In this document: positions 1-64,000 of the stretch, piece after piece
Layout: every line of letters begins with the position of its first letter
Numbering within the stretch: the first letter of the stretch is position 1
Assembly: GCA_964538435.1 (NCBI GenBank)
Contig: CAZIDX010000001.1
Coordinates: forward strand, 139,304-203,303
Length of the DNA: 64,000 bases
Origin: an uncultured Gammaproteobacteria bacterium
GTDB lineage: Bacteria > Patescibacteriota > Patescibacteriia > UBA9934 > GWF2-40-263
Direction of reading: 5' to 3'
Program-made: the position numbers and the translations under genes
The notes under the pieces: model-generated
The model's database searches: none
What the model saw: the letters and a program-made list of their open reading frames with translations, nothing else
What the model was told of the DNA's origin: nothing

Positions 1-695
1 AGAACCCCAGGTCTCTTACTAAGAAGTTGGAGCGCGTAAAGAATCAAGTCACCAAAATCAAGCGAGTCATTCTCAAGCAAGATTGATTGATACGTATGAT
101 ACGCCCGCGCTAATTCATCGAGTCGCTTTATCTCTGCTGTCATCTCCTCAGAGGCCTGTGCAGCATCCAAATCTGCTCTCTGCTCTTCCACAAAGGCCAG
201 ATAGGCTTCAGGGTCCATGCCCATGTCCTTCAAGCGCGAGAAGTGAGTAAGCATTGAACGAATATACTTCGTAGGGTTACCAAGCGGCCTGTAATGATCA
301 AGCTCAAATCGATCAAAATTCTGTCTTGCCAAAAGCCAGGCATCAAGTTCGTTTGCAAGCTGAAAATCTGTTGGCAGACCAATCTCCACTCCAAACTCTC
401 TAAGCAGCCGCTCACAAAAAGAATGAAAGGTCGAGATCTGCAAATCAACGTACCCATAAGGCAAAAGCATATCCACCCGCTCCTCCATTTCTGCTGCCGC
501 CTTGTCTGTGAACGTTAAAGCAAGAATCTGCTCAGGCTTCACAAGCCCCTGATCAATAAGCCATGCAATCCTGCGTGTAACAACCATTGTCTTCCCTGTT
601 CCTGCACCAGCAACAATCATCAGCGGCCCTTCCTTGTGGACCACTGCATCTTTTTGCTCTTCATTGAGCATTTCAAGCAAATCTTGTGTATTCAT
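1..695 (-). CDS. UvrD/PcrA/Rep-family DNA helicase, N-terminal part. The start codon is at 695 and the 3' end runs off the window.
   Basis: Manual minus-strand translation starts MNTQDLLEMLNEEQKDAVVHKEGPLMIVAGAGTGKTMVVTRRIAWLI..., containing a Walker A motif GAGTGKT and an LALTFTDKAA motif typical of superfamily-1 UvrD helicases. The six-frame track lists only complete ORFs, so this one is absent from it. Confidence 0.75.
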   Translation of the reverse strand, partial: MNTQDLLEMLNEEQKDAVVHKEGPLMIVAGAGTGKTMVVTRRIAWLIDQGLVKPEQILALTFTDKAAAEMEERVDMLLPYGYVDLQISTFHSFCERLLREFGVEIGLPTDFQLANELDAWLLARQNFDRFELDHYRPLGNPTKYIRSMLTHFSRLKDMGMDPEAYLAFVEEQRADLDAAQASEEMTAEIKRLDELARAYHTYQSILLENDSLDFGDLILYALQLLSKRPGV

Positions 696-820
696 ATCGC
701 AACTATCATATCATATTTAAAAAGTGCTGATTGTTGTCAAAAAACAAGACAAAACCCTTGACAAAAGCTTAAAAACAAGGTAATCCTTAATGGCCGATTT
801 TGGCTGAAAGGAAGGTATCG

Positions 821-2161
821 ATGTCACACCAACCCCCCGCACGACAGGACCAATTCCTGGATGTGCAGATCGTCCTGGGTCAACACACGATCGACCAGGA
901 CACACGACGCGTTTCGATCCTGCTCAAGGTCGAGCCTGCGAACACACCTCGCAACACAGACCGCGCACTCGACTACCGAATGGTCATCGACCGATCCGGT
1001 TCCATGTCGAGCTCAATCGGCCATGCTCACATGTCCCGACTCGAGGCTGCCAAGACGGCTGTCTCCGCGCTCGTCCGCAACCTAGGCGCCATCGATCAGG
1101 CCATGCTCTGCAGCTTCGACGACAAGGGTCGAGTGGATGTCTCCCTGGACCGCATGACCTCTGCGCGAATCAACACGATGTTGCGCAGGCTCGCTTCCAT
1201 GGAGACGGGTAACAGTACAGAGATCTCCAGCGGCGTACGCCTGGCTCTTGCACCGCAGACGCACGACAAGGTCCCCACGCGCCTGATCCTCCTCACCGAC
1301 GGTCAGAGCCACCCGAACGTCCGCAGAGATCACCAGCGACTCCTCGAGCTCGCTGATCGTTCCCGTAAGCTCGGCATCCCCTGGCTCATCTACGGAACCG
1401 GTGTGGACTACGACTTCGAGCTGCTCCAGCAGCTCCAGGCTCGCATCGGCCACGGTTCGTTCTGCAAGCACGTTCTGGACATGACTGGCTTCGAAGCTCA
1501 CCTTCAAGGTGAGCTCGCATTCCATCGCGGAATCGCCATCGAGGGCCTCAAGATCAGCGGTCAGGCCAAGTTCGGCCAGATCACCAAGGTGCTTCACTTC
1601 TGCCCCAGTCAGCAGGAGCTGCCCAACCGCGACGAAACCGACCAGAACAAGCCCTTGCCGCGTGACTACTTCACCCGCGGTGAGTTCCACGATGCTATTG
1701 GCTGCCTCGATCACTTCCGTGGTCAGCAGCTTCTCATCGAGATGGAAGTTCCACGCGTTGGCTGTGGCGTCCTCGACCTCATCGAGTTCAAGCTCGAGGG
1801 TCGTCAGCTCTCACGTGGTCTCCTGCACTTCAGCGAGCGCGTCAGTGCACAGGTCACCGTCGCTGATGATTCCAGCCAGGTCTCCAGCTACAACCCTGAA
1901 GTCCTCCGGGTCTACCAGGAAATGTCAGCTGCCCGCGCTGCCAAGCGTGAGGAGTACGAACGTGCTGCCCAGCTCTACCAGGCAACCGGCAACATGAGAG
2001 CTGCCACCGACATGCAGACCTTGCACCAGATGTCAGTGGCTGGTCACGATCGCACTGGCCTCCACCGCGAGGCGCACACCATGACCGGCGGCTACACCTC
2101 CATGTGCTTCACCGAGGAGATCGGTGTTCTGCACAACCGCGACTCGGACAGCCAACCATGA
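821..2161 (+). CDS. von Willebrand factor type A (vWA) domain protein (G+C-rich cassette)
   Basis: MIDAS-like motif DRSGSMSS, then ...T..., then LLTDGQS. A GAAGG RBS sits 6 nt upstream of the ATG at 821; the ORF-track start at 800 is a TTG. Its stop overlaps the next start in the sequence ATGA at 2158-2161. Confidence 0.7.
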   Translation: MSHQPPARQDQFLDVQIVLGQHTIDQDTRRVSILLKVEPANTPRNTDRALDYRMVIDRSGSMSSSIGHAHMSRLEAAKTAVSALVRNLGAIDQAMLCSFDDKGRVDVSLDRMTSARINTMLRRLASMETGNSTEISSGVRLALAPQTHDKVPTRLILLTDGQSHPNVRRDHQRLLELADRSRKLGIPWLIYGTGVDYDFELLQQLQARIGHGSFCKHVLDMTGFEAHLQGELAFHRGIAIEGLKISGQAKFGQITKVLHFCPSQQELPNRDETDQNKPLPRDYFTRGEFHDAIGCLDHFRGQQLLIEMEVPRVGCGVLDLIEFKLEGRQLSRGLLHFSERVSAQVTVADDSSQVSSYNPEVLRVYQEMSAARAAKREEYERAAQLYQATGNMRAATDMQTLHQMSVAGHDRTGLHREAHTMTGGYTSMCFTEEIGVLHNRDSDSQP

Positions 2162-2760
2162 GTGCGCTCACCTGCCCGGAGTGTGGGACCACTTATCCCA
2201 AAGGCACCCCCATGTGTCTGGATGACGGCCACATCTTCGTCAAGACAGATGCAGGTCAACAGAGCGCTGAGCTTGCAGAGGAGCCTATCCAGCTGCCGGC
2301 CCCGCGCAACGGCAAGCTGGCAAGACTCGAGCCTGGACCGGGTCCCCAGTTCTACATCGATGTGACACATGTCGATGGAACGGACTTCCCGCCAGGAACA
2401 CATCTCCAGCACTTTCCCCTCGAGCATCTCACTCGGGGCGAGCTGCGCGTAGGACGACGCACCAGAGGAAAACGGACACCCTACCAGCCTGAGGTCGATT
2501 TCCTAGACCTCATTCGAGATCACGCACTGGGAGGTCATGTGATCATCTCTCGCCTGCAGGCCACCCTGCTCATGGACGAGAGTGTTCCAGCGATTCGGCA
2601 TCAGCCCGATCAGATCACGACCTGGATACGGCGCTCAGGATCACCTGACAACAGAGCCCTGCGACCAAACCAGGTCGCCAAGCTGCGCCAACGCGACGTC
2701 ATCACATTCGGAAAGCCAGCACTGCGCTACGTGCGCGTCCGTGTTTGGTGGGACGAATAG
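2158..2760 (+). CDS. Zinc-ribbon plus FHA (forkhead-associated) domain protein, translationally coupled to the vWA gene
   Basis: N-terminal CPECG...C ribbon. FHA-like region: GELRVGRR...EVDFLDL...VIISRLQATLLMDES...SGSPDNRALRPNQVAKLRQRDVITFGKPALRYV. The ATG overlaps the upstream stop. Confidence 0.6.
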   Translation: MSALTCPECGTTYPKGTPMCLDDGHIFVKTDAGQQSAELAEEPIQLPAPRNGKLARLEPGPGPQFYIDVTHVDGTDFPPGTHLQHFPLEHLTRGELRVGRRTRGKRTPYQPEVDFLDLIRDHALGGHVIISRLQATLLMDESVPAIRHQPDQITTWIRRSGSPDNRALRPNQVAKLRQRDVITFGKPALRYVRVRVWWDE

Positions 2761-2774
2761 ACGCACAACCCCGC

Positions 2775-2842
2775 ACTCGTTAGAGTCCGGGGTTTTCTAT
2801 TACGCAAATTGAAAACCGAGTCCTTTCAGACCCGGTCGTTTC
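2775..2842. terminator. Back-to-back hairpin terminators separating the convergent genes 2158..2760 and 2843..3577
   Basis: Hairpin aaccccg...cggggtt followed by TTTTCTATTACG (+ strand). Hairpin gaccgggtc...gactcggt followed by TTTTCAATTTG (read on the - strand). Confidence 0.55.
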
Positions 2843-3577
2843 TCAGTAGCCCAGACCGAGAGCATTCTCGATCAGAACATTATGTGAAGCCACGAATCGG
2901 CTTCCGATGTTGTCGCGCTCATCCTGAAGCGCGCGCATGAGACCTTCTTCCCGCAAGCAAGCAGGATTGGATTCGGCCAACGCACTCGCATGCATAAGCG
3001 CTCGCGCCCACTCCTCGAACTTCTCGTCCGTGGGGGCTACAGCCACGCTCAAGTAGCACTTGTACTGCCCAGGCCATTGCACACCCGCCAGTGGGAACTC
3101 ACCGCCAGCATCTGCATCCACACACGCCACGATCTCGTCCACGATGATCGGATCACGGATCTCCTCGTAGAGTTCACGGGTACCAGCGAGAGGACCACCT
3201 TCCGCAGCTTGACGCGTTCCACCGAACAGAGAGAATCGACCGCGACATTCCGGGTTGGGGTGCTTGTGATCCTTCTTCTGCAGCAGAACCGAGTCGAGTG
3301 ATGCGTTCGCGATCACGGTCACAGCTCCGAACAGCCCCATGCGCTCGAACCTCACGAGCATCCAGGACCGAATCGCAGCAGCGCGGTGTTCATTGATCGA
3401 GACACGATCCAGACGACCATTCACCTTGACAGACGCCAGCTGTCCGTTCAAGGACAGCAGAACCGCGTCATCAGCCTCAGGGATACCGAGAAGTCGGCGC
3501 ACCCAGGCGTCCTCACCCTCCTTGGCATGATCCGGGTGTCGCCCCGGAGTCAGCTCGATCGGACAACTCACCAGCAT
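2843..3577 (-). CDS. Hypothetical protein (G+C-rich, 244 aa), convergent with the vWA/FHA pair
   Basis: Complete ORF with an AGGAGG RBS 4 nt upstream. No motif I can assign. Confidence 0.5.
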   Translation of the reverse strand: MLVSCPIELTPGRHPDHAKEGEDAWVRRLLGIPEADDAVLLSLNGQLASVKVNGRLDRVSINEHRAAAIRSWMLVRFERMGLFGAVTVIANASLDSVLLQKKDHKHPNPECRGRFSLFGGTRQAAEGGPLAGTRELYEEIRDPIIVDEIVACVDADAGGEFPLAGVQWPGQYKCYLSVAVAPTDEKFEEWARALMHASALAESNPACLREEGLMRALQDERDNIGSRFVASHNVLIENALGLGY

Positions 3578-3660
3578 GGGACCTCCTTTGCTAGCGGAGC
3601 TAAAACTTAATAAACATTAGACATGATGTCAACCTTTAGGCTATACTTGTGTCTCCTCGC

Positions 3661-4263
3661 ATGGAAAAACATATGGAAAACAAAAAACTCGACTCAGTAG
3701 TCGATTTTCTATTCGAAACCGGAATGCTCGCTCACACCCCACGAAGCGGATTCTTTTTCCTGGGAAGCGGAGAGCAAAGCGTAGCAGAACACATCAACCG
3801 CGCATCGTTTGTAGGATACTGCCTCGCCCAACTCGCAGGAGACGTTGATGTAGGAAAGGTAGTACAACTCTGCCTGTTCCATGACGTATCAGAATCACGC
3901 ATCTCTGACCTCAACTACGTTCACCAGATGTACACAGAACGTCTAGAGGACAAGGCACATGAGGACCTTACTTCTTCCCTACCCTTTGGCGATCATATGA
4001 AGGGCCTAATTGACGAGTATGAAGATCGAGAAACAAAGGAATCAATTCTTGCCAAAGATGCAGACAACATTGAACTGATTCTTTCGCTCAAGGAGCAACT
4101 CGACATTGGCAACGAACGCGCCAAGACCTGGATTCCAAGCGCACTTGAACGACTCAAAAGCGAAGAAGCTAAAATGCTTGGAAAGCGAATCGTGGAGACC
4201 GACTCTGACCGCTGGTGGTTTGCAGACAAGACAGACGACTGGTGGGTCAACCGAAAGAAATAA
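3661..4263 (+). CDS. HD-superfamily phosphohydrolase, YfbR-like 5'-deoxynucleotidase family
   Basis: HD-family motifs: ...AEHINRAS..., then LFHDVSESRISD, then KDADNIELIL. The start is uncertain (GTG at 3649, or ATG at 3661 or 3673). It is followed by the bidirectional terminator aaaaaaccggccttgcggctggtttttt at 4265-4295. Confidence 0.65.
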   Translation: MEKHMENKKLDSVVDFLFETGMLAHTPRSGFFFLGSGEQSVAEHINRASFVGYCLAQLAGDVDVGKVVQLCLFHDVSESRISDLNYVHQMYTERLEDKAHEDLTSSLPFGDHMKGLIDEYEDRETKESILAKDADNIELILSLKEQLDIGNERAKTWIPSALERLKSEEAKMLGKRIVETDSDRWWFADKTDDWWVNRKK

Positions 4264-4292
4264 ACAAAAAAACCGGCCTTGCGGCTGGTTTT

Positions 4293-5189
4293 TTAATTAA
4301 GCTCCTTGTCAATTGCCTGCATGCTCTCAATGCGTTTTTCAATTTTTGTCTTGAATCCACTGAGTAAAATTGATGTTGCCTTAACAAGATTATCCTCACT
4401 TCCACCATCGGCTTCAATCTGATCTCTTTTTCCATAAAAAATTTCAGCTTGCCTATCTTTCAACCCAATGAAATCCAGTATCTGCTCACCACTCATCTCC
4501 TCTGAGTCCTCACCTACATCTTCTTTGCCTGCCAAGTGCTTCCAAATTTTCTCTTCAACGCTTGGGTCCAATAAAAATTCTGCTACCTCCTTTGTGTTCC
4601 TAAAAACTCGCGATTCATGCCTGAGGTTGCGATCGTATTGTTTCCTGAGCTCCTGCAATGTCAATACTTTGAATCCAAATGCTGTATCCTTGCGTCTTTG
4701 AAACGCTTGAGGATCCACCATGATTGATTTGTAAAAAAACTCAAATGGGTAATCAACCTTCACCGGCCCATCCGCCCCCTGCACCTCAACCTGCAAAACC
4801 CCACCAAGCCTTCTTACCTCTTCACCCTTGTACCGCTTATAACGCCCCTTGTTCGCAAATTTGACTCCAGGAATATTTCTCAAACGTCTCCTGATTTCAT
4901 TAAGAGAATCAAGGCTCTCAACAGCAACGTCTAGATCACCAGGAAAAACCTCTTTCAATGAATCAATATCCCTTTTCATGCCCTGCAAAAATCTAGCTGT
5001 GCTAGCAAACACAACATAATCAGGAATATCCTGAAGCGCATCACGAATCTGAGTGAGTGCTGTCTCCATTGCTTGTTGCTTAATCTCAATCGGAACATCA
5101 TCACTCTCAATATCAAGAGCCTCAGGCTGCGGCTCCTGCACCTCAGCTAATTTTGCTTGATCTAATTCAAAAGCACACATACTTCCCAA
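4293..5189 (-). CDS. Nucleotidyltransferase-fold (pol-beta superfamily-like) protein, function unknown
   Basis: VVFASTARFLQGMKRDIDS...GDLDVAV resembles the minimal NTase signature (G/S-x9-13-DxD). The rest is unrecognised. Confidence 0.35.
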   Translation of the reverse strand: MGSMCAFELDQAKLAEVQEPQPEALDIESDDVPIEIKQQAMETALTQIRDALQDIPDYVVFASTARFLQGMKRDIDSLKEVFPGDLDVAVESLDSLNEIRRRLRNIPGVKFANKGRYKRYKGEEVRRLGGVLQVEVQGADGPVKVDYPFEFFYKSIMVDPQAFQRRKDTAFGFKVLTLQELRKQYDRNLRHESRVFRNTKEVAEFLLDPSVEEKIWKHLAGKEDVGEDSEEMSGEQILDFIGLKDRQAEIFYGKRDQIEADGGSEDNLVKATSILLSGFKTKIEKRIESMQAIDKELN

Positions 5190-5275
5190 ATTGTATCACA
5201 AAACCGGCCTCTCGACCGGTTTCTTATAATCTCTATCCACCCCACAAGCAAGCTATCATCTCAAACCAGTTAGGA

Positions 5276-5357
5276 GGTAATGTGAGAATTTCACGAGGTG
5301 GTGGTCATCTATACTTCGAGATGGCCCGGCTCCGCCGAGTGAGATACTCGCATTACC
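5276..5357 (+). repeat. Hairpin-embedded conserved element, copy 1 (core 5296..5336)
   Basis: Core aggtggtggtcATctatacttcgagaTggcccggctccgcc sits inside the locus-specific inverted repeat ggtaatg...cattacc. The stem gtcAtct/agaTggc carries a compensatory change relative to copies 2-4. Confidence 0.7.
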
Positions 5358-5380
5358 TGCTAACTGGCGTCAATCTCAGC

Positions 5381-6022
5381 CTAGGCTTTTGCTTGCTCTG
5401 CCTCCTCAATCATATCTTTCACCTTCATAAGCGTGATAATGGTTCCACGCTCCTGCTCTGCAAGTTTGTTCTGAATGAACTTGATGGTTTCCTTCATCCG
5501 AGGGATGTACACATACTCTAGCGCATTCACACGCCGCCGAGTCTTCTCAATCTCCTCTGCAAGAAGCTTTGCGCTGTGCTCAACCTCTGCGAGCCTCACC
5601 ATGCTCTCAAGTGACTCTGAGAAATTCTGCAACGCAACATCAAGCTCTGAACTTGTAAAGCTGAATCCATACGAAAGAAAGTCACCTTCCTGTTTGTACT
5701 CAAACTGAGGCACCTCTACACTCATCACGTTCTTCACCTCTGCACTGAGGTATGTCTTCATGCTCGGCAAGAGGAACGCGCTCTTTAGCACAGATGGAGG
5801 TGTCTTAGCAGATGCAAACAAGAATGCACGAAACCCCACAGCAAGCTGATCTTCAACGGTTTCCCTGAGGGTCTTTGCTTCACGAATAATCTCCATGAAC
5901 TGTTTCATGAGACCATCACGCTTGTCCTTAAGTAGCTTATAACCTCGCTGAGAGGTCTTCAGCTTGCGCTTAAGAAGCAGCAATTCTTGTCGTGTTGGAT
6001 TGACTCCTAAGGCATTTGCCAT
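5381..6022 (-). CDS. atpD: A/V-type ATP synthase subunit D
   Basis: 213-aa coiled-coil protein at the end of the A-ATPase operon, with the typical size, position and heptad pattern. Confidence 0.75.
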   Translation of the reverse strand: MANALGVNPTRQELLLLKRKLKTSQRGYKLLKDKRDGLMKQFMEIIREAKTLRETVEDQLAVGFRAFLFASAKTPPSVLKSAFLLPSMKTYLSAEVKNVMSVEVPQFEYKQEGDFLSYGFSFTSSELDVALQNFSESLESMVRLAEVEHSAKLLAEEIEKTRRRVNALEYVYIPRMKETIKFIQNKLAEQERGTIITLMKVKDMIEEAEQAKA

Positions 6023-6027
6023 AAGGA

Positions 6028-7434
6028 TTATTCGTTATCTGACTTGTCTTCTTTCTTAGGAAGATACTTCTCAATATGATGCTCTTTGAGCCTCTTGAGC
6101 TCACGTTTTGGCAAGATAGTGAAAAGCTTCCAAGCGATTTCAAGAGTCTCTTCAATTGACCGATCATCATCCTTTCCTTGAGTGATAAACTCCTTTTCAA
6201 ACGCTTCAGCAAACTTGATGTATGCACGTTCAGCATCACTAAGAGCTGACTCACCAAGAATCACCGCAAGCTCACGAGCCTCTTTACCTGTCGCATATCC
6301 AGCAAAGAGCTGGTTAGCAACACCTGAGTGGTCATCACGTGTCTTTCCTTCTCCAATACCCTTTGACGCAAGTCGTGAAAGAGATGGAAGTGGATCAATA
6401 CATGGATAAATACCCTTTCGGTAAAGCTCTCGAGAAACAACCACCTGCCCCTCTGTAATGTAACCCGTAAGGTCAGGGATTGGGTGAGTCTTATCGTCTT
6501 CTGGCATGGTCAAGATCGGAATCTGTGTTACTGATCCTTTTCGTCCGCGAATCTTTCCTGCTCGTTCGTAGATAGTTGAAAGGTCCGTGTAGAGATATCC
6601 AGGATAACCACGTCGTCCAGGAATCTCCTTACGAGCCGCACCAACTTCTCGAAGTGCCTCACAGTAGTTGGTAAGGTCTGTCAAAATCACGAGTACATGC
6701 TTGCCTTTTTCAAACGCAAGGTACTCTGCTGTTGTGAGCGCCATTCGTGGAAGTGTGATTCGTTCAACCACTGGATCATCAGCTAGGTTGATAAAAAGCA
6801 CTGATCGCTCAATCGCCCCTGTTTTCTTGAACTCATTGATAAAAAACTCAGACTCCTCAAACGTCACACCCATCGCACCAAAAATCACACAGAAATCCTC
6901 ATCATCACCACCAGCATCAGAAACAACCTTTGCCTGACGCGCAATCTGCGCGGCAATCTCATTATGTGGAAGTCCAGCACCTGAGAAGAGTGGAAGTTTC
7001 TGTCCACGCACAAGTGTGTTAAGCCCATCAATGGTTGAAATACCAGTCTGGTAAAAGTCCTCTGGAAGCTCACGTGAGTACGGGTTGATTGGAGCACCGT
7101 TGATATCCAAATACTTCTCTGGAATCACAGCAGGCATACCATCCTTTGGATCAGCCACTCCTGAGAACACTCGTCCAAGCATGTCTGTTGACACACCGAT
7201 CTGAAGTGTCTTCCCAAGGAATGTTGCTGTTGCATTGTCCACGTCAATCCCTGATGTTCCCTCAAACATCTGCACAACCGCGTGCTTGTCTGTGATCTCA
7301 AGAACACGACCTCGTCGCTTTTCTCCATCACCAAGCTCCACCTCTACAATTTCTTCGTACATGACATCTGTAATGCCATCCACGATCACAAGTGGTCCCT
7401 GGACCTCCTTGATTGTCTTGTATCGTTTTTCCAT
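6028..7434 (-). CDS. atpB: A/V-type ATP synthase subunit B (non-catalytic)
   Basis: 468 aa with characteristic B-subunit sequence (...[38 protein letters not shown]...) and no canonical P-loop. Confidence 0.9.
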
Positions 7435-7435
7435 A

Positions 7436-9187
7436 TTATTGCGCAGAGATTAAATTCTTAATCTGATCTGCTGCTGTCTTTGCAAGTCCTTTAAGCTTGT
7501 CCTCGTCTGTCTCTAGTTTTGCTTTTGCAATCTCATCCTTAAACGGAAGCTCCGAAAGGTCTTTTACTTTTACATCCTTCTCTACAGCCTGAGTAGCATT
7601 CTCATGGAAGGTCATAATAGCCTTTAGCATGAGGTACATCCGTGCAGGAGGTGTGTATCCATCAACATCATCAAACGCAAACTGCTGCAAGTAGTCCTCA
7701 CGAATTGACTTGGCAGTATCAAGCACAACCTGCTCCTTTGCAGAGAGCGCATCAAGACCAACAAGCTTTACAATCTCCTGCAAACTGGACTCTTCCTGAA
7801 GAATTCCCATTGCTTCCATTCGCATTTCAGGCCAATCATTTCCAAAGTTCGCTCTCGCGTACTCTTCAATGTTATCCGTGTAAAGAGAGTAACTGTTGAG
7901 CCAATGAATCGCTGGGAAGTGACGTCGGTTAGCAAGCCCAGAGTCAAGCCCCCAGAACACCTTTGTCACACGAAGCGTGTTCTGTGTAACAGGCTCTGAA
8001 AGGTCTCCACCAGGAGGACTCACCGCACCAATAACAGAAAGTGACCCCTTGCGATCATCTTCTCCAAGACAGTTCACAGCACCAGCACGCTCGTAGAACG
8101 CAGCTGTTCGTGAACCCAAGTACGCTGGGTATCCCTCCTCACCAGGCATCTCCTCTAGTCGTCCAGAGATCTCACGAAGCGCCTCAGCCCATCGTGAAGT
8201 TGAGTCAGCCATAAGAGCCACATTGTAGCCCATGTCTCGGTAATACTCTGCCAAAGTAATTCCTGTGTACACAGACGCCTCACGCGCTGCCACAGGCATG
8301 TTTGATGTGTTTGCGATCATGGATGTTCGTTCCATGAGTGGCTTTCCTGACTTCGGGTCAATAAGCTCCGGGAACTCAACCAACACGTCTGTCATCTCGT
8401 TTCCACGCTCACCACAACCAATGTAGATGATGATGTCAGCATCACAATGCTTAGCAAGCGACTGCTGCGTCACGGTCTTTCCTGCTCCAAACGGTCCAGG
8501 AATACATGCTGCTCCACCTTTAACCAGTGGGAAGAATGTGTCCAAAATGCGCTGCCCAGTCACAAGCGGAGTCTTAGGCAAAACCTTTTCCTTGTACGGT
8601 CGTGGCTTTCGAATCGGCCATTTCTGCATCATTTGAATCTCAACATCTCCAACCTTCCCGATCACTTCTTCCACAGTGTATGAACCACTCTTTACTCCGG
8701 TGATCGTTCCCTCCACTCCAGGCGGCACCATGATTTTGTGCTCAATAAGATCGGTTTCTTGAACGGTTCCGATAACATCACCAGGATGCACTGGCTCACC
8801 ATCGCTCATAAGGGCCTTAAAGTCCCATTTCTTTTCACGGTCAAGTCCAGGCGCCTCAATTCCTTTTGTAATGTAAGGAGACTGAGCGATGCGTTCGATC
8901 GACTCAAGAGGGCGCTGAACACCGTCATAAATTGATTTCAAGATTCCGGGCCCAAGCTCTACAGAGAGAGGCATTCCTGTCATAAGTACTGGGTCACCTG
9001 GTTTGAGACCAGCTGTATCCTCGTACACCTGAATGGATGCCGTGTCACCCTGGAGTTTGATGATTTCACCCACAAGCTTGTGCTCACCGATTTTAACCAC
9101 GTCGAACATTCGCGCGTTGGTCATTTCAGCGGCAACCACAAGTGGTCCAGAAACCTTGATGATAACTCCGTTGTGTTCTTTCGCCAT
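7436..9187 (-). CDS. atpA: A/V-type ATP synthase catalytic subunit A
   Basis: 583 aa with Walker A motif GPFGAGKT and A-subunit-specific non-homologous region. Confidence 0.9.
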
Positions 9188-9190
9188 AAA

Positions 9191-9523
9191 TTAATTGTTG
9201 AATAGAATATCGCTTCCAATCGCCTGCTCAACAATCTTTTTCAAGTTTGCCAAACCGTCCTTTGTTGCCCCTTGCGGAGACGGAACAGTCACAAGCGCTG
9301 GAAGTGCTTCGTTTTTAAATGCTTCATCAAGGCTTGAGCGCACACGCGTGGCCCACTCCTCGGTAATGAATACTGCTGCAAATTGGTCTGATTTGAGTGT
9401 CTTGATGATCTCATCAATTTCACTCTCTTCCTTGATTGGCAAGCAAGCCACACCAAGAGGAATAAACCCCATGATGGCTTCCTCACTTCCAATGACACCA
9501 ATTTTGTAGTTTTGCTCTGCCAT
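9191..9523 (-). CDS. atpF: A/V-type ATP synthase subunit F
   Basis: 110 aa, positioned between subunits C and A as in A-ATPase operons. Confidence 0.7.
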   Translation of the reverse strand: MAEQNYKIGVIGSEEAIMGFIPLGVACLPIKEESEIDEIIKTLKSDQFAAVFITEEWATRVRSSLDEAFKNEALPALVTVPSPQGATKDGLANLKKIVEQAIGSDILFNN

Positions 9524-9524
9524 A

Positions 9525-10523
9525 TTAGTACGTATCTACAAGATGCTTTCGAATCTCTGAAGGCTCAATCTCACCAAACTTCAATGCCATGATTGTGCTC
9601 AGATTCTTGATCGCAAATTTCTTTCCAAAGTAATACGCAACCACCACTTCAGGCCCATACCCAATAAGCTTAGCCTTCTTGAGATGATCAATGATCACAT
9701 TATTGATTCCCCGAGACAGTCTCCAGATCTCCCTATCCTTCATGTAGTCCTCAATGTGCTCATCAAGCATCGGCGGAAAGTAATTTCTAAGCTGACCTAC
9801 AAATTCTGCTTCATCCGCAGAATCAACATGAGCCATAAAAACATGTAATGAGATATTCCCATAACTGTTTAAACGTTCCTTGACCCACGCAGAACTCTTT
9901 CCAAGTCTCTTTCCGCGAAGCAATAGCTTGATATTGTTTTTGTCAGCAAAGTACTTGTACAAATCAATAATAAATTGATTGCCAATCTTCTTTGCGATTG
10001 AGTGCTCAATGTGATTGAGCTTCTGGTCAACAAGATTTTCAATTCGCTCTGCATCAACCTCTTCTCCAATCTCTTGCTTAAGCTCGTCAATGTCTCTCTT
10101 TACTTTTTCATCAATCTCAGCACCAAGATCCTCAACAATATATCGTCGAAGCTGATCAATCGGGATAAGACCAGGCGCTGTCTCAAGGTGGTCCTCATAA
10201 TTCTCACCAGAAACTTTTTCTTTAAACAGTATCTTGATGTTGTAAAAATCTCGTTCAAGGAACAAAAGTCGCATGAGCTTTGGTTCAGGAATCGTCTGCT
10301 CAAACACTTTCTTGAGTCGGCTCATCTTTCGGCTCATGGCAACGCGGTAATCCTTTGCTTCCAAATCAAGAAGCTCACCCGCATAGTCAAGACTATTAAA
10401 AGCCTTAAACGCAATATCAGGCGTTTTTGCATCGATCACACGTGTCATGTCCGCATCGCTCAAAAGATGTTTCTCTAGGGAGCGAATCTTGGAACTGACG
10501 TAGATGTAATTATCGCGTGACAT
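9525..10523 (-). CDS. atpC: A/V-type ATP synthase subunit C (V-type d)
   Basis: 332-aa helical protein in the expected position. Confidence 0.7.
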   Translation of the reverse strand: MSRDNYIYVSSKIRSLEKHLLSDADMTRVIDAKTPDIAFKAFNSLDYAGELLDLEAKDYRVAMSRKMSRLKKVFEQTIPEPKLMRLLFLERDFYNIKILFKEKVSGENYEDHLETAPGLIPIDQLRRYIVEDLGAEIDEKVKRDIDELKQEIGEEVDAERIENLVDQKLNHIEHSIAKKIGNQFIIDLYKYFADKNNIKLLLRGKRLGKSSAWVKERLNSYGNISLHVFMAHVDSADEAEFVGQLRNYFPPMLDEHIEDYMKDREIWRLSRGINNVIIDHLKKAKLIGYGPEVVVAYYFGKKFAIKNLSTIMALKFGEIEPSEIRKHLVDTY

Positions 10524-10526
10524 GGA

Positions 10527-11093
10527 TTATGCGTTAAACATGGATTGATAAACCTCAATGAGCGATTGCTCACGAACCCGTTCCATAATGGTTTCAAAAC
10601 GGAAGTCGCGATCAATCGACTTACTCTGAAAGACAAACCCACCCACTGTCTCAATCGCGTCAGTAGAAATACTTGCTTTACAACCTGCCTTTTTCGCAGC
10701 TGCCGCAAGTTCAGCATGACGCTCTTTTGATGTAAGGAGCTCCCCTTCCTCGTCCTTGATTGACGAGAGCAACGTCTCAAGCAAGGCTTCATACTCACCC
10801 TTAGGAAGCTTTGCAACTTCCTCAAGAGCATCTGCATACACACTGTCAAGCTGAGCCTGTTTTGTACCAAGAAGCTTCGCGTTTACTTTTTCACGAATCT
10901 TAAACTTAGCCTGAGCAAGCTTTGAGTCAGTGTACCGTTCAATATCTTTAAGAAGACGCTCCTTTTCTTCACCTAAACGAACTTTCCACTCTTTTTCAAG
11001 AGCGGCTAGTTCATCTGAAGAACGCTTCTCAATGACTTTGATTTCATCGGCAGCCTTGTCCTTGATGTACTGTTGAATATCGTCAAAAGCCAT
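10527..11093 (-). CDS. atpE: A/V-type ATP synthase subunit E
   Basis: 188 aa, charged coiled-coil N-terminus, operon position. Confidence 0.7.
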   Translation of the reverse strand: MAFDDIQQYIKDKAADEIKVIEKRSSDELAALEKEWKVRLGEEKERLLKDIERYTDSKLAQAKFKIREKVNAKLLGTKQAQLDSVYADALEEVAKLPKGEYEALLETLLSSIKDEEGELLTSKERHAELAAAAKKAGCKASISTDAIETVGGFVFQSKSIDRDFRFETIMERVREQSLIEVYQSMFNA

Positions 11094-11098
11094 AGCTT

Positions 11099-11572
11099 TT
11101 AGACTGCAATACTAGTAACAAGCAAGATGGTGATAAGAAGTCCAAGCACAGCATAGGTCTCAACCATCGCTGAAAGAATGATTGCCTTACCAGACTCACC
11201 TGGCTTCTTAGCTACAACCCCCATACCCGCAGCTGATACACGCCCCTGAAGAAGTCCAGAAACAAGACCAGTAATTGCGATTGGAAGTGCTGCAAAGAAA
11301 ATCTGCCAACCAACTGAAGTTGAGATGGTTGCGATTTCTCCTCCGAGAAGACCGATCTTCTGAAGGATCATGATGGCAGCCAAGAATCCATAAATTCCCT
11401 GCGTACCAGGAAGCGCTTCAAGAAGAAGAGCTTTACCGAACTTGTCTGGATCTTCAGACACAACACCGCTTGCAGCTTGACCAGCAGCCCCCATTCCGAG
11501 TGCTGAACCAGCTCCTGCAAGACCAACGGCGAGAGCGGCACCAAATACCGCGAGTGCAATTCCCATTTCCAT
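11099..11572 (-). CDS. atpK: A/V-type ATP synthase proteolipid subunit K (c-ring)
   Basis: 157 aa, very hydrophobic and Gly/Ala-rich, with paired TM hairpins and a conserved acidic residue in a TM helix. Confidence 0.8.
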   Translation of the reverse strand: MEMGIALAVFGAALAVGLAGAGSALGMGAAGQAASGVVSEDPDKFGKALLLEALPGTQGIYGFLAAIMILQKIGLLGGEIATISTSVGWQIFFAALPIAITGLVSGLLQGRVSAAGMGVVAKKPGESGKAIILSAMVETYAVLGLLITILLVTSIAV

Positions 11573-11607
11573 AGTTTTGAATAACGATTAACGTTTATGA
11601 TTAGTGA

Positions 11608-13575
11608 TTAGATTTGTTCAGGTGACGAAATGTACTTCGTCGTTTTGACTAAAGGTTTAAACTTACGCCCTCCACCCACAAGGAATTTCGGAAAGTACTC
11701 AACATACTGAAGACGTCCTGAGTGGATAAAGGCTCCAAGAACGTTGATGGCCAGGTTGAACAGATGCCCTCCAACAATGATCAGAATCCAGACGAGCCAT
11801 CCAACATACGGCACCATTCCTGCAAAGAGATCTGCAACCAGATTAACAACCATAGCAATAATTCCAGTAGACAGACCTAGCGCCAGAAGACGTGAATACG
11901 AGAGAATATCTGAGAGGTATCCCACAAGCCCATAAAGGCTCGCTACTCCACCAAACAACTTTCCAATCAAGCTCTTCTTTTCATAGCCCTGCGTCAGAAT
12001 CATGGCTCCAATTCCTGCAAACAAGAGATACTTTGCAGGCTCACCCATACTCTCTGGAAGCACACCGGCTGCGGTCGCAATCCAGAGTCCAATGATGAGT
12101 AGGAATAATGTCCACATTCCACCGGTCATAAGCCCCTCCTTTGCAGCGCCATGCTTAATCTTCCAAACCATGTTCACCACATTTCCTGCAAGCATCTGGA
12201 TGTAACCCAGAATAAATGACAGGACCAGCACGTTCATTGGGTTCTCAACCGGATCGATCAGTCGTACAGACATGACGAAATCCTTAATCTGTCCTTCTGG
12301 CAAGTCTGCAATCACGACACCGAACCATCCACCGAACAATGCCCCGATAATGAAGGTTGCAATACCTCCAAGAAGCATTAAGTTGATAAGCTTCTTTGCT
12401 CCACCCCTTGGCTTCATGATCTTCAGCGCAGCATACGAGAGAATCGCTAGAAGCAATCCGTATCCAGCATCTGTCAAACAAAGCCCAAAGTAGAGAATAA
12501 AGAACGGTGCGAGGTAAATCGTTGGGTCTGGCTCATCTGATTGCGGGGCTCCGTAAATTTCTGTTACTGACTCAAATGGAGTCACAATGGCTTTGTTTTT
12601 CAAAACCACAGGAACATTTTCCTCTTCATCAACCTCTACTTGATCAATAACGTATTGACTGGTAATGCCCTTAATCTCTTTCTCAATATCTTCAAGCTGA
12701 TGATCAGGAACCCATCCCAATAGACTCACGGTTTGTTTTGTGGCCAAAGCCTTCTTTGCAGCCTCGTCCTGCTCTTTCTTCCAAGTCAAATAGTCGTACA
12801 AGACTTCGAAATTCTTAATCTCAGATCCAAACTTTTGAATATCCTTCTTTGCCGTCGCAAGTTTCTTTGTATCTACTTCAATTGCTTTCTCAAGCTGCTT
12901 GATTCGTTTTTCAATACTCACCCCCTCTTCTAGCTCAAACTCTACGGTTTTAAAATCAAACTCCTCAAACACCGTACTTACTTTCTCGTCTAGATCCTTT
13001 GCGTAGCTAAGAACCACTTTCACCTCCTTGTTGCTCTCGTCTACGCGTACAAGCTCCGTAAGCTTTAGCTTATCCCACTCCTCAACGAACTCCTGATAAC
13101 GAGTTACAGGCACAGTCCCCACAAGGAACATGACATACTTTCGATCAAGACCTTCGATTTGTGGCAAAGCCTTCCACTCCTGCAAGAACTTCTTTTCCTT
13201 CTTATCCTGACTGATCGTATTCTTTACAGCATTGTAATCCTTATCAAGATCCTCAAGTGTTTTGATGATCTTTTTATACTCAAAAGTCTTGAGCAGCTTC
13301 TCAATCCCCTTCTCATCAATTTCAGTGCGACCACTCTGAAGCTTTTGTATAAACGACTGCTTCTCTGGCACAACCATCTCATTGAGCAGATCAAGAGCAA
13401 ATTTCGTATTTGTCTGCCAATACTCAGCATTTGAGTCTGGCTTGTAGAGCACAACATCTTCACTTCCAATAGTCTCCACCTCAACAGCACCGCTCGTATG
13501 CAAAACATTAATTACGTCATCAAACGTATCTTTTACAACAGTAAGCTGAATCTTCGCCATCTTACTGACTGACAT
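11608..13575 (-). CDS. atpI: A/V-type ATP synthase subunit I (a-subunit)
   Basis: 655 aa with a soluble N-terminal half and a C-terminal multi-TM domain. It overlaps atpH by 14 nt. Confidence 0.8.
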   Translation of the reverse strand: MSVSKMAKIQLTVVKDTFDDVINVLHTSGAVEVETIGSEDVVLYKPDSNAEYWQTNTKFALDLLNEMVVPEKQSFIQKLQSGRTEIDEKGIEKLLKTFEYKKIIKTLEDLDKDYNAVKNTISQDKKEKKFLQEWKALPQIEGLDRKYVMFLVGTVPVTRYQEFVEEWDKLKLTELVRVDESNKEVKVVLSYAKDLDEKVSTVFEEFDFKTVEFELEEGVSIEKRIKQLEKAIEVDTKKLATAKKDIQKFGSEIKNFEVLYDYLTWKKEQDEAAKKALATKQTVSLLGWVPDHQLEDIEKEIKGITSQYVIDQVEVDEEENVPVVLKNKAIVTPFESVTEIYGAPQSDEPDPTIYLAPFFILYFGLCLTDAGYGLLLAILSYAALKIMKPRGGAKKLINLMLLGGIATFIIGALFGGWFGVVIADLPEGQIKDFVMSVRLIDPVENPMNVLVLSFILGYIQMLAGNVVNMVWKIKHGAAKEGLMTGGMWTLFLLIIGLWIATAAGVLPESMGEPAKYLLFAGIGAMILTQGYEKKSLIGKLFGGVASLYGLVGYLSDILSYSRLLALGLSTGIIAMVVNLVADLFAGMVPYVGWLVWILIIVGGHLFNLAINVLGAFIHSGRLQYVEYFPKFLVGGGRKFKPLVKTTKYISSPEQI

Positions 13576-13885
13576 AGGCTTTGAACTGTTTGATTACAAG
13601 ATCCTTAGCTTTCTTCACCTTGTCATCAGCTCCCTTAGCAATCTGATCCACATCTGACTTAAGCTGCTTCACCATGACATCTTTTTGCGCAGCAACTTCT
13701 GTCTGCACCTTCTCAGAAGCTTTTTTCCGATCACCACCAAGAGTTTCGGACAATTTATCAAACTCTTCCTGGTACTTATGATCAAGATCAGCCTTTGCTT
13801 TCTTTGCTTTTTCCAAAGCCTTAGCAATCGCTTTCTCAGCTGCCTCTTCTTCTTTCTGAATGTTCGCAATAGTTTGAGTGCTCAT
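13562..13885 (-). CDS. atpH: A/V-type ATP synthase subunit H (peripheral stalk)
   Basis: 107-aa Lys/Ala/Glu-rich helical protein and the first gene of the operon. Confidence 0.6.
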   Translation of the reverse strand: MSTQTIANIQKEEEAAEKAIAKALEKAKKAKADLDHKYQEEFDKLSETLGGDRKKASEKVQTEVAAQKDVMVKQLKSDVDQIAKGADDKVKKAKDLVIKQFKAYVSQ

Positions 13886-14198
13886 AGATAATTTTTACAA
13901 ACAAAAACAACCCTTATATATGTCTGAGGACAATGTAATGTCTTTGGGCCTTGTGGATAAAAGTGGCCCTAATCGTGTCGTCATCCATGTAGTTTGGGTC
14001 GTCTGGTCATTTCGTTAACCGATTGGTCATTTTCCATCGGTTTCCAGATCACCAGACAACCATAATTAGCTAAAAAAACGAATTTTCGCCCATAGTATAA
14101 CTTCACTTCACAATTCGGTCAACCCTGATTTTTCATTTTTAAAACACCCTCACCAAACCCCTAACCAACAAAAACCTCAACCACGACCACTTCCCAAA

Positions 14199-14239
14199 GA
14201 TACCACTTAAGGTCCGATCGGCACTTAAATGGTATCAAT
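14199..14239. repeat. Palindromic site, left: GATACCACTTAAG-gtCCGATCGGcac-CTTAAATGGTATCAAT
   Basis: Two 13-nt arms (gataccacttaag / cttaaatggtatc; the arms differ at one position, c vs a) around a central CCGATCGG palindrome. The stop codon of gene 14235..14768 lies inside the right arm. Confidence 0.7.
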
Positions 14240-14768
14240 GTCTTTTTGCTGTATACACACGGACCCAATCTTGATTTCCAACACCTTCAAAGAATTGTGA
14301 CAATGCATCTCCTGCATCAAACCTCGATACCCATACACTTCTCTGAATACAGAAAAAACCAGCCTCCTTAAGAAATTCACGTATATTTTTTCGTAAACCT
14401 CTTTTTGATTCTGGAATATCGAAAACCACCACACAATCTTCTTCTTCGGACAATTCTTCAGCAGCACAAATCTCGAGCTTGAGAGCCTCCAGTCTCCCTA
14501 GATCAGTTAAAGTTATTTCATACTTATCGGCAATTTTATTAATCTTAACCATCTTCTTTTTCTCAAGCCTTCTTAGCTCCCGTCTCTGCAGTTGTTTTTC
14601 TCTTGCATTTCGTATTTCAATCGCACCCTCCAAGCCGTACCTAAAAGCCAATCCTGGCTGATGAAGGTTTTCAAACAATAAATCTGTCGAATGATTGAGT
14701 TGCATCAAAATATCTGATGCTCTTGAAAGATATTGAATTCTTCTTTTTGTTTCTTTGTTAGAGGTCAT
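14235..14768 (-). CDS. Small regulator-like protein with a PaaX/Cas2-fold-like C-terminal half
   Basis: CVVVFDIPESKRGLRKNIREFLKEAGFFCIQRSVWVSRFD resembles the Cas2/PaaX-C beta-alpha-beta core. The N-terminal ~90 aa may be a wHTH. The gene is flanked exactly by the palindromic repeats. Confidence 0.35.
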   Translation of the reverse strand: MTSNKETKRRIQYLSRASDILMQLNHSTDLLFENLHQPGLAFRYGLEGAIEIRNAREKQLQRRELRRLEKKKMVKINKIADKYEITLTDLGRLEALKLEICAAEELSEEEDCVVVFDIPESKRGLRKNIREFLKEAGFFCIQRSVWVSRFDAGDALSQFFEGVGNQDWVRVYTAKRH

Positions 14769-14772
14769 ATGA

Positions 14773-14801
14773 GTGCCGATCGGACCTTAAGTGGTATCAA
14801 T
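14773..14801. repeat. Half-site direct repeat, right: gtgCCGATCGGac-CTTAAGTGGTATCAAT
   Basis: The central 13-mer is the reverse complement of the left copy's central 13-mer. The arm cttaagtggtatc is the exact reverse complement of the left site's left arm. It abuts the start codon at 14766-14768. Confidence 0.7.
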
Positions 14802-14975
14802 ATGGTAGCAATTTTAACTGCTTCAAAACTCGCTATCTGTCAAGGGTTCCGTCTAGACTCTTCTTGAAAACCTAAAATACCGCGTCAAAACACCAAAAAC
14901 GAAAGACGCCCTAGTGAGTTCCTGCTGGCTGCGTGCCAGAGAACCCACCGGGCGTCTCGTTGACCTGCTGGAGGT

Positions 14976-16013
14976 CTAGTTGTCTTCGTTTTCCGACTCC
15001 GAGTAGAATCCGGTCACGAAGTTGGCCTGGAACCAATCAGGGTCTGATCGGTCACGACCCAATTCGAGCTCCTCAACGCATCGATAGAGCATCTCGCCGA
15101 AGTCAATGTCCGGCTGGCCGCTACCCGATTTCCCGTCGCGGTAGAGGTTAGCATACACCTTCCACTGTTCGAGTCGGTCTGCACCTTGCTGAGCCAGCGC
15201 AGGACTGCGGTTACGCGACCAGCGAACTGCGACCAGCAGATCCTGATACAAACGCCTCCACCGAGGTGTACGAAGCACGGCTTTTGCGCGGTCCGTGATG
15301 GCGCGTTTGCGAACCGGCGGAGCCGTCCCAGCAACGTGATCATCACCGTCACCGTGCCTGCGCGAACCAGGCTTTCTTTCCGGCTCCGGCTTCGGCTTCG
15401 GCTCAGGTTCGGGCTCCGGCTCCGGTTTCGGTTTCGGTTTCGGCTCCGGCTCCGGTTTCGGCTCGGGCTCCGGCACAGGTTCGGGCTCCGGCTCAGGTTC
15501 GGGCTCGTCAGACACCACCTTTCTGTCTCTCACCGAACTCAGATCCAGACCTTCGAAAAGATCTACCCGCTTGACCGGCTCGGCATCGTGCATCATGTCC
15601 GCGTCAGTGCCACCAAACGGATCATCTACTTCCTCGTCTGAACCATCACCGTCTCCGGCCTCTGGCTCATCCTTACTCTCTTCGTCGGGTGGTTCTGTCG
15701 GCTCAGGTTCGGGCTCCGGCTCCGGTTTCGGCTCCGGTTCCTCCTCTTCTTCACCCTCCTGCTCAGCCGCACGCAACTTCCCCCACAAATCAATACGGGG
15801 GTCATCTGCATGAGCCTTGATGTACTCGGCCGGATTGTCGTGGAAATCCATGGACTCGTTCCATGCCTCCGCAACACCCAATGCCTCAGCCATGTCCTCA
15901 CCGTCGATCCCATCCTCGTCATCGAGATAGGTGTCGACATGCTCCTCAGTAGCAATGTCGGGATCATCCCCAAACAAAGCCTGAAGGGCATCTTCGAAGC
16001 TGTATTCGGCCAT
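14976..16013 (-). CDS. Highly acidic Pro/Glu/Lys-repeat protein (G+C-rich cassette)
   Basis: Long PEPEPEPEP / [19 protein letters not shown] tracts, an Asp/Glu-rich N-terminus and a basic Arg/Trp-containing C-terminus. GGAGGG RBS before the ATG at 16013; a hairpin terminator lies downstream at ~14895-14945. Confidence 0.6.
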
Positions 16014-16178
16014 TGGGCCCTCCGTTGTGTGTGGTTTGACAGCCAAAATCGTCATCAAGGACGACTTGGGCAACCGTGCAAGATAACACAAATTGACCCT
16101 TTTGTCAACAAAATGAGACAAGATTTGCTTGTTATCTTACTAAATGTTGTTAACTCTCAACATATATGCCAATCACGG

Positions 16179-16207
16179 TTGACAAAATCTCCATTTTCTG
16201 GTATTCT
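16179..16207 (+). promoter_or_regulatory. Near-consensus sigma70-type promoter for gene 16359..18098
   Basis: TTGACA (16179-16184), 17-nt spacer, TATTCT (16202-16207). Confidence 0.5.
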
Positions 16208-16358
16208 GCGCCTCTGGCACTAACATGCCCAAGTCGTCCTTTTTACCAAAAACAGTCTTGGCAAAAGTGTCTTTATAGACATTTCTGCCGAGACTGTTTC
16301 CCAACCCTCAATCAGCGTGTCTCTCGGAGCGCTGCACCCGACCCTAAGGAGGTCAAAC

Positions 16359-18098
16359 ATGGCAACTCAGAACCCACTCGTTCGCGACTCCAGCACCGGG
16401 CGTTTCATCGCCATCGTCGACGACATCGTCCTGCTCATGGCTCATCAGGAACCCGACTTCAATCGCAACCGCGGCAAGGCCATCAAGCGTGTTCGTGCGC
16501 GCATGATCATGGACCCCAAGAACGACAAGCTGCCGATCCGCGACGAGGTCGACTTCCGTCCGGTCCCGGGCGCGAACGCCTCCGGCTTCACCATCTCCTT
16601 CAACGAGAAGGGCATCCCCTTCGTAGACCCCTGCAAGACCATGGGTCTGCGCGCCGAGGCCATGCTGCCCGGCAAGGACGGCAACCTCGTGGAGACCTCG
16701 GTCCGCCCCGCCTTCGTGTGCGACGGCCTGTCCGGGTTCATCCCGTACGTGCAGCGCATCAAGGCCAAGGATGCCCAGGGTGAGCCCGGCACCGACGGCT
16801 ACAAGCCGGCCGTGCACACCTGGACCTCCACCGGCAAGATGCCCTGCATCTTCTTCCAGCCCCCGATCAAGAAGGGCAAGAAGGCCCCGCCGCCCGTGGC
16901 CGTTCCCCTGGGCCTGGCGCGTCCGTTCCTACTGGATGCCTGGAAGACCCTGGTCGAGCACCCGGATCGCCAGCACGCCACCCGCAAGCTCTTCGTGATC
17001 GAGCCGATCGCGAACAACCTGCGTGGCAACAAGCGCCACCTGGTCTTCACCCCGCGCGGCAACCCCTACACCCCGGTGTGGTACAACAAGAGCGCGGACA
17101 AGCTCCGCGATGCGCTCAAGCGCAAGCTCAACGGCGAAGCCAACGTGGTCATCCCCAGCCCGGATGGTCAGGTCCTGACCCACCTCTTCGGTAAGGTCGT
17201 GACCCCGATCACGCACAAGACCGAGACCCCGGTCGAGTACGACCTGCCCGGTGGCAAGACCGGCTGCGTCCCCTGCGTGTTCCGCATCCAGGAGCAGAGC
17301 GGTGTGGTCAAGGCCATCTACAAGGGTGAGAAGCGCCACATGGGCAACCTGGTCGCACAGGACCTGAGCTTGGACGACCTCGAGTTCAACGCGCTCACGG
17401 CCCTGGGCCTGACCATGGAGACGGCCATGACCGGCCGTGCTCTGCGCAAGCTCAAGAACAAGCTCCTGCGCGGCCCCCAGGACCAGACCAACCCCCTGTA
17501 CATGCAGGCGGTCGAGTCCTCGGGTCTCGAGCCCGGCCACCACAAGGCACAGGCCAGTGGCCCCATGCGCTTCATCGCTGACTCCGCGGTCGAGCAGGTC
17601 GAGACTCAGCTCAACGAGGAGATCAACCTGATCGCCGGCAAGCTGATCATGCCCGGTCACCGCGACAAGCCCGAACTGGTGACGCTCCTCGGCGAACTGG
17701 ACGGCACCAAGCTTCGCGAGGCCGCGTTCCAGCGCGAGGGTGCCTGCATCCTGGCCACCTGGGTCGCCAAGACCCAGAACTGGGACGAGTTCAGCTGGGG
17801 CTCCGAGCTGCACCGCCGCGTGCGCTACAAGGTCCTCATGAGCCTGGCCAAGGCCGCCGACCTCAAGATGGCCCCCAAGCCCAAGCCCAAGCCCGCCCCG
17901 GAGCCCACCAACGGTTCCGGCTCCGCGGATCAGGGCTCCGAGGGTGGCTCCAACACGCCCAAGGACGGTGGCAATCAGAAGGCCGCCAGCGACTCCGAGG
18001 CCCCGGCCGAGGAGACCCCTCGCGAGCGCAAGAACCGTCTCGCCCGCGAGCGCCGCGCCAAGGCCAAGGCCAAGAAGCTGGCCGAAGAGAGTGCTTAG
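16359..18098 (+). CDS. Hypothetical 580-aa protein with a Lys/Ala/Glu-rich disordered C-terminal tail (G+C-rich cassette)
   Basis: AGGAGG RBS 6 nt before the ATG at 16359. No recognisable catalytic motif. The C-terminus ...KPKPKPAPEP...RERKNRLARERRAKAKAKKLAEESA suggests nucleic-acid or polyanion binding. Confidence 0.55.
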   Translation: MATQNPLVRDSSTGRFIAIVDDIVLLMAHQEPDFNRNRGKAIKRVRARMIMDPKNDKLPIRDEVDFRPVPGANASGFTISFNEKGIPFVDPCKTMGLRAEAMLPGKDGNLVETSVRPAFVCDGLSGFIPYVQRIKAKDAQGEPGTDGYKPAVHTWTSTGKMPCIFFQPPIKKGKKAPPPVAVPLGLARPFLLDAWKTLVEHPDRQHATRKLFVIEPIANNLRGNKRHLVFTPRGNPYTPVWYNKSADKLRDALKRKLNGEANVVIPSPDGQVLTHLFGKVVTPITHKTETPVEYDLPGGKTGCVPCVFRIQEQSGVVKAIYKGEKRHMGNLVAQDLSLDDLEFNALTALGLTMETAMTGRALRKLKNKLLRGPQDQTNPLYMQAVESSGLEPGHHKAQASGPMRFIADSAVEQVETQLNEEINLIAGKLIMPGHRDKPELVTLLGELDGTKLREAAFQREGACILATWVAKTQNWDEFSWGSELHRRVRYKVLMSLAKAADLKMAPKPKPKPAPEPTNGSGSADQGSEGGSNTPKDGGNQKAASDSEAPAEETPRERKNRLARERRAKAKAKKLAEESA

Positions 18099-18356
18099 CC
18101 CAGCGCCTAGCGCGCTACACCACCGACACCAAATCGGTGACGAAAGGCCCGGTGAGGACCTGGAAGACGAACGTGTCTCCCAGGCCCTCCCGGCGCCTTT
18201 TCTATTTCCCAACCAAAACCACACACACAACCGCAACCACAAGCACAAACACAAGCACAACCCCCATGGAGATGGCGACCTAAGGGGCTCAACGCCCCGC
18301 CAGGTCGCAGCCCCCACTACCCCACCTATAGGCCCAGGACGCCAAACGGCCGTTCG

Positions 18357-18447
18357 AGGTGTTGTGAGAAAAATCACGAGGTGGTGGTCGTCTATCCTGC
18401 GAGACGGCCCGGCTCCGCCTCGTTATTTTTCTCACAACACCTCGTGG
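18357..18447 (+). repeat. Hairpin-embedded conserved element, copy 2 (core 18379..18419)
   Basis: The core is flanked by the perfect inverted repeat gtgttgtgagaaaaat / atttttctcacaacac and by cacgagg / cctcgtg. Confidence 0.75.
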
Positions 18448-18555
18448 CCACCCCAAGCCCCCATAGAAAGATCCGAGCAAGGTTCAAGCAAAGGCGCAAC
18501 CAATTAAAAGGAAAGGAAACAAAAAGAAAAAACCGGCACAGAGCCGGTCTTATTG

Positions 18556-19446
18556 TTAAACTGATAGCCGAAACAGATCCATAGTATTCTTTGCCGTCTG
18601 CTCCCAAACCTCCTCAAGTTCCTGCCGTTTCAACTTAGCAATCATCTCAGCAACCTCTCGAACATACACAGGCTCATTCCTTTTCCCCCGATATGGCACA
18701 GGCGTAATGTACGGAGAATCCGTCTCAATCAAGATTCGATCAAGCGGCACAGCTTTGACAATACGCTGAATAGGACTAAACCCCCTCTCATCAACCTCTT
18801 TCTTTTTCCCAGGAAACGTCACAATCCCAGTGAACCCAATCATGAAACCAAGATCCAAAAACCGCTGCACCTGCCCCTCAGTCCCGCCATAACAATGCAT
18901 CACCCCACGCCGACCAAGCTTCCCAGCATTTACATACTCCTCAATAAGCTCAGCCTGCTCATCATACGCATCACGACAATGAATGATTACAGGCAAATCC
19001 ATTTCAGTTGCTAAATCAAAATGCAATCTCACATTCTCCTCCTGCACACGCTTCATCTCATCAAGATCTACACCTTCTGGAACTCGATACCAATCTAGCC
19101 CAACCTCACCGATCGCAACACACTTAGGATGCTTTGCCAGCTCACGATACACATCAATATCAAATCGTTCTGAGCGAGTATGAATCTTTGGTGTCGCCTG
19201 CTCCTCTGGCGCAATCTCTTCCTCATCCCAAAACGACTGCTCAATCAAATGATTGGGATGAAGTCCAACCGTGGCCCACATTCCATAATGCCTTGAAGCC
19301 ACCTCAAGACCGTTTGCGCTTGTATCCTTTTGCGTCCCCACAGTAATCATAAAGACCCCTTTGTCCAGGGCCCTTTTGATCACCTCGTCCATGTCATCAC
19401 GGAACGCATTAAAATGCACGTGACAATGCGAATCGATCATCTTCAT
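18556..19446 (-). CDS. tatD: TatD-family metal-dependent DNase/hydrolase
   Basis: N-terminal IDSHCHV and conserved His/Asp/Glu positions of the TatD family. 296 aa. Confidence 0.8.
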   Translation of the reverse strand: MKMIDSHCHVHFNAFRDDMDEVIKRALDKGVFMITVGTQKDTSANGLEVASRHYGMWATVGLHPNHLIEQSFWDEEEIAPEEQATPKIHTRSERFDIDVYRELAKHPKCVAIGEVGLDWYRVPEGVDLDEMKRVQEENVRLHFDLATEMDLPVIIHCRDAYDEQAELIEEYVNAGKLGRRGVMHCYGGTEGQVQRFLDLGFMIGFTGIVTFPGKKKEVDERGFSPIQRIVKAVPLDRILIETDSPYITPVPYRGKRNEPVYVREVAEMIAKLKRQELEEVWEQTAKNTMDLFRLSV

Positions 19447-19448
19447 AA

Positions 19449-19961
19449 TTACACAAGCCAGATCATAACAATCCTCCAGCTCTCAGGCATCATAAACTGA
19501 AGCACACTCACAGCACCAATCAAATACTCAGCAACAGCAGAAGACTCAAGCCAAGTGAGCAATGTGTCCTCAGGCAAGATTTGCATAGCATAGTACGCCA
19601 CCACACCAACAACAATCACCCCTTCAATAAATCCAAACAAACCACCAAGTAAACGATTTGCAGACTTCGCAAACGGTATATGCTTCACAAACCCGAAGAT
19701 CTTTCCGAGCAGCCAAAACACAAGACCAACAAGCCTTGTGATGAGCAAAAACAAGAGGATAAACAAAATCACTTTCCCAATCCCGCTGTCCATTCCGATA
19801 AAAGCAAACAACTCTGAAACAGGATCAATGAGCCGAGTCGCAAAGATCGTTCCCACGAATGTTCCAACCAAAGATCCGATTGTGTGAATAAACCCAAACC
19901 AGAATCCAAAGAGCACAAACGCTCCAACAAAGACTCCAAGCACCATGTCTATAAAAGCCAT
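19449..19961 (-). CDS. cvpA: CvpA-family membrane protein
   Basis: 170-aa, 4-TM protein with the CvpA-like hydrophobic pattern. Confidence 0.5.
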   Translation of the reverse strand: MAFIDMVLGVFVGAFVLFGFWFGFIHTIGSLVGTFVGTIFATRLIDPVSELFAFIGMDSGIGKVILFILLFLLITRLVGLVFWLLGKIFGFVKHIPFAKSANRLLGGLFGFIEGVIVVGVVAYYAMQILPEDTLLTWLESSAVAEYLIGAVSVLQFMMPESWRIVMIWLV

Positions 19962-19965
19962 ATAA

Positions 19966-21396
19966 TTAGTCTCTACGAGGGAACAAAGCCTCCCCTTTCT
20001 CTACAACTTTACCATAGCGCTGCAAAATCTCTTCTGCTGCCTGTGGAATAATCGGAAGCAATGCATGCCCCACAAACCTAATCTGATCTGCCACCTCTGA
20101 CAGCACCTGCTTAGCGGCTTCCTCATCAGTTTTTACGAGCTTAAACGGCGCCTTCTTATCGATTGTCTCGTTTGCGTCTGAGACAACCTCAAACACCTTG
20201 TCGATGTATCTCTTAAAATCAAACTGCTTCATGAGTACATCAAGCTCCGCTTCTTTCTCACTCCAATCAACCTCAACTGCATTGAGCTCTCCCTCAAAAT
20301 ACTTATTCGACATTGCAGCAACGCGAGACACAAGATTTCCAAGCTGATTCGCAAGCTCAGCATACCGCAGCTCCATACGCTCACGAGAGTAGTCCCCATC
20401 CTCACACGGCGGAATCTCACGAAGCAGATAATATCTGAGCGCATCTGTTCCAAACTCTTCCACCTCCTCAAAAGGATCAACAACATTCCCAAGACTTTTA
20501 CTCATCTTCTGGCCATCTGCATTGATAAAGCCATGAATAAATATCTGCTTTGATGGCTCAATACCAGCCGACATAAGCATGGCCTGCCACATAGCAGATT
20601 GCTGCCTAAGATTATCTTTCCCCGCCACCTGAACACCAGGCCAAGCATCAGCAAACTGGCCGCTCTCATTTGGCCACCCAAGCGTTGAAATATAGTTGAT
20701 GAGCGCATCAAACCACACATACATCACATGGTCTTCGTCCCCAGGCACAGGAATACCCCAGGGCATCTTTTCCTTCAGACGAGAAATACTGAAGTCCTCA
20801 AGCCCTGACTCAACAAAGTTTGAAATCTCTTTTAAACGGTTTGCAGGCACAACAAAATCTGTTCGCTCCTTGTACAAATCAAGAAGCTTGTCCTGATAGT
20901 TTGACCATTTGAAAAAATAATTCTCCTCGTCCCGAAGTTCAAGCTCAAGATTTGGATGCACAGGACAAGCATTGTCCTCCAGCTCAGAATCCGTCTTAGC
21001 AAGCTCACACCCAACGCAGTACTTCACCTGATAGCGATCCTTGTAAATGTCACCGTTGTCGTGACAGCGCTTCCAAAATTCCTGCGCAGCTTTTTTATGC
21101 TCAGAATCACTCGTCCGAGCAAAATTTGTGTAACTCAAATTCAGCAAACTTTTAAGCTCATCAAACTTGGCCGCAAACTCATCCACATACGCTTGCGTAT
21201 CCTTACCCTCAAGCTTGGCCTTTTCAAAAATCTTCTGCCCATGCTCGTCTGTTCCAGTATTGAAGATCACCTCCTGCCCCTTTGATCTATAGTATCGAGC
21301 AACAGCATCCGCCTGAATAATCTCAAGCGCAAACCCAATATGAGGCTTTGCGTTTACGTATGGCAATGTTGTTGTGATGTAGAAGTTTTTGCTCAT
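19966..21396 (-). CDS. metG: Methionyl-tRNA synthetase (short form, no C-terminal dimerisation domain)
   Basis: PYVNAKPHIGFA (HIGH-type motif), KMSKSLGN (KMSKS), and a Cys-knuckle CVGCE...CPVH. Confidence 0.9.
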   Translation of the reverse strand: MSKNFYITTTLPYVNAKPHIGFALEIIQADAVARYYRSKGQEVIFNTGTDEHGQKIFEKAKLEGKDTQAYVDEFAAKFDELKSLLNLSYTNFARTSDSEHKKAAQEFWKRCHDNGDIYKDRYQVKYCVGCELAKTDSELEDNACPVHPNLELELRDEENYFFKWSNYQDKLLDLYKERTDFVVPANRLKEISNFVESGLEDFSISRLKEKMPWGIPVPGDEDHVMYVWFDALINYISTLGWPNESGQFADAWPGVQVAGKDNLRQQSAMWQAMLMSAGIEPSKQIFIHGFINADGQKMSKSLGNVVDPFEEVEEFGTDALRYYLLREIPPCEDGDYSRERMELRYAELANQLGNLVSRVAAMSNKYFEGELNAVEVDWSEKEAELDVLMKQFDFKRYIDKVFEVVSDANETIDKKAPFKLVKTDEEAAKQVLSEVADQIRFVGHALLPIIPQAAEEILQRYGKVVEKGEALFPRRD

Positions 21397-22067
21397 AGAG
21401 CTCTGATTACAATTACGAATTCGCCTTTAATACTAGTCGATTCGAGTTTTTCTGTCACCTCAGCGGCATTTCCTCGATAAATCGTTTCATACATCTTTGT
21501 CAGCTCCCGACCGACCATAACCGGCCTCTCAGGCATCCTCTGCCCAATCTCATCAAGCGCCTTCATGATCCGATGCGTACTCTCATAAAAAACAATCGTC
21601 TTCTTCTCCTCAACCAGCTTATCAAAGAACGTCATGCGACCTTTCTTGTGTGGAGGAAAACCGAGAAACACAAAATTGTCTGCAGGAAACCCTGACGCCG
21701 TCAGAGCAGCGATTGCAGCAGACGCGCCAGGAATCGGAACCACCACAAGCTCTGGGAACATCTTCAAAAGCTCCTCAACCAACTTCCCACCAGGATCTGA
21801 AATGCAAGGTGACCCAGCATCAGTAACCAAAGCCAAGTTTTTTCCAGCCTCAATCAGCCCAGCAATCTTTTTCACTTTTGCACCACCCGAGTGTTGATGA
21901 TAGGACATGGTCTTCGTGCCAATCTCATAGGCCTTAAGCAGCTTCCCCGTGACTCTTGTGTCCTCACAAAGAATGAGATCAGCAGAAGCGAGCGTGGTTT
22001 TTGCCCGCTCGCTCATGTCCTCCAAATTTCCAATGGGTGTTGCAACAACCTGCAACGTTCCTAACAT
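21393..22067 (-). CDS. rsmI: 16S rRNA (cytidine1402-2'-O)-methyltransferase RsmI (tetrapyrrole-methylase fold)
   Basis: LQVVATPIGNLEDMSERAKTTLASADLILCEDTR is the typical RsmI N-terminus. It overlaps the metG start by 4 nt. Confidence 0.8.
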   Translation of the reverse strand: MLGTLQVVATPIGNLEDMSERAKTTLASADLILCEDTRVTGKLLKAYEIGTKTMSYHQHSGGAKVKKIAGLIEAGKNLALVTDAGSPCISDPGGKLVEELLKMFPELVVVPIPGASAAIAALTASGFPADNFVFLGFPPHKKGRMTFFDKLVEEKKTIVFYESTHRIMKALDEIGQRMPERPVMVGRELTKMYETIYRGNAAEVTEKLESTSIKGEFVIVIRAL

Positions 22068-22069
22068 AA

Positions 22070-22816
22070 TTATTTGTTCGTCATCTTTTCAAACGCACGC
22101 AAGATCTCCAGCGGTACGGCAAACACAACCGTGTTTGATTGATCAGATGAAAGATCGTTTAGGGTGCTCAGTGTCCGAAGATGAAGCGCGCCTGGAGCAG
22201 CTGAAAGCATGTTCGCAGCATCAGAGAGATTCTTTGAAGCCTCAACCTCTCCCATGGCCTTAATCACAACCGCACGTCGCTCACGCTCTGCCTCAGCCTG
22301 CTTAGCCATTGTGCGCTTCATCTCCTCTGGAAGCGTAATGTCTTTAAGCTCAACGTTGTCAACTTGAATTCCCCACGGATCTGTGAGTGTGTCCACGATC
22401 TCCTTAATCTTATCCGATGCCTGCTGTCTCTGAGTTAAAAGTTGATCCAGATCCATCTCACCAACAACGTTACGCATGGTTGTCTGTGCCAGCTGACTCA
22501 CAGCATGTCGATAATGCTCAACCTCAATCACTGCCCGCGCAGCATCTTTTACCTTGTAATAAATCACTGCGTTAATCCGTGCAGAAATATTATCTTTCGT
22601 AATCGCCTCCTGATCAGGAACATCAACCGCCTTCACACGAATATCAACTTTTCGCATGCTCTGAAACGGCCAGAACACAAGCTTTAGCCCTGGATTGTAC
22701 GTACTCGTGTACTTACCAAGCAAAAACACAACACCGCGCTGATACTCATACACAACACGAATGGTCGTAATCAAGTAGATAATTATAACCGGGACCAAAA
22801 ATCCAAGTAATTCCAT
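22070..22816 (-). CDS. SPFH/band-7 (stomatin/HflK-like) membrane protein
   Basis: N-terminal TM helix followed by an SPFH domain. The start was moved to the ATG at 22816 because the upstream part of the ORF-track ORF is a translation of repeat copy 3. Confidence 0.7.
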   Translation of the reverse strand: MELLGFLVPVIIIYLITTIRVVYEYQRGVVFLLGKYTSTYNPGLKLVFWPFQSMRKVDIRVKAVDVPDQEAITKDNISARINAVIYYKVKDAARAVIEVEHYRHAVSQLAQTTMRNVVGEMDLDQLLTQRQQASDKIKEIVDTLTDPWGIQVDNVELKDITLPEEMKRTMAKQAEAERERRAVVIKAMGEVEASKNLSDAANMLSAAPGALHLRTLSTLNDLSSDQSNTVVFAVPLEILRAFEKMTNK

Positions 22817-22860
22817 ATTTCTATTTTTAAACGTTTGGACACCAGATCGTCCGAGCTGCT

Positions 22861-22934
22861 GTGCAAGCATTACACAAGGTGGTGGTCGTCTATCCTGCGA
22901 GACGGCCCGGCTCCGCCGTGTGGAATGATTGCAC
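22861..22934 (+). repeat. Hairpin-embedded conserved element, copy 3 (core 22877..22917)
   Basis: Core identical to copy 2. Flanked by the imperfect inverted repeat gtgcaagcatt...aatgattgcac. Confidence 0.7.
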
Positions 22935-22973
22935 AGTAGCTCGGACTCAACAAAGAACCCAAACAAGATACAA

Positions 22974-24107
22974 TTAATAAATTTCAGTTTCCGGATAGCT
23001 GGCTGCCCAACTGAACCAGAACGAACCTTTGAGTGTAACTGGCGCAAGCTTAATTCCTCGATAATCCCCACTCACAGCCTCTCCTTGAAAGTTCCAAAGC
23101 GAGCTCGTTGCAGAGTCTTTGAGAAAATCTTCGGTCTTTTCAAACTCCAACGTCTTTCCATCTACCACACGTGAAAAAGCACGCACGCTCTCAATCTCAT
23201 CATCCCATACAACAAGCAGATCTCCATCATGAATCACACCCGACTCTTGAATCATGCGCTCAGAATAAGCCTTGGCTCCATGTTCTCCATCATACCCGAA
23301 AACGAACTCCTTGGCATGCATACGTCCATCCTCGTTTGAAAGCGTGAACCACACATCGGCCGATTCATAATATCCATCAGAACCATACGGATCCTGCGTA
23401 TAATCCCGATCAAATCCAGTATCACGTGAAAGCACCTGCCCACCAGGATATGAACCCTTAAACGCATCCCAACTCATGATCAAAAACGGATGCACCGCTA
23501 GCTCTGCCCCTGTCTTCTCACCAACAACCGCTTCCCCCAAAGCCTGGCTCCAATACGATTCACTAGCGCGATCATACATAAGCAAGTTGCTATTCCAAAC
23601 CTTTCCTGACACACCAAACTCCAGCGCCTCCCCATCAACCTCTCGCTCATACACAATTCCGGTGTAACAGAGCGGACAAAACGTCACAAGCAAATCTTCT
23701 CCAACGAATGTGTCATTCACAATCTCATGCCACACCAAAATCTGGAACGGATAAAACCGAGCGAGTCCTCCCACCTCAACCACAATCCCCTCCCCATTAT
23801 CATCTAAATACAAATCAGCTGAGTACACACCTTCAAAACTCGGATCATCGATCGATGGAATCCCATCAACACGCGGATTCCCAACCTGAATCTCATCCAA
23901 GTTGATTGAATGTCGGACCCCGTCAGTCTCCCGCTCAGCGCGCGGATCAATCTCCACAACCTGACCATTCTCATCAAGCACAACCTCTTCAGGAACCGGC
24001 GATCGATAATACTGATGCTGGAAATACCAAATCCCACCCATGATCACCAAGGCCAGCAAGAGGACGCTATATGTGGCTGGTCTGCTCATATTCGCAACGA
24101 ATTTCAA
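22974..24107 (-). CDS. DUF3179-like membrane-anchored protein
   Basis: N-terminal TM helix. Conserved pattern ...FYPFQILVWHEIVND...LVTFCPLCYTG...SGKVWNSNLLMYDR... resembles DUF3179. Confidence 0.45.
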   Translation of the reverse strand: MKFVANMSRPATYSVLLLALVIMGGIWYFQHQYYRSPVPEEVVLDENGQVVEIDPRAERETDGVRHSINLDEIQVGNPRVDGIPSIDDPSFEGVYSADLYLDDNGEGIVVEVGGLARFYPFQILVWHEIVNDTFVGEDLLVTFCPLCYTGIVYEREVDGEALEFGVSGKVWNSNLLMYDRASESYWSQALGEAVVGEKTGAELAVHPFLIMSWDAFKGSYPGGQVLSRDTGFDRDYTQDPYGSDGYYESADVWFTLSNEDGRMHAKEFVFGYDGEHGAKAYSERMIQESGVIHDGDLLVVWDDEIESVRAFSRVVDGKTLEFEKTEDFLKDSATSSLWNFQGEAVSGDYRGIKLAPVTLKGSFWFSWAASYPETEIY

Positions 24108-24197
24108 GAAAAATCGATATACTTATACACTTGACTCTAGTTCTAACTGAACTATCATGCAAGCATTGATTTACTTATTATCACTAATAGAAAAACT

Positions 24198-24758
24198 ATG
24201 GAAGCATGCTGCCAAAACATGTGCGAAATGCAACACCCTGCACGCGTAGGAAAACCAGCCCCAAACTTTGATGTAGAAACAGCCGTTGCTGGAGGAGAAT
24301 TCAGCCGAGCAAAGCTCGATGACTACAAAGGAAAGTGGCTCGTTCTCTTCTTTTACCCACTTGACTTCACATTCGTCTGCCCAACTGAGATCACAGGATT
24401 CTCAAAGCGCTACGACGAGTTCCAGGCACTAAACGCAGAAGTACTCGGCGGATCAACAGACTCCGTGCACTCACACAAAGCCTGGCTCAAAGACCTCGGT
24501 GATCTCAAGTTCCCTCTCTTTGCAGACATGAACCATGACATGAGCTGGGACTACAACGTACTCATCGAAAACGAAGGAATCTCAACACGAGGAACATTCA
24601 TCATCGATCCAGAAGGAGTCCTCCGCTACGCCCTCTACCACGACCTAGGCGTAGGCCGAAGCGTAGACGAAACCCTCCGCGTTCTTAAAGCCCTACAAAC
24701 CGGCGAGCTCTGCCCAGTCGGATGGACCGAAGGAGACGACACACTCGGAAAGGCGTAA
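24198..24758 (+). CDS. 2-Cys peroxiredoxin (AhpC/TSA family)
   Basis: FTFVCPTEI peroxidatic-Cys motif and a C-terminal GELCPVGW resolving Cys. The start may be the ATG at 24228. Confidence 0.85.
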   Translation: MEACCQNMCEMQHPARVGKPAPNFDVETAVAGGEFSRAKLDDYKGKWLVLFFYPLDFTFVCPTEITGFSKRYDEFQALNAEVLGGSTDSVHSHKAWLKDLGDLKFPLFADMNHDMSWDYNVLIENEGISTRGTFIIDPEGVLRYALYHDLGVGRSVDETLRVLKALQTGELCPVGWTEGDDTLGKA

Positions 24759-24869
24759 ACAACTCAATGCCCATAAAAACCGCCCAACGGCGGTTTTTTG
24801 CTTGCTTTCAATAATCGTGTAAGCTACATCTTGTATGGACGATGGTGTTCAGAAAAGAAAGACCTCGCA

Positions 24870-25040
24870 ATGACCACCTCAGAAATCACAAGGACTGAGA
24901 CAAGACTTTGCCTCACATCACTAGTACTGGCCGCAACCGCCGGTCTGTCAATCACAAACGAGACAACAGCCTGGATCTGTCCAATCGCACTCTTCTTCAT
25001 GGTGCTGATTGTCTTCTGCATCGCGCTGATGCCCTCATGA
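24870..25040 (+). CDS. Possible small hydrophobic peptide (57 aa)
   Basis: MTTSEITRTETRLCLTSLVLAATAGLSITNETTAWICPIALFFMVLIVFCIALMPS. No SD, and followed by the hairpin gacgaccttcccctgggaggtcgtTTTCGATTTC. Weak call. Confidence 0.25.
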   Translation: MTTSEITRTETRLCLTSLVLAATAGLSITNETTAWICPIALFFMVLIVFCIALMPS

Positions 25041-25147
25041 GCTTACGCACAGCTCAGCACGAGACGACCTTCCCCTGGGAGGTCGTTTTCGATTTCTAGA
25101 CCATTTCATATACACGTCGATCGTCACATATATGAAAAGACTTGCTC

Positions 25148-25176
25148 TTGACACAACTGCTTTTCCAACATATTCT
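25148..25176 (+). promoter_or_regulatory. Near-consensus promoter for the MNRK micro-ORF pair
   Basis: TTGACA (25148-25153), 17-nt spacer, TATTCT (25171-25176). Confidence 0.5.
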
Positions 25177-25214
25177 CCCTTTCCTGACTCATGACGAGTC
25201 AAAGGAGGAAGCGA

Positions 25215-25325
25215 ATGAATCGCAAGGGTATGACCCAGGTCCAAGCACTGGCCCTGGTGGGTGGACTGTTCGGAATCGCCATGATGATCGCCTGCGCAAG
25301 CTGGATGATCTCCACAGCGATCTAG
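25215..25325 (+). CDS. Micro-ORF 1: 36-aa hydrophobic peptide MNRKGMTQVQALALVGGLFGIAMMIACASWMISTAI
   Basis: AGGAGG RBS 6 nt upstream. Single TM-like segment with small-xxx-small motifs. Confidence 0.45.
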   Translation: MNRKGMTQVQALALVGGLFGIAMMIACASWMISTAI

Positions 25326-25339
25326 ACCAAGGAGTAACC

Positions 25340-25375
25340 ATGAATCGCAAAGCCTTCACCCACCTGGACGACTAG
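25340..25375 (+). CDS. Micro-ORF 2: 11-aa peptide MNRKAFTHLDD
   Basis: AAGGAG RBS 5 nt upstream. Shares the MNRK N-terminus with micro-ORF 1. The terminator gacgacctctcggggtcgtTTTCTAATTATTTTT follows at ~25385-25420. Confidence 0.35.
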   Translation: MNRKAFTHLDD

Positions 25376-25442
25376 ACAACACGAAAGACGACCTCTCGGG
25401 GTCGTTTTCTAATTATTTTTCAAGTGTTATCGTCAAGAACCC

Positions 25443-25471
25443 TTGACAATAACACCAAAAAAATGTATATT
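25443..25471 (+). promoter_or_regulatory. Near-consensus promoter for the pilin-like gene
   Basis: TTGACA (25443-25448), 17-nt spacer, TATATT (25466-25471). Confidence 0.5.
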
Positions 25472-25505
25472 CGTTCTCTTAGCTATCCTGCTAAGGGAAA
25501 GGAAA

Positions 25506-25934
25506 ATGAGGATGTTAGGAGAGCTGAGGTCACACCTCAGAAAGGTCAAGAGCGAGAGAAGGGGCTTCACCTTGATCGAACTCATGATCGTACTCGCAAT
25601 CGTCGGGATCATCCTGGCCATCGTCGTCGGACTCATCATCTTCTTCGTCATCGGTAAGAAGGCGCTGCCCGCGGCCAAGAGCCAAATGGTTACCGACATC
25701 AACGCGATCGAGTGGGTCGAGGACGAACTCGACTACACCAACGTGCGGCTCATCGAGAGCTACCGCACCAACCCCCAGGGCGACCTGGGATGCGAGCAGG
25801 TCGACGACGCCGGTTTCAAGCTGATCGGCACAGACACGGACAACATCGAACACACCATCGAAATCTGCTGCCTGGGTTCGCCAGGAAGCAAGCCTCGATG
25901 CAACCTGGTCAACAGATCCGCAGAAGGGACCTAG
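25506..25934 (+). CDS. Type IV pilin / pseudopilin-like protein (class III signal peptide)
   Basis: ...RRGFTLIELMIVLAIVGIILAIVV..., i.e. the prepilin-peptidase GFTLIE cleavage/methylation motif followed by a hydrophobic helix. Confidence 0.7.
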   Translation: MRMLGELRSHLRKVKSERRGFTLIELMIVLAIVGIILAIVVGLIIFFVIGKKALPAAKSQMVTDINAIEWVEDELDYTNVRLIESYRTNPQGDLGCEQVDDAGFKLIGTDTDNIEHTIEICCLGSPGSKPRCNLVNRSAEGT

Positions 25935-25937
25935 ACT

Positions 25938-26399
25938 ATGTTCGGACTCATCCTCGCTGTCATCGGATTCATGTTCCTGGCTATCACCGGACACCCGCCC
26001 GAGGCCATGATCACCACGAGCACCCTGCTCTTCTGGTGGTACGTGGTGTGGCAGTGCGTCGGCGCCGTCTTCCTGGTGATCGGGATCATCACGATCCTCA
26101 CCACGGGATCTGTCGGAGGTTTCGCAACCGGAGCAACACTCGGACGACTCGGCGGAGCCATTCTCGGTGGCTTGATCGGCTCACTGGGAGGATTCGGACT
26201 CGCCGCGCTGTGCGTCTTCAGCTTCGCACTGAAGACCGTCCTACTGTGCGGCGGCTCCTGGCTCGTCATGCACAGCGGCTCCCCATCCATGGAGAGCCTG
26301 AGCGAGTTCAACTCGCTGTACCTGTACGGAGGAATCGCAATGGTCGCCATCGGCGCCATTTTCTTCTCCGGACGCTCGAGCTCCTCGAGCGACGACTAG
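25938..26399 (+). CDS. Glycine-zipper-rich integral membrane protein (153 aa)
   Basis: Repeated GxxxG motifs (GGFATGATLGRLGGAILGGLIGSLGGFGLAAL) and a Ser-rich C-terminus. The ATG lies 4 nt after the pilin stop. Confidence 0.5.
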   Translation: MFGLILAVIGFMFLAITGHPPEAMITTSTLLFWWYVVWQCVGAVFLVIGIITILTTGSVGGFATGATLGRLGGAILGGLIGSLGGFGLAALCVFSFALKTVLLCGGSWLVMHSGSPSMESLSEFNSLYLYGGIAMVAIGAIFFSGRSSSSSDD

Positions 26400-26569
26400 C
26401 GCCCGGAGGCGCGTGGCTGAACGTTGTATTTATTGAAAAACGGATTCCTCTGGAGTGTGTTTCTAAATAGGCAACCGAGTCACAATGACGGAATCGAAAG
26501 ACGACCCCCTTGGGTCGTCTCTTTCAATTTTGGTGAATTTATTTCGTAGGTACGAACAAAATTCACCAA

Positions 26570-26806
26570 CTACAATTCAAGTAATTCCTCAAGCTTTGCC
26601 TTATCAAACCCCACCACAAGCTCTTCACCAACCTCAATCACCGGCACCCCCATCTGACCAGACTTGTGAATCATCTCCTGGGCTTTTTCTTGATCTGTGC
26701 TCACATCAACATCCGCAAACTCAACATTCTTTTCATTTAGAAACTCCTTCACCTGAATGCAAAACGGGCAGGTTGGAGTTGAATAGACAGTAACAGTCAT
26801 AAGCAT
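26570..26806 (-). CDS. Glutaredoxin/NrdH-like small redoxin
   Basis: CPFC active site in a 78-aa thioredoxin-fold protein. Confidence 0.75.
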   Translation of the reverse strand: MLMTVTVYSTPTCPFCIQVKEFLNEKNVEFADVDVSTDQEKAQEMIHKSGQMGVPVIEVGEELVVGFDKAKLEELLEL

Positions 26807-26808
26807 GG

Positions 26809-28314
26809 TTAAACGTTTTTAAGAAGTTCAATGAGCATGCGAACTCCGTGTCCGGTTGCTCCTTTCTTAGTATACGAGTTATAAGCACGATCTGCGAACC
26901 CTGGCCCAGCAATATCAATATGAGCCCACGGCGTCTTCTCAACAAAATTACTCAAGAAGAGCCCTGCCGTTATCGCACCTCCCCAACCATTTCCAAGATT
27001 CTTTACATCTGCGATCTCAGACTTAATCAGCGCTGCATAATTCTTCTCAAGCGGAAGAGGCCACATTTTTTCACCGGATGTCTTTGCGCTTCCCAAGATT
27101 TTCTCTGACAACTTCTCATCATCGCTCATAACCGCAGAAATTTCCTCACCAAGAGCCACAACACAAGCACCCGTAAGCGTAGCAAGGTCAACAATGAAAT
27201 CCGGCTTCAGCTTCTCAGCGTACACAAGCATATCTGCGAGCGTAAGGCGCCCCTCAGCATCAGTATTTAACACCTCAACCGTTTTCTTATTCATCATGCG
27301 CAAGACATCATCTGGACGAATCGCGCTCCCTGAAGGCATATTTTCAACTGGGGCAAAAATACCATGCACTTCACACTTTGGTGCAACCTGATCAATCACA
27401 CGAAACAATCCAAGCACAGCAGCACTCCCAGCCATATCAGCCTTCATGCTTGTCATTGACTTTGATGGCTTGAGTGACAACCCACCAGAGTCAAACGTAA
27501 CAGCCTTCCCAACCAAACAAACCTTTTTCTTTGTTACAACCTTTGGTTTGTAAATCATGTGAACAAGATAAACCGGCTTCTCAGAACCCTGCCCCACACC
27601 AAGAATCCCTCCGGCTCCCATGCGCTCAAGACGTTCCTTATCAAAGACCTTGATCTTAATCTCTCCCTTTCCCTTTGCAATCTTCCGTGCCTCTTCCACA
27701 AGCTTATCAGGACACATATCTCGCCCAGGCGTGTTCACAAGGTCACGAGCAAGCATGGTCCCAACCGCCCCAATACGCCCGTCTTCGATTCCTCGATCGA
27801 TCGCGCGCACCAAGCGTCCATCTTCTGTCACAAGTGTCACGCTCGCAGGTGCCTTGCCTTTCGCTTTCTTGTACTCAACAAATTCATAATTCGCTAGCAT
27901 GAACCCCTCACAAATCGCTTGCGCACAATCATGCGCAGCAATCTCTTGATCAAGGCCGATGAGATCCATTGCAACCGTTTTCACTTTCAAGCTCTTAATC
28001 GCATTCAGCACGCTCCCAGCTGCTGCCCGGACCGTCTCTGCGCTCAATTCCTTTCTCTTTCCAAGCCCAACAACAAGAACGCGCGTTGCAGGAATCTGTG
28101 CAAACGCTCGTGACAAATAAATCGCTCCAAGCTTTGCCTTGAACTGATCCTGTTTCATATGCTTTGCAAGCCAGCCATCTACGCCAAGATTCACTTGCTC
28201 AAAAACACCCTTAGGCTCTTTCTCTCCCTCAAACGCACCAACCACAAGCACATCACATTTTTGTTCAAGAACGGCACCCTTTTGTACATTGATTTCCATA
28301 GTTTCAAAAAACAC
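26809..28314 (-). CDS. pepA: Leucyl aminopeptidase, M17 family
   Basis: NTDAEGRL signature, VGKAVTFDSGG and other M17 catalytic-domain motifs. 501 aa. Confidence 0.9.
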   Translation of the reverse strand: MFFETMEINVQKGAVLEQKCDVLVVGAFEGEKEPKGVFEQVNLGVDGWLAKHMKQDQFKAKLGAIYLSRAFAQIPATRVLVVGLGKRKELSAETVRAAAGSVLNAIKSLKVKTVAMDLIGLDQEIAAHDCAQAICEGFMLANYEFVEYKKAKGKAPASVTLVTEDGRLVRAIDRGIEDGRIGAVGTMLARDLVNTPGRDMCPDKLVEEARKIAKGKGEIKIKVFDKERLERMGAGGILGVGQGSEKPVYLVHMIYKPKVVTKKKVCLVGKAVTFDSGGLSLKPSKSMTSMKADMAGSAAVLGLFRVIDQVAPKCEVHGIFAPVENMPSGSAIRPDDVLRMMNKKTVEVLNTDAEGRLTLADMLVYAEKLKPDFIVDLATLTGACVVALGEEISAVMSDDEKLSEKILGSAKTSGEKMWPLPLEKNYAALIKSEIADVKNLGNGWGGAITAGLFLSNFVEKTPWAHIDIAGPGFADRAYNSYTKKGATGHGVRMLIELLKNV

Positions 28315-28354
28315 GACTTAACGCCGTGTACTGTATCGAGAATCTTCTTCAAGA

Positions 28355-28720
28355 TCAACCAACCCTAAACTCATAAATGATTGGCAGTGTCATAAACAAG
28401 AAAATAATGATTGACATCACAAAAAACCAAAACACACGCAATCGCCAATGAGAGCAATCCCGCCCTCGCCAAAAGAGCCAAGCCACAAGAAAGATCCCAA
28501 AAAATGACAAAAACGTCTTAGTATACATCCCAGAAATCGGCCCAATCTCCTCTGAGAGTAAAAACCACTCCCAAGCCATCTCACTGCGATGCACAACCAA
28601 ATTCACAATCCAAGCAATATGCATGGTTACACTAGCCGCAAACACAGCTGCAATGGCAACTGATTCATGTACCCGAGATTTAAATAATCCAAACATATTA
28701 AACAAGGCTTTCAAAAGCAA
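28355..28720 (-). CDS. Small integral membrane protein
   Basis: 121 aa with three or four hydrophobic helices. Overlaps the next ORF. Confidence 0.4.
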   Translation of the reverse strand: MLLKALFNMFGLFKSRVHESVAIAAVFAASVTMHIAWIVNLVVHRSEMAWEWFLLSEEIGPISGMYTKTFLSFFGIFLVAWLFWRGRDCSHWRLRVFWFFVMSIIIFLFMTLPIIYEFRVG

Positions 28721-29165
28721 TCATGAGCATGCATGCAAAACTCACAGCAATCGACACACTCACAACAGATCGATAACTACGCGCATGCTTCTCAACAATG
28801 TGATCTCGATACACAACAAGAACAATCAAAGACATGATCGTAAGCAGCACTGGCAGCTGGAACAAGAGCCAACGATGTGTAGCAAGAAGCTCTGAAAGTT
28901 CTGCAAATTCACCAAAGGTATAAGCTGGTCCAGCAGCGCCTGTAAACTCAATCGCCAGAATCCCAATCATCACAAACAAGATAAGCAAAAGCACAGCTTC
29001 AAGCCCACGCACAACATGTGTGCGTTTGCTCATGAGTGTACTGAGCGTAAAAGCTGATCCAAATAGAATCAGCGCAGCCCCAAACAGAATTGAGTTTGCA
29101 TCAATGATTTGCAAAAGTTCCATGCTCTCCATACGCACATATTGTAACCGAAATCGAGCCTGCAT
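28698..29165 (-). CDS. Integral membrane protein
   Basis: 155 aa, multi-TM. Confidence 0.4.
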   Translation of the reverse strand: MQARFRLQYVRMESMELLQIIDANSILFGAALILFGSAFTLSTLMSKRTHVVRGLEAVLLLILFVMIGILAIEFTGAAGPAYTFGEFAELSELLATHRWLLFQLPVLLTIMSLIVLVVYRDHIVEKHARSYRSVVSVSIAVSFACMLMIAFESLV

Positions 29166-29182
29166 GCTATACTAAGCATCGT

Positions 29183-30034
29183 ATGACAGCCAAAAAACTT
29201 CTCATCACAAAAGGAAACGGGCAGGTTGTTCCATTTGAAAAAAACAAACTTGCCGCAACCCTTCAACGTGCTGGAACCGACAAAAAAACCATCCAGGAAG
29301 TGCTTCGCGTAATTCAACCGAAAATCAAGCACAAGATGAAAACCTCGCAAATTGCTCAGATGGTTCATTTCGAGCTTGAGCAGCGCAAACCCTGGGCAGC
29401 AGCCAGACTCAATCTTCGTGACGCCATCCGCAACCTTGGTCCAGCTGGATACAACTTTGAAAAATACGTCGCCTCAATCCTCAATGCATACGGTTACAAA
29501 GCCGAGACTCCGCACGAACTCCAGGGCGCCTGCGTAAAACACGAGGTAGACGTTACAGCAGAAAAAGACGGACGCACAGCCTTTATCGAAGCAAAGTTCC
29601 GCCACGATTTCCGCGGAACAGTCGCTGTCAAAGACACACTTGCCACCTGGGCGCGCTTCCTTGATCTCGTAGACGGCTCAAACGTTGGTCTCTGCCAGCA
29701 CTTTGACGAAGCCTGGATCGTCACCAATGCACGCTTTACTGATCAATCTCTCAAATACGGACACTGCAAAAACATGATGCTTATCGGCTGGAACCACCCC
29801 CGAGAGCGCACCTTTGCCAGCATGGTTGATCAGCAAACCCTCTACCCTATTACCGTCATGAAAGACCTCACAAAGAAAGAGATAGAAGCACTAGCAAAAG
29901 CCGACCTCATGCTCTGTCGCGACCTAGAAAGCTTTGATCTTGACCAACTCCGCAGCAAAACCGGTCTTTCTGCCAAACGAATGGATCAAATCGCCCACAC
30001 CTGCTCAGACATTATTCACGGCGACAGAGGTTGA
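29183..30034 (+). CDS. ATP-cone domain fused to a PD-(D/E)xK (Mrr-like restriction-endonuclease fold) domain
   Basis: N-terminus LLITKGNGQVVPFEKNKLAATLQRAG is ATP-cone-like. The core HEVDVTAEKDGRTAFIEAKF matches a D...E-x-K nuclease motif. Confidence 0.5.
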   Translation: MTAKKLLITKGNGQVVPFEKNKLAATLQRAGTDKKTIQEVLRVIQPKIKHKMKTSQIAQMVHFELEQRKPWAAARLNLRDAIRNLGPAGYNFEKYVASILNAYGYKAETPHELQGACVKHEVDVTAEKDGRTAFIEAKFRHDFRGTVAVKDTLATWARFLDLVDGSNVGLCQHFDEAWIVTNARFTDQSLKYGHCKNMMLIGWNHPRERTFASMVDQQTLYPITVMKDLTKKEIEALAKADLMLCRDLESFDLDQLRSKTGLSAKRMDQIAHTCSDIIHGDRG

Positions 30035-30231
30035 CAAAATGCCAGTTTTTCTCTATTCTTCCCTTGCTGAACAATCAACAAACCTCATTATGCCAGGAAA
30101 AAGAAAGCAAATCCGTGACAAATGGAAAGCTGATCGAAAGACACAGCTCGCAAACAACCGCCGAAAAAAGGCGATTCGTATCACTAAAGGAACTGATAAA
30201 ACCGCGAGCTAATCGCGGTTTTCGGATATCT

Positions 30232-31179
30232 ATGAAATCTACAAAACTTGCACTTATCCTAGGAGGACTAGCGCTCGTCGTATCCGGTTGTGGATTCAAC
30301 CAATCACCGACACCTGCTGAAACCGATTCTTCAATATTTTCACCTGTTGAATCACTTGTTGCAGAGCCGTCTGACACACTCCCCGGGCAAACAGCTCATC
30401 AGAAATCTCTTATGACAGCGATTTCATATGACGGACTCAACTTCGTACCAAACGATGGCTGGGTTGCTGATCAAGCACATGCACCTGACGCAATCATCAA
30501 AGACGGAAAGATCTATCTCTACTACTCAGGCTGGCTCGTTGGAAGAGAACTCAACAAAACAGCTCTAGCCATCTCAGAAGACAATGGAAAGACCTGGACA
30601 CATCACCACCTCACATTCATTGACAAGTACGTAACTGACGCACTTAATCCAGACGTTGTTCTCCTCGATGACGGCACCATCCGCATGTTCTTCAATGCTC
30701 TCAACGGATCAGAAACTGCCGTCTTCTACGCCGACAGCACAGACGGAATCACATTCACCTACAAAGCAGCTGTTGGAGGAGATGACGAACAGCTTTTTGC
30801 AGACGCAACAACAACCGTCTTTAACGGAGCGTGGAAACAATACATTCAAGGTGCAGACGCAACAGAAATCATCTTGTTCGAAGGCGAGCAAAGCGACCGC
30901 CTGCAATACACAGGAATGACCGCCTTCCCACCAAACGGCACACCTCACTACCCACTCAATGGCTATTGGGTGGAAGACAAGTACCACATGCTCCTAATCG
31001 ATCCTGACACAATGGAAATGCGCTCCATGCGCACTGAAAACGGATCAGACTGGTACTCAGTTGACGGTCTCCGAATAGAACCTTCCGAAAACGGAACAGC
31101 AGTAACAGATGCAACCGTAGTGCAACTCGATGATGGTACATACCTGATGATATACGCGCTCTACCACTCAGAAGTTTAA
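30232..31179 (+). CDS. Secreted lipoprotein with beta-propeller-like repeats (GH43/BNR-sialidase-like fold)
   Basis: Signal peptide plus lipobox LVVSGC. Recurrent blade-like motifs DGKIYLYYSG, DGTIRMFFN, DGTYLMIYA. Confidence 0.45.
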   Translation: MKSTKLALILGGLALVVSGCGFNQSPTPAETDSSIFSPVESLVAEPSDTLPGQTAHQKSLMTAISYDGLNFVPNDGWVADQAHAPDAIIKDGKIYLYYSGWLVGRELNKTALAISEDNGKTWTHHHLTFIDKYVTDALNPDVVLLDDGTIRMFFNALNGSETAVFYADSTDGITFTYKAAVGGDDEQLFADATTTVFNGAWKQYIQGADATEIILFEGEQSDRLQYTGMTAFPPNGTPHYPLNGYWVEDKYHMLLIDPDTMEMRSMRTENGSDWYSVDGLRIEPSENGTAVTDATVVQLDDGTYLMIYALYHSEV

Positions 31180-31218
31180 TCAAACAAAAAACTCTCCGGA
31201 CTTCCGGAGAGTTTTTGA

Positions 31219-31824
31219 TTATTTAAGAGTTCCTTCAAGGATATGCTCATCAGGCGCCGGATCACCATCATCTGGCTCAAGAGTCAGTACGTAGAAATCA
31301 TGATCTGAATAATCTGTAGGTGACATGAACACATTCACATAGACATCATTTACCAACTCAGCCTTTCCTGTGCTGATTGCACTAAACGCATCTCCGCGCC
31401 TAACCACCCATCCTTCGTAAAAATACCCTTCACCTGGCACAGGTAGATTTCCCATCTCAACAACAAGTGAGTATTTTCCATCTGCAAATATTGCATGCGC
31501 CAATCCATAACTTCCACCACCTGTCACATCAGCAAGTGCTGCAGAGCTCCAGTTGCTAAAATCCTGCTCAAGAGCAGCAGCAAGATCACCCACAGGCTCA
31601 CTCACACTGTCAATAATGGCTTCCTTCATGAATTCTGACTCATCGTCCCCCATGATTAGCCCATTTTCCTTTGCATCAAGCAAAATCGCATCACGATCAA
31701 TCACAACCTCACCTGAAGCATCTGTTGTAACAACATCAGCGCCACGCGAGCATCCAAATCCCACAACCAAGAGCAAGGCTGCAAGACCGACGATTCCACT
31801 AATTGTAAAAGCTTTCTTTGTCAT
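31219..31824 (-). CDS. Secreted/lipoprotein of unknown function
   Basis: Signal peptide with lipobox GFGCS. No recognisable motifs. Confidence 0.4.
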   Translation of the reverse strand: MTKKAFTISGIVGLAALLLVVGFGCSRGADVVTTDASGEVVIDRDAILLDAKENGLIMGDDESEFMKEAIIDSVSEPVGDLAAALEQDFSNWSSAALADVTGGGSYGLAHAIFADGKYSLVVEMGNLPVPGEGYFYEGWVVRRGDAFSAISTGKAELVNDVYVNVFMSPTDYSDHDFYVLTLEPDDGDPAPDEHILEGTLK

Positions 31825-31880
31825 AATGTCTTCATTCAGTGCCCAATTATAAACGCAAATACACAAAAATGACAATACGG

Positions 31881-33143
31881 TTACGAATCTTCGCTAAGAT
31901 ATCGGCGTTTTTTTAGCCTCTTTGGCAAATACTCTTGATGAGCATCTTCGGGAGCAAACCTTGGTGTGTATTTATACCCCTTTCCATAACCCAAATTCTT
32001 CATAAGTTTTGTGGGTGCATTACGTAGATGAAGAGGAACAGGATCATTCTGAGTTTCCTGCACATCCTGCTGCACACGCATATACCCACTGTAGAGCGCA
32101 TTGCTCTTCTTTGCCTGCGCCAAATACGCAACAGCCTGCGCCAAAATCACATTGCACTCAGGCATCCCAATAAAGTGACAAGCCTGATACGCAGCAACAG
32201 CTTGCTCAAGCGCACGCGGATCAGCAAGCCCAATGTCTTCTGAGGCAAAACGCACAAGCCGTCGCGCAACATAAAGTGGATCTTCTCCACCCTCCAGCAT
32301 CCGCCCAAGCCAATAAAGTGATGCATCAGCATTGTTTCCACGCATTGATTTGTGCAGCGCTGAAATAATATTGTAGTGCTCCTCCCCTCCTCTATCGTAC
32401 AAAAGATGTGTCCGTTGCAAAGCTTCCTCCACAGACTCTTTATCCACCACAACCTTCCCGTCACCATCAAACGCCTTAACAGCCATCTCAAGGGCATTTA
32501 GAGCCGTCCTGGCGTCTCCATTAGCCATAATAGACAAGTATCTCACTGTCTCATCATCAACCGTGATCTCCAACCGTCCAAGCCCCATATCCCGATCCTC
32601 AGCGGCTCTGCGAATAAGCCTCTCGATATCCTCAGGCTCAAGCGCATTCAAAACAAACACTCGACATCGAGACAAAAGCGCGGCATTCACTTCAAACGAT
32701 GGGTTCTCAGTTGTTGCTCCAATGAGCGTAATCGTTCCATCCTCCACATGAGGCAAAAACGCATCCTGCTGCAACTTGTTAAACCGATGAATCTCATCAA
32801 TAAACAAAATCGTTGGTTGCTGTCGATACTTATCCCGATCAATCGCCTCAGCCACAATCCGCCGAACATCCTTCACGCTTCCCTCAACTGCACTAAACTT
32901 CACAAAATGAGCCCCGGTCGCATCTGCTATGATCTGCGCCAAAGTCGTCTTCCCAGTCCCGGGCGGACCCCAAAACATCATGGACGGAATCTGATCACTG
33001 TCGATCAGCCTGCGCAAAACCTTCCCAGGAGCAATCAAATGCTGCTGCCCTGCATACTCATCAAAAGTACGAGGTCGCATCCGATCCGCAAGCGGAGCCG
33101 CACGCTCCCGACGTTGTTGCCTTTTGTGTTCAAAGAGATCCAT
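31881..33143 (-). CDS. rarA: Replication-associated recombination protein A (RarA/MgsA, AAA+ ATPase)
   Basis: MMFWGPPGTGKTTLAQ Walker A, a DEIHRFNK Walker B/sensor region, and a C-terminal MgsA helical domain. Confidence 0.85.
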   Translation of the reverse strand: MDLFEHKRQQRRERAAPLADRMRPRTFDEYAGQQHLIAPGKVLRRLIDSDQIPSMMFWGPPGTGKTTLAQIIADATGAHFVKFSAVEGSVKDVRRIVAEAIDRDKYRQQPTILFIDEIHRFNKLQQDAFLPHVEDGTITLIGATTENPSFEVNAALLSRCRVFVLNALEPEDIERLIRRAAEDRDMGLGRLEITVDDETVRYLSIMANGDARTALNALEMAVKAFDGDGKVVVDKESVEEALQRTHLLYDRGGEEHYNIISALHKSMRGNNADASLYWLGRMLEGGEDPLYVARRLVRFASEDIGLADPRALEQAVAAYQACHFIGMPECNVILAQAVAYLAQAKKSNALYSGYMRVQQDVQETQNDPVPLHLRNAPTKLMKNLGYGKGYKYTPRFAPEDAHQEYLPKRLKKRRYLSEDS

Positions 33144-33200
33144 ACACGCCGAGTATAACAAAATCCCGGACTTACCCGGGATCTGCATTTTTGTCAAGTG

Positions 33201-33851
33201 TCACTTAATGACTTTCAATGTTAAATCAGACCAATGAGGTTTTAAGATATGCGCCCAAATCACGACACTGAGCAGCGCACAGAAAAAACACCACACTGAG
33301 GTAAATGTGAGAGTATAAAACGTCCAAGACACCCACGCAGCTATACCAGTAAGCACACCAAATAACTTCAAGAATGGATGAGTAGCTATGAGAAACGATC
33401 CAACCGTTCCAGCAATATAGATCGCAATCCCAATCGTCTCAAATGGGATATCGATTCTGTATTGAATGCTGCCACCAACCTCAACTACTTCAAGAGGATT
33501 GATAAAAAGCGAGATAAGTAAATACAATGAACCAACCAACCCAAAAAACACAAACACCTTGAGAATCTTTTTTCTCTTCTTATTTATCTCATGCATGTAA
33601 CACGCCAGTGGGATATAGAGCGGCCAAAACAAAAATGCAAAGAACAAAAACATATACGCCGCCACCAAACTGTGCCAGGTATACGCCGGTAGCACCCATA
33701 CCAACCCTTCAAAAAACTGTTGGAAGGCGAAAATGAACGGTATTGTCGCAAGGATCACGTCTTGTTTTGTTCTGGACCGACTCATGGTGTGAACACCAGC
33801 CGCCCCAAGCACGGCACTTGCTGTAAAACTCGCTGCTGCAGAAAAACACAT
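33201..33851 (-). CDS. Multi-pass membrane protein
   Basis: 216 aa with about six TM helices. Confidence 0.4.
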   Translation of the reverse strand: MCFSAAASFTASAVLGAAGVHTMSRSRTKQDVILATIPFIFAFQQFFEGLVWVLPAYTWHSLVAAYMFLFFAFLFWPLYIPLACYMHEINKKRKKILKVFVFFGLVGSLYLLISLFINPLEVVEVGGSIQYRIDIPFETIGIAIYIAGTVGSFLIATHPFLKLFGVLTGIAAWVSWTFYTLTFTSVWCFFCALLSVVIWAHILKPHWSDLTLKVIK

Positions 33852-33946
33852 AGTAAATTCATTATATCAACAACCAACCGTTGACAGAAACGAGCCGTAG
33901 TAGCAAGGTCTAAGCGGACAGCAAAAGCAAACCCTCTGGAGATACC

Positions 33947-35041
33947 ATGATGTCTGGAGAATTCAACCAACATGGTGGTCTCACACTCGTTGGACTGCGC
34001 GGGTACGAGGCTCTCATCAACACCGTCAAGGACCTCATCGAAACCAAGAGTGGCAACGATGGAGGGAAGACCCCACACACCCCCGTGGACATCGTCCGCC
34101 CCGAGATCAAGCGCTTCGCAAACGGCGAACCTGATGTCCGCCTGCGCAAGCAACATGTCGGTGGTCATGACATCGTCGTAGTGACCTCGGGTCCTGGCAC
34201 AAACGACATGATCATGGAAACACTCTGGGTACTCAACCACCTGGCAGCACATCGCGCATCGCGCATCATGCTGGTGACTGGGTATTTTCCACTCAGCCGA
34301 TCCGACAAGGACGAAGCTGAGGTGCGTCTGACCACTCCACCCATGGTGATCAACTGGTTCAAGATGGCTTCCATGCACCCCAATGGTAAGGACTGCCTAC
34401 TCTGTCGTGTGGTCTGTGCTGACCCGCACAGCGTCCAGCTCACTATGGCCGGAGACTCTGGGTTCATCACCCCGATCTTCTTGACCCGGCGCCTGCTTCG
34501 CCCCACCATTACGGACGCTCTCGAGCAGAACAAGCGCATTGCCCTGGCATTCCCAGACAACAGCGCTGTCGCTCGATTCGAGCCCGCCATTCTCAAGGTG
34601 CAGAAGTCCCTGGACATCGAAATTCCCATCGTGGTCGCAATCAAGCGGCGAGACATGCTCACAGGCAAGTCCACGCTCGTGGGAATGCAAGGAGACCTGG
34701 AGAATCTCGAGGGATCTCTGGTTATCATGTGCGACGACGAGATCGACACCGGTGGCAGCATCATGAACATGGCCACGCTTCTCAGGGACATGTACAAGGT
34801 CGACTCCGTGTGGGCCGCTGTCATTCATGCCGTGTTCAGCGACCCGGCTCCACAACGCTTCATGTTCGCGGACTCACCCGTGGATCGCGTTCTTGCTATG
34901 AACACGATCCCGCACAACAACCGTTCCGAGATCGCCCCTCTGATCGAGTGTGGACGACTGAACATGTATCCCTGGCTCGAAGATCTGGCCTGGTTGATTC
35001 TCATGCACCACTGGAAGGTGGGCATGCGAGAAGCCCGCTAG
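33947..35041 (+). CDS. Divergent ribose-phosphate pyrophosphokinase (PRPP synthetase, Prs) homologue in a G+C-rich cassette
   Basis: SGPGTNDMIMETLWVLNHLAAHRASRIMLVTGYFPLSRSDK aligns with E. coli Prs [42 protein letters not shown]. The C-terminal PRPP-binding loop LVIMCDDEIDTGGS is present. GGAG RBS. The terminator ends GGTTTTCTCATAATTTG. Confidence 0.6.
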   Translation: MMSGEFNQHGGLTLVGLRGYEALINTVKDLIETKSGNDGGKTPHTPVDIVRPEIKRFANGEPDVRLRKQHVGGHDIVVVTSGPGTNDMIMETLWVLNHLAAHRASRIMLVTGYFPLSRSDKDEAEVRLTTPPMVINWFKMASMHPNGKDCLLCRVVCADPHSVQLTMAGDSGFITPIFLTRRLLRPTITDALEQNKRIALAFPDNSAVARFEPAILKVQKSLDIEIPIVVAIKRRDMLTGKSTLVGMQGDLENLEGSLVIMCDDEIDTGGSIMNMATLLRDMYKVDSVWAAVIHAVFSDPAPQRFMFADSPVDRVLAMNTIPHNNRSEIAPLIECGRLNMYPWLEDLAWLILMHHWKVGMREAR

Positions 35042-35131
35042 AACAAAACGACCCGCTTCTCTCTGAGAACCGGGTTTTCTCATAATTTGACATTAGACAA
35101 ACTCACAAAAAAACGAGAGAATGTGATTATT

Positions 35132-36250
35132 ATGTCTCAAAACATCCAAAAAAACATCGACAAACTTCTCGATGGTACAGGAATCAAAATCAACGGCTCA
35201 AATCCCTGGGACATCCAGGTGACCAATGACCGTTTTTACAAACGCGTTCTCACCAAAGGATCTCTTGGCTTTGGAGAGAGCTACATGGACGGCTGGTGGG
35301 AGTGTGATCAAATCGACGAGCTTATCAATCGCATCATGAGCCACAACGTACGCAAGCGCCTCAAATCCAACTGGCCTACTGTTGCGCTCACACTCGCTTC
35401 CATCCTCATCAACAGGCAAAAAGGATCACGATCTTTTCACATTGGAAAAGCCCACTACGACGCAGGCAATAAACTTTACAATCTAATGCTCGACAAAAAC
35501 CTTGTCTACACCTGCGGATACTTCAAAGACACAGACTCACTAGACGTCGCGCAAGAACAAAAACTCGATCTCGTTTGCCGCAAGATTGGACTCAAGCCTG
35601 GAGATCGAGTGCTCGACATTGGTTGCGGCTGGGGAAGCTTTGCAAAATTTGCTGCAGAAAACTACGGCGCACATGTCACAGGAATCACAGTCTCAAAAGA
35701 ACAACTTGCTCTAGCAAAAGAACGTTGTAAGGGTCTACCAGTCGACCTGCGCCTTCAAGACTACCGTGAGGTTGATGAGACATTCGACCACATTGTCTCA
35801 CTAGGGATGGTAGAACACGTTGGATACAAAAACTATAAGACCTACATGAAAGTTGCAGCACGCTGCCTCAAAGACGACGGCCTCTTCCTTCTCCACACCA
35901 TTGGATCACGACACTCAGGCCGCACAACAGACCCATGGATTGAGAAGTACATCTTCCCAAACTCAATGCTCCCATCGCTTGCCCAGCTCACTCAAGCCGC
36001 AGAAGAACACTTCCTCATCGAGGACGTACACAACTTTGGCCCAGACTACGACAAAACACTCATGGCCTGGTTTACCAACTTTGACACACACTGGGACGAG
36101 CTAAAAGACGACTACGACGAGCGTTTCTACCGCATGTGGAAGTATTACCTCCTAGCCTGCGCTGGCTCATTCAGATCAAGAAGCAATCAACTCTGGCAAA
36201 TCGTCCTCTCAAAAAACGGCGTCCCAGGAGGCTACACATCAATTCGATAA
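35132..36250 (+). CDS. cfa: Cyclopropane-fatty-acyl-phospholipid synthase (SAM-dependent)
   Basis: VLDIGCGWG SAM motif I and the CFA-synthase-specific C-terminal motifs (YKYYLLACAGSFR). Confidence 0.85.
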   Translation: MSQNIQKNIDKLLDGTGIKINGSNPWDIQVTNDRFYKRVLTKGSLGFGESYMDGWWECDQIDELINRIMSHNVRKRLKSNWPTVALTLASILINRQKGSRSFHIGKAHYDAGNKLYNLMLDKNLVYTCGYFKDTDSLDVAQEQKLDLVCRKIGLKPGDRVLDIGCGWGSFAKFAAENYGAHVTGITVSKEQLALAKERCKGLPVDLRLQDYREVDETFDHIVSLGMVEHVGYKNYKTYMKVAARCLKDDGLFLLHTIGSRHSGRTTDPWIEKYIFPNSMLPSLAQLTQAAEEHFLIEDVHNFGPDYDKTLMAWFTNFDTHWDELKDDYDERFYRMWKYYLLACAGSFRSRSNQLWQIVLSKNGVPGGYTSIR

Positions 36251-36296
36251 ACAAAAAACACTCTCGCAACAACGAGGGTGTTTTTATTATGTCGAT

Positions 36297-36743
36297 CTAC
36301 TCAAAATCAATCGCGCTTACCAAACTTCCTTTTTCAACCTCATCAAAAACATGTTGGTAATAATCAATAAAATCATGCGGATAATCATCTACCGAACACC
36401 ACACAAGCTCACTACACTTCTCAGGCTCAGTATTTTGTGGCTCCCCCTCCCAATCTGAGCAATGAAAGAAGCAATCAATCCGCTCATGATCTCCACAATG
36501 CCGATGCAGCACATGCTTGCAATCAAGATGCTCAACTTTAACTTTTACACCAACCTCCTCCATAGCCTCGCGCTGCATCGCGCGAAAGACACTCTCCCCA
36601 CCATCAACATGCCCAGCTGGAAGTCCAAGCTCGTTATCTTTGTACCCTGTGTTCTGCCTCCGTAGAGCCAAAAACCGCCCCTGATCATCAATCATGATCA
36701 AGTAGACTGAAACGATCATTTTGTACTTATCTTTCCAGCTCAT
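36297..36743 (-). CDS. Nudix hydrolase
   Basis: Nudix box GHVDGGESVFRAMQREAMEEVGV. Confidence 0.8.
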   Translation of the reverse strand: MSWKDKYKMIVSVYLIMIDDQGRFLALRRQNTGYKDNELGLPAGHVDGGESVFRAMQREAMEEVGVKVKVEHLDCKHVLHRHCGDHERIDCFFHCSDWEGEPQNTEPEKCSELVWCSVDDYPHDFIDYYQHVFDEVEKGSLVSAIDFE

Positions 36744-37309
36744 AGTTCAATTTCGTCAGAGATGCTTTGCATCGCCCGAATCGTGACCTCGAAAAACTTA
36801 GATCGCTCCATACCGATCTTCTCAATGTCCGCGATAAACTCTCGTGACACATTTGCAGCAAAGTGATTTGTTTTAAACTTTTTGTTAAGTGAGCTCGGCT
36901 TCATACCCTCAAGATTCTGTGGTCGCATGAGTGCGTACGCGTAAATAAGCCCAGTGACACTCTCACCAGCAGCTAGAGCATAATCAAGCCGACTTTCACG
37001 CTTCACACCCGTGAAATTCTCATTATGAGACGAAATCGCATGCGCCATCTCCGCAGAAACCTCGAACCCCTCTTCTTTTAGAATCTCAAGCACCCGAAGT
37101 CCATGCTGCTCATGATTCTCCTGCGTCTGCTCCCAATCAAGGTCATGCAAGAGCCCAGCAATTCCCCACTCTTCCTCGTTCTCTCCAAGCTCCTTAGCAA
37201 GCTCACGCATCACAACTTCACTTTCACGAGAATGCATTCGATTGTTTTGATCCTGCAAATTCTTCTCTACAAGCTCCCAGGCTTTTTCTCTCATTGTTTG
37301 CATACGCAC
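36740..37309 (-). CDS. HD-domain phosphohydrolase
   Basis: H...HD motif (GIAGLLHDLD) plus downstream His/Asp positions. The stop overlaps the Nudix start. Confidence 0.6.
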   Translation of the reverse strand: MRMQTMREKAWELVEKNLQDQNNRMHSRESEVVMRELAKELGENEEEWGIAGLLHDLDWEQTQENHEQHGLRVLEILKEEGFEVSAEMAHAISSHNENFTGVKRESRLDYALAAGESVTGLIYAYALMRPQNLEGMKPSSLNKKFKTNHFAANVSREFIADIEKIGMERSKFFEVTIRAMQSISDEIEL

Positions 37310-37396
37310 TCCAGTATAGCACTTTGTATTTTTGAGTAGACAAATACTGATAAAAACGAAATAATACGTACATATAAACCATCATCTTTTCAATCT

Positions 37397-38329
37397 ATGT
37401 TTAAAGGCGACTCAGGCGTTCCTTTCCATGAAATCATGGACAAACAGGAGCCAAAACACCAATTAAACGAACAACAACTAGAGCGAATCGAACATTTGAG
37501 AGAGATAATAGAAACGCCTGCAAGGGGCGAACAGAATGATTGGAAAAAAAGATCAGCAAAACAAATCCTCGAAACAATGGAGTCTCCAGAATTTGCTGAG
37601 GAAGTAAAAAAATACGAAGAACTCATGCGCAAACTCGCTGCTATACAAAAGATCTACGGGAAGAACGATGTTTATTCTCATGTTTCGCTTGCATCGTATG
37701 ATTTGGCAAAACTCGTACAAGTCCGTACACGTGATGAGTATGACCAAGTGAGACCAGAAATTAAACAAGTAGATATTAAGTTGTTCAAAGAAATCTTCGG
37801 TGCTGACCCGCTTGACCGCCCATTTGGCACACCAAGACCAACGGATAACCCCATGTTTATACAAGGGACTCATGTAACAAGTGAGCGAGGTCCTTCTGTA
37901 CCAAATTTCCAACTTGACATAGATTCTTTTGAAAAAATGATCTCAGAAATGGATGAGGCAGAAGCTCAACAAATCGTAAATCGAGAGCTCGACATCGTAA
38001 GAAAACACCTCAACGGAGATGAGGTTGATGAAGACGTTGATTCACATTTGAGTGCTACAAGTGAAGCGTTTTTCTCTTATATTAAACAGGTTGATGATAT
38101 ACCGGGCGTATACTTCCGCACAGCTTCATTCGGATACAAAAACAGTCCTCCATGGTTTATTGTAGCAACAGAGTTTGGTGGTGAAAGAGGTGTTGAATGG
38201 AAATTAACTTTCAATCCAGACAAAAAAGTTTTTGTTCAAAACAAACCACCTACACAAAAAAACGAAGAACCTGTTGAGCTTGCACTTGAAATGATCCCCG
38301 AATTCTTCATGCATAAAGTAAACGAATAA
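37397..38329 (+). CDS. Hypothetical protein (310 aa)
   Basis: Complete low-GC ORF followed by the terminator aaaatgccccacaaggggcatttttt. No recognisable motif. Confidence 0.45.
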   Translation: MFKGDSGVPFHEIMDKQEPKHQLNEQQLERIEHLREIIETPARGEQNDWKKRSAKQILETMESPEFAEEVKKYEELMRKLAAIQKIYGKNDVYSHVSLASYDLAKLVQVRTRDEYDQVRPEIKQVDIKLFKEIFGADPLDRPFGTPRPTDNPMFIQGTHVTSERGPSVPNFQLDIDSFEKMISEMDEAEAQQIVNRELDIVRKHLNGDEVDEDVDSHLSATSEAFFSYIKQVDDIPGVYFRTASFGYKNSPPWFIVATEFGGERGVEWKLTFNPDKKVFVQNKPPTQKNEEPVELALEMIPEFFMHKVNE

Positions 38330-38369
38330 ATCCGATAGCAAAATGCCCCACAAGGGGCATTTTTTGTTT

Positions 38370-39806
38370 CTATTTTTGAGCGCGATCCATCATTTGATAT
38401 ACACCAGCGAGTTGATATGCAGCTGTCTCGATATCCTCTGGAAATGTATAACTCGCAGCATCTGACCAGTCAGCAGGCGGCTTGTTTGCTGTGTTCCTAG
38501 GCAAATCCTCTCGGTGAGAATAACCAGGGTAAGCCTCAACAACAAACGCCTTACTCGGATTTATAGTCACCCAGCTCACACCATTTGTCAGCCACCCCTC
38601 AAACGCCATTCGCAAGTGAGGTTTCTCCGGATTCGTCTGTACATGATCCACCTCTCCAGCCAAAACCATTGCTTCGAGTCCAGGAATATTTGCAATTGCA
38701 TCATCATACAAATACACAGACTCTCTCAAATCCCAATACGCCTCTGACTGCTCAACCGTAGCAATATCCTCTGGCCAACCATACTCACCAAAAATATCAT
38801 TCTCTTCCATAGCCCTTGTCACTGGCCGTGAGAAAAACCACAACTCACCATTCTCTCCACCTTGATACCCATCAAGCGGAAAATCCTCATCAAGCGAAGT
38901 CACTCCATCCACATTCGCGTCCGGTCCCTGCACACTTGTTCCATAATAGTTCCCTGTCGTGTACACCCCATCCCCATCTCCATCATGAAACACAGGGTGC
39001 CATTCTTGCTCAGGGTCGTAAGTCAGGTCGTCATAACTGACAGATAGCATAGTATCACCATATCCAGCATACCGCTCGTTGTAGTAATCATTCTTTGGAC
39101 CACCTTCCTTCACCCACACACGCCCAAAGTCCCGGTTTGCAATCTGACTCGATACAGGCGTCTCCCACTGAACAATGTAACGAAGATTCTCATCAAACTC
39201 GTCCCCATGCAGCGCTGCAGCAGCCACAGGCAAGTTCCCCCCATTTGAAACACCAATCGCTCCAATGTTGTCATGAAGCACAGGCACAGGAGACAAATCA
39301 TCAATCGTATTCCCATCCTCATCCTCGAGCTCACCCGCAGCGAACTTGATCACGTCTGCAAGCGCGCGAATGCAATCCTCTCCACGCCAGTCATACACCC
39401 CGTCTGAGCTAAACCCAGACCACTCATCTGTCACCCCTGGAAAAATGAACGTAAGCACCATCACATCATCAACAGTCGGTGGGAAGTCATGATTAATCCC
39501 TTTTTCCTCGTATCCCCCTGGCACCCACACAACAACCGGAGCACCCTCCTCGTAGCGAGGATTCTCAGGCACATACATCCGCACAGCAAGCGTTCCGCCA
39601 TCAGCACTCTCAGATGGCAATCGCAGATCAATCGCATTCTCAGCTTCTTCACGATCCTGAGAGTCATCAATCACAATATCTCGCGTTGTGTCATCGCTCA
39701 CCACACCCCCATCATCATCTGGAGCCTGTCTTGCAACAAAAAAAGCTATTCCAGCAACCACGATCACAATGATCAAAAGCGCAGATAGCCAAGATTTCTT
39801 CATCAT
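38370..39806 (-). CDS. Membrane-anchored secreted protein, possible alpha/beta-hydrolase fold
   Basis: N-terminal TM helix. GVSNGG (GxSxG-like nucleophile elbow) within ...IGAIGVSNGGNLPVAAAAL... Confidence 0.35.
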   Translation of the reverse strand: MMKKSWLSALLIIVIVVAGIAFFVARQAPDDDGGVVSDDTTRDIVIDDSQDREEAENAIDLRLPSESADGGTLAVRMYVPENPRYEEGAPVVVWVPGGYEEKGINHDFPPTVDDVMVLTFIFPGVTDEWSGFSSDGVYDWRGEDCIRALADVIKFAAGELEDEDGNTIDDLSPVPVLHDNIGAIGVSNGGNLPVAAAALHGDEFDENLRYIVQWETPVSSQIANRDFGRVWVKEGGPKNDYYNERYAGYGDTMLSVSYDDLTYDPEQEWHPVFHDGDGDGVYTTGNYYGTSVQGPDANVDGVTSLDEDFPLDGYQGGENGELWFFSRPVTRAMEENDIFGEYGWPEDIATVEQSEAYWDLRESVYLYDDAIANIPGLEAMVLAGEVDHVQTNPEKPHLRMAFEGWLTNGVSWVTINPSKAFVVEAYPGYSHREDLPRNTANKPPADWSDAASYTFPEDIETAAYQLAGVYQMMDRAQK

Positions 39807-40004
39807 AAAAGTTCACATTAATCTCAATGTTCCAATGGTATACCATTTGCCAAGCCAATTCTACTAGCCCTCATGTCTATCTGCCAAAAAGCTAAGAAAT
39901 AAACATTTCTTAAAAGAGAAGACACACCCCCGAAGAGGTGTGTCCGTCTGGCGTAGAGCCAGCTTGCCCGCCATAGCTCGTCAGAGCGACGGTGGGTCGC
40001 GTTG

Positions 40005-40919
40005 CTAGGCCGCGGTCGCCTGCTGACCAGCGCGTCGCTTGGCCTCGGCAGCAGTGCGTGCGAGCGCGTCATCGAGAGAACGCTCGGCCTTACGCTTACT
40101 TGCTCGGTCCTCCTCGAACTCCTCGGCCATGCTGTCGAGCTTGGCCTTGAGCTCATCCATCCGGCCTTCATCCACGCTGCTCGCGAAGATGCCGGCCAGG
40201 ATGTAGTCCAGGAACGCTGGCGTGCTACGAATCTGCGCGACCCGCTGCTCGTACTTGGCCTTCACAGCCTCGTACTCGGCACGGATCTTGACCGCGTATT
40301 CCGAATCGTCTCCTTCGTACCGCTTCACGATCTTACTCAGCTCGTGCACGGCCACTGCCAGCTTTGCTTCGTCCTCAATGTAGGACGGGAGGCAGGTGCC
40401 CACGAGCCACTCGATGCGGTCACTGATCGAACCAGCTACCATCCCGGCCTCGGGTGCGGCCTTGCGAATCTGCTCGATACCGCGACGCACAGCACCACGA
40501 ACCGAGAGCATACGCAGCCGGCGAAGCGGGGCGAACTTGAGCGAGAGCCATTTCCAGCCACGCTTGAGCAGTCCACCGGTTCCCTGCAGCGCAGCCTGAG
40601 CCGTGAAGCTCAGCACGATGACCACGAGGCCTTGTAGGAAGCTGATCAGGTCCATCCCCCACACACCGACCCCGAAGAGAATCGCAGTGATCGCGTAGAA
40701 CACGGTGGAGTAGATCCAGCCGTAGCCAGAGAACACACCGTCAGGCAGCTTGGTCTCTCCCTTGTTCTTGAGGAACAACTGAGTCGACTCGTGCACCTGC
40801 TTGATGTTGCGGAACATGAACACGGCGCCCATGAACGTTGTCAGGCCCATGAGCCCGAGGTAGAGCATGGTCTGCGTGAACGTAACCATATGCGAGAGGA
40901 AAGTGATGGTAATGTCCAT
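40005..40919 (-). CDS. 3-TM membrane protein with a long cytoplasmic coiled-coil tail (G+C-rich cassette), divergent from the PNP-like gene
   Basis: GGAGGG RBS before the ATG at 40919. Three N-terminal hydrophobic helices, then a charged Ala/Glu/Lys/Arg-rich helical C-terminus. Confidence 0.55.
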   Translation of the reverse strand: MDITITFLSHMVTFTQTMLYLGLMGLTTFMGAVFMFRNIKQVHESTQLFLKNKGETKLPDGVFSGYGWIYSTVFYAITAILFGVGVWGMDLISFLQGLVVIVLSFTAQAALQGTGGLLKRGWKWLSLKFAPLRRLRMLSVRGAVRRGIEQIRKAAPEAGMVAGSISDRIEWLVGTCLPSYIEDEAKLAVAVHELSKIVKRYEGDDSEYAVKIRAEYEAVKAKYEQRVAQIRSTPAFLDYILAGIFASSVDEGRMDELKAKLDSMAEEFEEDRASKRKAERSLDDALARTAAEAKRRAGQQATAA

Positions 40920-40967
40920 CTGATGCCCTCCACGGCTTGTTGTTTCAGGAAGCTTGGAAACAAGAAA

Positions 40968-40992
40968 AACTACCATAAAACGGTAGTTTTGT
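40968..40992. promoter_or_regulatory. Perfect 9-bp-arm palindrome aaaactacc-ataaaac-ggtagtttt inside the divergent promoter region
   Basis: Lies between the putative -35 (TTGACA) and -10 (TAGTTT) of the minus-strand gene 40005..40919, so it is operator-like. Confidence 0.4.
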
Positions 40993-41056
40993 CAAGCAAT
41001 AAGTATGATATTTTACCAATAATCCGCCAATTCTAAAGAAAACTGACATTTTGAAG

Positions 41057-41084
41057 TTGACACTCCATCAAAAACCGCTAGAAT
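41057..41084 (+). promoter_or_regulatory. Near-consensus promoter for the PNP-like gene
   Basis: TTGACA (41057-41062), 16-nt spacer, TAGAAT (41079-41084). Confidence 0.5.
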
Positions 41085-41121
41085 GCCCATCTGCCCAAAC
41101 CAAGACAGGAGGTCTTCGCGC

Positions 41122-42027
41122 ATGGGACGACTCAGAGAAGAAGGAATCAAAATCCTCAAGGCACACGGAACCGATCCCACTGGATCCAATGCCATGGGGC
41201 TCATCCTGGGCACAGGCTGGTCTGATCCTGACGTGCTCAACGGACTCGGTCTCAAGATCGAAGAAGTCATTCACTTCAGCGAGGTCGGCATCGATCCTGG
41301 CACTGGCGCCGGTCATCCGAACTGCTTCCTGCTCGGCACATGGCATGGGCGAGAGGTTGTGCTCAGCCACGGTCGCGTGCACATGTACCAGGACCGCGCT
41401 GCGCGCTGCGCAAGCGAGTCCATCCTCCGCAAGTGGTTCGCGGTCTTCCTAGCTCTGATGGGAGACGGTCGCAAGATCGTGCCCACCAGCTCAGTCGGTG
41501 GTGTCGGCCACAAGACCAAGGCTGGCATGGTCGTCAAGCCGGTCGGCCTCATCTCAGCTCACCTCCCTCAGACCTACCTGGACGGCAACGCTGGCGAGTT
41601 CGTCATGGGCGAGCACCTGATCTGGGACAACCACGCCGAATTCAACATCGACCGAACGCACCTCGCCCTGCTGTTCAGGCAGGCCGCGCGTGAAGCCGAT
41701 CTCAAGCCCGACCTCTACGGTCAGCACATCGTGGTTCCTGGCCCCGGCTTCGGAGGCGCTGCCGAGCGCAACCTCTGGGACCAGTGGGGCATCAAGTCTG
41801 TGGGCATGTCCCTCGATCCCGAGCTGCGACTCCTCGCCCTCGAGATGATGACCAACGACTCGGACGAGCCCGAGTACGAGGTCCTCCCAGCCTTCATCGT
41901 CACGGACGACCACGATCTCCCCATCCACGAACAGATCCAGGCCGCAGCCAAGGCCCGTGCCCCCCAGCTCGGCCGCTTCCTCTCCCATGTCGTACGCACC
42001 GACTGGGACGCAATCACCCTGCCCTAA
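41122..42027 (+). CDS. Purine nucleoside phosphorylase family-2 (PNP/MTAP-like) homologue in a G+C-rich cassette
   Basis: AMGLILGTGWSD...EVIHFSEVGIDPGTGAGHPNCFLLGTWHGREVVLSHGRVHMYQ aligns with human PNP GSGLGGL...[49 protein letters not shown] matches GMSTVPE. AGGAGG RBS. The terminator ends GGGTTTTCTATTTC. Confidence 0.65.
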   Translation: MGRLREEGIKILKAHGTDPTGSNAMGLILGTGWSDPDVLNGLGLKIEEVIHFSEVGIDPGTGAGHPNCFLLGTWHGREVVLSHGRVHMYQDRAARCASESILRKWFAVFLALMGDGRKIVPTSSVGGVGHKTKAGMVVKPVGLISAHLPQTYLDGNAGEFVMGEHLIWDNHAEFNIDRTHLALLFRQAAREADLKPDLYGQHIVVPGPGFGGAAERNLWDQWGIKSVGMSLDPELRLLALEMMTNDSDEPEYEVLPAFIVTDDHDLPIHEQIQAAAKARAPQLGRFLSHVVRTDWDAITLP

Positions 42028-42093
42028 TCGGTAGGGTTTTCTATTTCAAACAAACAGAAAACCGCCCAGACTTACGTCAAAGGCGGCGCGTAG

Positions 42094-42738
42094 CTACCAG
42101 GCCCTGTTGAACGTTCCCGTTGCAAACAGTGGCAGCTCTTCGATGTGTTCATCTAATGTGTTCAAAGGATCGTACACCCCGTCCAAAATCCACAGATCCA
42201 TGATCTGAGCCCGAACGTTTGTTGACCCAAAGTACTCCCAGTCCTCTCCTGCCTCTGCTCTGCGCACATCCCCGATCATAAGGATATCGCGAAACAGCGG
42301 CGGTGGCGATTGCATGGAACCCACGAAGGTTCCATTCTCGCACCAGAAGTGACCTCCGTTGAACGTGAAAAAGTGATCATCGGTCATGCTCGATTCGTAG
42401 GAGTCGAACACTCCTTCAGCATCGAGAAACAACTCGTCATCATCGACACGTAGGAGCAACATGCTCTCGATCTCGATCTCTGGCTCAACATCGAGCCAAC
42501 CGCTCACAGAACCATCAAAGAGTTCTGGATCGGTTGTGGTGATGAAGATCACGCGGTCAGAGTACTCAATGTCTTCACCCTGAAAGGCATCGAAAAAGCT
42601 CGTATGACACTCGGTCTGAAGCACGTCCTCAGCAAGCTCCTTGTCAACAGGCTGCACAACGCAACCCACCAACAGAAGCAGAAGACTACATCGCACGACT
42701 AAACTTCCCATGGGCATGACGTGACATCGTGGCCACAT
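42094..42738 (-). CDS. Lipoprotein, paralogue A (G+C-rich cassette)
   Basis: Signal peptide with lipobox LLLLVGC. Paralogous to 42686..43297 (shared ...EDWEYFGS.../...EEFWVAYDED... and ...WILDGVYD.../...WLLDGEYS... blocks). The start is uncertain (ATG at 42711-42738). Confidence 0.5.
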   Translation of the reverse strand: MWPRCHVMPMGSLVVRCSLLLLLVGCVVQPVDKELAEDVLQTECHTSFFDAFQGEDIEYSDRVIFITTTDPELFDGSVSGWLDVEPEIEIESMLLLRVDDDELFLDAEGVFDSYESSMTDDHFFTFNGGHFWCENGTFVGSMQSPPPLFRDILMIGDVRRAEAGEDWEYFGSTNVRAQIMDLWILDGVYDPLNTLDEHIEELPLFATGTFNRAW

Positions 42739-43297
42739 GTTCCTGCAGGCTCATACTCGAGCTGTACTCGCCGTCCAGGAGCCAGAAGTCACACATCTCC
42801 CACTCGCGATCCTCATCGTACGCCACCCAGAACTCTTCACGACCAACAGCCCCTCGACAGAACGCGATCAGCAGAAAGTCATGAGTCGCCAGGCTCACCT
42901 CCCCCACGAACGACCCATCCTCGCACCAGGTGTAGTTGTCGAACTCGTAGGCAGCACCAATGCCAGCGTCATAGTCGCCGAAGCTGAACCCCTCGATCGT
43001 GCCCATGGCGCTCAGATAGGTCTGATCACCATGGTAGATCCAGAGCCCGAACATCCCCTCCATGTCGAGCGTGTGATTGATGATCGCCATGTGGAAATCG
43101 TAGAAGAGCGAGGTGTCGTAACCCCGCGTCTTCCCATGAAAAACCGCTTCGTCGTAACGGGTGTAGTCCTCACCTGGAAGGTCGAAGAACTCAGCCGAAC
43201 AGGCCAGATCACTCCCCGTATCGTAGAGGAACTTATCCTCATCACGCGGCGTACAGTTGAAAAGGCAGCTTGCAGAGACAAGCAACAATGCTCGCAT
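42686..43297 (-). CDS. Lipoprotein, paralogue B (G+C-rich cassette)
   Basis: Signal peptide MRALLLVSASC. Tandem paralogue of the previous gene. Upstream promoter TTGACT-16-TATATT. Confidence 0.5.
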   Translation of the reverse strand: MRALLLVSASCLFNCTPRDEDKFLYDTGSDLACSAEFFDLPGEDYTRYDEAVFHGKTRGYDTSLFYDFHMAIINHTLDMEGMFGLWIYHGDQTYLSAMGTIEGFSFGDYDAGIGAAYEFDNYTWCEDGSFVGEVSLATHDFLLIAFCRGAVGREEFWVAYDEDREWEMCDFWLLDGEYSSSMSLQEHVATMSRHAHGKFSRAM

Positions 43298-43530
43298 GTG
43301 AACCTCATGTTCTTTTCACCACTCGTCATGAGCGGAGAAAAAATATACCAGAATCTGACGAAAAGTCAAGAAATAAAGCATGATCGCCTACGCCTGCTAT
43401 TTCATCGATGACATGAACAACGAGTGGTACTTCGACTTTTAAACCAACAAAACAAAGACAAGCACCCACCAACCCTATGCGACGGTGGGTGTTTCTTTTA
43501 TACTGTTCTTATAACAACCAATACCACTCT

Positions 43531-44667
43531 ATGTCACCACAAAGCCCAGAAGGATTGAGATCTCTCTGGAAATCAGGGAAAAAAGATGAGATTCCATTTT
43601 CAGAATCACCAAAAGAAGAAAAGATTGAATTATCTGCAATCTCCAGTCAAACCGAAGCGCAAGAACTCTTTGGTCCAGAAATTGGAGATTTGGAAAGAGC
43701 AAATTTAGTAAAATTTGATCTCATAGTTCACGGATCACAACCAGGATCAGAAACTCGTTATTCTGTTCACACAATCCTGGATGAGCTCAGTGGAAGAAAA
43801 GTTGATGGCGAAATACCTGTTGACAAGGAGATCGAACAAGGTTTCTTGTACCAACGAAATCTTCAACTTGCAGAAGAAGGAAAAGGCGTAGCAATGCAAC
43901 TTCGAGATGAACTGGAAAAACCTCCTAACGACGCTCGACGCTCTGAACTGCTACAGAAACTAAAACCCTACCTAGGTACTGAACTTAAAAAAGCCGCCTG
44001 GCTTCAAAAGGAAGTCTTCCCAAAACTGTTTGAAAGCGCGGTTGCTCAAGCAAGGGGTGATGTCATGCAATTTCTTATTGCACAAGCCAACCTTGACGAA
44101 CCTGCCCTTCAAGAAATCCGAACAGCTGCAGATAGACCTGTCCACCTGAAAGACACCCTTGTTTATGCGCTAGATAATCCAGAACACGGACAAACGGCTG
44201 GTCTTTACAAAGGATCTTCCATTGACATCCCCATCCCTTCCCACTTCTCAAAAGCCGATGAATGGAGTGTATACATAACAGCTGTGCACGAACTCTCTCA
44301 TTCAGTCTCAACCAATTCCCTCAAATTTACCGGAACCTCCCCGTTTTCAGTCACAAGCCCGGGTGGTATTGGACTAAATGAAGCCGTGACAGAACTCATG
44401 ACCTTCGCAATTGTCTCGGACCATGTCACTAAAGGGAAAAAAACTCTGGGCGGCCTTGATAAAGGAAAAACAAATATTCTCAGATCACCATATGCGGATT
44501 ACATCACTGAGGTAAGTGAGACGTTCGGAAAAATACCTCCACAGATGTATATTGACGCAGCGCTGACAACAGACGGTGTCAAGATCCTCTCTGACAAATT
44601 TGATGAAGAGTTTGGCGAAGGAGCGCTTGTTAATTTCGCAAACAAACTATCTGAACTAAGAAATTAG
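43531..44667 (+). CDS. Putative zinc metallopeptidase (HExxH)
   Basis: AVHELSHSV motif. Otherwise unassigned. Confidence 0.4.
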   Translation: MSPQSPEGLRSLWKSGKKDEIPFSESPKEEKIELSAISSQTEAQELFGPEIGDLERANLVKFDLIVHGSQPGSETRYSVHTILDELSGRKVDGEIPVDKEIEQGFLYQRNLQLAEEGKGVAMQLRDELEKPPNDARRSELLQKLKPYLGTELKKAAWLQKEVFPKLFESAVAQARGDVMQFLIAQANLDEPALQEIRTAADRPVHLKDTLVYALDNPEHGQTAGLYKGSSIDIPIPSHFSKADEWSVYITAVHELSHSVSTNSLKFTGTSPFSVTSPGGIGLNEAVTELMTFAIVSDHVTKGKKTLGGLDKGKTNILRSPYADYITEVSETFGKIPPQMYIDAALTTDGVKILSDKFDEEFGEGALVNFANKLSELRN

Positions 44668-44720
44668 TTTCAAGACACCCAAACCAAAAACACCCCAGCT
44701 TAGCCAGGGTGTTTTTATTT

Positions 44721-45113
44721 CTATTCATCAAATGAAATTGTCTCGTCTGCATCTCCCTCAGTCTCAACAGTGAATCCACCTTTGAGCAGAGACAAGATCT
44801 CATCAACCTTCTCCTCAATCCGCTTGAGATCCTTTTTCACATCAGGACCGGCTGCTGGTCGTCGATCGAATGAAGGCTTGTTGAAAGACCGACCGCCTGA
44901 CGATCGGCGATCTCCTCCTCCAAAACAATCTCGACAAAGTACCGGCTTGCTCCCGTTTGGTCGAAACGGAACTGTGCAATCATTTCCACAATCAGCACAA
45001 CGCGTCTTGTAATTAATCTTTTGATCAGAACCCTTGTTCCAATCTGACCCACCACGGCGTGAACCACCACGGCTCTGGCCACCTTGTTTGTGGCCTCGCT
45101 TGAAATATCCCAT
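44721..45113 (-). CDS. Zinc-ribbon, Gly/Arg-rich putative RNA-binding protein
   Basis: CADCGNDC...CRDC four-Cys ribbon flanked by RGG/SRGG-type basic repeats. Confidence 0.4.
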   Translation of the reverse strand: MGYFKRGHKQGGQSRGGSRRGGSDWNKGSDQKINYKTRCADCGNDCTVPFRPNGSKPVLCRDCFGGGDRRSSGGRSFNKPSFDRRPAAGPDVKKDLKRIEEKVDEILSLLKGGFTVETEGDADETISFDE

Positions 45114-45279
45114 AAGTGTTTTAAGCAGGAAGTACTTCGCTGATACAACCCATGGTCTCTTTTGAGATCAAGCGAATGTGCCGACTAGATAAGTCCTGTA
45201 AGAATAACCGCTGAAAACTATCTGATTTCCAACATTCTGTCAAGGAACCAAAAACACCCTCTTTGCGAGGATGCTTCTT

Positions 45280-45660
45280 TTATCGAACGAGTTTCTTCAA
45301 ATGCTTGTTGATCTGCTTTTCAATTTCTGGATACACAACCGTCTCATGATGCTCGAGCCACAAATCTCCAGTAAGCGATCGATCAGGTCCAACTGTAAGC
45401 GTATCATCGATGCTGAGGCAAATGACTTGTTTCTTCGAAAGATTCACCTTTTTCTCAACCTCGACCTGGATATCCGCATGCATACAAATGATCGTATCTG
45501 CATGCTTAATCCTTAGTCTTGTGCTTTGATTCTTCAAATGCATTCCCACAGCATAAGACTTAATACCCTTTGTTAACAGGTATTCTTTCAGATATCGGCC
45601 TAGATTCATTCCATGCGTTCCGACGATGGTAATTGTTGGAGTACTTCTTGGATAAGACAT
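45280..45660 (-). CDS. Hypothetical protein (126 aa)
   Basis: Complete ORF with no confident motif. Confidence 0.35.
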   Translation of the reverse strand: MSYPRSTPTITIVGTHGMNLGRYLKEYLLTKGIKSYAVGMHLKNQSTRLRIKHADTIICMHADIQVEVEKKVNLSKKQVICLSIDDTLTVGPDRSLTGDLWLEHHETVVYPEIEKQINKHLKKLVR

Positions 45661-45724
45661 GGTCTAAGCCTGCCAGATTGTCAAGATTTTGTCAAGAAAA
45701 CACCCCTTTTTTGCGCTCATTTAC

Positions 45725-47398
45725 CTATTCAAATCCGTCATTCACCCACTGTGCCGCATTCTCAAGAAGAAAGTTAGTTTCACTTAGAAACTCGGGATGT
45801 AGCGCAAACAAAACCGTCTTTCCTTCCCCATACTCACTGGTCACGATTGCACCTTCACCACTAGCGGAATATGAACCATCAAAATCCACCGTATACGTTG
45901 CAAGGACCTGCGCATCACCACTCACCTCAAATACTGGGCCACCACGATACGCCATGGTCATAAGATCTCCAGATACATAATCACCCAAGATCTCATGCTC
46001 CACAACAATCATTAGATCTGGGTTATAACTGCCTCCTATATAGCTTGTCCAGCCTGTGTCGTAAATTGCAGTCACACCAAGCCCAACCCCAAGCATGTTA
46101 AAACTTAGACTGTAGTAATCAAGAAGCGTCATGCTCTGAGCCCCAGCAATTGCACCACCGCACACCCCAATGAACCCACCACCATCGCTTACAAACGACT
46201 GCACAGCAGATTGAATAGCACTATTACCCATTACTTCTGTAACTGCATCTTCTCCACCTGGATAAACAAGCAAATCGTAATCATCAACGGAAATTCCTGC
46301 CTCAACTTGTGAACGAGAAAGTCGAGTCACAGAGTATCCTTCATTATTCAAAATACTCTCGATCGGTGCCACACCACTGCTAGATGTTTCTACAAGCGCA
46401 ACTGAATACAAACTTGCATCATACTCTGGCTCAGGTTCTGGCTCAGGTTCTGGGACAACAACAAGCGCCCCAAGCGCAAGCCATGAAACAGTCTCTGCTG
46501 CATGCACATTGTCCCAACCAGCATGCGTGAGCTCTTCAAGCTGTGCTGTGAACCCACTCGTAGTTACATCTTTGATATCTACACGGACAGTATCAGACTC
46601 ATTCTCGCTTTGAAGACTCACCAACACATTTGGCACCTCCTCATACACCTCACCACAATCCTCAGCAAAGCAAACTGTTGCCCAAACATGATCAAGACTC
46701 ACATCATTTGTCAGTATTCCATAAGCAGACAAATCAACGACTGGATCGATTGCAAGATATGCAACATCCTCATACGTATGCCAGGTATCCCAACCACTCA
46801 TATCAGGACCAGGATCTTCTTCAAGTCGAAGCGTTGCCCCACCCTCGCTCAAAGCAAGCAAATCAGCACGGACTGTATGTCCCCCGTTCTCGGTCTGAAC
46901 CTCGAAGAACATTCGCGGATCCGAGCTAAAACTCTCCACAAAACTCAAACTGCTTGAATCAGACCAAGAGGCTTGTCTAAAATTTGTTATTCCAACCTCA
47001 ACACCAACACCCCCAGGAACCTGACTAGGATCTACAGCAAACCAGCTCACATCTTCATAATAATGCCACCCATCAAGCCAATTCTTTTGTTTGCCTTTAT
47101 CCTCCTCAAGACGAATCTCAAAACTTGTTGTGCTCACATTTCGAATATCCACCTGGACATCCTGACCCCCGTTCTCAGTCTGTATTTCTGCAAACACTAC
47201 TGGAATTGCATCAAAAACATCATCAAACTCAACATTTACCCAACCATGCCTCACGTTCACCACTCCCGTCTGAGAAAAAACAGTTTCAGGATCGACATCA
47301 TTAATCTCGGCTGATGCAATGCCAGTTGTTTGTGCAAAAACAAACACAAACAAAAACGCCATATTCACATACCGCGATATTTTACTTTTTGCCCTCAT
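45725..47398 (-). CDS. Secreted multidomain protein: three tandem H-type-lectin-like repeats, a PEPEPEPE linker and a class-I glutamine-amidotransferase-like/BPL_N-like domain
   Basis: Signal peptide. Three ~95-aa repeats sharing the pattern ...VQTENGG.TVR.D...(S/T)..GF...LEED.G...W...H.YEDV.(W/Y)LA.D.... Linker [16 protein letters not shown]-terminal LLVYPGGEDA...GGGFIGVCGGA. Confidence 0.45.
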   Translation of the reverse strand: MRAKSKISRYVNMAFLFVFVFAQTTGIASAEINDVDPETVFSQTGVVNVRHGWVNVEFDDVFDAIPVVFAEIQTENGGQDVQVDIRNVSTTSFEIRLEEDKGKQKNWLDGWHYYEDVSWFAVDPSQVPGGVGVEVGITNFRQASWSDSSSLSFVESFSSDPRMFFEVQTENGGHTVRADLLALSEGGATLRLEEDPGPDMSGWDTWHTYEDVAYLAIDPVVDLSAYGILTNDVSLDHVWATVCFAEDCGEVYEEVPNVLVSLQSENESDTVRVDIKDVTTSGFTAQLEELTHAGWDNVHAAETVSWLALGALVVVPEPEPEPEPEYDASLYSVALVETSSSGVAPIESILNNEGYSVTRLSRSQVEAGISVDDYDLLVYPGGEDAVTEVMGNSAIQSAVQSFVSDGGGFIGVCGGAIAGAQSMTLLDYYSLSFNMLGVGLGVTAIYDTGWTSYIGGSYNPDLMIVVEHEILGDYVSGDLMTMAYRGGPVFEVSGDAQVLATYTVDFDGSYSASGEGAIVTSEYGEGKTVLFALHPEFLSETNFLLENAAQWVNDGFE

Positions 47399-47552
47399 AT
47401 CATTTGTTGAAAATACTTAGTTTCCTTTATCTTACCCAATTCAAGCACCAAAACTTATCCACAAATAGAATATAACCAAAAAACTCACAATCACACTTTT
47501 GCAATCAAACTCAACCTGATAACATGCGCAGAGCTTATCAAAGACAAAAACT

Positions 47553-49682
47553 ATGACAGAAAAAACAAAGAAGCACCCAAAACTGCTGCTGATCCTATCA
47601 ATACTCGCATTGTTTACGCCACTTTCAATGTTCCCCATGCTCTGGATGGGTAACCAGTCAGCAACATTCCTTATCTTTTGTCTCATTGTTGAACTCTCCT
47701 TCCCACTATACGCATACCACCTCCTCAAAAACCCAAAGGACTGCCCTAACCTAAAAAGTCCTGTCCTCCTACTCTTCCTGGGGTTCCTGCTCATGTATGT
47801 TGTTTCAAGTCTCTTTGGGATGGATTTCCATAACAGTTTTTGGAGTAACGGAATGAGGTTCACTGGTCATTTCTTGCACATACACATTATCGCATACGTA
47901 CTTTATCTCGTTCTTCTTCTCAAGTGGTACGGGAAAAAGGGCTACAAAACCATTCTTACAACCATCTCTCTCGTTGGAGGTATGGCAGCGCTCTATGGCA
48001 CACTGGAATACTTTGGAATCATACCAACCTATGCACCCGCGTTCCTACCGCGTGCATCAAGCGTATTTGGAAACCCAACATTGTTTGGCTCATTCTTAAC
48101 CATCCCATTCTTCTTTGCAGTACTCGCCTCTCTTCACGGGAGTACAAAGAAAACCATTTGGCTCAATCAAATCCTGGCAATCATTATCCTGGGGGGCGTG
48201 TTCGCCTCAGGTGCACGCGGAGCCCTTGTTGGTATTGCTGTGGGACTAATCGTTGGACTCATTGCACGCACAATCAAAGAAAAGAAAAAAGGGTTGAGAA
48301 AAAAACTTGTCTCTGCAAGTATCCTTATCGCACTTATTGCCGGATTTGCTTTTGCAATCACCTACCACAACTCAACAGAAGGCTCACTTGCCTACCGACT
48401 CACACACTTTGCTACAGAAACCTCATCAGAACGCCTTGTGCTTTGGGGAGTAGCCTGGGAAGGATTTAAGGAAGAGCCGTGGCTTGGACGTGGTTATGAA
48501 AACTACTATCAAATCGCGGAATCAAACTTCAATCCAGAACAATATCAATACTCAAACATTTGGCCTGACAAGCCTCACAACCAACTCCTAGAAATCCTAT
48601 CTACTGGTGGAATTTTCGTATTCATTCTTTACCTGCTTCTCCTAGGATTCATGGCAAAATCATTTTGCTCATCCTCAAAACAAAACAAATTTTCACACAC
48701 AGATTCGAGCGTGCTCCTTGCGGCTCTTGCGGGATACATAGCACAATCTGTCTTCTTGTTTGATACGGTCGCAAGCTGGATTACTTTTTCAGTTCTTTTG
48801 GCTCTTGCTCTTTACACAGAACGCGCTGCGAAACGCGAACACAAAAACGGCAAACTTCCAGCATGGACAAAAAAGGTGCTACCTGCACTCCTCCTTGTTG
48901 GATCACTCACTCTCATCTTCTGTATTCTCCGACCTATTCTTTTAGATCTCTACAAGATTGATAAAGCAGCCGACCTGCAGATGACAGACATGAATCGCTC
49001 AATTCAACTGACTCAAGAATTTGGCTCGCATGGATTTGAGTTCGATTCAAATATTGCAGCCTCAACCACCAAATCAATCCTCACGACAGCATTCATATTC
49101 TCTGAGTTTAGTGCTGAACAACAAACAGCACTTCTTGAAACAATGATCGAACAATACGATCGAACCATCGAGCTCCACCCTGAACGCGCAGCATTTCTGT
49201 ACGAATATATTGCTTCAGAAATTCCCGCTTATCGATACATGAAATTAGAGCCACAGATCGAAGAGTGGATTGAGAAACTTGATAAGCTAAAAGCCTTAGT
49301 TCCAAACCGAAAAGAAATTCCGGGGGTGTGGGCTCAGATCGGCCTCGCATACTTCAGTATCGATATGCGAGATGAGGGCTTAGCCTATCTCAGAGAAAAA
49401 GCCGAACAAAACCCAGAAACAACATCGTACAAGGACCTAGTTTTTGCAATGACGGGATATTACACGAGCAATAAACTCTATGAGACCACAGCCTTCTTGT
49501 TTGAAATTTTAATCGAGGAATATCCAGAAGACCCTCAATTCTACGCCAGCCTCGCTTCCACATATCATGTTATGGGCGACATAGAAAAAGCAATTGAAAC
49601 CGCAGAGCGACTGCTTGAACTTGGAGATCAGCATCAAGAAAGCGTCGATTGGTTCATGGAACAAATCCTAGCAGAAGAATAA
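47553..49682 (+). CDS. O-antigen ligase/polymerase-like (Wzy_C) membrane protein with C-terminal TPR repeats
   Basis: About 10 TM helices, a conserved periplasmic loop ...RLVLWGVAWEGFKEEPWLGRGYENYYQ..., and TPR-like helical repeats at the C-terminus. The terminator aaaaaaccggctcaggccggtttttt follows. Confidence 0.65.
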   Translation: MTEKTKKHPKLLLILSILALFTPLSMFPMLWMGNQSATFLIFCLIVELSFPLYAYHLLKNPKDCPNLKSPVLLLFLGFLLMYVVSSLFGMDFHNSFWSNGMRFTGHFLHIHIIAYVLYLVLLLKWYGKKGYKTILTTISLVGGMAALYGTLEYFGIIPTYAPAFLPRASSVFGNPTLFGSFLTIPFFFAVLASLHGSTKKTIWLNQILAIIILGGVFASGARGALVGIAVGLIVGLIARTIKEKKKGLRKKLVSASILIALIAGFAFAITYHNSTEGSLAYRLTHFATETSSERLVLWGVAWEGFKEEPWLGRGYENYYQIAESNFNPEQYQYSNIWPDKPHNQLLEILSTGGIFVFILYLLLLGFMAKSFCSSSKQNKFSHTDSSVLLAALAGYIAQSVFLFDTVASWITFSVLLALALYTERAAKREHKNGKLPAWTKKVLPALLLVGSLTLIFCILRPILLDLYKIDKAADLQMTDMNRSIQLTQEFGSHGFEFDSNIAASTTKSILTTAFIFSEFSAEQQTALLETMIEQYDRTIELHPERAAFLYEYIASEIPAYRYMKLEPQIEEWIEKLDKLKALVPNRKEIPGVWAQIGLAYFSIDMRDEGLAYLREKAEQNPETTSYKDLVFAMTGYYTSNKLYETTAFLFEILIEEYPEDPQFYASLASTYHVMGDIEKAIETAERLLELGDQHQESVDWFMEQILAEE

Positions 49683-49708
49683 TCAAAAAACCGGCTCAGG
49701 CCGGTTTT

Positions 49709-50149
49709 TTATTTGCCAAGTTGTTTCATGATCAGATCAACACCCTGCTGGATATGCCGAAACCGATCAGAACCCAGATGGACCCCACCATACCAACGCG
49801 TCACCACTACACAAACATTCACAAGATTTGCTTTTCGCAGCGCACGCAAAATAATCATACTCGCACCTGTTTCACCATCATCCCCCTTCCTTTCAACAAC
49901 TGAACCATCTTGAACATAACGCGCCGCAAACATATTATGCGTTGCTTTTGCGTACTTCTTATTTGTTTTCATAAGAGCGAGAAAATCTTTTAACCCCCTG
50001 TCGCTTTCCACTCTTCCTCCAGATACAGCGTACTTTGATCCACGATCAATCGTATAGTGATGTACCTGAACCCAAGTATGCCTAACATCATTTTCATTTG
50101 AAAACAACATTCCAAGTTGATCAGTATTCATACCATTCAATTTTACCAC
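49709..50149 (-). CDS. IMPACT/YigZ (UPF0029) family protein
   Basis: VVVTRWYGGVHLGSDRF matches the family signature. Confidence 0.6.
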   Translation of the reverse strand: MVKLNGMNTDQLGMLFSNENDVRHTWVQVHHYTIDRGSKYAVSGGRVESDRGLKDFLALMKTNKKYAKATHNMFAARYVQDGSVVERKGDDGETGASMIILRALRKANLVNVCVVVTRWYGGVHLGSDRFRHIQQGVDLIMKQLGK

Positions 50150-50195
50150 TTCAACAATAACAAATAGAAAACCCCCGCCAAAGCAGGGGCTCGTT

Positions 50196-51269
50196 TCAAC
50201 CCCAGTGAATCTGTCTCTGATGTCGTATCAGAGCTCGCTTCACTGCTCGAAGCTGGTCTCGTATCTCACTCTCCTCGGTGGGAAGAGGCTCGAGAAGAAA
50301 TGGACATTCACTGAGCACAGCCCTCACATCTATGTTGCTCGGCCCCTGATCCACTCGGGCTGGATCAAGTCCCAGCATGGTAGGCGCGAAAAGCTCGTTC
50401 ATGGTGAGCAACGTATACTCACGCGTCTCAACGAAACTCTGACCCACGTCTCCGACCACACATCCCTCCTTGCCCTGCCAGACCTCCTCAGCCACCTGAG
50501 CGTAACGCTCAGAAGCGATTGTCTGCTCATGAAGCAAGCAAAGATCTGTGAACGTCTTTCCTGAAGAAGGCCCCTTCTCCTCAGTCACGTGGAAGATGGC
50601 CTGTGATAGAACCACCATCAAGTCCATACCGTGCTTCTTGCAGGACTCCCAGGTCCGAGCAACGCCCTGCCACGACCCAGCAGCCACAAAGAGAATGATT
50701 CGCGCAGGCATGCGCCCACCTTCCTCCTGCGCCTTCTGAGCAATGAATTCGACCATTGCCTCACCAGTCGACCCGGACGCCATTGCCCCTTCGGCAATGA
50801 TGATATTCTCGGCAAAGAAGTAGCCCTTGTGAGAATCCCTCACCACCGCCTTCCACACACCGGGCGACACTTCCCTGCGCCCCGCCTCCATAAAGGACGT
50901 TTGCAAGGGAAGGATGTTGTGCTCATCAAAGAGATCAGCCATCCCCTTCCACGCGCGAAAGTACAGACCCCCGTTGAGCGGAACCCATTGCGCGAAGTTG
51001 CCGCTGAGATCACGGAGTTCATCACCCACCGCCCAAATCATGCTGCGTATCAGGTGCTTTGCAGCACGAATTCGATCACGTCCCATGACCATACGATGGA
51101 AGAACACCTCTCCAGGCGCCGATTCCACAACGTACATACGAGGTGGGAACGCGTCTGGTCTCAAGCGAAAATTCATTCGCAGACGAACCGTGTCCAAATC
51201 CCATTTGGTAATGGAAGGTTGACCAGGAACACGTACCTCCTGAGGCACACCAACATCTTCAAGAAGCAT
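50196..51269 (-). CDS. Hypothetical G+C-rich protein with a possible type-I PRTase (UPRTase-like) region
   Basis: AAAGGAGG RBS before the ATG at 51269. IIIAEGAMASGSTGEAMVEFIAQ...ARIILFVAAGSWQGVA loosely resembles Upp DPMLATGGSVIATIDLL...IKVLVLVAAPEGIAAL. The terminator ends GGGGGTTTTCTATTTG. Confidence 0.4.
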   Translation of the reverse strand: MLLEDVGVPQEVRVPGQPSITKWDLDTVRLRMNFRLRPDAFPPRMYVVESAPGEVFFHRMVMGRDRIRAAKHLIRSMIWAVGDELRDLSGNFAQWVPLNGGLYFRAWKGMADLFDEHNILPLQTSFMEAGRREVSPGVWKAVVRDSHKGYFFAENIIIAEGAMASGSTGEAMVEFIAQKAQEEGGRMPARIILFVAAGSWQGVARTWESCKKHGMDLMVVLSQAIFHVTEEKGPSSGKTFTDLCLLHEQTIASERYAQVAEEVWQGKEGCVVGDVGQSFVETREYTLLTMNELFAPTMLGLDPARVDQGPSNIDVRAVLSECPFLLEPLPTEESEIRDQLRAVKRALIRHQRQIHWG

Positions 51270-51378
51270 GTCGCCTCCTTTCATTGCGCCCAAACCCTAG
51301 CAATACTCTGTTTTTTTGTAAATAGTTCTACAAAAAGCTTGTTGTTCGTGATACCATCACAGTTGAATACTTCACACT

Positions 51379-52227
51379 ATGCCCAAACGAATAGCACCCA
51401 TTAAAAAACTGAAAAAAACACGCTCACTAACAGAGGTGATCAAAAAAATCTATTCAAACATTGCATTTGAAAAAAAGAATTTTGAAAATCTCTATCCTCA
51501 AGAATTCAAACAAAAGTTCTTTTTTTACTATCGTGCATTTGATTCTTTTTCTGCACTCAGGCTCCGCTTCTACAAAAAAAGGCTACAACAAGCCCTGGAT
51601 CTAGCAAAAGGAAAACGCGTATTGATTGTTGGTAGCGGATTAGGAACCGAAGCATTTCTTTTCCGAGCACAAGGCGCAGTTGAGGTCACAGGAATTGATA
51701 TCGATCCAATATTCATATCTCTTGCAAATCAGAGGTCAAAGGAATGGAGAGCAAAGAACGTCGAATTCATTGAAGAGAGCGTCTTTACGTACCAACCAAC
51801 CAAAGCCTTTGACCTTGTGTTTATAATGGAAACGTTTCACCACATCATTGAGGAACAAAGAGGAAGTTTCTTTCCAACTGTTTCAAAATTTCTCACCCCC
51901 AACGGCATTGTCGTCGTTAGTGAACCAAATGGCTCCAACCCTCTCATATTAGCAAAACTAAAAAGCCATGACTGCATGACAGGAGTCAAAAAAACGCTTG
52001 GCAGGTACCAAATGACAGACGAAATGGTTGTACCTCTTTCAACAATTAAAAAACTCATGGACCAATCAAATTTCAAGATCGTCGAATCGTCTCGTTATCG
52101 AGTTATCCCAGGCACACCCTGGCCAACTCTTGATCGAATTCTGGCCTTTTTCGAACCCGTACTTGAAATGCTGTTGCCACTTAGCATCATAGGAATCGGC
52201 TATACGATTGTTGGGAAAAAGAACTAA
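51379..52227 (+). CDS. Class I SAM-dependent methyltransferase
   Basis: Motif I VLIVGSGLGTE, an acidic residue at the end of beta-2 (GIDID), and motif IV-like FIMETFHH. Confidence 0.7.
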   Translation: MPKRIAPIKKLKKTRSLTEVIKKIYSNIAFEKKNFENLYPQEFKQKFFFYYRAFDSFSALRLRFYKKRLQQALDLAKGKRVLIVGSGLGTEAFLFRAQGAVEVTGIDIDPIFISLANQRSKEWRAKNVEFIEESVFTYQPTKAFDLVFIMETFHHIIEEQRGSFFPTVSKFLTPNGIVVVSEPNGSNPLILAKLKSHDCMTGVKKTLGRYQMTDEMVVPLSTIKKLMDQSNFKIVESSRYRVIPGTPWPTLDRILAFFEPVLEMLLPLSIIGIGYTIVGKKN

Positions 52228-52270
52228 AATAGGTTTCCTGCTTTGCAGACGAACGGTATACTTCTACCAT

Positions 52271-52831
52271 ATGAAACATTTTCTACTTTTTCTGATGTTA
52301 ATCTCATCAACCCTGATTCTTTCTGGCTGCTCAAACCCTGAACCAACCATCACAGAAACTACCGAGACCCAACTCGAAGAACTGACCGCGCAAGCAGAAC
52401 AGATGAGTCAGGAGTTAGAAGCTACACAACGAGAGCTCGATGAACTTCTCCAAGAAGTTCAAGATAATACTAAAGTCGACACAAACGAGCAGGACTTACT
52501 CAATGATCTCGCAAACTCTGAGACTGTTTCAACAAACACCGGAGCATCTCAAGGAAGCTGCGACAGTATTACAGAAACATCTATCTGCACAGAATATCTT
52601 GGAGAATGGGATGAAACTGAAATGAAACTTCACTGTGTATCAGAGGAACGTTTCTCAACAGCATCCTGTCCATCTGACGCGCTTGGAGGATGTAGTATAA
52701 TCATGGGAGAAAACAGTAGCCTCACCTCTTGGTACTACAACTACGGCAGTGATCCAGTAAGCAGTGACTCAATAGTACTCTCAGAACTCCTGTGCACCAC
52801 AACCCCAGGCTCAACCTGGATGACAAAGTAA
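52271..52831 (+). CDS. Lipoprotein with a coiled-coil region and a Cys-rich C-terminal domain
   Basis: Signal peptide plus lipobox LILSGC. A Glu/Gln-rich heptad segment, then six Cys residues. Confidence 0.45.
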   Translation: MKHFLLFLMLISSTLILSGCSNPEPTITETTETQLEELTAQAEQMSQELEATQRELDELLQEVQDNTKVDTNEQDLLNDLANSETVSTNTGASQGSCDSITETSICTEYLGEWDETEMKLHCVSEERFSTASCPSDALGGCSIIMGENSSLTSWYYNYGSDPVSSDSIVLSELLCTTTPGSTWMTK

Positions 52832-52909
52832 ACAAAAAAAGCAGGCCTCGCGCCTGTTTTTGTTTGACACATTTTGTCTTACCCCATATTCTCAAAATAT
52901 GGAGGTCTA

Positions 52910-53191
52910 ATGGATGAAAAACTTGTTGAACGCCTAGAACAGGCTGTACGCGACGCCTCACTCCTTGTTTCTCGCATGGAGCGCATTACTGAATCATTCT
53001 CCGGCACAATCAGAGAGTTCTCTGCTTCTGCCACCAAAATGTACGAAGCAGCAAGAGCCAACGACGCCGCATCTGTACGAAACCTTGAAGCTGCACAAAT
53101 CAACGACGCTGCCTCTATGCGTTTCCAAGAAGCTGCGCGCACCATGTCAGCAGCCGCATCACGCATCCAGGCCGCATCCTCTCGCCGCTAG
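52910..53191 (+). CDS. Small Ala-rich protein built from ~14-aa repeats (xxxEAARxNDAAS)
   Basis: GGAGG RBS. KMYEAARANDAAS / VRNLEAAQINDAAS / MRFQEAARTMSAAAS / RIQAASSRR. Confidence 0.45.
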   Translation: MDEKLVERLEQAVRDASLLVSRMERITESFSGTIREFSASATKMYEAARANDAASVRNLEAAQINDAASMRFQEAARTMSAAASRIQAASSRR

Positions 53192-53217
53192 CAACGGATC
53201 TCCGTTGCTTTTCTTTT

Positions 53218-53279
53218 CCCTCACAAAAAACAAGGTGGTGGTCGTCTATTCTGCGAGACGGCCCGGCTCCGCCGAGGGA
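53218..53279 (+). repeat. Hairpin-embedded conserved element, copy 4 (core 53233..53273)
   Basis: The core differs from copies 2 and 3 at one position (tattctg vs tatcctg). Flanked by ccctc...gaggg. Confidence 0.7.
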
Positions 53280-53368
53280 ACTTATTTCAGTACTACAGTG
53301 AGCGTATTGACAAAACCCTCATTTTGTGGCACTATTCCTCACCACTGTTTCCCGAAAGGAGCAGAAAC

Positions 53369-53812
53369 ATGAATCAGTTCTTCGCTCGACTCCTGAGCAT
53401 CCGTATCTTCCGAGGTCAAAGCACGACCACCAAGCAGAAGAACGCACGCGCGTTCACGATCGAGATGACTCCTCTCACCGACGAGTCTGCCCAATGGGCC
53501 TCCAAGTACTGGAACACGGACGAGGGCGGCATCTTCTACATCCGCGCCTGCTACGCCCCCAGCTCCGCAATACCCAACGACGGCATGGCACTGCGGTACA
53601 TGGAGCGACACCTCACCGAGTTCCGCTCAGGCCGTCTGCGCTTCGAGCTCAAGATCGCCCGCCCCGAACAGACCCCCACGCTCGTGGATGACATGGTGCA
53701 GGAGTTCCCACCCAGCATCCTCATCACCCGCCGCAACATCGTCCGCATCTCACAGGACGACGGCACGAACGACGGCATCGACCTGCTCAACGAACTGGGC
53801 ATGAGTGCCTAG
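53369..53812 (+). CDS. Hypothetical 147-aa protein (G+C-rich cassette)
   Basis: AAGGAG RBS. The terminator acccgcagc...gctgcgggt plus T-run follows at ~53835-53875. Upstream TTGACA at ~53307. Confidence 0.5.
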   Translation: MNQFFARLLSIRIFRGQSTTTKQKNARAFTIEMTPLTDESAQWASKYWNTDEGGIFYIRACYAPSSAIPNDGMALRYMERHLTEFRSGRLRFELKIARPEQTPTLVDDMVQEFPPSILITRRNIVRISQDDGTNDGIDLLNELGMSA

Positions 53813-53919
53813 ACATCGGCAATCACGCGCCGAAAACAACGGACCCGCAGCCTTACCAGCTGCGGGTCATGTTTTTATCCACTTGCATATTGCATACAAA
53901 AAAGTAAAATCAATGACAT

Positions 53920-54915
53920 ATGACAAAAGAAACAAGAAACATAACACCTCAGGAAGCCCCACCAATGAACCAACCACAACCTGAAGAGCAGCAGGCTCAG
54001 CCCCCTGAAGCTAAGACAGAACTTGAAATCATGGACGAGTTTTATGCTCTTTATGAATCCCTCGAAACAACAATGCAAAATCACCACGTCGTCCTCAGAC
54101 TGAAAAAAAAAGCTGACGATGATGTTATTACGTTCGCCTCTGCACTTGAGCAATTGAAAAAAATTATTGAAAAAAGAAAAGAAATTCAAGAACAAATCGA
54201 GATTACCTGGAAGCATCCAGAATATAATCTTCGTCAAGAAACAATTAATCAATTAGGTCGTGAGATTAGAGCGGCTGTCAGCATTCCAGCCGGACTGCTT
54301 GGTAATGGAAAAGATGGTCTGGTGTATTCGTTTCGAAGCGAAAACCGCAACCTATGTATTAAGCAGATGAGCACTGATGCAAGACAAAACAACGAAAGAC
54401 TATTCAAAAACAGAACAATTGATTCTGTAATAGCGAACAGAACATCAGCTCTCATAAAGAAAGAATTAAAATTCATGAATACTCTTCGAAACTTGGAAGT
54501 CGATGGTGTTCGCACACCAAAACCTTTGTTTGCATTTAAATCCGATGTCATGCGTGGAATTGTCATGGAAGAACTGCATGCCATGACCATGCAAAGAATT
54601 GTTGAAGGTCAAACAACCCTTGGAATTAGAGATGAACTGCCAGAAAATTTTGACATAGACGACTTCTTCAGCCGACTCAGAAGTTACATCATTGCAATGC
54701 ACAAAAAAGGAATCATTCACGGCGACATTGCACTCAGAAACATCATGATTGATCGAGAAACCGGAGCGCCATATCTTATTGATTTCGGTGATTCAAATTT
54801 TACGCGTGATAAGGATTTGGGTTCAAGAAAAGCCCTGGAAAACGACGATCTAAAAAAACTACGAGACGAAAAACAGCGTCTAAAGGAATGGATGGATCGA
54901 CGTGCATCCAAATAA
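53920..54915 (+). CDS. Atypical protein kinase-like (RIO/Kdo/LPS-kinase-like) protein
   Basis: Catalytic loop IIHGDIALRNIMID and metal-binding YLIDFGDS. Gly-rich loop candidate GNGKDGLVY. Confidence 0.55.
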   Translation: MTKETRNITPQEAPPMNQPQPEEQQAQPPEAKTELEIMDEFYALYESLETTMQNHHVVLRLKKKADDDVITFASALEQLKKIIEKRKEIQEQIEITWKHPEYNLRQETINQLGREIRAAVSIPAGLLGNGKDGLVYSFRSENRNLCIKQMSTDARQNNERLFKNRTIDSVIANRTSALIKKELKFMNTLRNLEVDGVRTPKPLFAFKSDVMRGIVMEELHAMTMQRIVEGQTTLGIRDELPENFDIDDFFSRLRSYIIAMHKKGIIHGDIALRNIMIDRETGAPYLIDFGDSNFTRDKDLGSRKALENDDLKKLRDEKQRLKEWMDRRASK

Positions 54916-54936
54916 TATTGACAAAATTTCAACCCT

Positions 54937-55200
54937 ATGGTAAACAATACAGCTCCATCAACCCAAACAGAAGCGGAGGACGGCATGTTCCAACCTGCTG
55001 AGGGTGTCTTGGATGACGCCCGCACGATCGCTGAAAAGATGATCAAGGCGGGCGAAACGCACGCCGCCTACCCTGAAGACGGAAGGCCGATGTTCCATGT
55101 GACGTCGGATGAATCACTTCTCGCCTCAGTGCTGGGCGACTTCGAGATCGACGACACAACCATCTACTTCGGCTTCCTCAGGAATGCCGATGAAAAGTAG
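54937..55200 (+). CDS. Small acidic protein (G+C-rich cassette)
   Basis: Complete ORF followed by the hairpin ccaccgtttcccggtgagg plus CGTTTTCTAATTC. The start may be the internal ATG at ~54985. Confidence 0.35.
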   Translation: MVNNTAPSTQTEAEDGMFQPAEGVLDDARTIAEKMIKAGETHAAYPEDGRPMFHVTSDESLLASVLGDFEIDDTTIYFGFLRNADEK

Positions 55201-55280
55201 CCGCACTCTCGAACCACAACGCCCCACCGTTTCCCGGTGAGGCGTTTTCTAATTCAAAAATGCTATTCGCTCAAGCTTGA

Positions 55281-55769
55281 TCAATCAACCAACTCCACCC
55301 CTGCTTCCTCTGCCATCCCTTCAAGATTATGTTTCAACCGCTCTTCTCCCTGCTCAGTATACGTTGATCTTTGCACAATTATCCCCCTCTCCTTCGCAAA
55401 CCGCATCGTCTCCTCAACAAGCCTCTTCGAATATCCCTTTTCTTGAAACTTTGGATCAATCGACATAAACGAAATCCAATATGTGTTCTCACGATACGGA
55501 CTCTCTTCAAGCTCAGCCAGCCCCACAACAACTTCCCCCTCTCTAACCAAAGGATAGAACAGCTTTTCCCTACGTCTTAACACCTTTCCAATATCAAAAT
55601 ACCTAAACACACCATTGTCCCGTCCGCTACCAAACCTTTCATCCTGAGGCATTGGCTCACCTTGATAAACCATATCAATAATCTCAGATCCAGATACTGT
55701 CTCAGCACTAACCACTAATTTATCCTTTGATTCCACTGACAGTCGACTCCTTTCACCTTCGCCAGCCAT
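55281..55769 (-). CDS. GNAT-family N-acetyltransferase
   Basis: Motif A FQEKGYSKRLVEETMRFAKERG. Confidence 0.5.
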   Translation of the reverse strand: MAGEGERSRLSVESKDKLVVSAETVSGSEIIDMVYQGEPMPQDERFGSGRDNGVFRYFDIGKVLRRREKLFYPLVREGEVVVGLAELEESPYRENTYWISFMSIDPKFQEKGYSKRLVEETMRFAKERGIIVQRSTYTEQGEERLKHNLEGMAEEAGVELVD

Positions 55770-55773
55770 AGTT

Positions 55774-56178
55774 CTATGCTCTCAATTCTGCCACAGCTTC
55801 ATGTACGAGCGTTTTTAATCTGGCAAGAATCTCAACAATCTCTCCTGGACCATCAATATGTGGATTTGTTTCTGAAACAACATCACTTGACATGCGATCA
55901 AGATGGGGTAGATGTCCTTCTAATTTGTTGACCCAATCCTCTCTCTCACTCTCATCAGCTTCAAACGCAGAGTTGATTTGCTGAAAAATTGCATCTGCCG
56001 TTTCATCTGCCCATCCCTCATCCTTATCTTTGTTTAAAAGCTCAATCACCTCAGCTAGCCGTTCTCGTAAGGTAGTAGGAACATTCTCATTTTTTCCAAA
56101 ATAACTATCAAGTGGCCATGGTTCTCGCACCCACTCATCAGCAGGGGGCTGATATCCCTCCGTTCCTAATTCAGACAT
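55774..56178 (-). CDS. Hypothetical acidic protein
   Basis: Complete ORF, 134 aa. Confidence 0.35.
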   Translation of the reverse strand: MSELGTEGYQPPADEWVREPWPLDSYFGKNENVPTTLRERLAEVIELLNKDKDEGWADETADAIFQQINSAFEADESEREDWVNKLEGHLPHLDRMSSDVVSETNPHIDGPGEIVEILARLKTLVHEAVAELRA

Positions 56179-56235
56179 ATTTGTATGTATTACAAGATTT
56201 AGATGTAAGTATTCTACTCCTCCAAAGTCAATCTC

Positions 56236-57297
56236 TCAACCCTCCTTTTTTACCACCCGGACACCTCCACGGATCCTAAGCTCAAGACTCAGAGGAGGCT
56301 CTATCCCTGTTTTCGCAAGAACATCTTTCATGCGCTCATCAAAAAGACGCGTCAACTCCTTCTCTCGCTCTTCCTGTTCCTGATACGCTTCATTGGAATC
56401 TGCGACAAAATCCCTACTACGATAATGCAGTTGCGGCCAATCATCCCATCGCTGAGCCACATCCGGTCCAACACCGCGCCCAAGCATATCCGTCACCTGA
56501 TCTGGAGACTCAAACACGATTGCAAAGTACAAAGCCAAAATCTCTTGACCGTTCTGATAATCAAAAAGGTTTGTTACGTATTTTTTCATGAACGACTCAC
56601 CCCTTTCAGCTCTTGCTCTTACATTATTTACATCATTCATTACTATCTGAGATCGCCCTTCAATACCATTCTTTATCAACTCTTTCTGACTTTTCCCACC
56701 AGCTATAAAATGAGGAATTTCTCCAAACGAACCATACACAAACTCTTCCGCATGAATAAGCGTGTCCATAACACCATAACTGGAAACCTCGCCAGTTTGA
56801 TCAGGGCTCAAAAATTCATCAAAATCATTTTTGTCTGCGCGTACTGGAGTTAACCCTCGAACAAACTTTTGAAACAACTTAAGCTTCTTTCGTTTTCTCA
56901 AAAACTCCCCTGGCCTCAAAAGAGTGACTCCATCAAAATACAGTTGTCTCATTTCATCTACTTGCAAAGCAGACTTTTCACGTAGCACCTCATGATTTCC
57001 ATTTTCAAAAATCTCTTCCACCAACCTTGCAAGCTCGTTGTCTTCTTTTATCAAATCAAGCTCCCTTTCTAATGCGGGCACATCCCCATCATCAGAAAGT
57101 CGATCCTTGATATCTGCCATCTTCCTCTCAGACTCAGCTTTATCAATTGCAAAAGCCTCAGACACAAGCACGCGCTTATCTGGTCGTTTCGCAGCAGAAC
57201 GCTCTATCTCACGCTCTTGCACCACGTCTCGACCATTCTCGACATGGGGAGTTTTTCGAAAAATATCAAACATATAGCTTACAAGACAGTATACCAA
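56236..57297 (-). CDS. Hypothetical protein (353 aa)
   Basis: Complete ORF with no confident motifs. Confidence 0.4.
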   Translation of the reverse strand: MVYCLVSYMFDIFRKTPHVENGRDVVQEREIERSAAKRPDKRVLVSEAFAIDKAESERKMADIKDRLSDDGDVPALERELDLIKEDNELARLVEEIFENGNHEVLREKSALQVDEMRQLYFDGVTLLRPGEFLRKRKKLKLFQKFVRGLTPVRADKNDFDEFLSPDQTGEVSSYGVMDTLIHAEEFVYGSFGEIPHFIAGGKSQKELIKNGIEGRSQIVMNDVNNVRARAERGESFMKKYVTNLFDYQNGQEILALYFAIVFESPDQVTDMLGRGVGPDVAQRWDDWPQLHYRSRDFVADSNEAYQEQEEREKELTRLFDERMKDVLAKTGIEPPLSLELRIRGGVRVVKKEG

Positions 57298-57334
57298 TTT
57301 TCATGCTATTTTAAGATCAATAACCAAAGCACCT

Positions 57335-57988
57335 ATGAAACACTCGAGTAAAAAGCTTCTCATTGCCCTGCTTGGCATAAACACCCTCTTCATTGCCGCA
57401 CATCTGCTCATTCACTCTCTAGAGCTTTTTACTGAAAAGGACGTCACAACACTCGTCGCGCTCTTAAGCATGGATCTCGAATACACCCTCCCAACGTTCT
57501 TTGCAACCCTGCTCCTTGCAAGCATCTCAGGAGCATTCCTGACAATCGCTCTCAAAAAACAAACTCACAAGCTGGCCTGGTTTTCACTTTCTGCAATCTT
57601 TGCCTACCTAAGCCTAGATGAGCTCCTCGCCATCCACGAACGCCTCATCGAACCCATGCAAGCAATGCTGAGCATCTCAAGCGGGCCATTCTTTTTCGCC
57701 TGGATCATCCCGGTCTCCATTCTGATCATTCTCTTCACAGCTATCTACTGGAGATTCTTTTTCTCCCTACCAAAATCAACACGCAATCTTCTATTCCTCG
57801 CAGCCACCCTATTTGTTCTGGGTGCAATCGGAGTCGAGATGATCTCCGGTGCATACTGGCAAGCCAATAACTTTGATAACAATATTACCTATCGCATTCT
57901 AAATGCTCTTGAGGAAGGCTTGGAAAACACAGGATCAATTATTGCTCTTATCACACTTCTCAAATTTAGAACGAAAAACTCGCAGTAA
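57335..57988 (+). CDS. Integral membrane protein (about 6 TM helices)
   Basis: Hydrophobicity pattern. Confidence 0.45.
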   Translation: MKHSSKKLLIALLGINTLFIAAHLLIHSLELFTEKDVTTLVALLSMDLEYTLPTFFATLLLASISGAFLTIALKKQTHKLAWFSLSAIFAYLSLDELLAIHERLIEPMQAMLSISSGPFFFAWIIPVSILIILFTAIYWRFFFSLPKSTRNLLFLAATLFVLGAIGVEMISGAYWQANNFDNNITYRILNALEEGLENTGSIIALITLLKFRTKNSQ

Positions 57989-58019
57989 GCACTACGAGTT
58001 TTTCAAAAATACCATTCAA

Positions 58020-58328
58020 TTATTTACTCGGCCTACACATCATTTTAAAAACCACAATAAGCAAAAGAACTCCGCCTACTGTAATTCCTGTAATCGCACC
58101 TGCGCTCAAATCATAACTATTCGGTAAATAAAACATCACAAACGGAACAAACAGTAAAATAAGCACCACAAGCACCCAAGAAGCCTTTGTTATCCTCTTT
58201 TTGCAGGGAAAACACAGAATTTTTTCTTCGTACACAGCCTCTGAACCATACATTTGCGCTCTTCTAATAATCGCTTGGTCTGCAGGAACCTCTTCTTTGC
58301 AATTAGAGCATGTAACTTTTGCAGACAT
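58020..58328 (-). CDS. Zinc-ribbon protein with two C-terminal TM helices
   Basis: CSNC...CFPC ribbon followed by hydrophobic segments. Confidence 0.4.
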   Translation of the reverse strand: MSAKVTCSNCKEEVPADQAIIRRAQMYGSEAVYEEKILCFPCKKRITKASWVLVVLILLFVPFVMFYLPNSYDLSAGAITGITVGGVLLLIVVFKMMCRPSK

Positions 58329-58329
58329 A

Positions 58330-59100
58330 TTATTTCATTTTTAATTTCTTAGCACGAAGCACGAAAATCCCTGCTGCTATCACAAGCAAGACGAGAATGA
58401 TTATTAGAATCATTTTCATATTGTTCTCGAAAACAAAACCCGCTGAAGTTACCCCACTATGAAACGAGTACGTAAACATCTCAACGACATCATTGCAACT
58501 AGTCTCTTCGTCCCCAACGCCCATTTGCACATTCATGACATTATCCTCAACCTCACCTGAGTCAATATCCGCAATCTGTTCGCGTGGAACTGAAAGAACA
58601 AAAACGTTTCCTTCCACAGCATAATCATCAGACTCAAAACCATACAAAGCCTCTGGTGGCCAACTTTCATCGCTTGCCAAGTAAAGAATGCTCTCATTCA
58701 CGATTATCTCACAATCGTTTTGAGTGAACACCGCTCTATAATCGACCACCTCGTCCTGATCAACATCAATCCCAGCCCAAAATGAAACATCGTGGCACTC
58801 ACCGACCGATTCCTTATTTTCAAAAATCCAATCAAAATACATGTTCCCTTCATCATGAGTAACCGCTACCCCCTGCAAATCATACAAAAAGCCCTCATTC
58901 TCAATGTCACACCGTACCCCTGCAACATCGCTTGAACTAGATACATCTCCAGATTGATCAAGGACACTTTTCACACCCAAAGGATCAGCTGCATATGCCA
59001 CCGCAGCAAATGCAAACACAACCAAAATGCAAATCAAGACACCTAAACGTTCAAAAGTTTGGCTATTCATATACAAAAAGTATATCACAAGAACAAACAA
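58330..59100 (-). CDS. Secreted/membrane-anchored protein of unknown function
   Basis: N-terminal signal peptide and a C-terminal TM anchor. Confidence 0.4.
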   Translation of the reverse strand: MFVLVIYFLYMNSQTFERLGVLICILVVFAFAAVAYAADPLGVKSVLDQSGDVSSSSDVAGVRCDIENEGFLYDLQGVAVTHDEGNMYFDWIFENKESVGECHDVSFWAGIDVDQDEVVDYRAVFTQNDCEIIVNESILYLASDESWPPEALYGFESDDYAVEGNVFVLSVPREQIADIDSGEVEDNVMNVQMGVGDEETSCNDVVEMFTYSFHSGVTSAGFVFENNMKMILIIILVLLVIAAGIFVLRAKKLKMK

Positions 59101-59154
59101 ATTTCTCTAAAATATTTGCTATAATGTGCCCATAAACCATATTTATAACAGTCT

Positions 59155-59565
59155 ATGAAAAAACACATACAAAAACTCGTTTTTCAAGACAAAGACGGAA
59201 ACAAAACCAAAGACATGGAAGGATCTGAAACGTTAAACATTGGAGATACTTTCTCAGCAACATTAACAGAGCTTGATAATCAAGTTATCCATTACGAGGT
59301 TGTCGATAAACAAGAAAAAGAAAAAAACGAGGTCATTACAACAACATACTACCTCAAGCCAATCAAGGACGACGAATCAACGGATATCAAAAACCACCCG
59401 GTAAAAATGTGGCTCCTAATTGCTGTTGTTCTCTTTGCTGTTGCTGGAAGCATTTTAAGTTTTGAAAGCTGGCAAAAAATCGGCGGTATTTTTGTCTATC
59501 TTGCTCTATTTGCTGTGATTATGGCAATCGTTTCATTTTTCAAAAAGAAAGGTAAGGACAAATAA
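59155..59565 (+). CDS. Small membrane protein
   Basis: C-terminal pair of TM helices. Confidence 0.4.
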   Translation: MKKHIQKLVFQDKDGNKTKDMEGSETLNIGDTFSATLTELDNQVIHYEVVDKQEKEKNEVITTTYYLKPIKDDESTDIKNHPVKMWLLIAVVLFAVAGSILSFESWQKIGGIFVYLALFAVIMAIVSFFKKKGKDK

Positions 59566-59569
59566 CTCT

Positions 59570-59953
59570 ATGCGATATTTCTCACTTCTCCTGCTGCTTT
59601 TCTGTCTTGGAGGTGGATTACTGCTATCAACCAAGACCACTCATGCAGTTCCCCGAATGACAGAATTCGGAATCAACGAGACCAATCTCACTTGTGCGGA
59701 ATTTTTCATGGGCGATGAATACAGCACCTGCCACCTGCCAGATGGATGGACCGTAACTGTTGATCGTGAGTGCCCTGAAGGTTATGTGCTCATCGAAGCT
59801 GATTCGGTTTGTGATGAAACACCTGTGGTAAATCTGGAAGAAGACTTACAATCAAATACAGATGAAATCAATATCAGCTCAATCCTAAAAATCTCAATAA
59901 TCGGAATCCTGTTAATAATCGGTGCGGTGTTTCTAGTTAAAAGAAAGCAATGA
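59570..59953 (+). CDS. Secreted protein with a C-terminal TM anchor
   Basis: Signal peptide, six Cys residues, and a C-terminal hydrophobic helix followed by KRKQ. Confidence 0.4.
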   Translation: MRYFSLLLLLFCLGGGLLLSTKTTHAVPRMTEFGINETNLTCAEFFMGDEYSTCHLPDGWTVTVDRECPEGYVLIEADSVCDETPVVNLEEDLQSNTDEINISSILKISIIGILLIIGAVFLVKRKQ

Positions 59954-61014
59954 AGCGAATAAAGGACTACTTCCAATTCCGCAAAACAAAACGGTTTTAC
60001 CAAAAACATGAGCGAATGTTTGTGCCGCTCATGCTTTTGCTTGGAACAATCGCTGATTTTGTCACCTTTAGATCAATCGAGGTCTCAACAGCCTTCACTA
60101 TACTTGGTTGCTACACTATTGTGGCCAGCCTGCTTCTTCTTTACATGCATCACTATGATGCATCAAAACCTCTCATTGCAACTGCAAACTTCCGATCCCG
60201 CCTGCGCCTTATCGCGCCACTCATCGTGCAATTCATCTTTGGAGCACTGCTCTCTGCAAGCCTAGTCTTCTACTGGTTCTCAGGAAGCTTCACACACTCA
60301 TGGCTGCTCATCATTATTCTGCTCGCACTCATGGTTTCAAACGAAGTGCTGCGAGAACACTACCTCAAACCCATCGTTCAGCTCAGCGTTTTCTATTTCA
60401 CACTTATCGCCACGCTAGCTGTCGCCCTACCTTTTGTTTTTAACTCAATATCCTCACTAATCTTTGTTCTCGCAGGTGCCTCAAGCCTAATCATCATCTT
60501 TGTTTTCCTGAAAGTTTTATATCGACTCCGACCTGATCTCAAACAACTCAAACCAAACATCTTCATTCCAATCATTTCAATCTTCATTCTTTTCAATGGC
60601 GCGTACTTTCTCAACCTAATTCCCCCGACCCCACTCTCTCTGACCGAAATCGGAGTTTACAACTCAGTTGAGCGCGTTGGAAACGATTATATTCTCACTC
60701 GCGAAGATGAAACATTCACCAGCTGGCTTCTTCCAGGCACAACCATCGCAGCAAACCCAGGCGGGCGTGTGTATGTGTTCGCATCTATCTACGCACCAGT
60801 TGATCTCAACACCTCAATCACCCACGAGTGGCAATACCTCTCAAACTCTGGTTGGAAAACCATCAACGAACTGAACTACTCAATCGTGGGAGGCCGCAAA
60901 GACGGCTACCGTGGCTACTCCTACATCACAACCTTCCAGCCTGGCAAATGGCGCGTCTACGTCAAAACCCCTCGAGGCCAAGTCATAGGAAAAACCAGCT
61001 TCAAAATCAAATAG
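59950..61014 (+). CDS. Multi-pass membrane protein with a C-terminal soluble beta-rich domain
   Basis: About 7 TM helices, then an ~110-aa hydrophilic domain. Confidence 0.45.
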   Translation: MKRIKDYFQFRKTKRFYQKHERMFVPLMLLLGTIADFVTFRSIEVSTAFTILGCYTIVASLLLLYMHHYDASKPLIATANFRSRLRLIAPLIVQFIFGALLSASLVFYWFSGSFTHSWLLIIILLALMVSNEVLREHYLKPIVQLSVFYFTLIATLAVALPFVFNSISSLIFVLAGASSLIIIFVFLKVLYRLRPDLKQLKPNIFIPIISIFILFNGAYFLNLIPPTPLSLTEIGVYNSVERVGNDYILTREDETFTSWLLPGTTIAANPGGRVYVFASIYAPVDLNTSITHEWQYLSNSGWKTINELNYSIVGGRKDGYRGYSYITTFQPGKWRVYVKTPRGQVIGKTSFKIK

Positions 61015-61070
61015 CAAAAAACACCGATTCGATTCGGTGTTTTGTAATCCATCTTCTACCCTCAAATAAG

Positions 61071-61170
61071 GCACGCAGGATGTGCAAAATAAAAAACCAA
61101 GGTGGTGGTCGCCTTGTTAGCGCTAGACCCGGTTCCGCCTTGGTTTTTTATTTTGCACATCCTGCGTGCC
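61071..61170 (+). repeat. Hairpin-embedded conserved element, copy 5 (divergent core 61100..61139)
   Basis: The core aggtggtggtcgccttgttagcgctagacccggttccgcc lies in the loop of a perfect 32-bp inverted repeat (gcacgcaggatgtgcaaaataaaaaaccaagg / ccttggttttttattttgcacatcctgcgtgc). That inverted repeat also serves as the bidirectional terminator between two convergent genes. Confidence 0.7.
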
Positions 61171-61176
61171 GAATCA

Positions 61177-62058
61177 TCAAAAATATTTTTCATCCAGCAT
61201 CCTCACCACCACCTCTGAATAATCCTTATTCAGCATCGGTGATTTATTTGCTTCAAAGAACTTGATTCCGTCTTCCGTACGCACAAAGTCGACTCCGGAA
61301 AGATCTACCCCACAAGCCGCGCACGCCTTCCTACAGAGCTCTGCTTCTTCATCCGTAACCTCAGAAAACTCCCAATCAGCACCCTTGCAATAGTTGTTGT
61401 AGAAACCATCTTTTGAAGAACGCTTAATCACCCCAAGCACCTCCCCCTCAAACATAGACACACGGAAGTCATGAGTGTTTGGGATGTATTCCTGTAACAA
61501 GTATGTTTCAATTTCTTTTGATTCAATAACCTCACGCTTCTTCTCTTCGGATAAAAGAAGTCTCTCATCAAGCTCTTCCAGATTATCGATCTTCCAAACT
61601 GCCCTTCCCCTATTTCCATCTGCTTTCAGCACAAGCGGAAAGGAAATGTTTTTCAAAATGTATTCCTTGTTTGATTCGTATGCAAAACTATTAACAAGCA
61701 ACGTCTCAGGAATTGGCAGGTCATTCATATGCATCATAAACATCTGCATCATCTTCCCCACGCTCTTCGTGTGTTCCTTGTTAACAGGATCATTAAAGTA
61801 GATGTTGTTATTCTCGCAATACTTCACCATCATGCTAGGCAATAACGCTTCGTAACCTCGCATCTGAAAAAAATTCAGCGCACCCCGCAGATCAAACAAC
61901 TCATTTTCTGAAACAAACCTCGCGTCCTCACCGTCTTTAAGGTGAAGAATCATGAATCGCGTTCGTGCCCTGCTGAGCTCAATCCCCCTTTTCGGACACT
62001 CTTTTTCAAATCCCCACCGGAATTTCTTTGTCGCATTAAACAAATTGATTCTTTTCAT
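61177..62058 (-). CDS. ATP-grasp enzyme (RimK/GshB-like ligase)
   Basis: ATP-grasp motifs PLVLKADGNRGRAVWKI, LLQEYIP, and a C-terminal Mg-binding FFEANKSPM. Confidence 0.65.
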   Translation of the reverse strand: MKRINLFNATKKFRWGFEKECPKRGIELSRARTRFMILHLKDGEDARFVSENELFDLRGALNFFQMRGYEALLPSMMVKYCENNNIYFNDPVNKEHTKSVGKMMQMFMMHMNDLPIPETLLVNSFAYESNKEYILKNISFPLVLKADGNRGRAVWKIDNLEELDERLLLSEEKKREVIESKEIETYLLQEYIPNTHDFRVSMFEGEVLGVIKRSSKDGFYNNYCKGADWEFSEVTDEEAELCRKACAACGVDLSGVDFVRTEDGIKFFEANKSPMLNKDYSEVVVRMLDEKYF

Positions 62059-62190
62059 ACCCGTTTCTTAATAATCAAACCTCAATACGCGCCCAGTCTT
62101 AACACAAAACAACGAGTTTTTCTACCGATCACGCATGTAATCAATAAAAAATAGCCGAAAAACAGCTTTATCTTGAACATTGACGTGTCA

Positions 62191-62940
62191 CTAAACCAGT
62201 ATAGCAGACTCACTCAGCATGTAATCACCAACACTCACTCGCTTAAGCGAATAAAGCGCACAGCCGCAACCAAATTCTCCTCCCATCTCATGAGCAAGCG
62301 CTCTGATATACGTCCCAGACGTAACAGTTAGAGTACAGCCAATGAGTTGCACAGAGTCGTTATCAAAATCAAAATCCTCCCAGAGCTCGATGATCTCGTC
62401 TTGTCTAAAGCCTCCCCGCACTCGAGACGCTCGATCAAGAACATTCTTTTTGATCTCCTCGACATCCTCATTGTAAATCCTAACCCCCTCCACACCAAGC
62501 ACCCTCATTTCTTTTACAGGAACCTTAACCTCATCAAGTCTACCCTCCTTCACCCAGCAGTGAAGAGGCTTTCCTTTTACTCGATATGAAGAATACGGTG
62601 GGAACGGAAGATTATGAATTCCGAGCAAGAACGAACTAATCCTATCCTTAGTAATCTCGGACGAGGCTGATCCTCTCTTAATCAAACCAAGACAGTCATA
62701 CGTATCGGATTCAACACCAAGCAAAAACGTTGCTTCGTAAACCTTACTCATCTTTTGAAACGATTCCTTTTCATACCGCTCTTCACCTGAAAGCAAAATC
62801 AAAACCCCCTCTGCCATAGGATCTAGCCGGCCAGCATATGTAATGGGGTCATCTGCCAGTTCAGGTTGCATTTCCTTGAATTTATTAATCACATCAAGCG
62901 GAGACCACCCGATTGGTTTGTAAAAATTGTGTATTGGCAT
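62191..62940 (-). CDS. truB: tRNA pseudouridine(55) synthase TruB
   Basis: GRLDPMAEGVLILL catalytic-Asp motif and GTYIRALAHEMG. Confidence 0.8.
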   Translation of the reverse strand: MPIHNFYKPIGWSPLDVINKFKEMQPELADDPITYAGRLDPMAEGVLILLSGEERYEKESFQKMSKVYEATFLLGVESDTYDCLGLIKRGSASSEITKDRISSFLLGIHNLPFPPYSSYRVKGKPLHCWVKEGRLDEVKVPVKEMRVLGVEGVRIYNEDVEEIKKNVLDRASRVRGGFRQDEIIELWEDFDFDNDSVQLIGCTLTVTSGTYIRALAHEMGGEFGCGCALYSLKRVSVGDYMLSESAILV

Positions 62941-63023
62941 GACTGAAGAATAATACAGATAAGAAAAAAATGAAATTAGAAAACCAGCCCCACAAGTGAG
63001 ACTGGCGCGTTGTCGTCTAGGCC

Positions 63024-63710
63024 TTAGCCGTCCACGACTGCGATCTCGAACGGAATCTTGGCCACACCCTTGTCACCATCCGGGACCGGGCAGTAGCCTT
63101 CGTCCGAACTGGGATCTGCGTAGTAGACGGTCATGTGCTGACCATCGTTGTGTACCTCGCAGGTGACACCCGGGAACTCGGTTCCGCTCTTGAGCTTCGC
63201 GGCGTAGGTGCCGTCCTCGAAGTCGTAGCCCGGCAGCAGAGGCAGGACCAGCGACCCGTCATGGCCGGGCGCAGTGTAGATGACCGTGCTCTCGTTCCCA
63301 TGCCACGTGCCAGCACGAGGCCAGCAGGCCATGTCCGAGGCATCGAGCAGATCCAGCCCGACCTCGAGCACGTGCTGCTTACCCTTGTGGTCCGTGGCCG
63401 AGCAGGTCGCCACAGCAGGAACATCCTCGAGCGGGAACATCTCCCGCGGCAGGTCGATCAAGATCGTGAGGTCGCCCATCTCGTTGACCGCACAGGTCAT
63501 CGGGGACCAGGAGCTCTCGAGCACCTTGGTGTTGTCAGGCCGATCCAGCACAGGGATGACCTCTTCCCAGGTCTCGAAGACCAGACTGGTTTCCCCACCA
63601 TCGAAGACGAGGTCCGGGCACAGCTCGAGCGTGACACCGTCATGCGTGACGGTCGCACCCGCCTGCGCGAAGGAAGACAGAAGAACAGCGAAAGACAGAA
63701 GGAACTTCAT
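63024..63710 (-). CDS. Secreted protein (G+C-rich cassette)
   Basis: Signal peptide MKFLLSFAVLLSSFAQA. Six Cys residues. The terminator (read on - strand) ccagtctcacttgtggggctggTTTTCTAATTTC lies downstream at ~62975-63020. Confidence 0.5.
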   Translation of the reverse strand: MKFLLSFAVLLSSFAQAGATVTHDGVTLELCPDLVFDGGETSLVFETWEEVIPVLDRPDNTKVLESSWSPMTCAVNEMGDLTILIDLPREMFPLEDVPAVATCSATDHKGKQHVLEVGLDLLDASDMACWPRAGTWHGNESTVIYTAPGHDGSLVLPLLPGYDFEDGTYAAKLKSGTEFPGVTCEVHNDGQHMTVYYADPSSDEGYCPVPDGDKGVAKIPFEIAVVDG

Positions 63711-63734
63711 GAGGTTCTCAGGGGTTCGGGGTTG

Positions 63735-63980
63735 CTACTCGTAGGAGTAGTCATCGCCTTCGGCGGTTTCTGTGACGTAGGTCCAGGACCTGCACTCGCA
63801 CGAATGCGCGACAACGCACCCGTTCCAAGAGCTGCACTGAGAGAAGTAGTTCGGTAAGCCGATCTCCTCGCAGTGGGTCTTGCATTCCTCATGCTTCTCA
63901 GCACAGGTCTCGCAGTCGTCACACGACCCGGCATACACCGGAATCGTGAGAATCAACATCAGTGTCAGAAGGAGCTTCAC
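63735..63980 (-). CDS. Small Cys-rich secreted protein (81 aa, 10 Cys)
   Basis: Signal peptide MKLLLTLMLILTIPVYAGS, then CDDCETCAEKHEECKTHCEE...CSSWNGCVVAHSCEC. Confidence 0.5.
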   Translation of the reverse strand: MKLLLTLMLILTIPVYAGSCDDCETCAEKHEECKTHCEEIGLPNYFSQCSSWNGCVVAHSCECRSWTYVTETAEGDDYSYE

Positions 63981-64000
63981 TGCTTCTCCGATGTTAAATG

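What the first reader, a model, noticed from the sequence alone, without database searches (positions are those of the whole stretch)
14199..14801. Small regulator-like gene bracketed exactly by palindromic direct repeats (CCGATCGG core plus TTAARTGGTATCAAT)
The left site at 14199-14239 is a full palindrome GATACCACTTAAG-gtCCGATCGGcac-CTTAAATGGTATCAAT. The right site at 14773-14801 repeats the central 13-mer as its reverse complement, plus the arm CTTAAGTGGTATCAAT. The 177-aa ORF lying between them has its stop codon inside the left site, and its start codon (within a CATATG) abuts the right site. The ORF's C-terminal half resembles the Cas2/PaaX-C fold. This geometry, with the gene precisely delimited by 27-40-bp related sites, fits three readings: attL/attR-like ends of a minimal integrated or invertible cassette, a toxin/regulator addiction cassette, or tightly auto-regulated operator pairs. 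The module sits just upstream of the ATPase operon promoter region.
Basis: seen in the sequence. Interest (0 to 1): 0.6.

Follow-up and report, generated by a model that had tools for sequence, protein, structure and literature searches.

The report
Small repressor gene bracketed by operators
A 177-residue DNA-binding regulator gene in a candidate-phyla-radiation bacterium is tightly flanked by two copies of a long palindrome that is most likely its own binding site, and the same bracket recurs in about 80% of its distant relatives, suggesting an undescribed but probably conventional family of self-controlled regulators.

Summary
A 33-nt inverted repeat (94%; 14199-14231 / 14766-14798) brackets ORF 14235-14768(-). 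The stop codon lies inside the 38-bp palindrome on the left. The start codon lies 4 nt from the right site.

The protein has a winged helix followed by a Cas2-like domain. It matches Pfam PaaX_M at 6e-14, and its best fold match is E. coli PaaX. It lacks the PaaX C-terminal domain.

The bracket is family-wide. In 32 of 39 homologous loci, one palindrome sits at the start codon and a near-identical one sits at the stop codon. Arms are 11-31 bp and the centre is CGATCG, CGGCCG or CGTACG. These loci come from Patescibacteria wherever the source organism is named, with protein identity down to 28%. Arms differ between loci.

Matching "orphan" sites sit at other promoters and genes (uvrA, htpX, pilin-operon promoters). 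The arms show no sign of selection for RNA pairing and no consistent U-tract follows them. I found no relative in viral contigs and no recombinase domain in the protein.

Best reading: a minimal PaaX-type autorepressor with two cognate operators. The role of the downstream operator is unresolved.

A related genome lacks the whole ~0.76-kb module. The module has therefore been gained or lost as a unit, but the breakpoints lie outside the sites, so the sites are not att-like ends.

The parts
14766..14801 (.). Upstream site O1. It has a full outer arm plus the CCGATCGG centre. The inner arm is degenerate and overlaps the start codon (CATATG).
   Evidence: I1, D2. Core-N8-ATG spacing recurs in at least 12 homologous loci.
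14235..14768 (-). Gene for a 177-aa protein with a winged helix and a Cas2-like (PaaX_M) domain: a 'mini-PaaX' regulator.
   Evidence: Pfam PaaX_M 6e-14. NCBIfam cas2, partial match. AF2 model pLDDT 76.7. Foldseek top hit E. coli PaaX 8a39. Family of 1,595 50%-identity clusters at E<=1e-10.
14199..14239 (.). Downstream site O2. A full 38-bp palindrome (13-bp arms, CCGATCGG centre) plus AAT. It contains the TGA stop codon.
   Evidence: I3. As sense RNA it folds at -21.9 kcal/mol, z -5.0. Stop-N12-15-core spacing recurs in at least 12 loci.
14802..14810 (-). Predicted extended -10 element TGcTACCAT of the regulator's own promoter. The predicted transcription start is near 14795, at the outer edge of O1.
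   Evidence: The TGnTAnnAT block is conserved at the same position in WIN, L002, L041, L043 and L039, which lie in different genomic contexts. This is inference, with no transcript data.
14838..14843 (-). Conserved TTGACA box 30 nt upstream of the -10 element. Its role is unclear.
   Evidence: Invariant in all five paralogous or orthologous loci aligned.
14143..14198 (-). G+T-rich tail (on the sense strand) following O2. It is part of the module shared with paralogues.
14143..14899 (.). Extent of the whole module (promoter, O1, gene, O2, tail) that is absent from the orthologous position in relative L073. Boundaries are approximate.
   Evidence: Three-way alignment of WIN, L002 and L073. L073 gene map and sequence.
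14094..14122 (-). Context: the V-type ATPase operon promoter TTGACC-17-TATACT. The O2 centre lies about 130 nt upstream of the predicted transcription start.
   Evidence: The promoter is conserved in L002 and also in L073, which lacks the module.

Best explanation
The ORF encodes a minimal PaaX-type transcription factor. [quoted passage not shown] It lacks the PaaX C-terminal ligand domain. The two flanking sites are its cognate operators: long palindromes with a CGATCG centre and paralogue-specific arms.

O1 spans the predicted transcription start, the ~27-nt leader and the start codon. A bound dimer would therefore block initiation or promoter clearance, giving autorepression as PaaX does at its Px promoter.

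O2 begins at the stop codon and is a second, better-formed copy. I infer that it acts as an auxiliary operator. Possible roles are cooperative binding or looping with O1 562 bp away, or a roadblock that insulates the regulator's transcript from neighbouring genes. It may also give the mRNA a 3' hairpin.

The whole unit (promoter, O1, gene, O2, tail) behaves as a self-contained module. It has been duplicated into different contexts and gained or lost as a block.

Shown here: the repeat, the domain architecture, the family-wide bracket, the orphan sites at other promoters, and the indel.

Inferred: DNA binding, repression, and any function of O2.
For: **Protein**
- Pfam PaaX_M 6e-14.
- The AF2 model shows a winged helix followed by a beta-alpha-beta-beta-alpha-beta domain.
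- The best PDB fold hits are PaaX 8a39 and the PaaX-like 3l09, followed by Cas2 structures.

**Precedent**
- The E. coli PaaX operator is TGATTC-N27-GAATCA, a 39-bp palindrome. PaaX sterically represses its own promoter (PMC9493321).
- O2 here is 38 bp.

**Family-wide bracket**
- In 32 of 39 loci, upstream/downstream site identity over 34 nt exceeds the 95th percentile of between-locus comparisons. The means are 0.75 within loci and 0.44 between loci.
- 31 well-formed palindromes with a CGATCG, CGGCCG or CGTACG centre fall in about 14 kb of gene-flank windows. Only 2 fall in about 253 kb elsewhere.

**Position**
- A conserved extended -10 element lies just upstream of O1 in five loci.
- Core-N8-ATG spacing is fixed in at least 12 loci.

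**Regulon-like orphan sites**
- L007 has a third site with the same arms between uvrB and uvrA, plus one before uvrC.
- Two other contigs of the assembly that holds L002 carry L002-type arms, centred about -63/-64 from TTGACA-N17/18-TAATGT promoters.
- The htpX start codon is embedded in a site at core+8.

**DNA-level rather than RNA-level**
- Arm mismatches are G:T 4, A:C 6 and other 19.
- O1 in the window does not fold.
- No U-tract bias follows the downstream palindromes.
Against: - No binding, expression or transcript data exist. The promoter and transcription start are predictions.
- A second operator placed exactly at the stop codon is not typical of autoregulated repressors. In about 12 of 36 loci the next gene is convergent, so O2 cannot be the operator of a downstream promoter in those loci.
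- No helical phasing of the O1-O2 distance was detected (n=17, p about 0.56).
- Within-locus near-identity of the two sites extends to positions unlikely to be protein contacts (for example 29/29 in L013 and 38/41 in L035). This suggests gene conversion or recent duplication, not selection by a repressor alone.
- The recognition helix is rather conserved among paralogues whose arms differ.
- The V-ATPase promoter and leader are intact in a relative without the module. A role for O2 in ATPase control is therefore unsupported.
Confidence: 0.6

Rival explanations
1. Mobile or invertible cassette. The palindromes are recombination or cleavage sites. The protein's winged helix recognises the arms and its Cas2-like domain acts as a nuclease. 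The gene homes into, excises from or inverts between its cognate palindromes, by a logic like that of REP/RAYT systems or dif modules.
For: - The gene is multi-copy per genome, each copy with its own site pair (and sites).
- Solo sites exist.
- Homologues 61-67% identical sit in different contexts: recG, V-ATPase and others.
- A relative lacks the module at the orthologous place.
- The two sites are near-identical within loci.
- The Asp of the Cas2 beta-1 motif is invariant (FDIPE).
- The site pair is inverted in the window and direct in L002.
Against: - The indel breakpoints lie about 100 nt and 55 nt outside the sites. No solo site or target duplication is seen in the empty locus.
- Homology among paralogous loci continues past O1 into a shared promoter.
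- No recombinase or transposase domain matched, and no relative was found in viral contigs.
- Solo-site density is low: 0 in the 64-kb window and about 1 per 100 kb in fetched loci. That is unlike REP elements.
- Synteny is stable between the window and L002 at 69% protein identity.
Confidence: 0.12
2. RNA-level control. The palindromes act as hairpins, or as a 5'-3' panhandle, in the regulator's own mRNA. The protein binds or cuts them, on the precedent that Cas2 and VapD proteins were reported as RNases. This would set mRNA stability, processing out of polycistronic transcripts, or translation, since the start codon lies in the stem.
For: - O2 folds strongly as sense RNA (-21.9 kcal/mol, z -5.0) and better than the antisense strand (-16.5), owing to one G-U pair.
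- O1 and O2 could pair over 26-33 nt.
- Start codons are embedded in arms at fixed spacing.
- Several sites lie inside operons, for example between the regulator gene and uvrC, and between lemA and htpX.
Against: - Across the family, arm mismatches are not enriched for G-U on the sense strand: 4 G:T against 6 A:C and 19 others.
- O1 in the window has no hairpin (z +0.75).
- The predicted transcription start lies inside the outer arm, so the full hairpin would not be transcribed.
- Orphan sites lie upstream of promoters, where they are not expected to be transcribed with the gene.
- The closest structural relative is a DNA-binding repressor.
Confidence: 0.12
3. Generic palindromic elements, such as terminator-like or REP-like sequences of these genomes. 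On this view they tend to sit at gene boundaries and have no specific relation to the protein.
For: - Most hits of the metagenome pattern scan (27 of 29) have no family gene nearby.
- Some downstream palindromes lie between convergent genes, where terminators are expected.
Against: - Well-formed sites are roughly 290-fold enriched at the flanks of this gene family.
- Arms co-vary with the locus.
- No U-tract follows them.
- Upstream copies sit at a fixed distance from the family's start codon.
- The window has its own ordinary terminator hairpins and a different dispersed hairpin element.
Confidence: 0.08
4. Toxin-antitoxin or addiction module. The Cas2/VapD-like domain is a toxin and the winged helix is a fused antitoxin or autoregulator.
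For: - The Cas2-like domain matches Cas2 profiles at E about 1e-7.
- It is a small, autoregulated-looking, patchily distributed gene.
Against: - There is no partner gene.
- PADLOC returns only partial Cas2 hits.
- The same domain is the dimerisation motif in PaaX regulators (PMC9493321).
- Neighbours are housekeeping genes in conserved arrangements such as uvrA-gene-uvrC.
Confidence: 0.03

Closest known systems
PaaX, the phenylacetyl-CoA-responsive repressor of E. coli and Pseudomonas (PDB 8a39, 3l09)
   Same: - Winged helix followed by a Cas2-like middle domain (Pfam PaaX_M match, best fold hit).
- A long palindromic operator of about 39 bp.
- Repression of its own promoter by steric hindrance (PMC9493321).
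   Different: - 177 aa against about 305-316 aa. The C-terminal ligand-binding domain is absent, so there is no obvious effector site.
- The Pfam PaaX N-terminal model is not matched.
- The operator centre is conserved (CGATCG / CGGCCG / CGTACG), rather than only the outer hexamers.
- The operators bracket the gene.
- Found in Patescibacteria next to DNA-repair, ATPase and other housekeeping genes, not paa genes.
Repressor genes bracketed by their own operators with DNA looping (lambda cI between OR and OL; lac O1/O2; gal OE/OI)
   Same: A repressor or first gene lies between two cognate operator sites a few hundred bp to a few kb apart. Auxiliary operators lie downstream of the promoter. (From my own knowledge of these systems.)
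   Different: - Here the second site sits exactly at the stop codon of a 0.53-kb gene and is nearly identical to the first.
- No evidence for tetramerisation or looping. No helical phasing was seen.
REP elements with their RAYT genes (REP-associated tyrosine transposases)
   Same: A small gene flanked by copies of its cognate palindrome. Solo copies lie elsewhere in intergenic DNA. Several gene/palindrome classes occur per genome. (PMC3733652 abstract for REPs; RAYT logic from my own knowledge.)
   Different: - The protein is not an HUH/Y1 enzyme.
- Solo copies are rare (about 1 per 100 kb in the DNA held here), not hundreds per genome.
- There is no GTAG/CGTC tag.
- The indel breakpoints are not at the palindromes.
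Cas2 (CRISPR adaptation protein)
   Same: The C-terminal domain is homologous to the first half of Cas2 (TIGR01573, 30.1 bits; fold hits to type II-A Cas2). The gene lies between two copies of a palindromic repeat, superficially like a spacer.
   Different: - Only model positions 4-48 of 96 match.
- The domain is fused to a winged helix.
- No CRISPR array was found in 64 kb.
- Neighbours are housekeeping genes.

Membership tests
PaaX-type regulators | Cas2-like middle (dimerisation) domain, Pfam PF20803 PaaX_M | tested here: met
   52.3 bits against a gathering cut-off of 24, E 6e-14, residues 112-175. All 15 homologues carry PF20803.
PaaX-type regulators | [quoted passage not shown] | tested here: inconclusive
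   No Pfam PaaX N-terminal hit. There is only a weak DUF6293_C winged-helix hit (E 0.0024). The AF2 model shows helices followed by a beta-hairpin wing at residues 16-87, with low confidence for residues 33-43. Foldseek aligns 169 columns to PaaX 8a39, but with TM 0.39.
PaaX-type regulators | C-terminal helical domain that binds the effector (Pfam PaaX_C) | tested here: not met
   The protein ends at residue 177, directly after the Cas2-like domain. There is no PaaX_C hit. Family members are 150-220 aa.
PaaX-type regulators | Binds a long palindromic operator and represses its own promoter | not testable with these tools
   The geometry is compatible: a 38-bp palindrome against TGATTC-N27-GAATCA, and O1 overlaps the predicted transcription start. 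Binding was not measured.
Cas2 of CRISPR-Cas | Full-length Cas2 fold and sequence | tested here: inconclusive
   TIGR01573 scores 30.1 bits (cut-off 24.5), but only model positions 4-48 of 96 match. PDB profile hits are E 0.06-0.1. Fold hits to Cas2 have TM (target-normalised) 0.45-0.60.
Cas2 of CRISPR-Cas | Encoded next to cas1 and a CRISPR array | tested here: not met
   No interspaced repeat array was found in the 64-kb window. Neighbours in 39 loci are housekeeping genes. A dedicated cas1 search of the window was not run.
Site-specific recombination cassette (attL/attR, integron attC, Xer dif module) | A recombinase acting on the sites, encoded in or near the element | tested here: not met
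   The only gene between the sites has no integrase, recombinase or transposase domain. The immediate neighbours, where annotated, are housekeeping or unknown genes.
Site-specific recombination cassette (attL/attR, integron attC, Xer dif module) | Presence/absence polymorphism with breakpoints at the sites, and an empty locus retaining one site | tested here: not met
   L073 lacks the module, but the breakpoints are about 100 nt beyond O1 and about 55 nt beyond O2. No CGATCG palindrome remains.
REP/RAYT-like system | High genomic copy number of solo palindromes of the same class | tested here: inconclusive
   There are 0 further sites in 64 kb, and 2-3 solo sites in about 253 kb of fetched loci. 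No complete genome was available.
Intrinsic terminator | G+C-rich hairpin followed by a U-tract on the sense strand | tested here: not met
   O2 is followed by UCUUUGGG. The terminator scan does not call it. Across 23 downstream sites, 9 have at least 5 T after the palindrome and 9 have at least 5 A before it, so there is no strand bias.

The most novel reading that the evidence does not exclude
The palindromes are substrates rather than mere binding sites. A winged-helix/Cas2-fold protein would recognise and cut or synapse its own flanking palindromes, which have a restriction-site-like centre (CGATCG, CGGCCG or CGTACG). That would make each gene plus its sites a self-propagating or invertible element: a new class of palindrome-associated selfish or domesticated module in reduced CPR genomes, with solo palindromes as its footprints.
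Probability: 0.1. Interest if true: 0.8.

Novelty: new variant of a known kind. Interest (0 to 1): 0.5.

Why it matters
Candidate-phyla-radiation bacteria have tiny genomes, and little is known about how they regulate genes. This work points to a large family of ~175-aa two-domain proteins. A profile search found 1,595 clusters (at 50% identity) at E<=1e-10. Public records name them inconsistently as hypothetical protein, Cas2 or PaaX.

For each member, the likely DNA target can be read straight from the gene's own flanks. That makes regulons directly predictable and testable, and several are suggestive. The gene sits between uvrA and uvrC in five loci, next to recG or radA in five more, and next to V-type and P-type ATPases in others.

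The strict bracket (start codon inside one palindrome, stop codon abutting a near-identical one) is not the usual layout for an autorepressor and remains unexplained. It could reflect looping or insulation, or something less conventional.

It also cautions against annotating these genes as Cas2.

Tried and rejected
- **Exact-protein look-up of the 177-aa product:** not on record. The database holds the 156-aa version (P0001). The P0003 look-up also failed.
- **Rfam on the whole window:** no hits. **tRNA scan:** none.
- **RNA-hairpin hypothesis:** tested by wobble asymmetry and rejected as the general explanation.
- **Intrinsic-terminator reading of downstream sites:** tested by U-tract counts and rejected.
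- **DNA-looping signature:** the helical-phasing (Rayleigh) test on 17 site pairs was uninformative.
- **Phage or defence origin:** PHROGs gave nothing significant. PADLOC gave only partial Cas2 hits. The viral-contig scan found no relatives.
- **Literature:** searches combining PaaX with Cas2 and palindromes, CGATCG with Patescibacteria, Patescibacteria with uvrA and regulon, and Cas2-like with winged helix found no description of this architecture.
- **Metagenome pattern scan:** chance alone would give roughly as many hits in a collection of that size (my estimate, about 30). Only the extension of palindromy beyond the pattern marks most hits as real. At least one (L046, next to a TetR-like gene in G+C-rich DNA) is probably unrelated.
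- **Rfam on 18 orphan-site loci:** found only tRNAs.
- **Junction repeats:** a search for target-site duplications or terminal repeats at the indel junctions found none of at least 10 nt.
- **Not attempted:** covariation between recognition-helix residues and arm sequence, because phylogenetic confounding with about 40 loci would make it uninterpretable.
Full report
**1.

Reading 13900-15100 shows the left site at 14199-14239 (GATACCACTTAAG GTCCGATCGGCA CTTAAATGGTATC AAT). It shows the right site at 14773-14801 (GTGCCGATCGGACC TTAAGTGGTATCAAT).

The repeat finder reports the pair as a 33-nt inverted repeat at 94% (14199-14231 / 14766-14798) and as a 26-nt direct repeat at 88%. The left site is itself a palindrome.

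Over the whole 64-kb window this is the second-longest inverted repeat. The 14-nt centre and the 13-nt arm occur nowhere else in the window.

ORF 14235-14768 on the minus strand is 177 aa. Its stop lies inside the left site and its ATG lies 4 nt from the right site.

Public annotation starts the protein at Met22. The first 21 residues are nevertheless conserved at protein level in L002, L041 and L043. The long form is therefore the likely product.

**2. The protein**

- Pfam gives PaaX_M ("PaaX central Cas2-like domain") at E 6e-14 for residues 112-175. It gives only a weak winged-helix hit in the N-terminal half.
- NCBIfam and PADLOC Cas2 models match only the first half of Cas2.
- An AlphaFold model (pLDDT 76.7) shows helices plus a beta-hairpin wing at residues 16-87. 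A beta-alpha-beta-beta-alpha-beta domain follows at residues 110-175.
- Its best match among solved structures is E. coli PaaX (8a39, E 2.8e-4). A PaaX-like regulator (3l09) comes next, then Cas2 proteins.
- A review of the phenylacetate pathway gives three relevant facts. PaaX has a winged helix, a dimerisation motif and a C-terminal domain. Its operator is TGATTC-N27-GAATCA. It represses its own promoter by steric hindrance (PMC9493321).

The protein here stops after the Cas2-like domain, so it is a two-domain "mini-PaaX". A profile search of 1.84 billion representative proteins finds 1,595 clusters at E<=1e-10. Those listed are almost all 150-220 aa.

**3. The bracket is a property of the family, not of this locus**

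The closest syntenic relative is L002, with 69% protein identity. It has the same position upstream of the V-ATPase operon. It also has a repeat just before the ATG and starting at the stop codon. That repeat has a different sequence and direct orientation: GAGGTCGyTAAAGGCACGATCGGTCC.

I fetched 35 more distant loci from species-representative genomes (28-45% identity). Their records are labelled Patescibacteria or Uhrbacteria, or carry generic or "Gammaproteobacteria" MAG labels. Several genomes hold two or three paralogues.

A script compared the 180 nt around each start with the 180 nt around each stop. Most loci carry a palindrome centred 9-55 nt before the start. They carry a near-identical one centred 3-56 nt after the stop.

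- Arms are 11-31 bp and often perfect.
- The 6-bp centre is CGATCG, less often CGGCCG or CGTACG.
- Arm sequences differ from locus to locus.
- Over 34 nt, within-locus identity averages 0.75 against 0.44 between loci. In 32 of 39 loci it exceeds the between-locus 95th percentile.
- Well-formed palindromes with these centres number 31 in about 14 kb of flank windows. There are 2 in about 253 kb of the remaining DNA.
- Spacing is stereotyped. Core-N8-ATG occurs in at least 12 loci, so the start codon is part of the inner arm. Stop-N12-15-core also occurs in at least 12 loci.

**4. DNA or RNA?**

If the palindromes worked as sense-strand RNA hairpins, imperfect arm positions should favour G-U. 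They do not: G:T 4, A:C 6, other 19.

In the window, O2 folds well as RNA (-21.9 kcal/mol, z -5.0). O1 does not fold (z +0.75).

Downstream palindromes are not followed by U-tracts more often than they are preceded by A-tracts (9 of 23 each). The terminator scan does not call O2. The sites therefore look like double-stranded DNA elements.

**5. Position relative to promoters**

I aligned the upstream regions of five loci that share 61-69% protein identity but lie in different contexts. These are WIN and L002 before the V-ATPase operon, L041 and L043 before recG, and L039 elsewhere.

The alignment shows a conserved block ctcTTGACA ... GCAG ... TGnTAnnAT, an extended -10 element, ending 5-8 nt before the outer arm of O1. 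In the window this is TGcTACCAT at 14810..14802.

That predicts a transcription start near 14795 and a leader of about 27 nt made up of O1 itself. A protein bound at O1 would occlude the start site. This step is inference, because no transcript data were available.

**6. Sites away from the gene**

- In L007 the arrangement is uvrB, site, uvrA, site, regulator, site, uvrC. All three sites belong to one arm family.
- The uvrA-regulator-uvrC arrangement recurs in five loci. recG or radA are neighbours in five more. Other neighbours include P-type ATPases, GlmS, a Mur ligase, ClpB, SHMT and iPGM.
- A metagenome scan for YTTAAG-N3-CGATCG-N3-CTTAAR returned 29 loci. Only two have a family gene beside the site.
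- Two of these loci come from the same assembly as L002 and carry L002-like arms (GGTCGCTTAAGG...). They are centred about 63-64 nt upstream of the predicted start of TTGACA-N17/18-TAATGT promoters.
- One site has the htpX start codon at core+8.
- One site with arms like the window's (TACCATTTAAG) lies about 100 nt upstream of a predicted rpmF transcription start that falls at the ATG (leaderless).

This is what a small regulon would look like. The caveat is that chance alone would give a similar number of pattern hits in a collection of that size (my estimate). Only the palindromy beyond the pattern marks most as real.

**7. What the downstream site does is unresolved**

In about 12 of 36 loci the next gene is convergent. 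The stop-codon site therefore cannot generally be the operator of a downstream promoter. It belongs to the regulator gene's 3' end.

No helical phasing of the O1-O2 distance was detected.

Near-identity of the two copies often extends across the whole palindrome. Between the orthologues WIN and L002, many substitutions are shared by both copies within each genome. That indicates concerted evolution there. L041 and L043 do not show it.

Looping, roadblock or insulation, and gene conversion between the copies all remain possible.

**8. Presence or absence**

One relative (L073, 64% identity) keeps the synteny: TatD, a 540-aa gene, a 293-aa gene, then the V-ATPase operon. It has only 331 nt where the window has the regulator module.

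A three-way alignment shows that about 757 bp of the window (roughly 14143-14899) is missing. The missing block comprises the promoter block, O1, the gene, O2 and the G+T-rich tail. The upstream terminator, the V-ATPase promoter and its structured leader are conserved.

No palindrome remains in the empty locus. The breakpoints are about 100 nt and 55 nt outside the sites, and no junction repeats were found.

The module is thus gained or lost as a block, and paralogues show it has been copied into new contexts. The sites are internal to the unit, not its ends. No recombinase-like domain matched the protein and no viral relatives were found.

**9. Verdict**

The feature is real and far from chance. 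The most economical explanation is a minimal PaaX-type autorepressor with two cognate operators, one covering its start and one abutting its stop. It forms a compact, portable module (confidence about 0.6).

The cassette reading survives only in weakened form: a module-level indel with no role shown for the sites. The RNA-hairpin and addiction readings are disfavoured.

I found no description of this architecture in the searchable literature. I rate it a new variant of a known kind, of moderate interest. The unexplained stop-codon operator and the Cas2 fold leave room for a less conventional mechanism.

Noticed in passing
window 5285-5352, 18355-18444, 22866-22933, 53222-53289, 61070-61170: A five-copy dispersed hairpin element of about 90-110 nt. 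It has a conserved apical core (AGGTGGTGGTCGTCTATCCTGCGAGACGGCCCGGCTCCGCC). Its long stems differ between copies but stay paired: 18 of 37 predicted pairs show changes on both sides. There is no Rfam match. It may be a structured small RNA or a REP-like element.
   Followed up: partly
window 13886-14090 (minus strand): A leader of about 200 nt lies between the V-ATPase promoter (14122..14094) and the first gene. It folds into a long hairpin (z -3.2). It is conserved in L002 and in L073, more strongly than the neighbouring regulator gene. No Rfam hit. It is a candidate cis-regulatory RNA of the V-type ATPase operon.
   Followed up: partly
window ~14900-18500 (also 1000-4000, 25000-27000, 40000-43000, 63000-64000): Islands of 55-66% G+C lie in a ~44% G+C background, with a sharp boundary just upstream of the regulator module. 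The island next to the module encodes proteins with long Pro-Glu/Pro-Lys repeats (tandem 6-nt repeat at 15379-15506) and no Pfam family. The arrangement is syntenic in L002 and L073.
   Followed up: partly
L006, L007, L010, L018, L021 (uvrA-regulator-uvrC); L005, L014, L034, L041, L043 (recG / radA neighbours): About a quarter of the family's loci sit among DNA-repair genes. In L007, cognate palindromes lie before uvrA, the regulator gene and uvrC. This hints at a DNA-damage-related regulon in Patescibacteria controlled by this family.
   Followed up: partly
window 14705-14768; protein P0001: Public gene calls start this gene (and P0004, P0006) at an internal Met, giving 156 aa. They miss a conserved 21-residue N-terminus and hide the fact that the start codon abuts the palindrome. 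Some sources name relatives 'Cas2', which is likely a misannotation.
   Followed up: yes
L052 2772-2809: The rpmF (ribosomal protein L32) gene appears to be leaderless. A TTGCAT-N16-TATACT promoter ends 7 nt before the ATG. An orphan palindrome with arms like the window's lies about 100 nt upstream.
   Followed up: no
window 16250-16299 and 31186-31216: Two other long palindromes: a 25-nt-arm imperfect one centred at 16274 and a terminator-like hairpin at 31201. They are unrelated in sequence to the CGATCG sites.
   Followed up: no

Follow-up and report, generated by a model that had tools for sequence, protein, structure and literature searches.

The window, i.e. the whole stretch of DNA analysed here with a length of 64 kb, comes from an ultra-small, Candidatus Uhrbacteria-like CPR bacterium; the MetRS of the window shares 72–79% identity with proteins named Candidatus Uhrbacteria or Parcubacteria, and 91% with P0017, encoded on a JGI contig. 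The segment 24760-26579 represents the filling between the convergent ahpC and grx genes, hereafter called the slot, the length of which is 1811 bp. The flanking gene order, namely DUF3179 (leftward), ahpC (rightward), grx (leftward) and LAP (leftward), is kept across the relatives, and the DNA homology between the window and these genomes ends at 24758/9, the ahpC stop, and restarts at 26580, the 3′ end of grx. An independent sister-sample assembly (L002/L087, SRR8146440) contains the identical ORF set and the three terminator stems at equal spacing, so the region is not an assembly artefact. The features of the slot are listed below, a slash marking the putative cleavage site in peptide sequences here and hereafter.

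24775..24798, plus strand: intrinsic terminator of ahpC, near the left edge of the variable slot
24870..25040, plus strand: 56-aa hydrophobic ORF (module 1) with no clear SD and a degenerate promoter only
25050..25089, plus strand: terminator T1, stem at 25063-25086, homologous to the terminator 3′ of a 159-aa gene in the closest relative, L095
25148..25176, plus strand: promoter P2, TTGACA-17-TATTCT, 10/12 consensus matches
25180..25214, plus strand: 5′UTR of the second module, folding into a hairpin that pairs CUUUCC with the SD
25215..25325, plus strand: ORF1, 36 aa, MNRKGMTQVQALALVGGLFGIAMMIACASWMISTAI
25340..25375, plus strand: ORF2, 11 aa, MNRKAFTHLDD, with the SD AAGGAG at 25329-25334
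25385..25408, plus strand: terminator T2, the single terminator of the ORF1/ORF2 pair, ACGAAAGACGACC followed by the tail TTTTCTAATT
25443..25471, plus strand: promoter P3, TTGACA-17-TATATT, 11/12 matches, driving the pilin/partner operon
25506..25934, plus strand: type IV pilin-like gene, 142 aa, ...SERRG/FTLIELMIVLAIVGIILAIV, with the motif ERRG/FTLIELMIV
25938..26399, plus strand: Gly-zipper partner membrane protein, 153 aa
26499..26520, both strands: terminator T3, a symmetric hairpin which reads as a terminator either way

The initial annotation described a near-consensus promoter followed by two ORFs of 36 and 11 aa, both starting with MNRK and having strong SD sequences, and all of these elements are indeed present in the sequence. 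It also placed a terminator after each of the two ORFs; there is in fact one, T2, which serves the pair. The SD of ORF1, AAGGAGGA, is located at 25202-25209, 5 nt from the ATG. ORF1 combines a pilin-type leader (MNRK-G) with a hydrophobic helix of about 25 residues and has no globular domain; it carries Met at position +1 and Gln, not Glu, at position +5, has a GC3 of 0.76 and stops 31 residues past the putative cleavage site, with 61 nt between its stop and the terminator stem. No family was matched by ORF1 in Pfam and NCBIfam, and the comparison with the N_methyl profile PF07963 and TIGR02532 gave no match either, even at E 10 on Pfam. ORF2 has Ala at position −1 and just six residues past the would-be cleavage site, and its end lies 11 nt from the terminator stem. 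The two ORF starts repeat each other directly over 23 nt at 78% identity. That both ORFs begin with MNRK had been noted before: ATGAATCGCAA occurs at these two sites only, on either strand of the 64 kb window, with about 0.03 occurrences expected for an 11-mer, so the common start is not due to chance.

The second promoter and the pilin-like gene with a class III signal reported earlier were confirmed. P3 starts 35 nt 3′ of T2, and the 142-aa product matches PF07963 (E 3.5e-8, 33.1 bits with the cutoff of 21.2) and TIGR02532 (E 1.6e-9, 37.2 bits with the cutoff of 16.3), possessing a basic leader up to Gly, Glu at +5 and a hydrophobic alpha-1N helix. Its C-terminal domain contains four Cys (Cys pairs) and is predicted to consist of one helix and four strands. 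Among 5.8 billion proteins only about five relatives of this globular domain were found; no fold match was detected for it in PDB, and a metagenome search with the C-terminal domain found nothing, while a contig search with the full-length pilin alignment was dominated by generic GFTLIELM N-terminal matches from Proteobacteria and gave no true relatives. The pilin is 54% identical to that of L175, 50% to P0001 from L004 and 56% to the C-terminal part of the L098 pilin. The 'Pam' CPR pilus was considered as possible kin and rejected, as it is built of donor-strand-exchange pilins unrelated to the N_methyl pilin of the window (10.64898/2026.03.03.709456).

None of the approximately 50 window ORFs scanned against Pfam codes for T2SSE, T2SSF, Peptidase_A24 or PilM/N/O, which agrees with the earlier statement that pilus assembly genes are absent from the window, and none of the reading frames of the window contains a further G-[FM]-T-x-x-E prepilin motif. 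A prepilin peptidase presumably processes the intact pilin, which type IV pilus or competence machinery encoded elsewhere would then assemble.

The pilin gene is followed by the GxxxG-rich membrane protein gene reported before, with a spacer of 3 nt between the pilin stop and the partner ATG rather than the 4 nt given originally. The partner consists of four long helices with an LLFWWY motif, a Gly-zipper and a poly-Ser-Asp-Asp tail, and it displays all the traits of a family characterized by a length of about 150 aa, an M-x-G-L start, an FLFWWY helix, a GxxxG-rich helix, a GGAYLL helix and a poly-Ser C-terminal tail. The profile search gave full-length alignments to 175 clusters at E <= 1e-3, and to 61 at the stricter E <= 1e-10. 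No Pfam family was matched by the partner, and its AF2 model (pLDDT 90.4) gave no fold match in PDB. The partner is assigned here, on its profile matches, to an uncharacterised family, and it presumably acts as an inner-membrane accessory of the 142-aa pilin. In Geobacter, a membrane protein is likewise encoded immediately 3′ of a pilin. Unlike the Geobacter PilA-C, the window partner follows a full-length pilin, is all-helical and was unrelated to it in the searches run.

In the relatives the slot contains one of the following alleles.

L088, L099, L102 and L176-178: near-empty slot, about 46-60 bp
L089: 394 bp, a 47-aa ORF
L098: 1189 bp, a disrupted pilin gene and the partner, with a 45-aa ORF upstream of the pilin
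L175: about 1085 bp, an intact pilin/partner operon
L095: 1270 bp, pilin and partner in the reversed order, with a separate promoter for each gene

The pilin and partner pair is thus found in the ahpC/grx slot of L175, L098 and L095, with BLASTP E values of the homologues ranging from 3e-40 to 4e-6, and in L004 a pilin gene lies directly 3′ of ahpC. Pilin/partner operons occur without the MNRK module in L175 and L004, and in L098 too. A 311-aa ORF in the L175 slot and a 154-aa ORF in L002 were rejected as real genes, both being antisense to pilin/partner genes. Small single-helix ORFs preceded by SD sequences were found in the slots of L098 (the 45-aa one, just upstream of the pilin) and L089 (the 47-aa one). 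The C-terminus of the latter, VIGVKAL, resembles VIGKKAL of the window pilin; the similarity of both to this pilin is weak, the score being reached by 11/1000 shuffles for the L098 ORF and by 9/1000 for the L089 ORF.

Module 1 occupies the position of a 159-aa membrane-protein gene in L095. Its 56-aa ORF may be a remnant; it could not be assigned as a remnant of that gene or of a pilin, since the comparison with pilins and the L095 159-aa protein gave no significant similarity. Of the three hairpins downstream, T2 is an 83% copy of T3, and the counterpart of T3 is the last slot terminator in both L095 and L089. All copies of the stem GACGACC...GGTCGT in the 64 kb window, three in number, lie in this region, and 100 shuffles yielded none.

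The origin of the MNRK module is indicated by the comparison with the pilin gene of L095, the promoter, 5′UTR, ribosome-binding site, start (ATGAATCG...), leader (MNRSNRKG/FTLVEA) and terminator of which are homologous to those of the module. P2 aligns with the L095 pilin promoter TTGACA-17-TAATCT. The pilin type matching the module was found in this one relative only, and the matches are short, 19-49 nt. The blastn matches include T1 (25050-25089 against 5241-5279, 82.5% over 40 nt, E 2e-3), the 5′UTR (25174-25222 against 5321-5367, 81.6% over 49 nt, E 4e-5), which extends into the start codon and contains one compensatory pair in the inner stem, and ORF2 (25343-25361 against 5372-5390, 18/19 nt, E 2e-3), which covers the codons N-R-K-G-F-T with Gly−1 replaced by Ala; besides, ACGAAAGACGACC is identical in 13/13 positions at T2 and the L095 pilin terminator. 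The T1, 5′UTR, ORF2 and terminator matches are all colinear.

At the protein level, the ORF1 peptide aligns without gaps to the N-terminus of the L095 pilin, with NRKG/MTQVQA..G..W corresponding to NRKG/FTLVEA..G..W. The alignment score is 43, compared to 21.3 +/- 4.7 for shuffled sequences, of which 3/1000 reach 43; the N-terminus of the L098 pilin is matched as well (4/1000 shuffles reach the score), and tblastx produced an in-frame HSP between ORF1 and the L095 pilin with E 4e-6, although the similarity past about 10 codons is visible at the protein level only. These alignments identify ORF1 and ORF2 as homologues of a pilin gene's 5′ end. The leader, the G/FTLIELMIV motif and the alpha-1N helix of the type IV pilins defined by PF07963 and TIGR02532 are all seen in the 142-aa gene, and the two small ORFs are homologous to such an N-terminus; they differ from these pilins in that ORF1 lacks Glu5 and the globular domain and fails the HMMs, and ORF2 has Ala at −1.

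Since the match between the module and the L095 pilin gene extends over promoter, UTR, leader and terminator, the micro-ORFs can be interpreted as stubs of a displaced pilin gene. The slot would then be a hypervariable home of an accessory pilin/partner locus and the MNRK module a decayed copy of the L095-type pilin, a reading to which we assign a probability of about 0.7. The accessory locus would have been repeatedly gained, rearranged, degraded and lost in the slot. The window would hold one intact copy, consisting of P3, pilin, partner and T3, and, upstream of it, what is left of a copy, older or alternative, whose type is still present in L095. This remnant appears to keep the pilin promoter, the 5′UTR hairpin occluding the SD, the SD itself, the start codon and the class III leader (MNRK-G). 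ORF1 would correspond to the pilin front through the hydrophobic alpha-1N helix, followed by a stop, and ORF2 to a repeat of the pilin's initial eight codons, with the pilin terminator following almost immediately. As the ORF2 coding sequence runs almost directly into the terminator region, ORF2 looks like a pilin gene with its body deleted; its last three codons may come from the pilin 3′ end or from the ...SDD 3′ end of the partner gene. A transcript of about 225 nt is probably still made from the module, and translation of ORF1 probably still yields a peptide inserted in the membrane. Most likely, the module is a decaying relic with no regulatory link to the downstream operon. Among the three roles proposed initially for the micro-ORFs, that of pilin-associated minor subunits was the most speculative, yet it appears closest to the truth: the homology to the pilin 5′ end bears out the association, but the ORFs seem to be truncated remnants and not minor subunits.

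Partial copies adjoining an expressed pilin gene in a strain-variable locus resemble pilin pseudogenes and the pilS cassettes of Neisseria. The pilS copies, however, are without a promoter or the conserved 5′ end; what they retain is the variable 3′ part, and they act as recombination donors for pilE. The stubs in the window show the opposite pattern, with promoter, SD and 5′ end present and the 3′ part gone; nor does the locus contain a G4 or Sma/Cla-type recombination element or any sign of the stubs donating sequence.

It is possible, though doubtful, that ORF1 is instead maintained as a mini-pilin or pilin-derived membrane peptide, with ORF2 being incidental. Cleavage after Gly5 by the prepilin peptidase would yield a 31-aa product consisting of alpha-1N only, which would modulate, prime, cap or poison pilus assembly or act as a membrane anchor. 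The signals of ORF1 are strong and intact (the 10/12 promoter and AAGGAGGA at 5 nt from the ATG, an SD stronger than that of L095), the frame is open and the GC3 of coding type, like that of the neighbouring real genes, which leaves room for a maintained small gene instead of a relic. The K-G leader followed by a hydrophobic helix is also retained, and the recurrence of single-helix small ORFs in the L098 and L089 slots hints at a function, but their similarities are not significant after multiple testing. Against maintenance speak the failure of the N_methyl and TIGR02532 profiles noted above, Gln in place of the Glu at +5 which pilins need for assembly, the clear deletion product ORF2 next to it and the fact that no ORF1 orthologue was found among the relative genomes compared. 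Like Flp/Tad pilins and the Geobacter PilA-N of the PilA-N/PilA-C type, ORF1 contains little beyond the N-terminal helix. Among the shortest functional pilins known are Flp of about 40-50 aa and Geobacter PilA-N of 61 aa, and the 31-aa mature peptide would be shorter than either; it also has neither the G/xxxxEY Flp motif nor Glu5.

A broader functional proposal, which we regard as unlikely, is that the slot is a dedicated pilin-variation locus in which the expressed N-terminal pilin stumps (ORF1 and the 45-aa and 47-aa ORFs of L098 and L089) are functional. Peptides consisting of alpha-1N only and processed by the prepilin peptidase could, for example, compete with full pilins at the assembly platform, thereby tuning or switching pilus display, and the high GC3 would result from frequent recombination (GC-biased gene conversion).

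The pilin had also been described as part of a foreign-looking cassette, which holds in part. The composition is indeed anomalous: GC3 is 0.76-0.83 in the slot genes and about 0.45 in the neighbouring ones. Taken further, the whole 1.8 kb might be a mobile array of cassettes acquired recently, either integron-like or carried by a phage or plasmid, in which the GACGACC...GGTCGT hairpins serve as recombination sites. This is quite improbable, even though the presence/absence polymorphism of the slot, the restriction of the three stem copies to this region and the occurrence of several further GC-rich islands in the window would fit it. No recombinase or integrase is encoded in or beside the slot, and nothing similar was detected in IMG/VR (searched with the pilin head and with the partner), INPHARED phages or PLSDB plasmids. 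Each hairpin is followed by a T-run and folds as an ordinary intrinsic terminator. The GC3 of pilin and partner is about 0.8 in every genome with both genes intact, and the excess is seen in L098 as well, where it is smaller. Moreover, every occurrence of the module lies in the ahpC/grx slot, and pilin and partner keep this slot even though the flanks have diverged to 57-87% identity (LAP protein), while the L095 promoter, UTR and terminators have diverged about as much as ahpC (approximately 79-82% at the DNA level), which fits vertical descent with local turnover. The same slot being used in L175, L098 and L095 (with the L004 pilin after ahpC) despite the odd GC3, the locus seems to be a lineage-resident accessory one and not a recent foreign cassette.

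The proposal that ORF1 is a small membrane toxin of the type I kind (hok, tisB, fst classes) found no support beyond its hydrophobicity and is considered very improbable. The 36-aa peptide with its basic N-terminus and single hydrophobic helix resembles Hok, TisB, Fst and Ldr in size and architecture, and it shares with them a structured 5′UTR occluding the SD, which is common in type I toxin mRNAs. In the window, however, this UTR and the N-terminus appear to be inherited from the L095-type pilin gene, so the toxin explanation is not needed. No antisense RNA signal was seen: a consensus scan, which by its nature cannot exclude a promoter, detected none on the minus strand across 25140-25420, and the Pfam and NCBIfam searches with ORF1 were empty, as stated above.

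The least probable reading, which has been largely refuted, makes the pair a leader-peptide attenuator of the trpL, pheL or hisL kind, in which translating ORF1/ORF2 would determine whether transcription stops at T2 or runs on into the pilin operon: it could appeal to a tiny ORF with a strong SD ending 11 nt before the terminator stem, to an 11-nt inverted repeat between ORF1 (25253-25263) and ORF2 (25357-25367) and to a Phe_leader match on the opposite strand (24.6 bits, below the gathering score of 55), but the module has its own terminator T2 with no antiterminator competing with the hairpin in MFE or centroid folds (whole-transcript z-score −1.55), its ORFs contain no regulatory codon runs, no Rfam family reached the threshold (permissive E-values gave sub-threshold chance matches only), the operon has its own near-consensus 11/12 promoter P3, the L175 and L004 operons are promoter-driven without an upstream ORF pair (L098 has the unrelated 45-aa ORF instead), so that the module is not conserved with the operon, and the module itself corresponds by homology to a pilin gene's own 5′ end.

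The micro-ORFs most likely reflect ordinary gene turnover and not a new regulatory device, and, with gene decay as their explanation, annotation as leader peptides or toxins would be inappropriate. Caution is also needed because gene callers often lay spurious ORFs antisense to these GC3-rich genes, so that the family stays hidden from protein databases. In Saccharibacteria, which are cultivated CPR bacteria, type IV pili mediate attachment to the host (PMC9894109, PMC11623550). The locus described here represents a previously undescribed recurrent pairing of a very rare small type IV pilin with an uncharacterised four-helix Gly-zipper/poly-Ser protein in Uhrbacteria-like CPR bacteria, and its hypervariable ahpC/grx slot may be used as a marker of surface-structure turnover among close strains.

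The gene order DUF3179 (reverse), ahpC (forward), grx and LAP (both reverse; LAP is the gene beyond grx) is kept in many related contigs, and the DNA homology between the window and its relatives ends exactly at the ahpC stop codon (24758/9) and restarts where grx has its 3′ end (26580). The interval between these two points is a hypervariable slot, the content of which varies from genome to genome.

Content of the ahpC/grx slot in the window and in related contigs (L-numbers)
L088, L099, L102, L176-178: ~46-60 bp, essentially a single terminator
L089/090/091/096: 394 bp, a 47-aa single-helix ORF between the same ACGACC...GGTCGT hairpins
L175: ~1.1 kb, promoter, pilin, partner, terminator
L098: 1.19 kb, broken pilin, then partner
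L095: 1.27 kb, partner-like 159-aa gene, then divergent pilin
Window: 1.81 kb

The 47-aa ORF of L089 (6738-6881), the sole occupant of its slot, is preceded by a Shine-Dalgarno (SD) sequence and ends in ...VIGVKALI, and in L098 an SD-preceded 45-aa single-helix ORF (4638-4775, MNLNNG/LTARNIF...; here and below, a slash stands within pilin-type N-termini) lies directly upstream of the pilin.

Features of the slot in the window
25148-25176: promoter P2 of the MNRK module, TTGACA-17-TATTCT
25215-25325: ORF1, 36 aa, MNRKGMTQVQALALVGGLFGIAMMIACASWMISTAI; SD AAGGAGGA ends 5 nt before the ATG
25340-25375: ORF2, 11 aa, MNRKAFTHLDD; SD AAGGAG
25385-25408: intrinsic terminator T2, the single one after ORF1 and ORF2
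25443-25471: promoter P3 of the pilin/partner operon, TTGACA-17-TATATT
25506-25934: 142-aa prepilin gene (PF07963, E = 3.5e-8; TIGR02532, E = 1.6e-9)
25938-26399: 153-aa Gly-rich membrane protein (partner), 3 nt after the pilin gene
26499-26520: terminator T3
26530-26569: AT-rich 19-nt inverted repeat (89% complementary, 2-nt loop) between T3 and the grx stop codon, probably part of the minus-strand grx terminator

The promoters, micro-ORFs, ribosome-binding sites, pilin and membrane protein listed in the initial annotation were thus all found in the sequence, with two details corrected: one terminator serves the ORF pair where one per micro-ORF had been described, and the membrane protein gene, which does adjoin the pilin gene, follows it after 3 nt and not 4 nt. 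Its statement that the window lacks pilus assembly genes also holds for the ~50 window ORFs scanned, none of which showed such a family; there is no second prepilin motif in any frame of the window. A sister sample, assembled independently, carries an identical ORF set and all three terminator stems across the region. The sequence ATGAATCGCAA has only two copies in the 64-kb window, namely the starts of ORF1 and ORF2, which form a 23-nt direct repeat, and the common MNRK start is not due to chance. The terminator stem GACGACC...GGTCGT is found three times in the region, nowhere else in the window and in none of 100 shuffles, with T2 and T3 being 83% identical.

The module is colinear with the pilin gene of its closest relative's genome, L095 (87% identity in LAP), as found by blastn and alignments. 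The L095 gene begins with a TTGACA-17-TAATCT promoter and the 5′UTR cactttcctggctcaagacgagccttgggaggacga followed by ATGAATCGTTCAAATCGCAAAGGCTTCACCCTAGTAGAAGCT (MNRSNRKG/FTLVEA...), and ends with ...acgaaAGACGACC...TTTTCTAATT. In blastn, terminator T1 (25050-25089) matches the terminator ahead of the L095 pilin promoter at 82.5%, and the 49 nt at 25174-25222, comprising the UTR, the SD and ATGAATCG, are 81.6% identical to L095 (E = 4e-5). ORF2 agrees with the L095 codons for N-R-K-G-F-T at 18 of 19 positions (25343-25361), and T2 and the L095 pilin terminator have ACGAAAGACGACC and the TTTTCTAATT tail in common. For the peptides, the alignment of ORF1 with the N-terminus of the L095 pilin is gap-free (NRKG/MTQVQALALVGGLFGIAMMIACASW versus NRKG/FTLVEAGCVTFIIAGVILLLIGIFW) and scores 43 against 21.3 ± 4.7 for shuffles, 3 of 1000 of which equal it; tblastx gives an in-frame HSP for ORF1 (E = 4e-6), and the L098 pilin also aligns, with the same Trp in register (4/1000 shuffles). 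Taken together, the colinear DNA matches and the peptide alignment identify ORF1 as a pilin leader plus α-1N helix, in which Phe1 is changed to Met and Glu5 to Gln and a stop codon follows six residues past the Trp. The N_methyl models do not recognise ORF1, and the L095 pilin itself reaches E = 0.1 at best, so that pilin lineage is already degenerate. ORF2 corresponds to pilin codons one to eight, in which Ala replaces Gly-1; three further codons and a stop come next, the pilin-type terminator lies 11 nt beyond, and ~280 nt of the pilin body are absent. Its end, CTG GAC GAC TAG, resembles both the L095 pilin end (ATG GAC CAG TAA) and that of the partner (...GAC GAC TAG), although the match is very short. 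The same fold is predicted in the 5′UTRs of ORF1 (25180-25214) and the L095 pilin (5326-5359), where CUUUCC base-pairs to the SD (GGAGG). Between the two sequences compared, the inner hairpin (GACUC/GAGUC versus GGCUC/GAGCC) shows one compensatory pair; this structure could serve in translational control in this pilin lineage.

On these comparisons, the micro-ORFs are best read as stubs that a displaced pilin gene has left behind, and not as regulators. The earlier suggestion that they are pilin-associated is therefore borne out as regards their relation to the pilin, through homology to the L095 gene, but not as regards their being minor subunits. The one competing reading still in play is that ORF1 encodes a mini-protein of pilin origin that has been maintained, which would fit its intact signals and the presence of small single-helix ORFs in the L098 and L089 slots; the in-register similarity of these ORFs (45 and 47 aa) to the pilin α-1N helix is weak, with 9-11 of 1000 shuffles equaling the score, and non-significant after multiple tests. 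The reading of ORF1 as a type I toxin is unsupported, as a consensus scan found no antisense promoter and pilin ancestry already accounts for the UTR. A mobile cassette array is unlikely, since no recombinase lies in or beside the slot, there are no relatives among phages, plasmids or IMG/VR, and the same slot is used across diverged genomes. The proposed leader-peptide or attenuator pair for the pilin operon is rejected, as no structure competing with the T2 fold was found, P3 gives the operon a separate promoter, the module is missing from orthologous operons, and no Rfam family scored above threshold.

The slot is the home of an accessory pilin/partner locus with turnover by deletion, rearrangement and probably recombination, as suggested by the disrupted L098 pilin, the Cys-poor and motif-poor L095 pilin, several empty slots and the duplicated T2/T3. 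The window has an intact L175-type operon and, upstream of it, what are most likely the remains of an L095-type array. Of these, module 1 consists of a 56-aa ORF, itself perhaps a remnant, behind a degenerate promoter and runs up to T1, while module 2 comprises the MNRK stubs and runs up to T2. Transcription of module 2 and translation of ORF1 probably continue, since the promoter, UTR and SD are preserved along with the terminator.

Both the pilin and the partner family were confirmed by alignment (pairwise E-values from 3e-40 to 4e-6), and the two are residents of the ahpC/grx slot. In L175 the pilin has 141 aa (...QQG/FTLVELMIV...CCLGSPGHDPRC) and the partner 151 aa with the tail ...SSSSSSSSSDD; in L004 a pilin with 50% identity to that of the window sits directly after ahpC; in L095 the 159-aa partner-like gene and the pilin are both divergent and have separate promoters and terminators. 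The L098 pilin (4856-5169) is split between two frames by a deletion and a frameshift, with ~25 helix/linker codons missing. This reflects either a pseudogene or a fault in the assembly; a real break would represent a further stage in the decay of pilins at this site. The pilin head, modelled as one helix and four strands, is very rare, having five matches among 5.8 billion proteins, and no PDB fold match. The partner profile retrieved 175 clusters at E ≤ 1e-3, of proteins of ~150 aa. They share an M-x-G-L start, helices with the motifs FLFWWY and GGAYLL, a Gly-zipper and a poly-Ser(-Asp) tail at the C-terminus. No Pfam entry matches the family, and the confident all-helical AF2 model (pLDDT 90.4) found no counterpart among PDB folds. 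A partner homologue in L005, a Uhrbacteria genome, stands alone, with no adjoining pilin. Public gene calls place long spurious antisense ORFs over the GC3-rich pilin and partner (L002 10813-11277, L087 1815-2279, L175 3294-4229) and miss the real genes, which is probably why protein databases hold few homologues.

The window MetRS shares 72-79% identity with proteins that carry the names Candidatus Uhrbacteria or Parcubacteria, indicating a CPR/Patescibacteria genome. The window is a compositional mosaic, with GC3 islands of 0.72-0.90 against a background of 0.40-0.48; ORF1, ORF2, pilin and partner have values of 0.76-0.83. As the pilin/partner genes exceed their flanks in GC3 in every genome and the same slot is occupied in relatives, the description of the cassette as foreign-looking fits its composition but not its history. 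The mosaic could stem from horizontal transfer, with a GC-rich donor or host as the source, or from recombination-driven GC bias. Further islands (800-3577, 14976-18377, 33947-35041, 40005-42027, 53324-53812 and 63024-63857; GC 0.55-0.66, GC3 0.72-0.90, in a genome of 44% GC) carry unrelated genes, including a VWA-domain protein, a PRPP-synthetase-like protein, a PNP_UDP phosphorylase and several family-less ORFs. Elsewhere in the window there is a V/A-type ATPase operon (4293-13885, minus strand) with a 655-aa V_ATPase_I, a c-subunit, and 583-aa and 468-aa ORFs where the A/B subunits are expected, while L176/L177 have an F-type ATP synthase operon instead, a few kb past the shared TatD/CvpA/MetRS block; the ATPase type may have been replaced between close relatives.

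The MNRK stubs would thus add a new case of gene decay, in itself an ordinary process, at a surface-protein locus that varies between genomes. By-products of the analysis are a clearly delimited hypervariable slot and a pilin/partner pair, its ~150-aa partner family uncharacterised, that recurs in Uhrbacteria-like CPR bacteria.

Follow-up and report, generated by a model that had tools for sequence, protein, structure and literature searches.

Prs makes phosphoribosyl diphosphate (PRPP), the activated ribose for nucleotides. [quoted passage not shown] A Prs-like gene in a 64-kb window (the whole stretch of DNA that was analysed) raises the question of what it does there: the initial annotation described an isolated, divergent PRPP-synthetase paralogue on a stand-alone G+C-rich cassette and connected such proteins with conflict and toxin modules or with horizontal acquisition of a salvage enzyme. 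We refer to the divergent family that includes the window gene as PrsL, a label of our own; metabolic reconstructions score PrsL as ‘prsA’ or leave it hypothetical, and our literature searches found no description of the subfamily.

The PrsL gene and its product

The Prs-like gene placed at 33880–35080 corresponds to a real open reading frame (Table 1); a start at the second ATG, 33950, gives 363 aa, as in the public record. Its flanks are those first described, a divergent gene for a DUF6629 membrane protein and a gene for a CMAS/cfa-type methyltransferase, and the annotated ribosome-binding site was likewise found ahead of the ATGs. The proposed promoter is at best putative: the TTGACA is perfect, but CAAGGT stands 17 nt on, leaving no convincing −10 element, and the promoter scan lists nothing at TTGACA. 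A promoter of its own may be presumed instead from the upstream gene (33201–33851), which lies on the opposite strand. The hairpin of the alleged ‘cassette-type terminator’ is present, with a 10-bp stem containing one mismatch (CCCGCTTCTC / GAGAACCGGG) and a TCT loop followed by TTTTCTC, and the motif GGGTTTTCT recurs downstream of four GC-rich genes. It is not specific to a cassette; because strong intrinsic terminators also stand behind many low-GC genes of the window, we dropped it as a cassette mark. Given the divergent gene upstream and the terminator downstream, PrsL would be transcribed alone, as a monocistronic unit. The 64-kb window holds no second prs, and no Rfam families or tRNAs were detected in it.

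Table 1. Coordinates of the PrsL gene, its putative flanking signals and its key codons in the window
Feature	Position	Strand	Description and basis
PrsL coding sequence	33947..35041	+	364 aa from first ATG; Pfam, NCBIfam, AF2 and Foldseek support
Possible −35 box, TTGACA	33881..33886	+	In the 95-bp divergent intergenic region; read from sequence
Ribosome-binding site, GGAG	33938..33941	+	5 nt upstream of ATG 33947, 8 nt upstream of ATG 33950; read from sequence
L116–P131 codons (LSRSDKDEAEVRLTTP)	34292..34339	+	Counterpart of E. coli RF loop Y94–T109; alignment to E. coli Prs
K233-R234-R235 codons	34643..34651	+	E. coli K194-R195-R196, catalytic flexible loop; alignment
D263–S271 codons (DDEIDTGGS)	34733..34759	+	Ribose-5-phosphate binding loop, E. 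coli D220–T228; alignment
Intrinsic terminator	35052..35081	+	11 nt past the PrsL stop codon; own hairpin scan and RNA fold

The product carries both PRTase-like domains of the PRPP synthase superfamily, with Pfam matches above the gathering scores to Pribosyltran_N (1.7e-11) and, for the C-domain, to Pribosyl_synth and Pribosyltran. Against TIGR01251 (ribP_PPkin) it scores 108.9 bits, just below the 113-bit cut-off, and on all equivalog models of NCBIfam it falls far under cut-off. A Foldseek search with the AF2 model (pLDDT 89.9) returned PRPP synthases for all of the top 50 matches, with TM-scores of 0.84–0.87 normalised by target and alignments covering the whole targets; the Prs fold is full-length. 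The protein is as divergent as first claimed, with 20–24% identity to solved Prs structures, and its family scores apart from ordinary Prs, with 126 bits or more for full-length PrsL members and no more than 83 bits for the ordinary enzyme. Among the PDB sequence matches are PAP1 and PAP2. Of the two terminal extensions that had been proposed, the N-terminal one exists but measures just ~9 aa, and the C-terminal one is absent, helices 343–354 and 359–362 aligning to the E. coli Prs C-terminus in the model and the alignment; the extra length lies in internal insertions.

Inheritance and base composition

Far from being isolated, the window gene belongs to a conserved family of ~50 clusters at 50% identity, whose members are mostly Patescibacteria (Uhr- and Magasanikbacteria), with one clade in Gemmatimonadota and Polyangiales. 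Best matches and synteny point to Candidatus Uhrbacteria, in agreement with the reduced-genome host first suspected; in the tree, window PrsL groups with three Uhrbacteria loci (L002, L005 and L046), and these share with it an RskA_C-like / RarA / DUF6629 / PrsL neighbourhood. The evolutionary rate of PrsL is about double that of its neighbours, with a dN/dS of 0.07–0.3, and in the closest relative, at 74% identity, 75 codons are deleted in frame, taking away much of the N-terminal domain. In Magasanikbacteria, PrsL identity correlates with the identity of the flanking DnaE (r 0.87) and TsaD (r 0.83), and because of this tracking we read the gene as vertically inherited, with no recent transfer. 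PrsL is old, vertically inherited and under purifying selection in an Uhrbacteria-like lineage.

The G+C richness reported for the gene was borne out: its GC is 0.57 and its GC3 0.72, versus ~0.45 and 0.46 in the neighbours, and the GC-rich block coincides with the coding sequence. A recent cassette from a high-G+C donor would explain this composition, and in its favour the window contains several more GC3-rich genes of unknown function at scattered sites and PrsL members occur in the high-G+C Gemmatimonadota and Polyangiales. Such an import is nevertheless most improbable, and largely refuted already. The nearest homologues are Uhrbacterial and share the neighbourhood, PrsL distances follow those of DnaE and TsaD, and phylogenetic placement, which had been proposed as a way to the donor, returns the high-G+C sequences as a single tight clade within the diversity of Patescibacteria. 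Moreover, PrsL lies above the neighbours’ median GC3 (by +0.12 at the median) in 34 of 35 Patescibacteria loci, and the excess persists even where synonymous sites are saturated; on these two grounds, it is a stationary property of the gene and not an un-ameliorated relic. Expression-linked codon bias was rejected as its source, since ribosomal L10, DnaE, TsaD and ordinary Prs in the same loci show no GC3 excess and are host-typical. Head-on orientation is not convincing either, PrsL being on the C-rich strand in just 25 of 38 Patescibacteria loci. A vertically inherited gene that is G+C-rich in the A+T-rich genomes of dozens of lineages is, as a clean natural example, well suited to the study of compositional forces that act on single genes in bacteria.

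Catalytic residues and the regulatory loop

According to the initial annotation, the flexible-loop/catalytic segment of Prs, given as FGYARQDRR, had been replaced. Both motifs that it singled out, DDEIDTGGS and FPLSRSDKDEAEV, are found in PrsL. The segment FGYARQDRR is, however, part of the regulatory flexible (RF) loop, defined as Y94–T109 in E. coli (PMC9232217), and not the catalytic loop; the ‘replaced’ stretch FPLSRSDKDE belongs to the RF loop and is the signature of the whole PrsL family. The catalytic segment is not lost. None of the mapped catalytic and substrate residues is missing, K-R-R is intact, and scoring the catalytic positions against Prs, as had been suggested, finds every equivalent retained. 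In the alignment, E. coli F35, D37, R99, H131 and D170 correspond to PrsL F57, N59, K121, H161 and D204, and K194, R196, D220, D221, T225 and T228 to K233, R235, D263, D264, T268 and S271. The set includes the Mg ligands His131/Asp170 (H161/D204) and the ATP residues Arg96 and Arg/Lys99 (R118/K121), as well as D220, D221, T225 and T228, which contact ribose 5-phosphate in E. coli Prs; residue roles follow PMC9232217, and that of Lys194 is taken from PRPS1 (PMC13586617).

Conservation extends across the family. The equivalents of E39, R96, H131, D170, R196, D220 and D221 are invariant in 45 of 45 members, and the window protein and 38 of the 45 retain the catalytic set in full, with K194, R196 and both Mg ligands. 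In one Uhrbacteria subclade Ala takes the place of the catalytic Lys (K194 to A) although purifying selection there is strong, a combination that does not sit easily with plain PRPP synthesis in these proteins. The adenine pocket is altered in most members, where the adenine-stacking F35 is Arg and D37 is Ser or Asn; D224 is Ala in most members as well, and the changes at F35 and D224 may mean another donor or an altered fine specificity.

The RF loop tells a different story from the catalytic core. Equivalents of R96, D98 and R99 are retained (R118, D120 and K121), but among the loop’s basic residues R100 has become D122 and R102 A124 in window PrsL. The third, R105, survives as R127 in the window protein, while 36 of 45 members have Glu there; in most members all three are gone and the loop is net acidic, the family consensus reading K-D-E-G-x-x-E. 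At allosteric site 2, all five residues are replaced (R102, E133, F147, S149 and R178 by A124, V163, L179, R181 and E212), and PrsL possesses neither the basic RF loop nor the site 2 by which allosteric ADP control is recognized in class I. Nor is the filament interface retained, its residues R302, N305 and E307 having become M353, W356 and V358. With the RF-loop basic residues lost and site 2 gone, PrsL is probably not under classical ADP/Pi allostery.

Genomic context, candidate functions and known relatives

The surroundings of PrsL are housekeeping in ~50 loci. All-against-all clustering of ~840 neighbouring ORFs yielded no universal partner, only synteny at the level of lineages (TsaD, DnaE, MutY-like, RarA and DUF6629). 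In two Patescibacteria genomes, ordinary Prs and PrsL stand in tandem on the same strand with a uridine kinase gene (Udk) between them; one such tandem lies on PKTJ01000066.1. The metabolic context of such a tandem is NadE-NadA-NadC-NadB-TsaD-(MFS)-Prs-DUF6899-Udk-PrsL-DnaE; NadC, a PRPP consumer, also occurs near PrsL in L028, L039 and L052. At most PrsL loci no ordinary Prs lies within 10 kb. On the strength of the tandem, PrsL can act in some Patescibacteria as a second isozyme under different regulation, and the arrangement suggests a role beyond simple redundancy.

Taken together, the aligned residues and the modelled fold make it probable that PrsL is an active ribose-phosphate diphosphokinase (PRPP synthase) forming a distinct, uncharacterised subfamily with rewired regulation. 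The enzyme would most likely move the β,γ-diphosphoryl group of ATP onto C1 of ribose 5-phosphate, and the resulting PRPP would supply nucleotide and NAD salvage. Its regulation would be rewired through an RF loop in which two of three basic residues have given way and acidic ones have appeared, together with the disappearance of site 2; in some Patescibacteria it would act beside ordinary Prs. Counting against this model are the identity of only 20–24% to any characterised Prs, the TIGR01251 score just under cut-off, the F35 and D224 changes of most members, the subclade without the catalytic Lys, the tandem with ordinary Prs, the deletion in the closest relative and the GC3 excess, which it leaves unaccounted for.

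Other functions were weighed. In eukaryotes, the PRPP-synthetase-associated proteins PAP39/41 become part of Prs oligomers, and PrsL could likewise be a non-catalytic or modulatory partner that tunes mixed oligomers with ordinary Prs. The tandem genes, the PAP1 and PAP2 matches, the selected subclade without the catalytic Lys and the changed regulatory-loop and filament-interface residues fit such a subunit; we regard it as unlikely, as the complete catalytic set persists in the window protein and most members and an ordinary Prs is missing from the vicinity at most loci. Similarly improbable is a reading in which PrsL and, in some genomes, the adjoining uridine kinase make up a fast-evolving salvage module that has a function beyond that of ordinary Prs and is subject to a gene-specific force on synonymous composition, candidates being recombination-associated GC-biased conversion at a diversifying exchange locus or mRNA selection. 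Were this so, PrsL would use another diphosphoryl donor or acceptor, or escape feedback in episymbiotic scavenging, and would represent a new functional Prs class specific to ultra-small bacteria. Models of the symbiont nucleotide economy would change with the knowledge of which role PrsL has, that of an isozyme free of regulation, of a partner subunit or of an enzyme for another substrate.

The role in conflict raised at the outset received little encouragement. PrsL has no match in PADLOC-DB 2.0; a scan of it and nine neighbours returned nothing specific, the neighbours matching only generic AAA, methyltransferase and NUDIX models. A phage origin was also rejected: the PHROG ‘ribose-phosphate pyrophosphokinase’ family matched at 87 bits is a generic Prs family, PrsL was not found in IMG/VR viral contigs, and INPHARED phages gave only partial matches of 25–31%. 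PrsL could still have another acceptor or donor and serve conflict or counter-defence, as an Adps-like enzyme acting on ADP-ribose or as a nucleotide-pyrophosphorylating toxin. A Prs-like fold has been so repurposed in phages (PMC13586617), and the PHROG match, the altered adenine pocket, the rapid evolution and a NUDIX gene nearby in the window and at L018, L029, L031 and L057 are in line with it. We nevertheless hold it to be very unlikely. Both published Adps signatures are absent, the DTGG(S/T) 5-phosphate loop and the C-terminal helices being kept; the one match to an Adps-like protein of phages spans 124 aa at 31%; a Namat-like query from a phage found no such gene by tblastn in the window or ~55 PrsL loci; and the housekeeping contexts, without an antitoxin-like partner, add to the negative defence and viral searches. 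In sum, PrsL is an undescribed Prs variant of probably ordinary function with a curious compositional signature, neither a toxin nor a recent import.

Among known systems, phage Adps (NARP1) is an ADP-ribose pyrophosphokinase on a repurposed Prs-like fold, of ~280–297 aa, without the C-terminal α11–α12 module and with a remodelled PP loop (Cys215–Ser220) that binds the ATP donor (PMC13586617). PrsL resembles it as a Prs-like scaffold beyond the ordinary single-copy housekeeping role in which the Prs allosteric sites have degenerated, but differs on three published hallmarks, which led us to reject identity with Adps: at 363 aa it keeps the C-terminal helices, its loop reads DDEIDTGGS (DDEIATGGT in the family) against DDICDGGYTF in the phage homologue L056 (DDICDGGY in Ounavirinae), and it lacks the Namat neighbour with which Adps is paired.

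With the class I enzymes (E. coli and B. subtilis Prs, human PRPS1/2; PDB 7xmu, 1dkr, 2h06), PrsL shares the full-length two-domain fold, the mapped ATP, Mg and ribose-5-phosphate contacts, the catalytic Lys/Arg pair and the C-terminal helices. It departs from them in its low identity, in 45–50 additional residues, in Ser for Q97, in the replaced R100/R102 and allosteric site 2, in the filament interface and in scoring below the TIGR01251 cut-off. Class II (plant) and class III (archaeal) PRPP synthases are without classical ADP allostery (PMC9232217). PrsL, too, is predicted to have lost the classical site with the catalytic core kept, and for this reason may work like the class II/III enzymes; its taxonomic range differs from theirs, being in Patescibacteria, and it is no closer to class III, archaeal PDB 1u9y and 4twb matching at E 4e-5 to 4e-6 versus 2e-15 for mycobacterial class I.

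Ordinary Patescibacteria Prs (for example L044 7916–8857; P0171) belongs to the phylum in which PrsL occurs, in some cases to one operon-like cluster with it, and shares with PrsL the Ser for Q97 and the Lys at R99. It differs in its length of 313–316 aa, its 33% identity to E. coli Prs, its Pribosyltran_N match of 1e-41, its host-typical GC3 of 0.32–0.33 and its slow evolution, retaining 66% identity where PrsL retains 45%.

Homology, fold and catalytic residues of PrsL

The divergent PRPP synthetase (Prs) PrsL of the window matched all three Pfam PRPP synthetase domains above gathering scores; it scored 108.9 bits against TIGR01251, just under the curated cut-off of 113, and far below the cut-off of every equivalog model. 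Its best solved relatives were class I PRPP synthases (E-values of 2e-15 and weaker). An AlphaFold2 model built from a family alignment of 23 sequences was confident (mean pLDDT 89.9), and a Foldseek query of the PDB with this model returned PRPP synthases as 50 of the 50 best matches, at 20–24% identity and with TM-scores, normalised by target, of 0.84–0.87. As these lines of evidence agree, the Prs homology proposed in the initial annotation is sound. The N-terminal extension described there is present, though only ~9 aa long, and the C-terminal one is not, the alignment ending at the same point as E. coli Prs; several internal insertions make up the rest of the 45–50 residue surplus over that enzyme.

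Alignment to E. coli Prs from MG1655 places FPLSRSDKDEAEV, previously read as a replaced catalytic segment, opposite a 13-residue stretch inside the regulatory flexible (RF) loop and outside the catalytic loop. The RF loop of E. coli Prs spans Y94–T109 (PMC9232217). In PrsL, this loop retains R96 and D98, while Q97 is substituted by Ser and R99 by Lys. Lys at the latter position also occurs in the human and mycobacterial enzymes. Among the basic residues of the loop, R100 and R102 are replaced by D122 and A124, and R105 is retained as R127 in the window protein and is Glu in the family. The catalytic loop is unbroken, with K233-R234-R235 corresponding to E. coli K194–R196. Both Mg ligands (H131 and D170, here H161 and D204) are retained, the ribose-5-phosphate contacts D220, D221, T225 and T228 correspond to D263, D264, T268 and S271, and the adenine pocket residues F35, D37 and E39 to F57, N59 and E61; the catalytic set is thus complete. 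Allosteric site 2 retains none of its five residues (R102, E133, F147, S149, R178), and those of the filament interface are substituted as well. The initial observation is therefore largely real but misdescribed in its key point, since the catalytic machinery is intact.

Family, inheritance and co-occurrence with ordinary Prs

Among the matches to PrsL in a set of 5.8 billion proteins were an exact copy on a 285,363-bp contig, one 74% relative, one 55% relative from Candidatus Uhrbacteria and >100 full-length relatives (353–370 aa, 38–46% identity), the named ones mostly from Patescibacteria. The family signatures are GYFPL(S/G)RSDKDEG, DDEI(A/D)TGG(T/S) and a C-terminal HHW..IRE.R. Exhaustive HMMER searching of 1.84 billion cluster representatives recovered only 49 at E<=1e-30; full-length members scored 126 bits or more and ordinary Prs no higher than 83 bits, which separates the two groups cleanly. 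With 49 loci among species-representative genomes and shared signatures, PrsL is a family and not the isolated paralogue first supposed. Its hosts are Uhr-, Magasanik- and Vogelbacteria, unnamed Patescibacteria, and a tight Gemmatimonadota/Longimicrobiales and Polyangiales clade, which in a neighbour-joining tree without bootstrap, indicative only, is nested within Patescibacteria diversity. That these sequences form one tight, nested clade and match their flanks in composition points to one transfer event, out of Patescibacteria. These high-G+C loci (L006–L010, L013, L040, L047) lie on MAG contigs of up to 262 kb; in the Polyangiales, the genes upstream of PrsL include one for a 183-aa PRTase and one for a bactofilin. 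Loci L003 (a 1.0-Mb chromosome), L016, L018, L020, L026, L029, L034, L042, L044 and L045 are titled 'uncultured Gammaproteobacteria bacterium' and carry Patescibacteria-type PrsL, several with Patescibacteria-type gene order (TsaD-PrsL-DnaE in L034 and L044, for example); these titles look like placeholder taxonomy.

The window PrsL clusters in the neighbour-joining tree with Uhrbacteria loci L002, L005 and L046, with which it shares a neighbourhood ordered RskA_C-like protein, RarA/MgsA, DUF6629 membrane protein, PrsL. Magasanikbacteria-type loci have the order TsaD-PrsL-DnaE; in pairwise comparisons among eight such loci, the identity of PrsL is correlated with that of DnaE (r 0.87) and TsaD (r 0.83). 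PrsL is under purifying selection (dN/dS 0.07–0.3), diverges at about twice the rate of its neighbours and has no universal partner gene among them. The window is otherwise an ordinary Patescibacteria backbone (V/A-type ATPase operon, MetRS, TatD, RsmI-like, TruB, AhpC, leucyl aminopeptidase).

No second Prs homologue lies within the 64-kb window. Ordinary Prs is frequent in Magasanikbacteria, and in L044 one (313 aa, 33% identity to E. coli Prs, Pribosyltran_N at 1e-41) lies 1.1 kb upstream of PrsL with a uridine kinase in between. A second tandem genome, PKTJ01000066.1 (GCA_002869205.1; L052), has the order NadE-NadA-NadC-NadB-TsaD-MFS-Prs-DUF6899-Udk-PrsL-DnaE. Between these clusters, uridine kinase and PrsL are fast-evolving (41–45% identity, versus 66% for ordinary Prs). 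Because PrsL and ordinary Prs co-occur in two genomes, PrsL is, at least sometimes, a second Prs; we assume that the large-genome phyla with PrsL also have an ordinary one. In the nearest relative of the window gene (L057; 74% amino acid and 75% nucleotide identity), 75 codons are cleanly deleted in frame, a loss that takes in the flag-region Glu, the N-domain core and the RF loop; this deletion, seen on a single 4-kb metagenomic contig, is a hint that the gene may be dispensable. The L057 copy is still GC-rich, at 0.565 versus 0.425 for the flanking sequence, and has a NUDIX gene in its vicinity.

Features of the window and of related loci (window coordinates unless a locus is named)
Feature	Position	Strand	Remarks
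PrsL ORF	33947-35041	+	364 aa; 363 aa from second ATG (start in public record)
GC3-rich genes, ~11 besides PrsL	800-3577, 14976-18098, 40005-42738, 50196-51293, 53324-53812, 63135-63857		GC3 0.59-0.90
VWA-domain protein	800-2161		GC3-rich
Protein with acidic PARP-like repeats	14976-16121		GC3-rich
314-aa ORF	41083-42027	+	GC3-rich; weak PNP_UDP_1 nucleoside-phosphorylase match
Bidirectional intrinsic terminators	2769-2835, 4267-4294, 31187-31216, 36255-36284, 49687-49708		between convergent genes
Ordinary Prs, small DUF6899 protein, uridine kinase, PrsL	L044 7916-11041; L052 7829-11044		located between TsaD and DnaE
PrsL of K194→Ala subclade (Uhrbacteria)	~10001-11050 of L018, L023, L027, L029, L031, L032, L037		
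L057 PrsL gene	1294-2172		ENA ERZ27245248 k141_1703629

Composition of PrsL and the window

The G+C richness noted at the outset is borne out: the window PrsL has GC 0.57 and GC3 0.72, versus ~0.45 and ~0.46 around it. Third positions are C- and A-rich in + strand genes (C3 0.33–0.44, G3 0.11–0.15) and G- and T-rich in − strand genes (G3 0.30–0.40, C3 0.07–0.17); this asymmetry accounts for part of the contrast, and PrsL still exceeds same-strand genes. GC skew is negative on the + strand throughout and the − strand carries most genes, which probably places the entire window within a single replichore.

PrsL GC3 exceeded the neighbour median in 34 of 35 Patescibacteria loci (median +0.12, maximum +0.34), and in 19 of 37 loci every gene up to 10 kb away on either side had a lower GC3 than PrsL. 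All other recurrent families (TsaD, DnaE, L10, MutY-like and others) centred on zero, ordinary Prs adjoining PrsL had host-typical GC3, and PrsL of the high-G+C phyla showed no excess, its composition equalling its flanks. The codon shift is towards C in NNY codons and towards G in NNR codons, with C up and T and A down at four-fold sites. In both tandem clusters, only uridine kinase and PrsL are GC3-rich (0.54–0.73 versus 0.26–0.36); a DUF84 NTPase adjoining PrsL in L038 is likewise GC3-rich. The excess is also seen on comparing lineages that have reached, or nearly reached, saturation at four-fold sites, which makes it a stationary feature of the gene instead of a remnant of transfer; candidate causes of the excess are biased conversion linked to recombination, and selection acting on the transcript. 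Together with the Uhrbacteria neighbourhood and the DnaE/TsaD correlation, this leaves recent horizontal acquisition unsupported.

Most of the ~11 other GC3-rich genes, set in a ~45% GC backbone, have no Pfam match. Unlike PrsL, none recurs in related loci, and they may therefore be true lineage-specific acquisitions. The 314-aa ORF may be leaderless, as a TAGAAT box abuts its ATG; the public gene call there consists of two short − strand ORFs (L001 17119-17397, 17605-18039) and may be wrong. The bidirectional terminators of this genome show great regularity; 3' of GC-rich genes they end in GGGTTTTCT, and 3' of low-GC genes they have longer T/A tracts.

Alternative functions and known systems

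A modulatory role beside ordinary Prs, like that of the eukaryotic PRPP-synthetase-associated protein (PAP), is suggested by the tandem arrangement and by an Uhrbacteria subclade that has Ala in place of K194 (motifs DAERE, SADRV and AARRK) and yet evolves under strong purifying selection. Given a dN/dS of 0.07 for its L031/L037 pair, proteins of this subclade are therefore still functional, with catalysis possibly altered or lost. The complete catalytic set of the window PrsL speaks against a modulatory role. Our best reading is that PrsL belongs to an undescribed subfamily centred on Patescibacteria and is a predicted active PRPP synthase whose regulation has been rewired, a reading of moderate interest for the nucleotide metabolism of symbionts; the G+C excess of PrsL spans the lineage and merits genome-scale attention.

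The conflict role also proposed initially found no support: PADLOC gave no defence-system match for PrsL, IMG/VR viral contigs held no family member and PrsL loci no gene like that of the phage NARP1 protein Namat. The precedent invoked for Prs-like proteins in conflict is real, but PrsL lacks its signatures. In NARP1, a pathway that reconstitutes NAD, the phage enzyme Adps pyrophosphorylates ADP-ribose. Two published features mark this enzyme: it has lost the C-terminal alpha11-alpha12 module, and its PP loop is remodelled (PMC13586617). An Adps homologue adjoining a Namat-like gene is 297 aa long and carries DDICDGGY, whereas PrsL, rejected as an Adps on these grounds, retains the C-terminal helices and a DTGG(S/T) loop.
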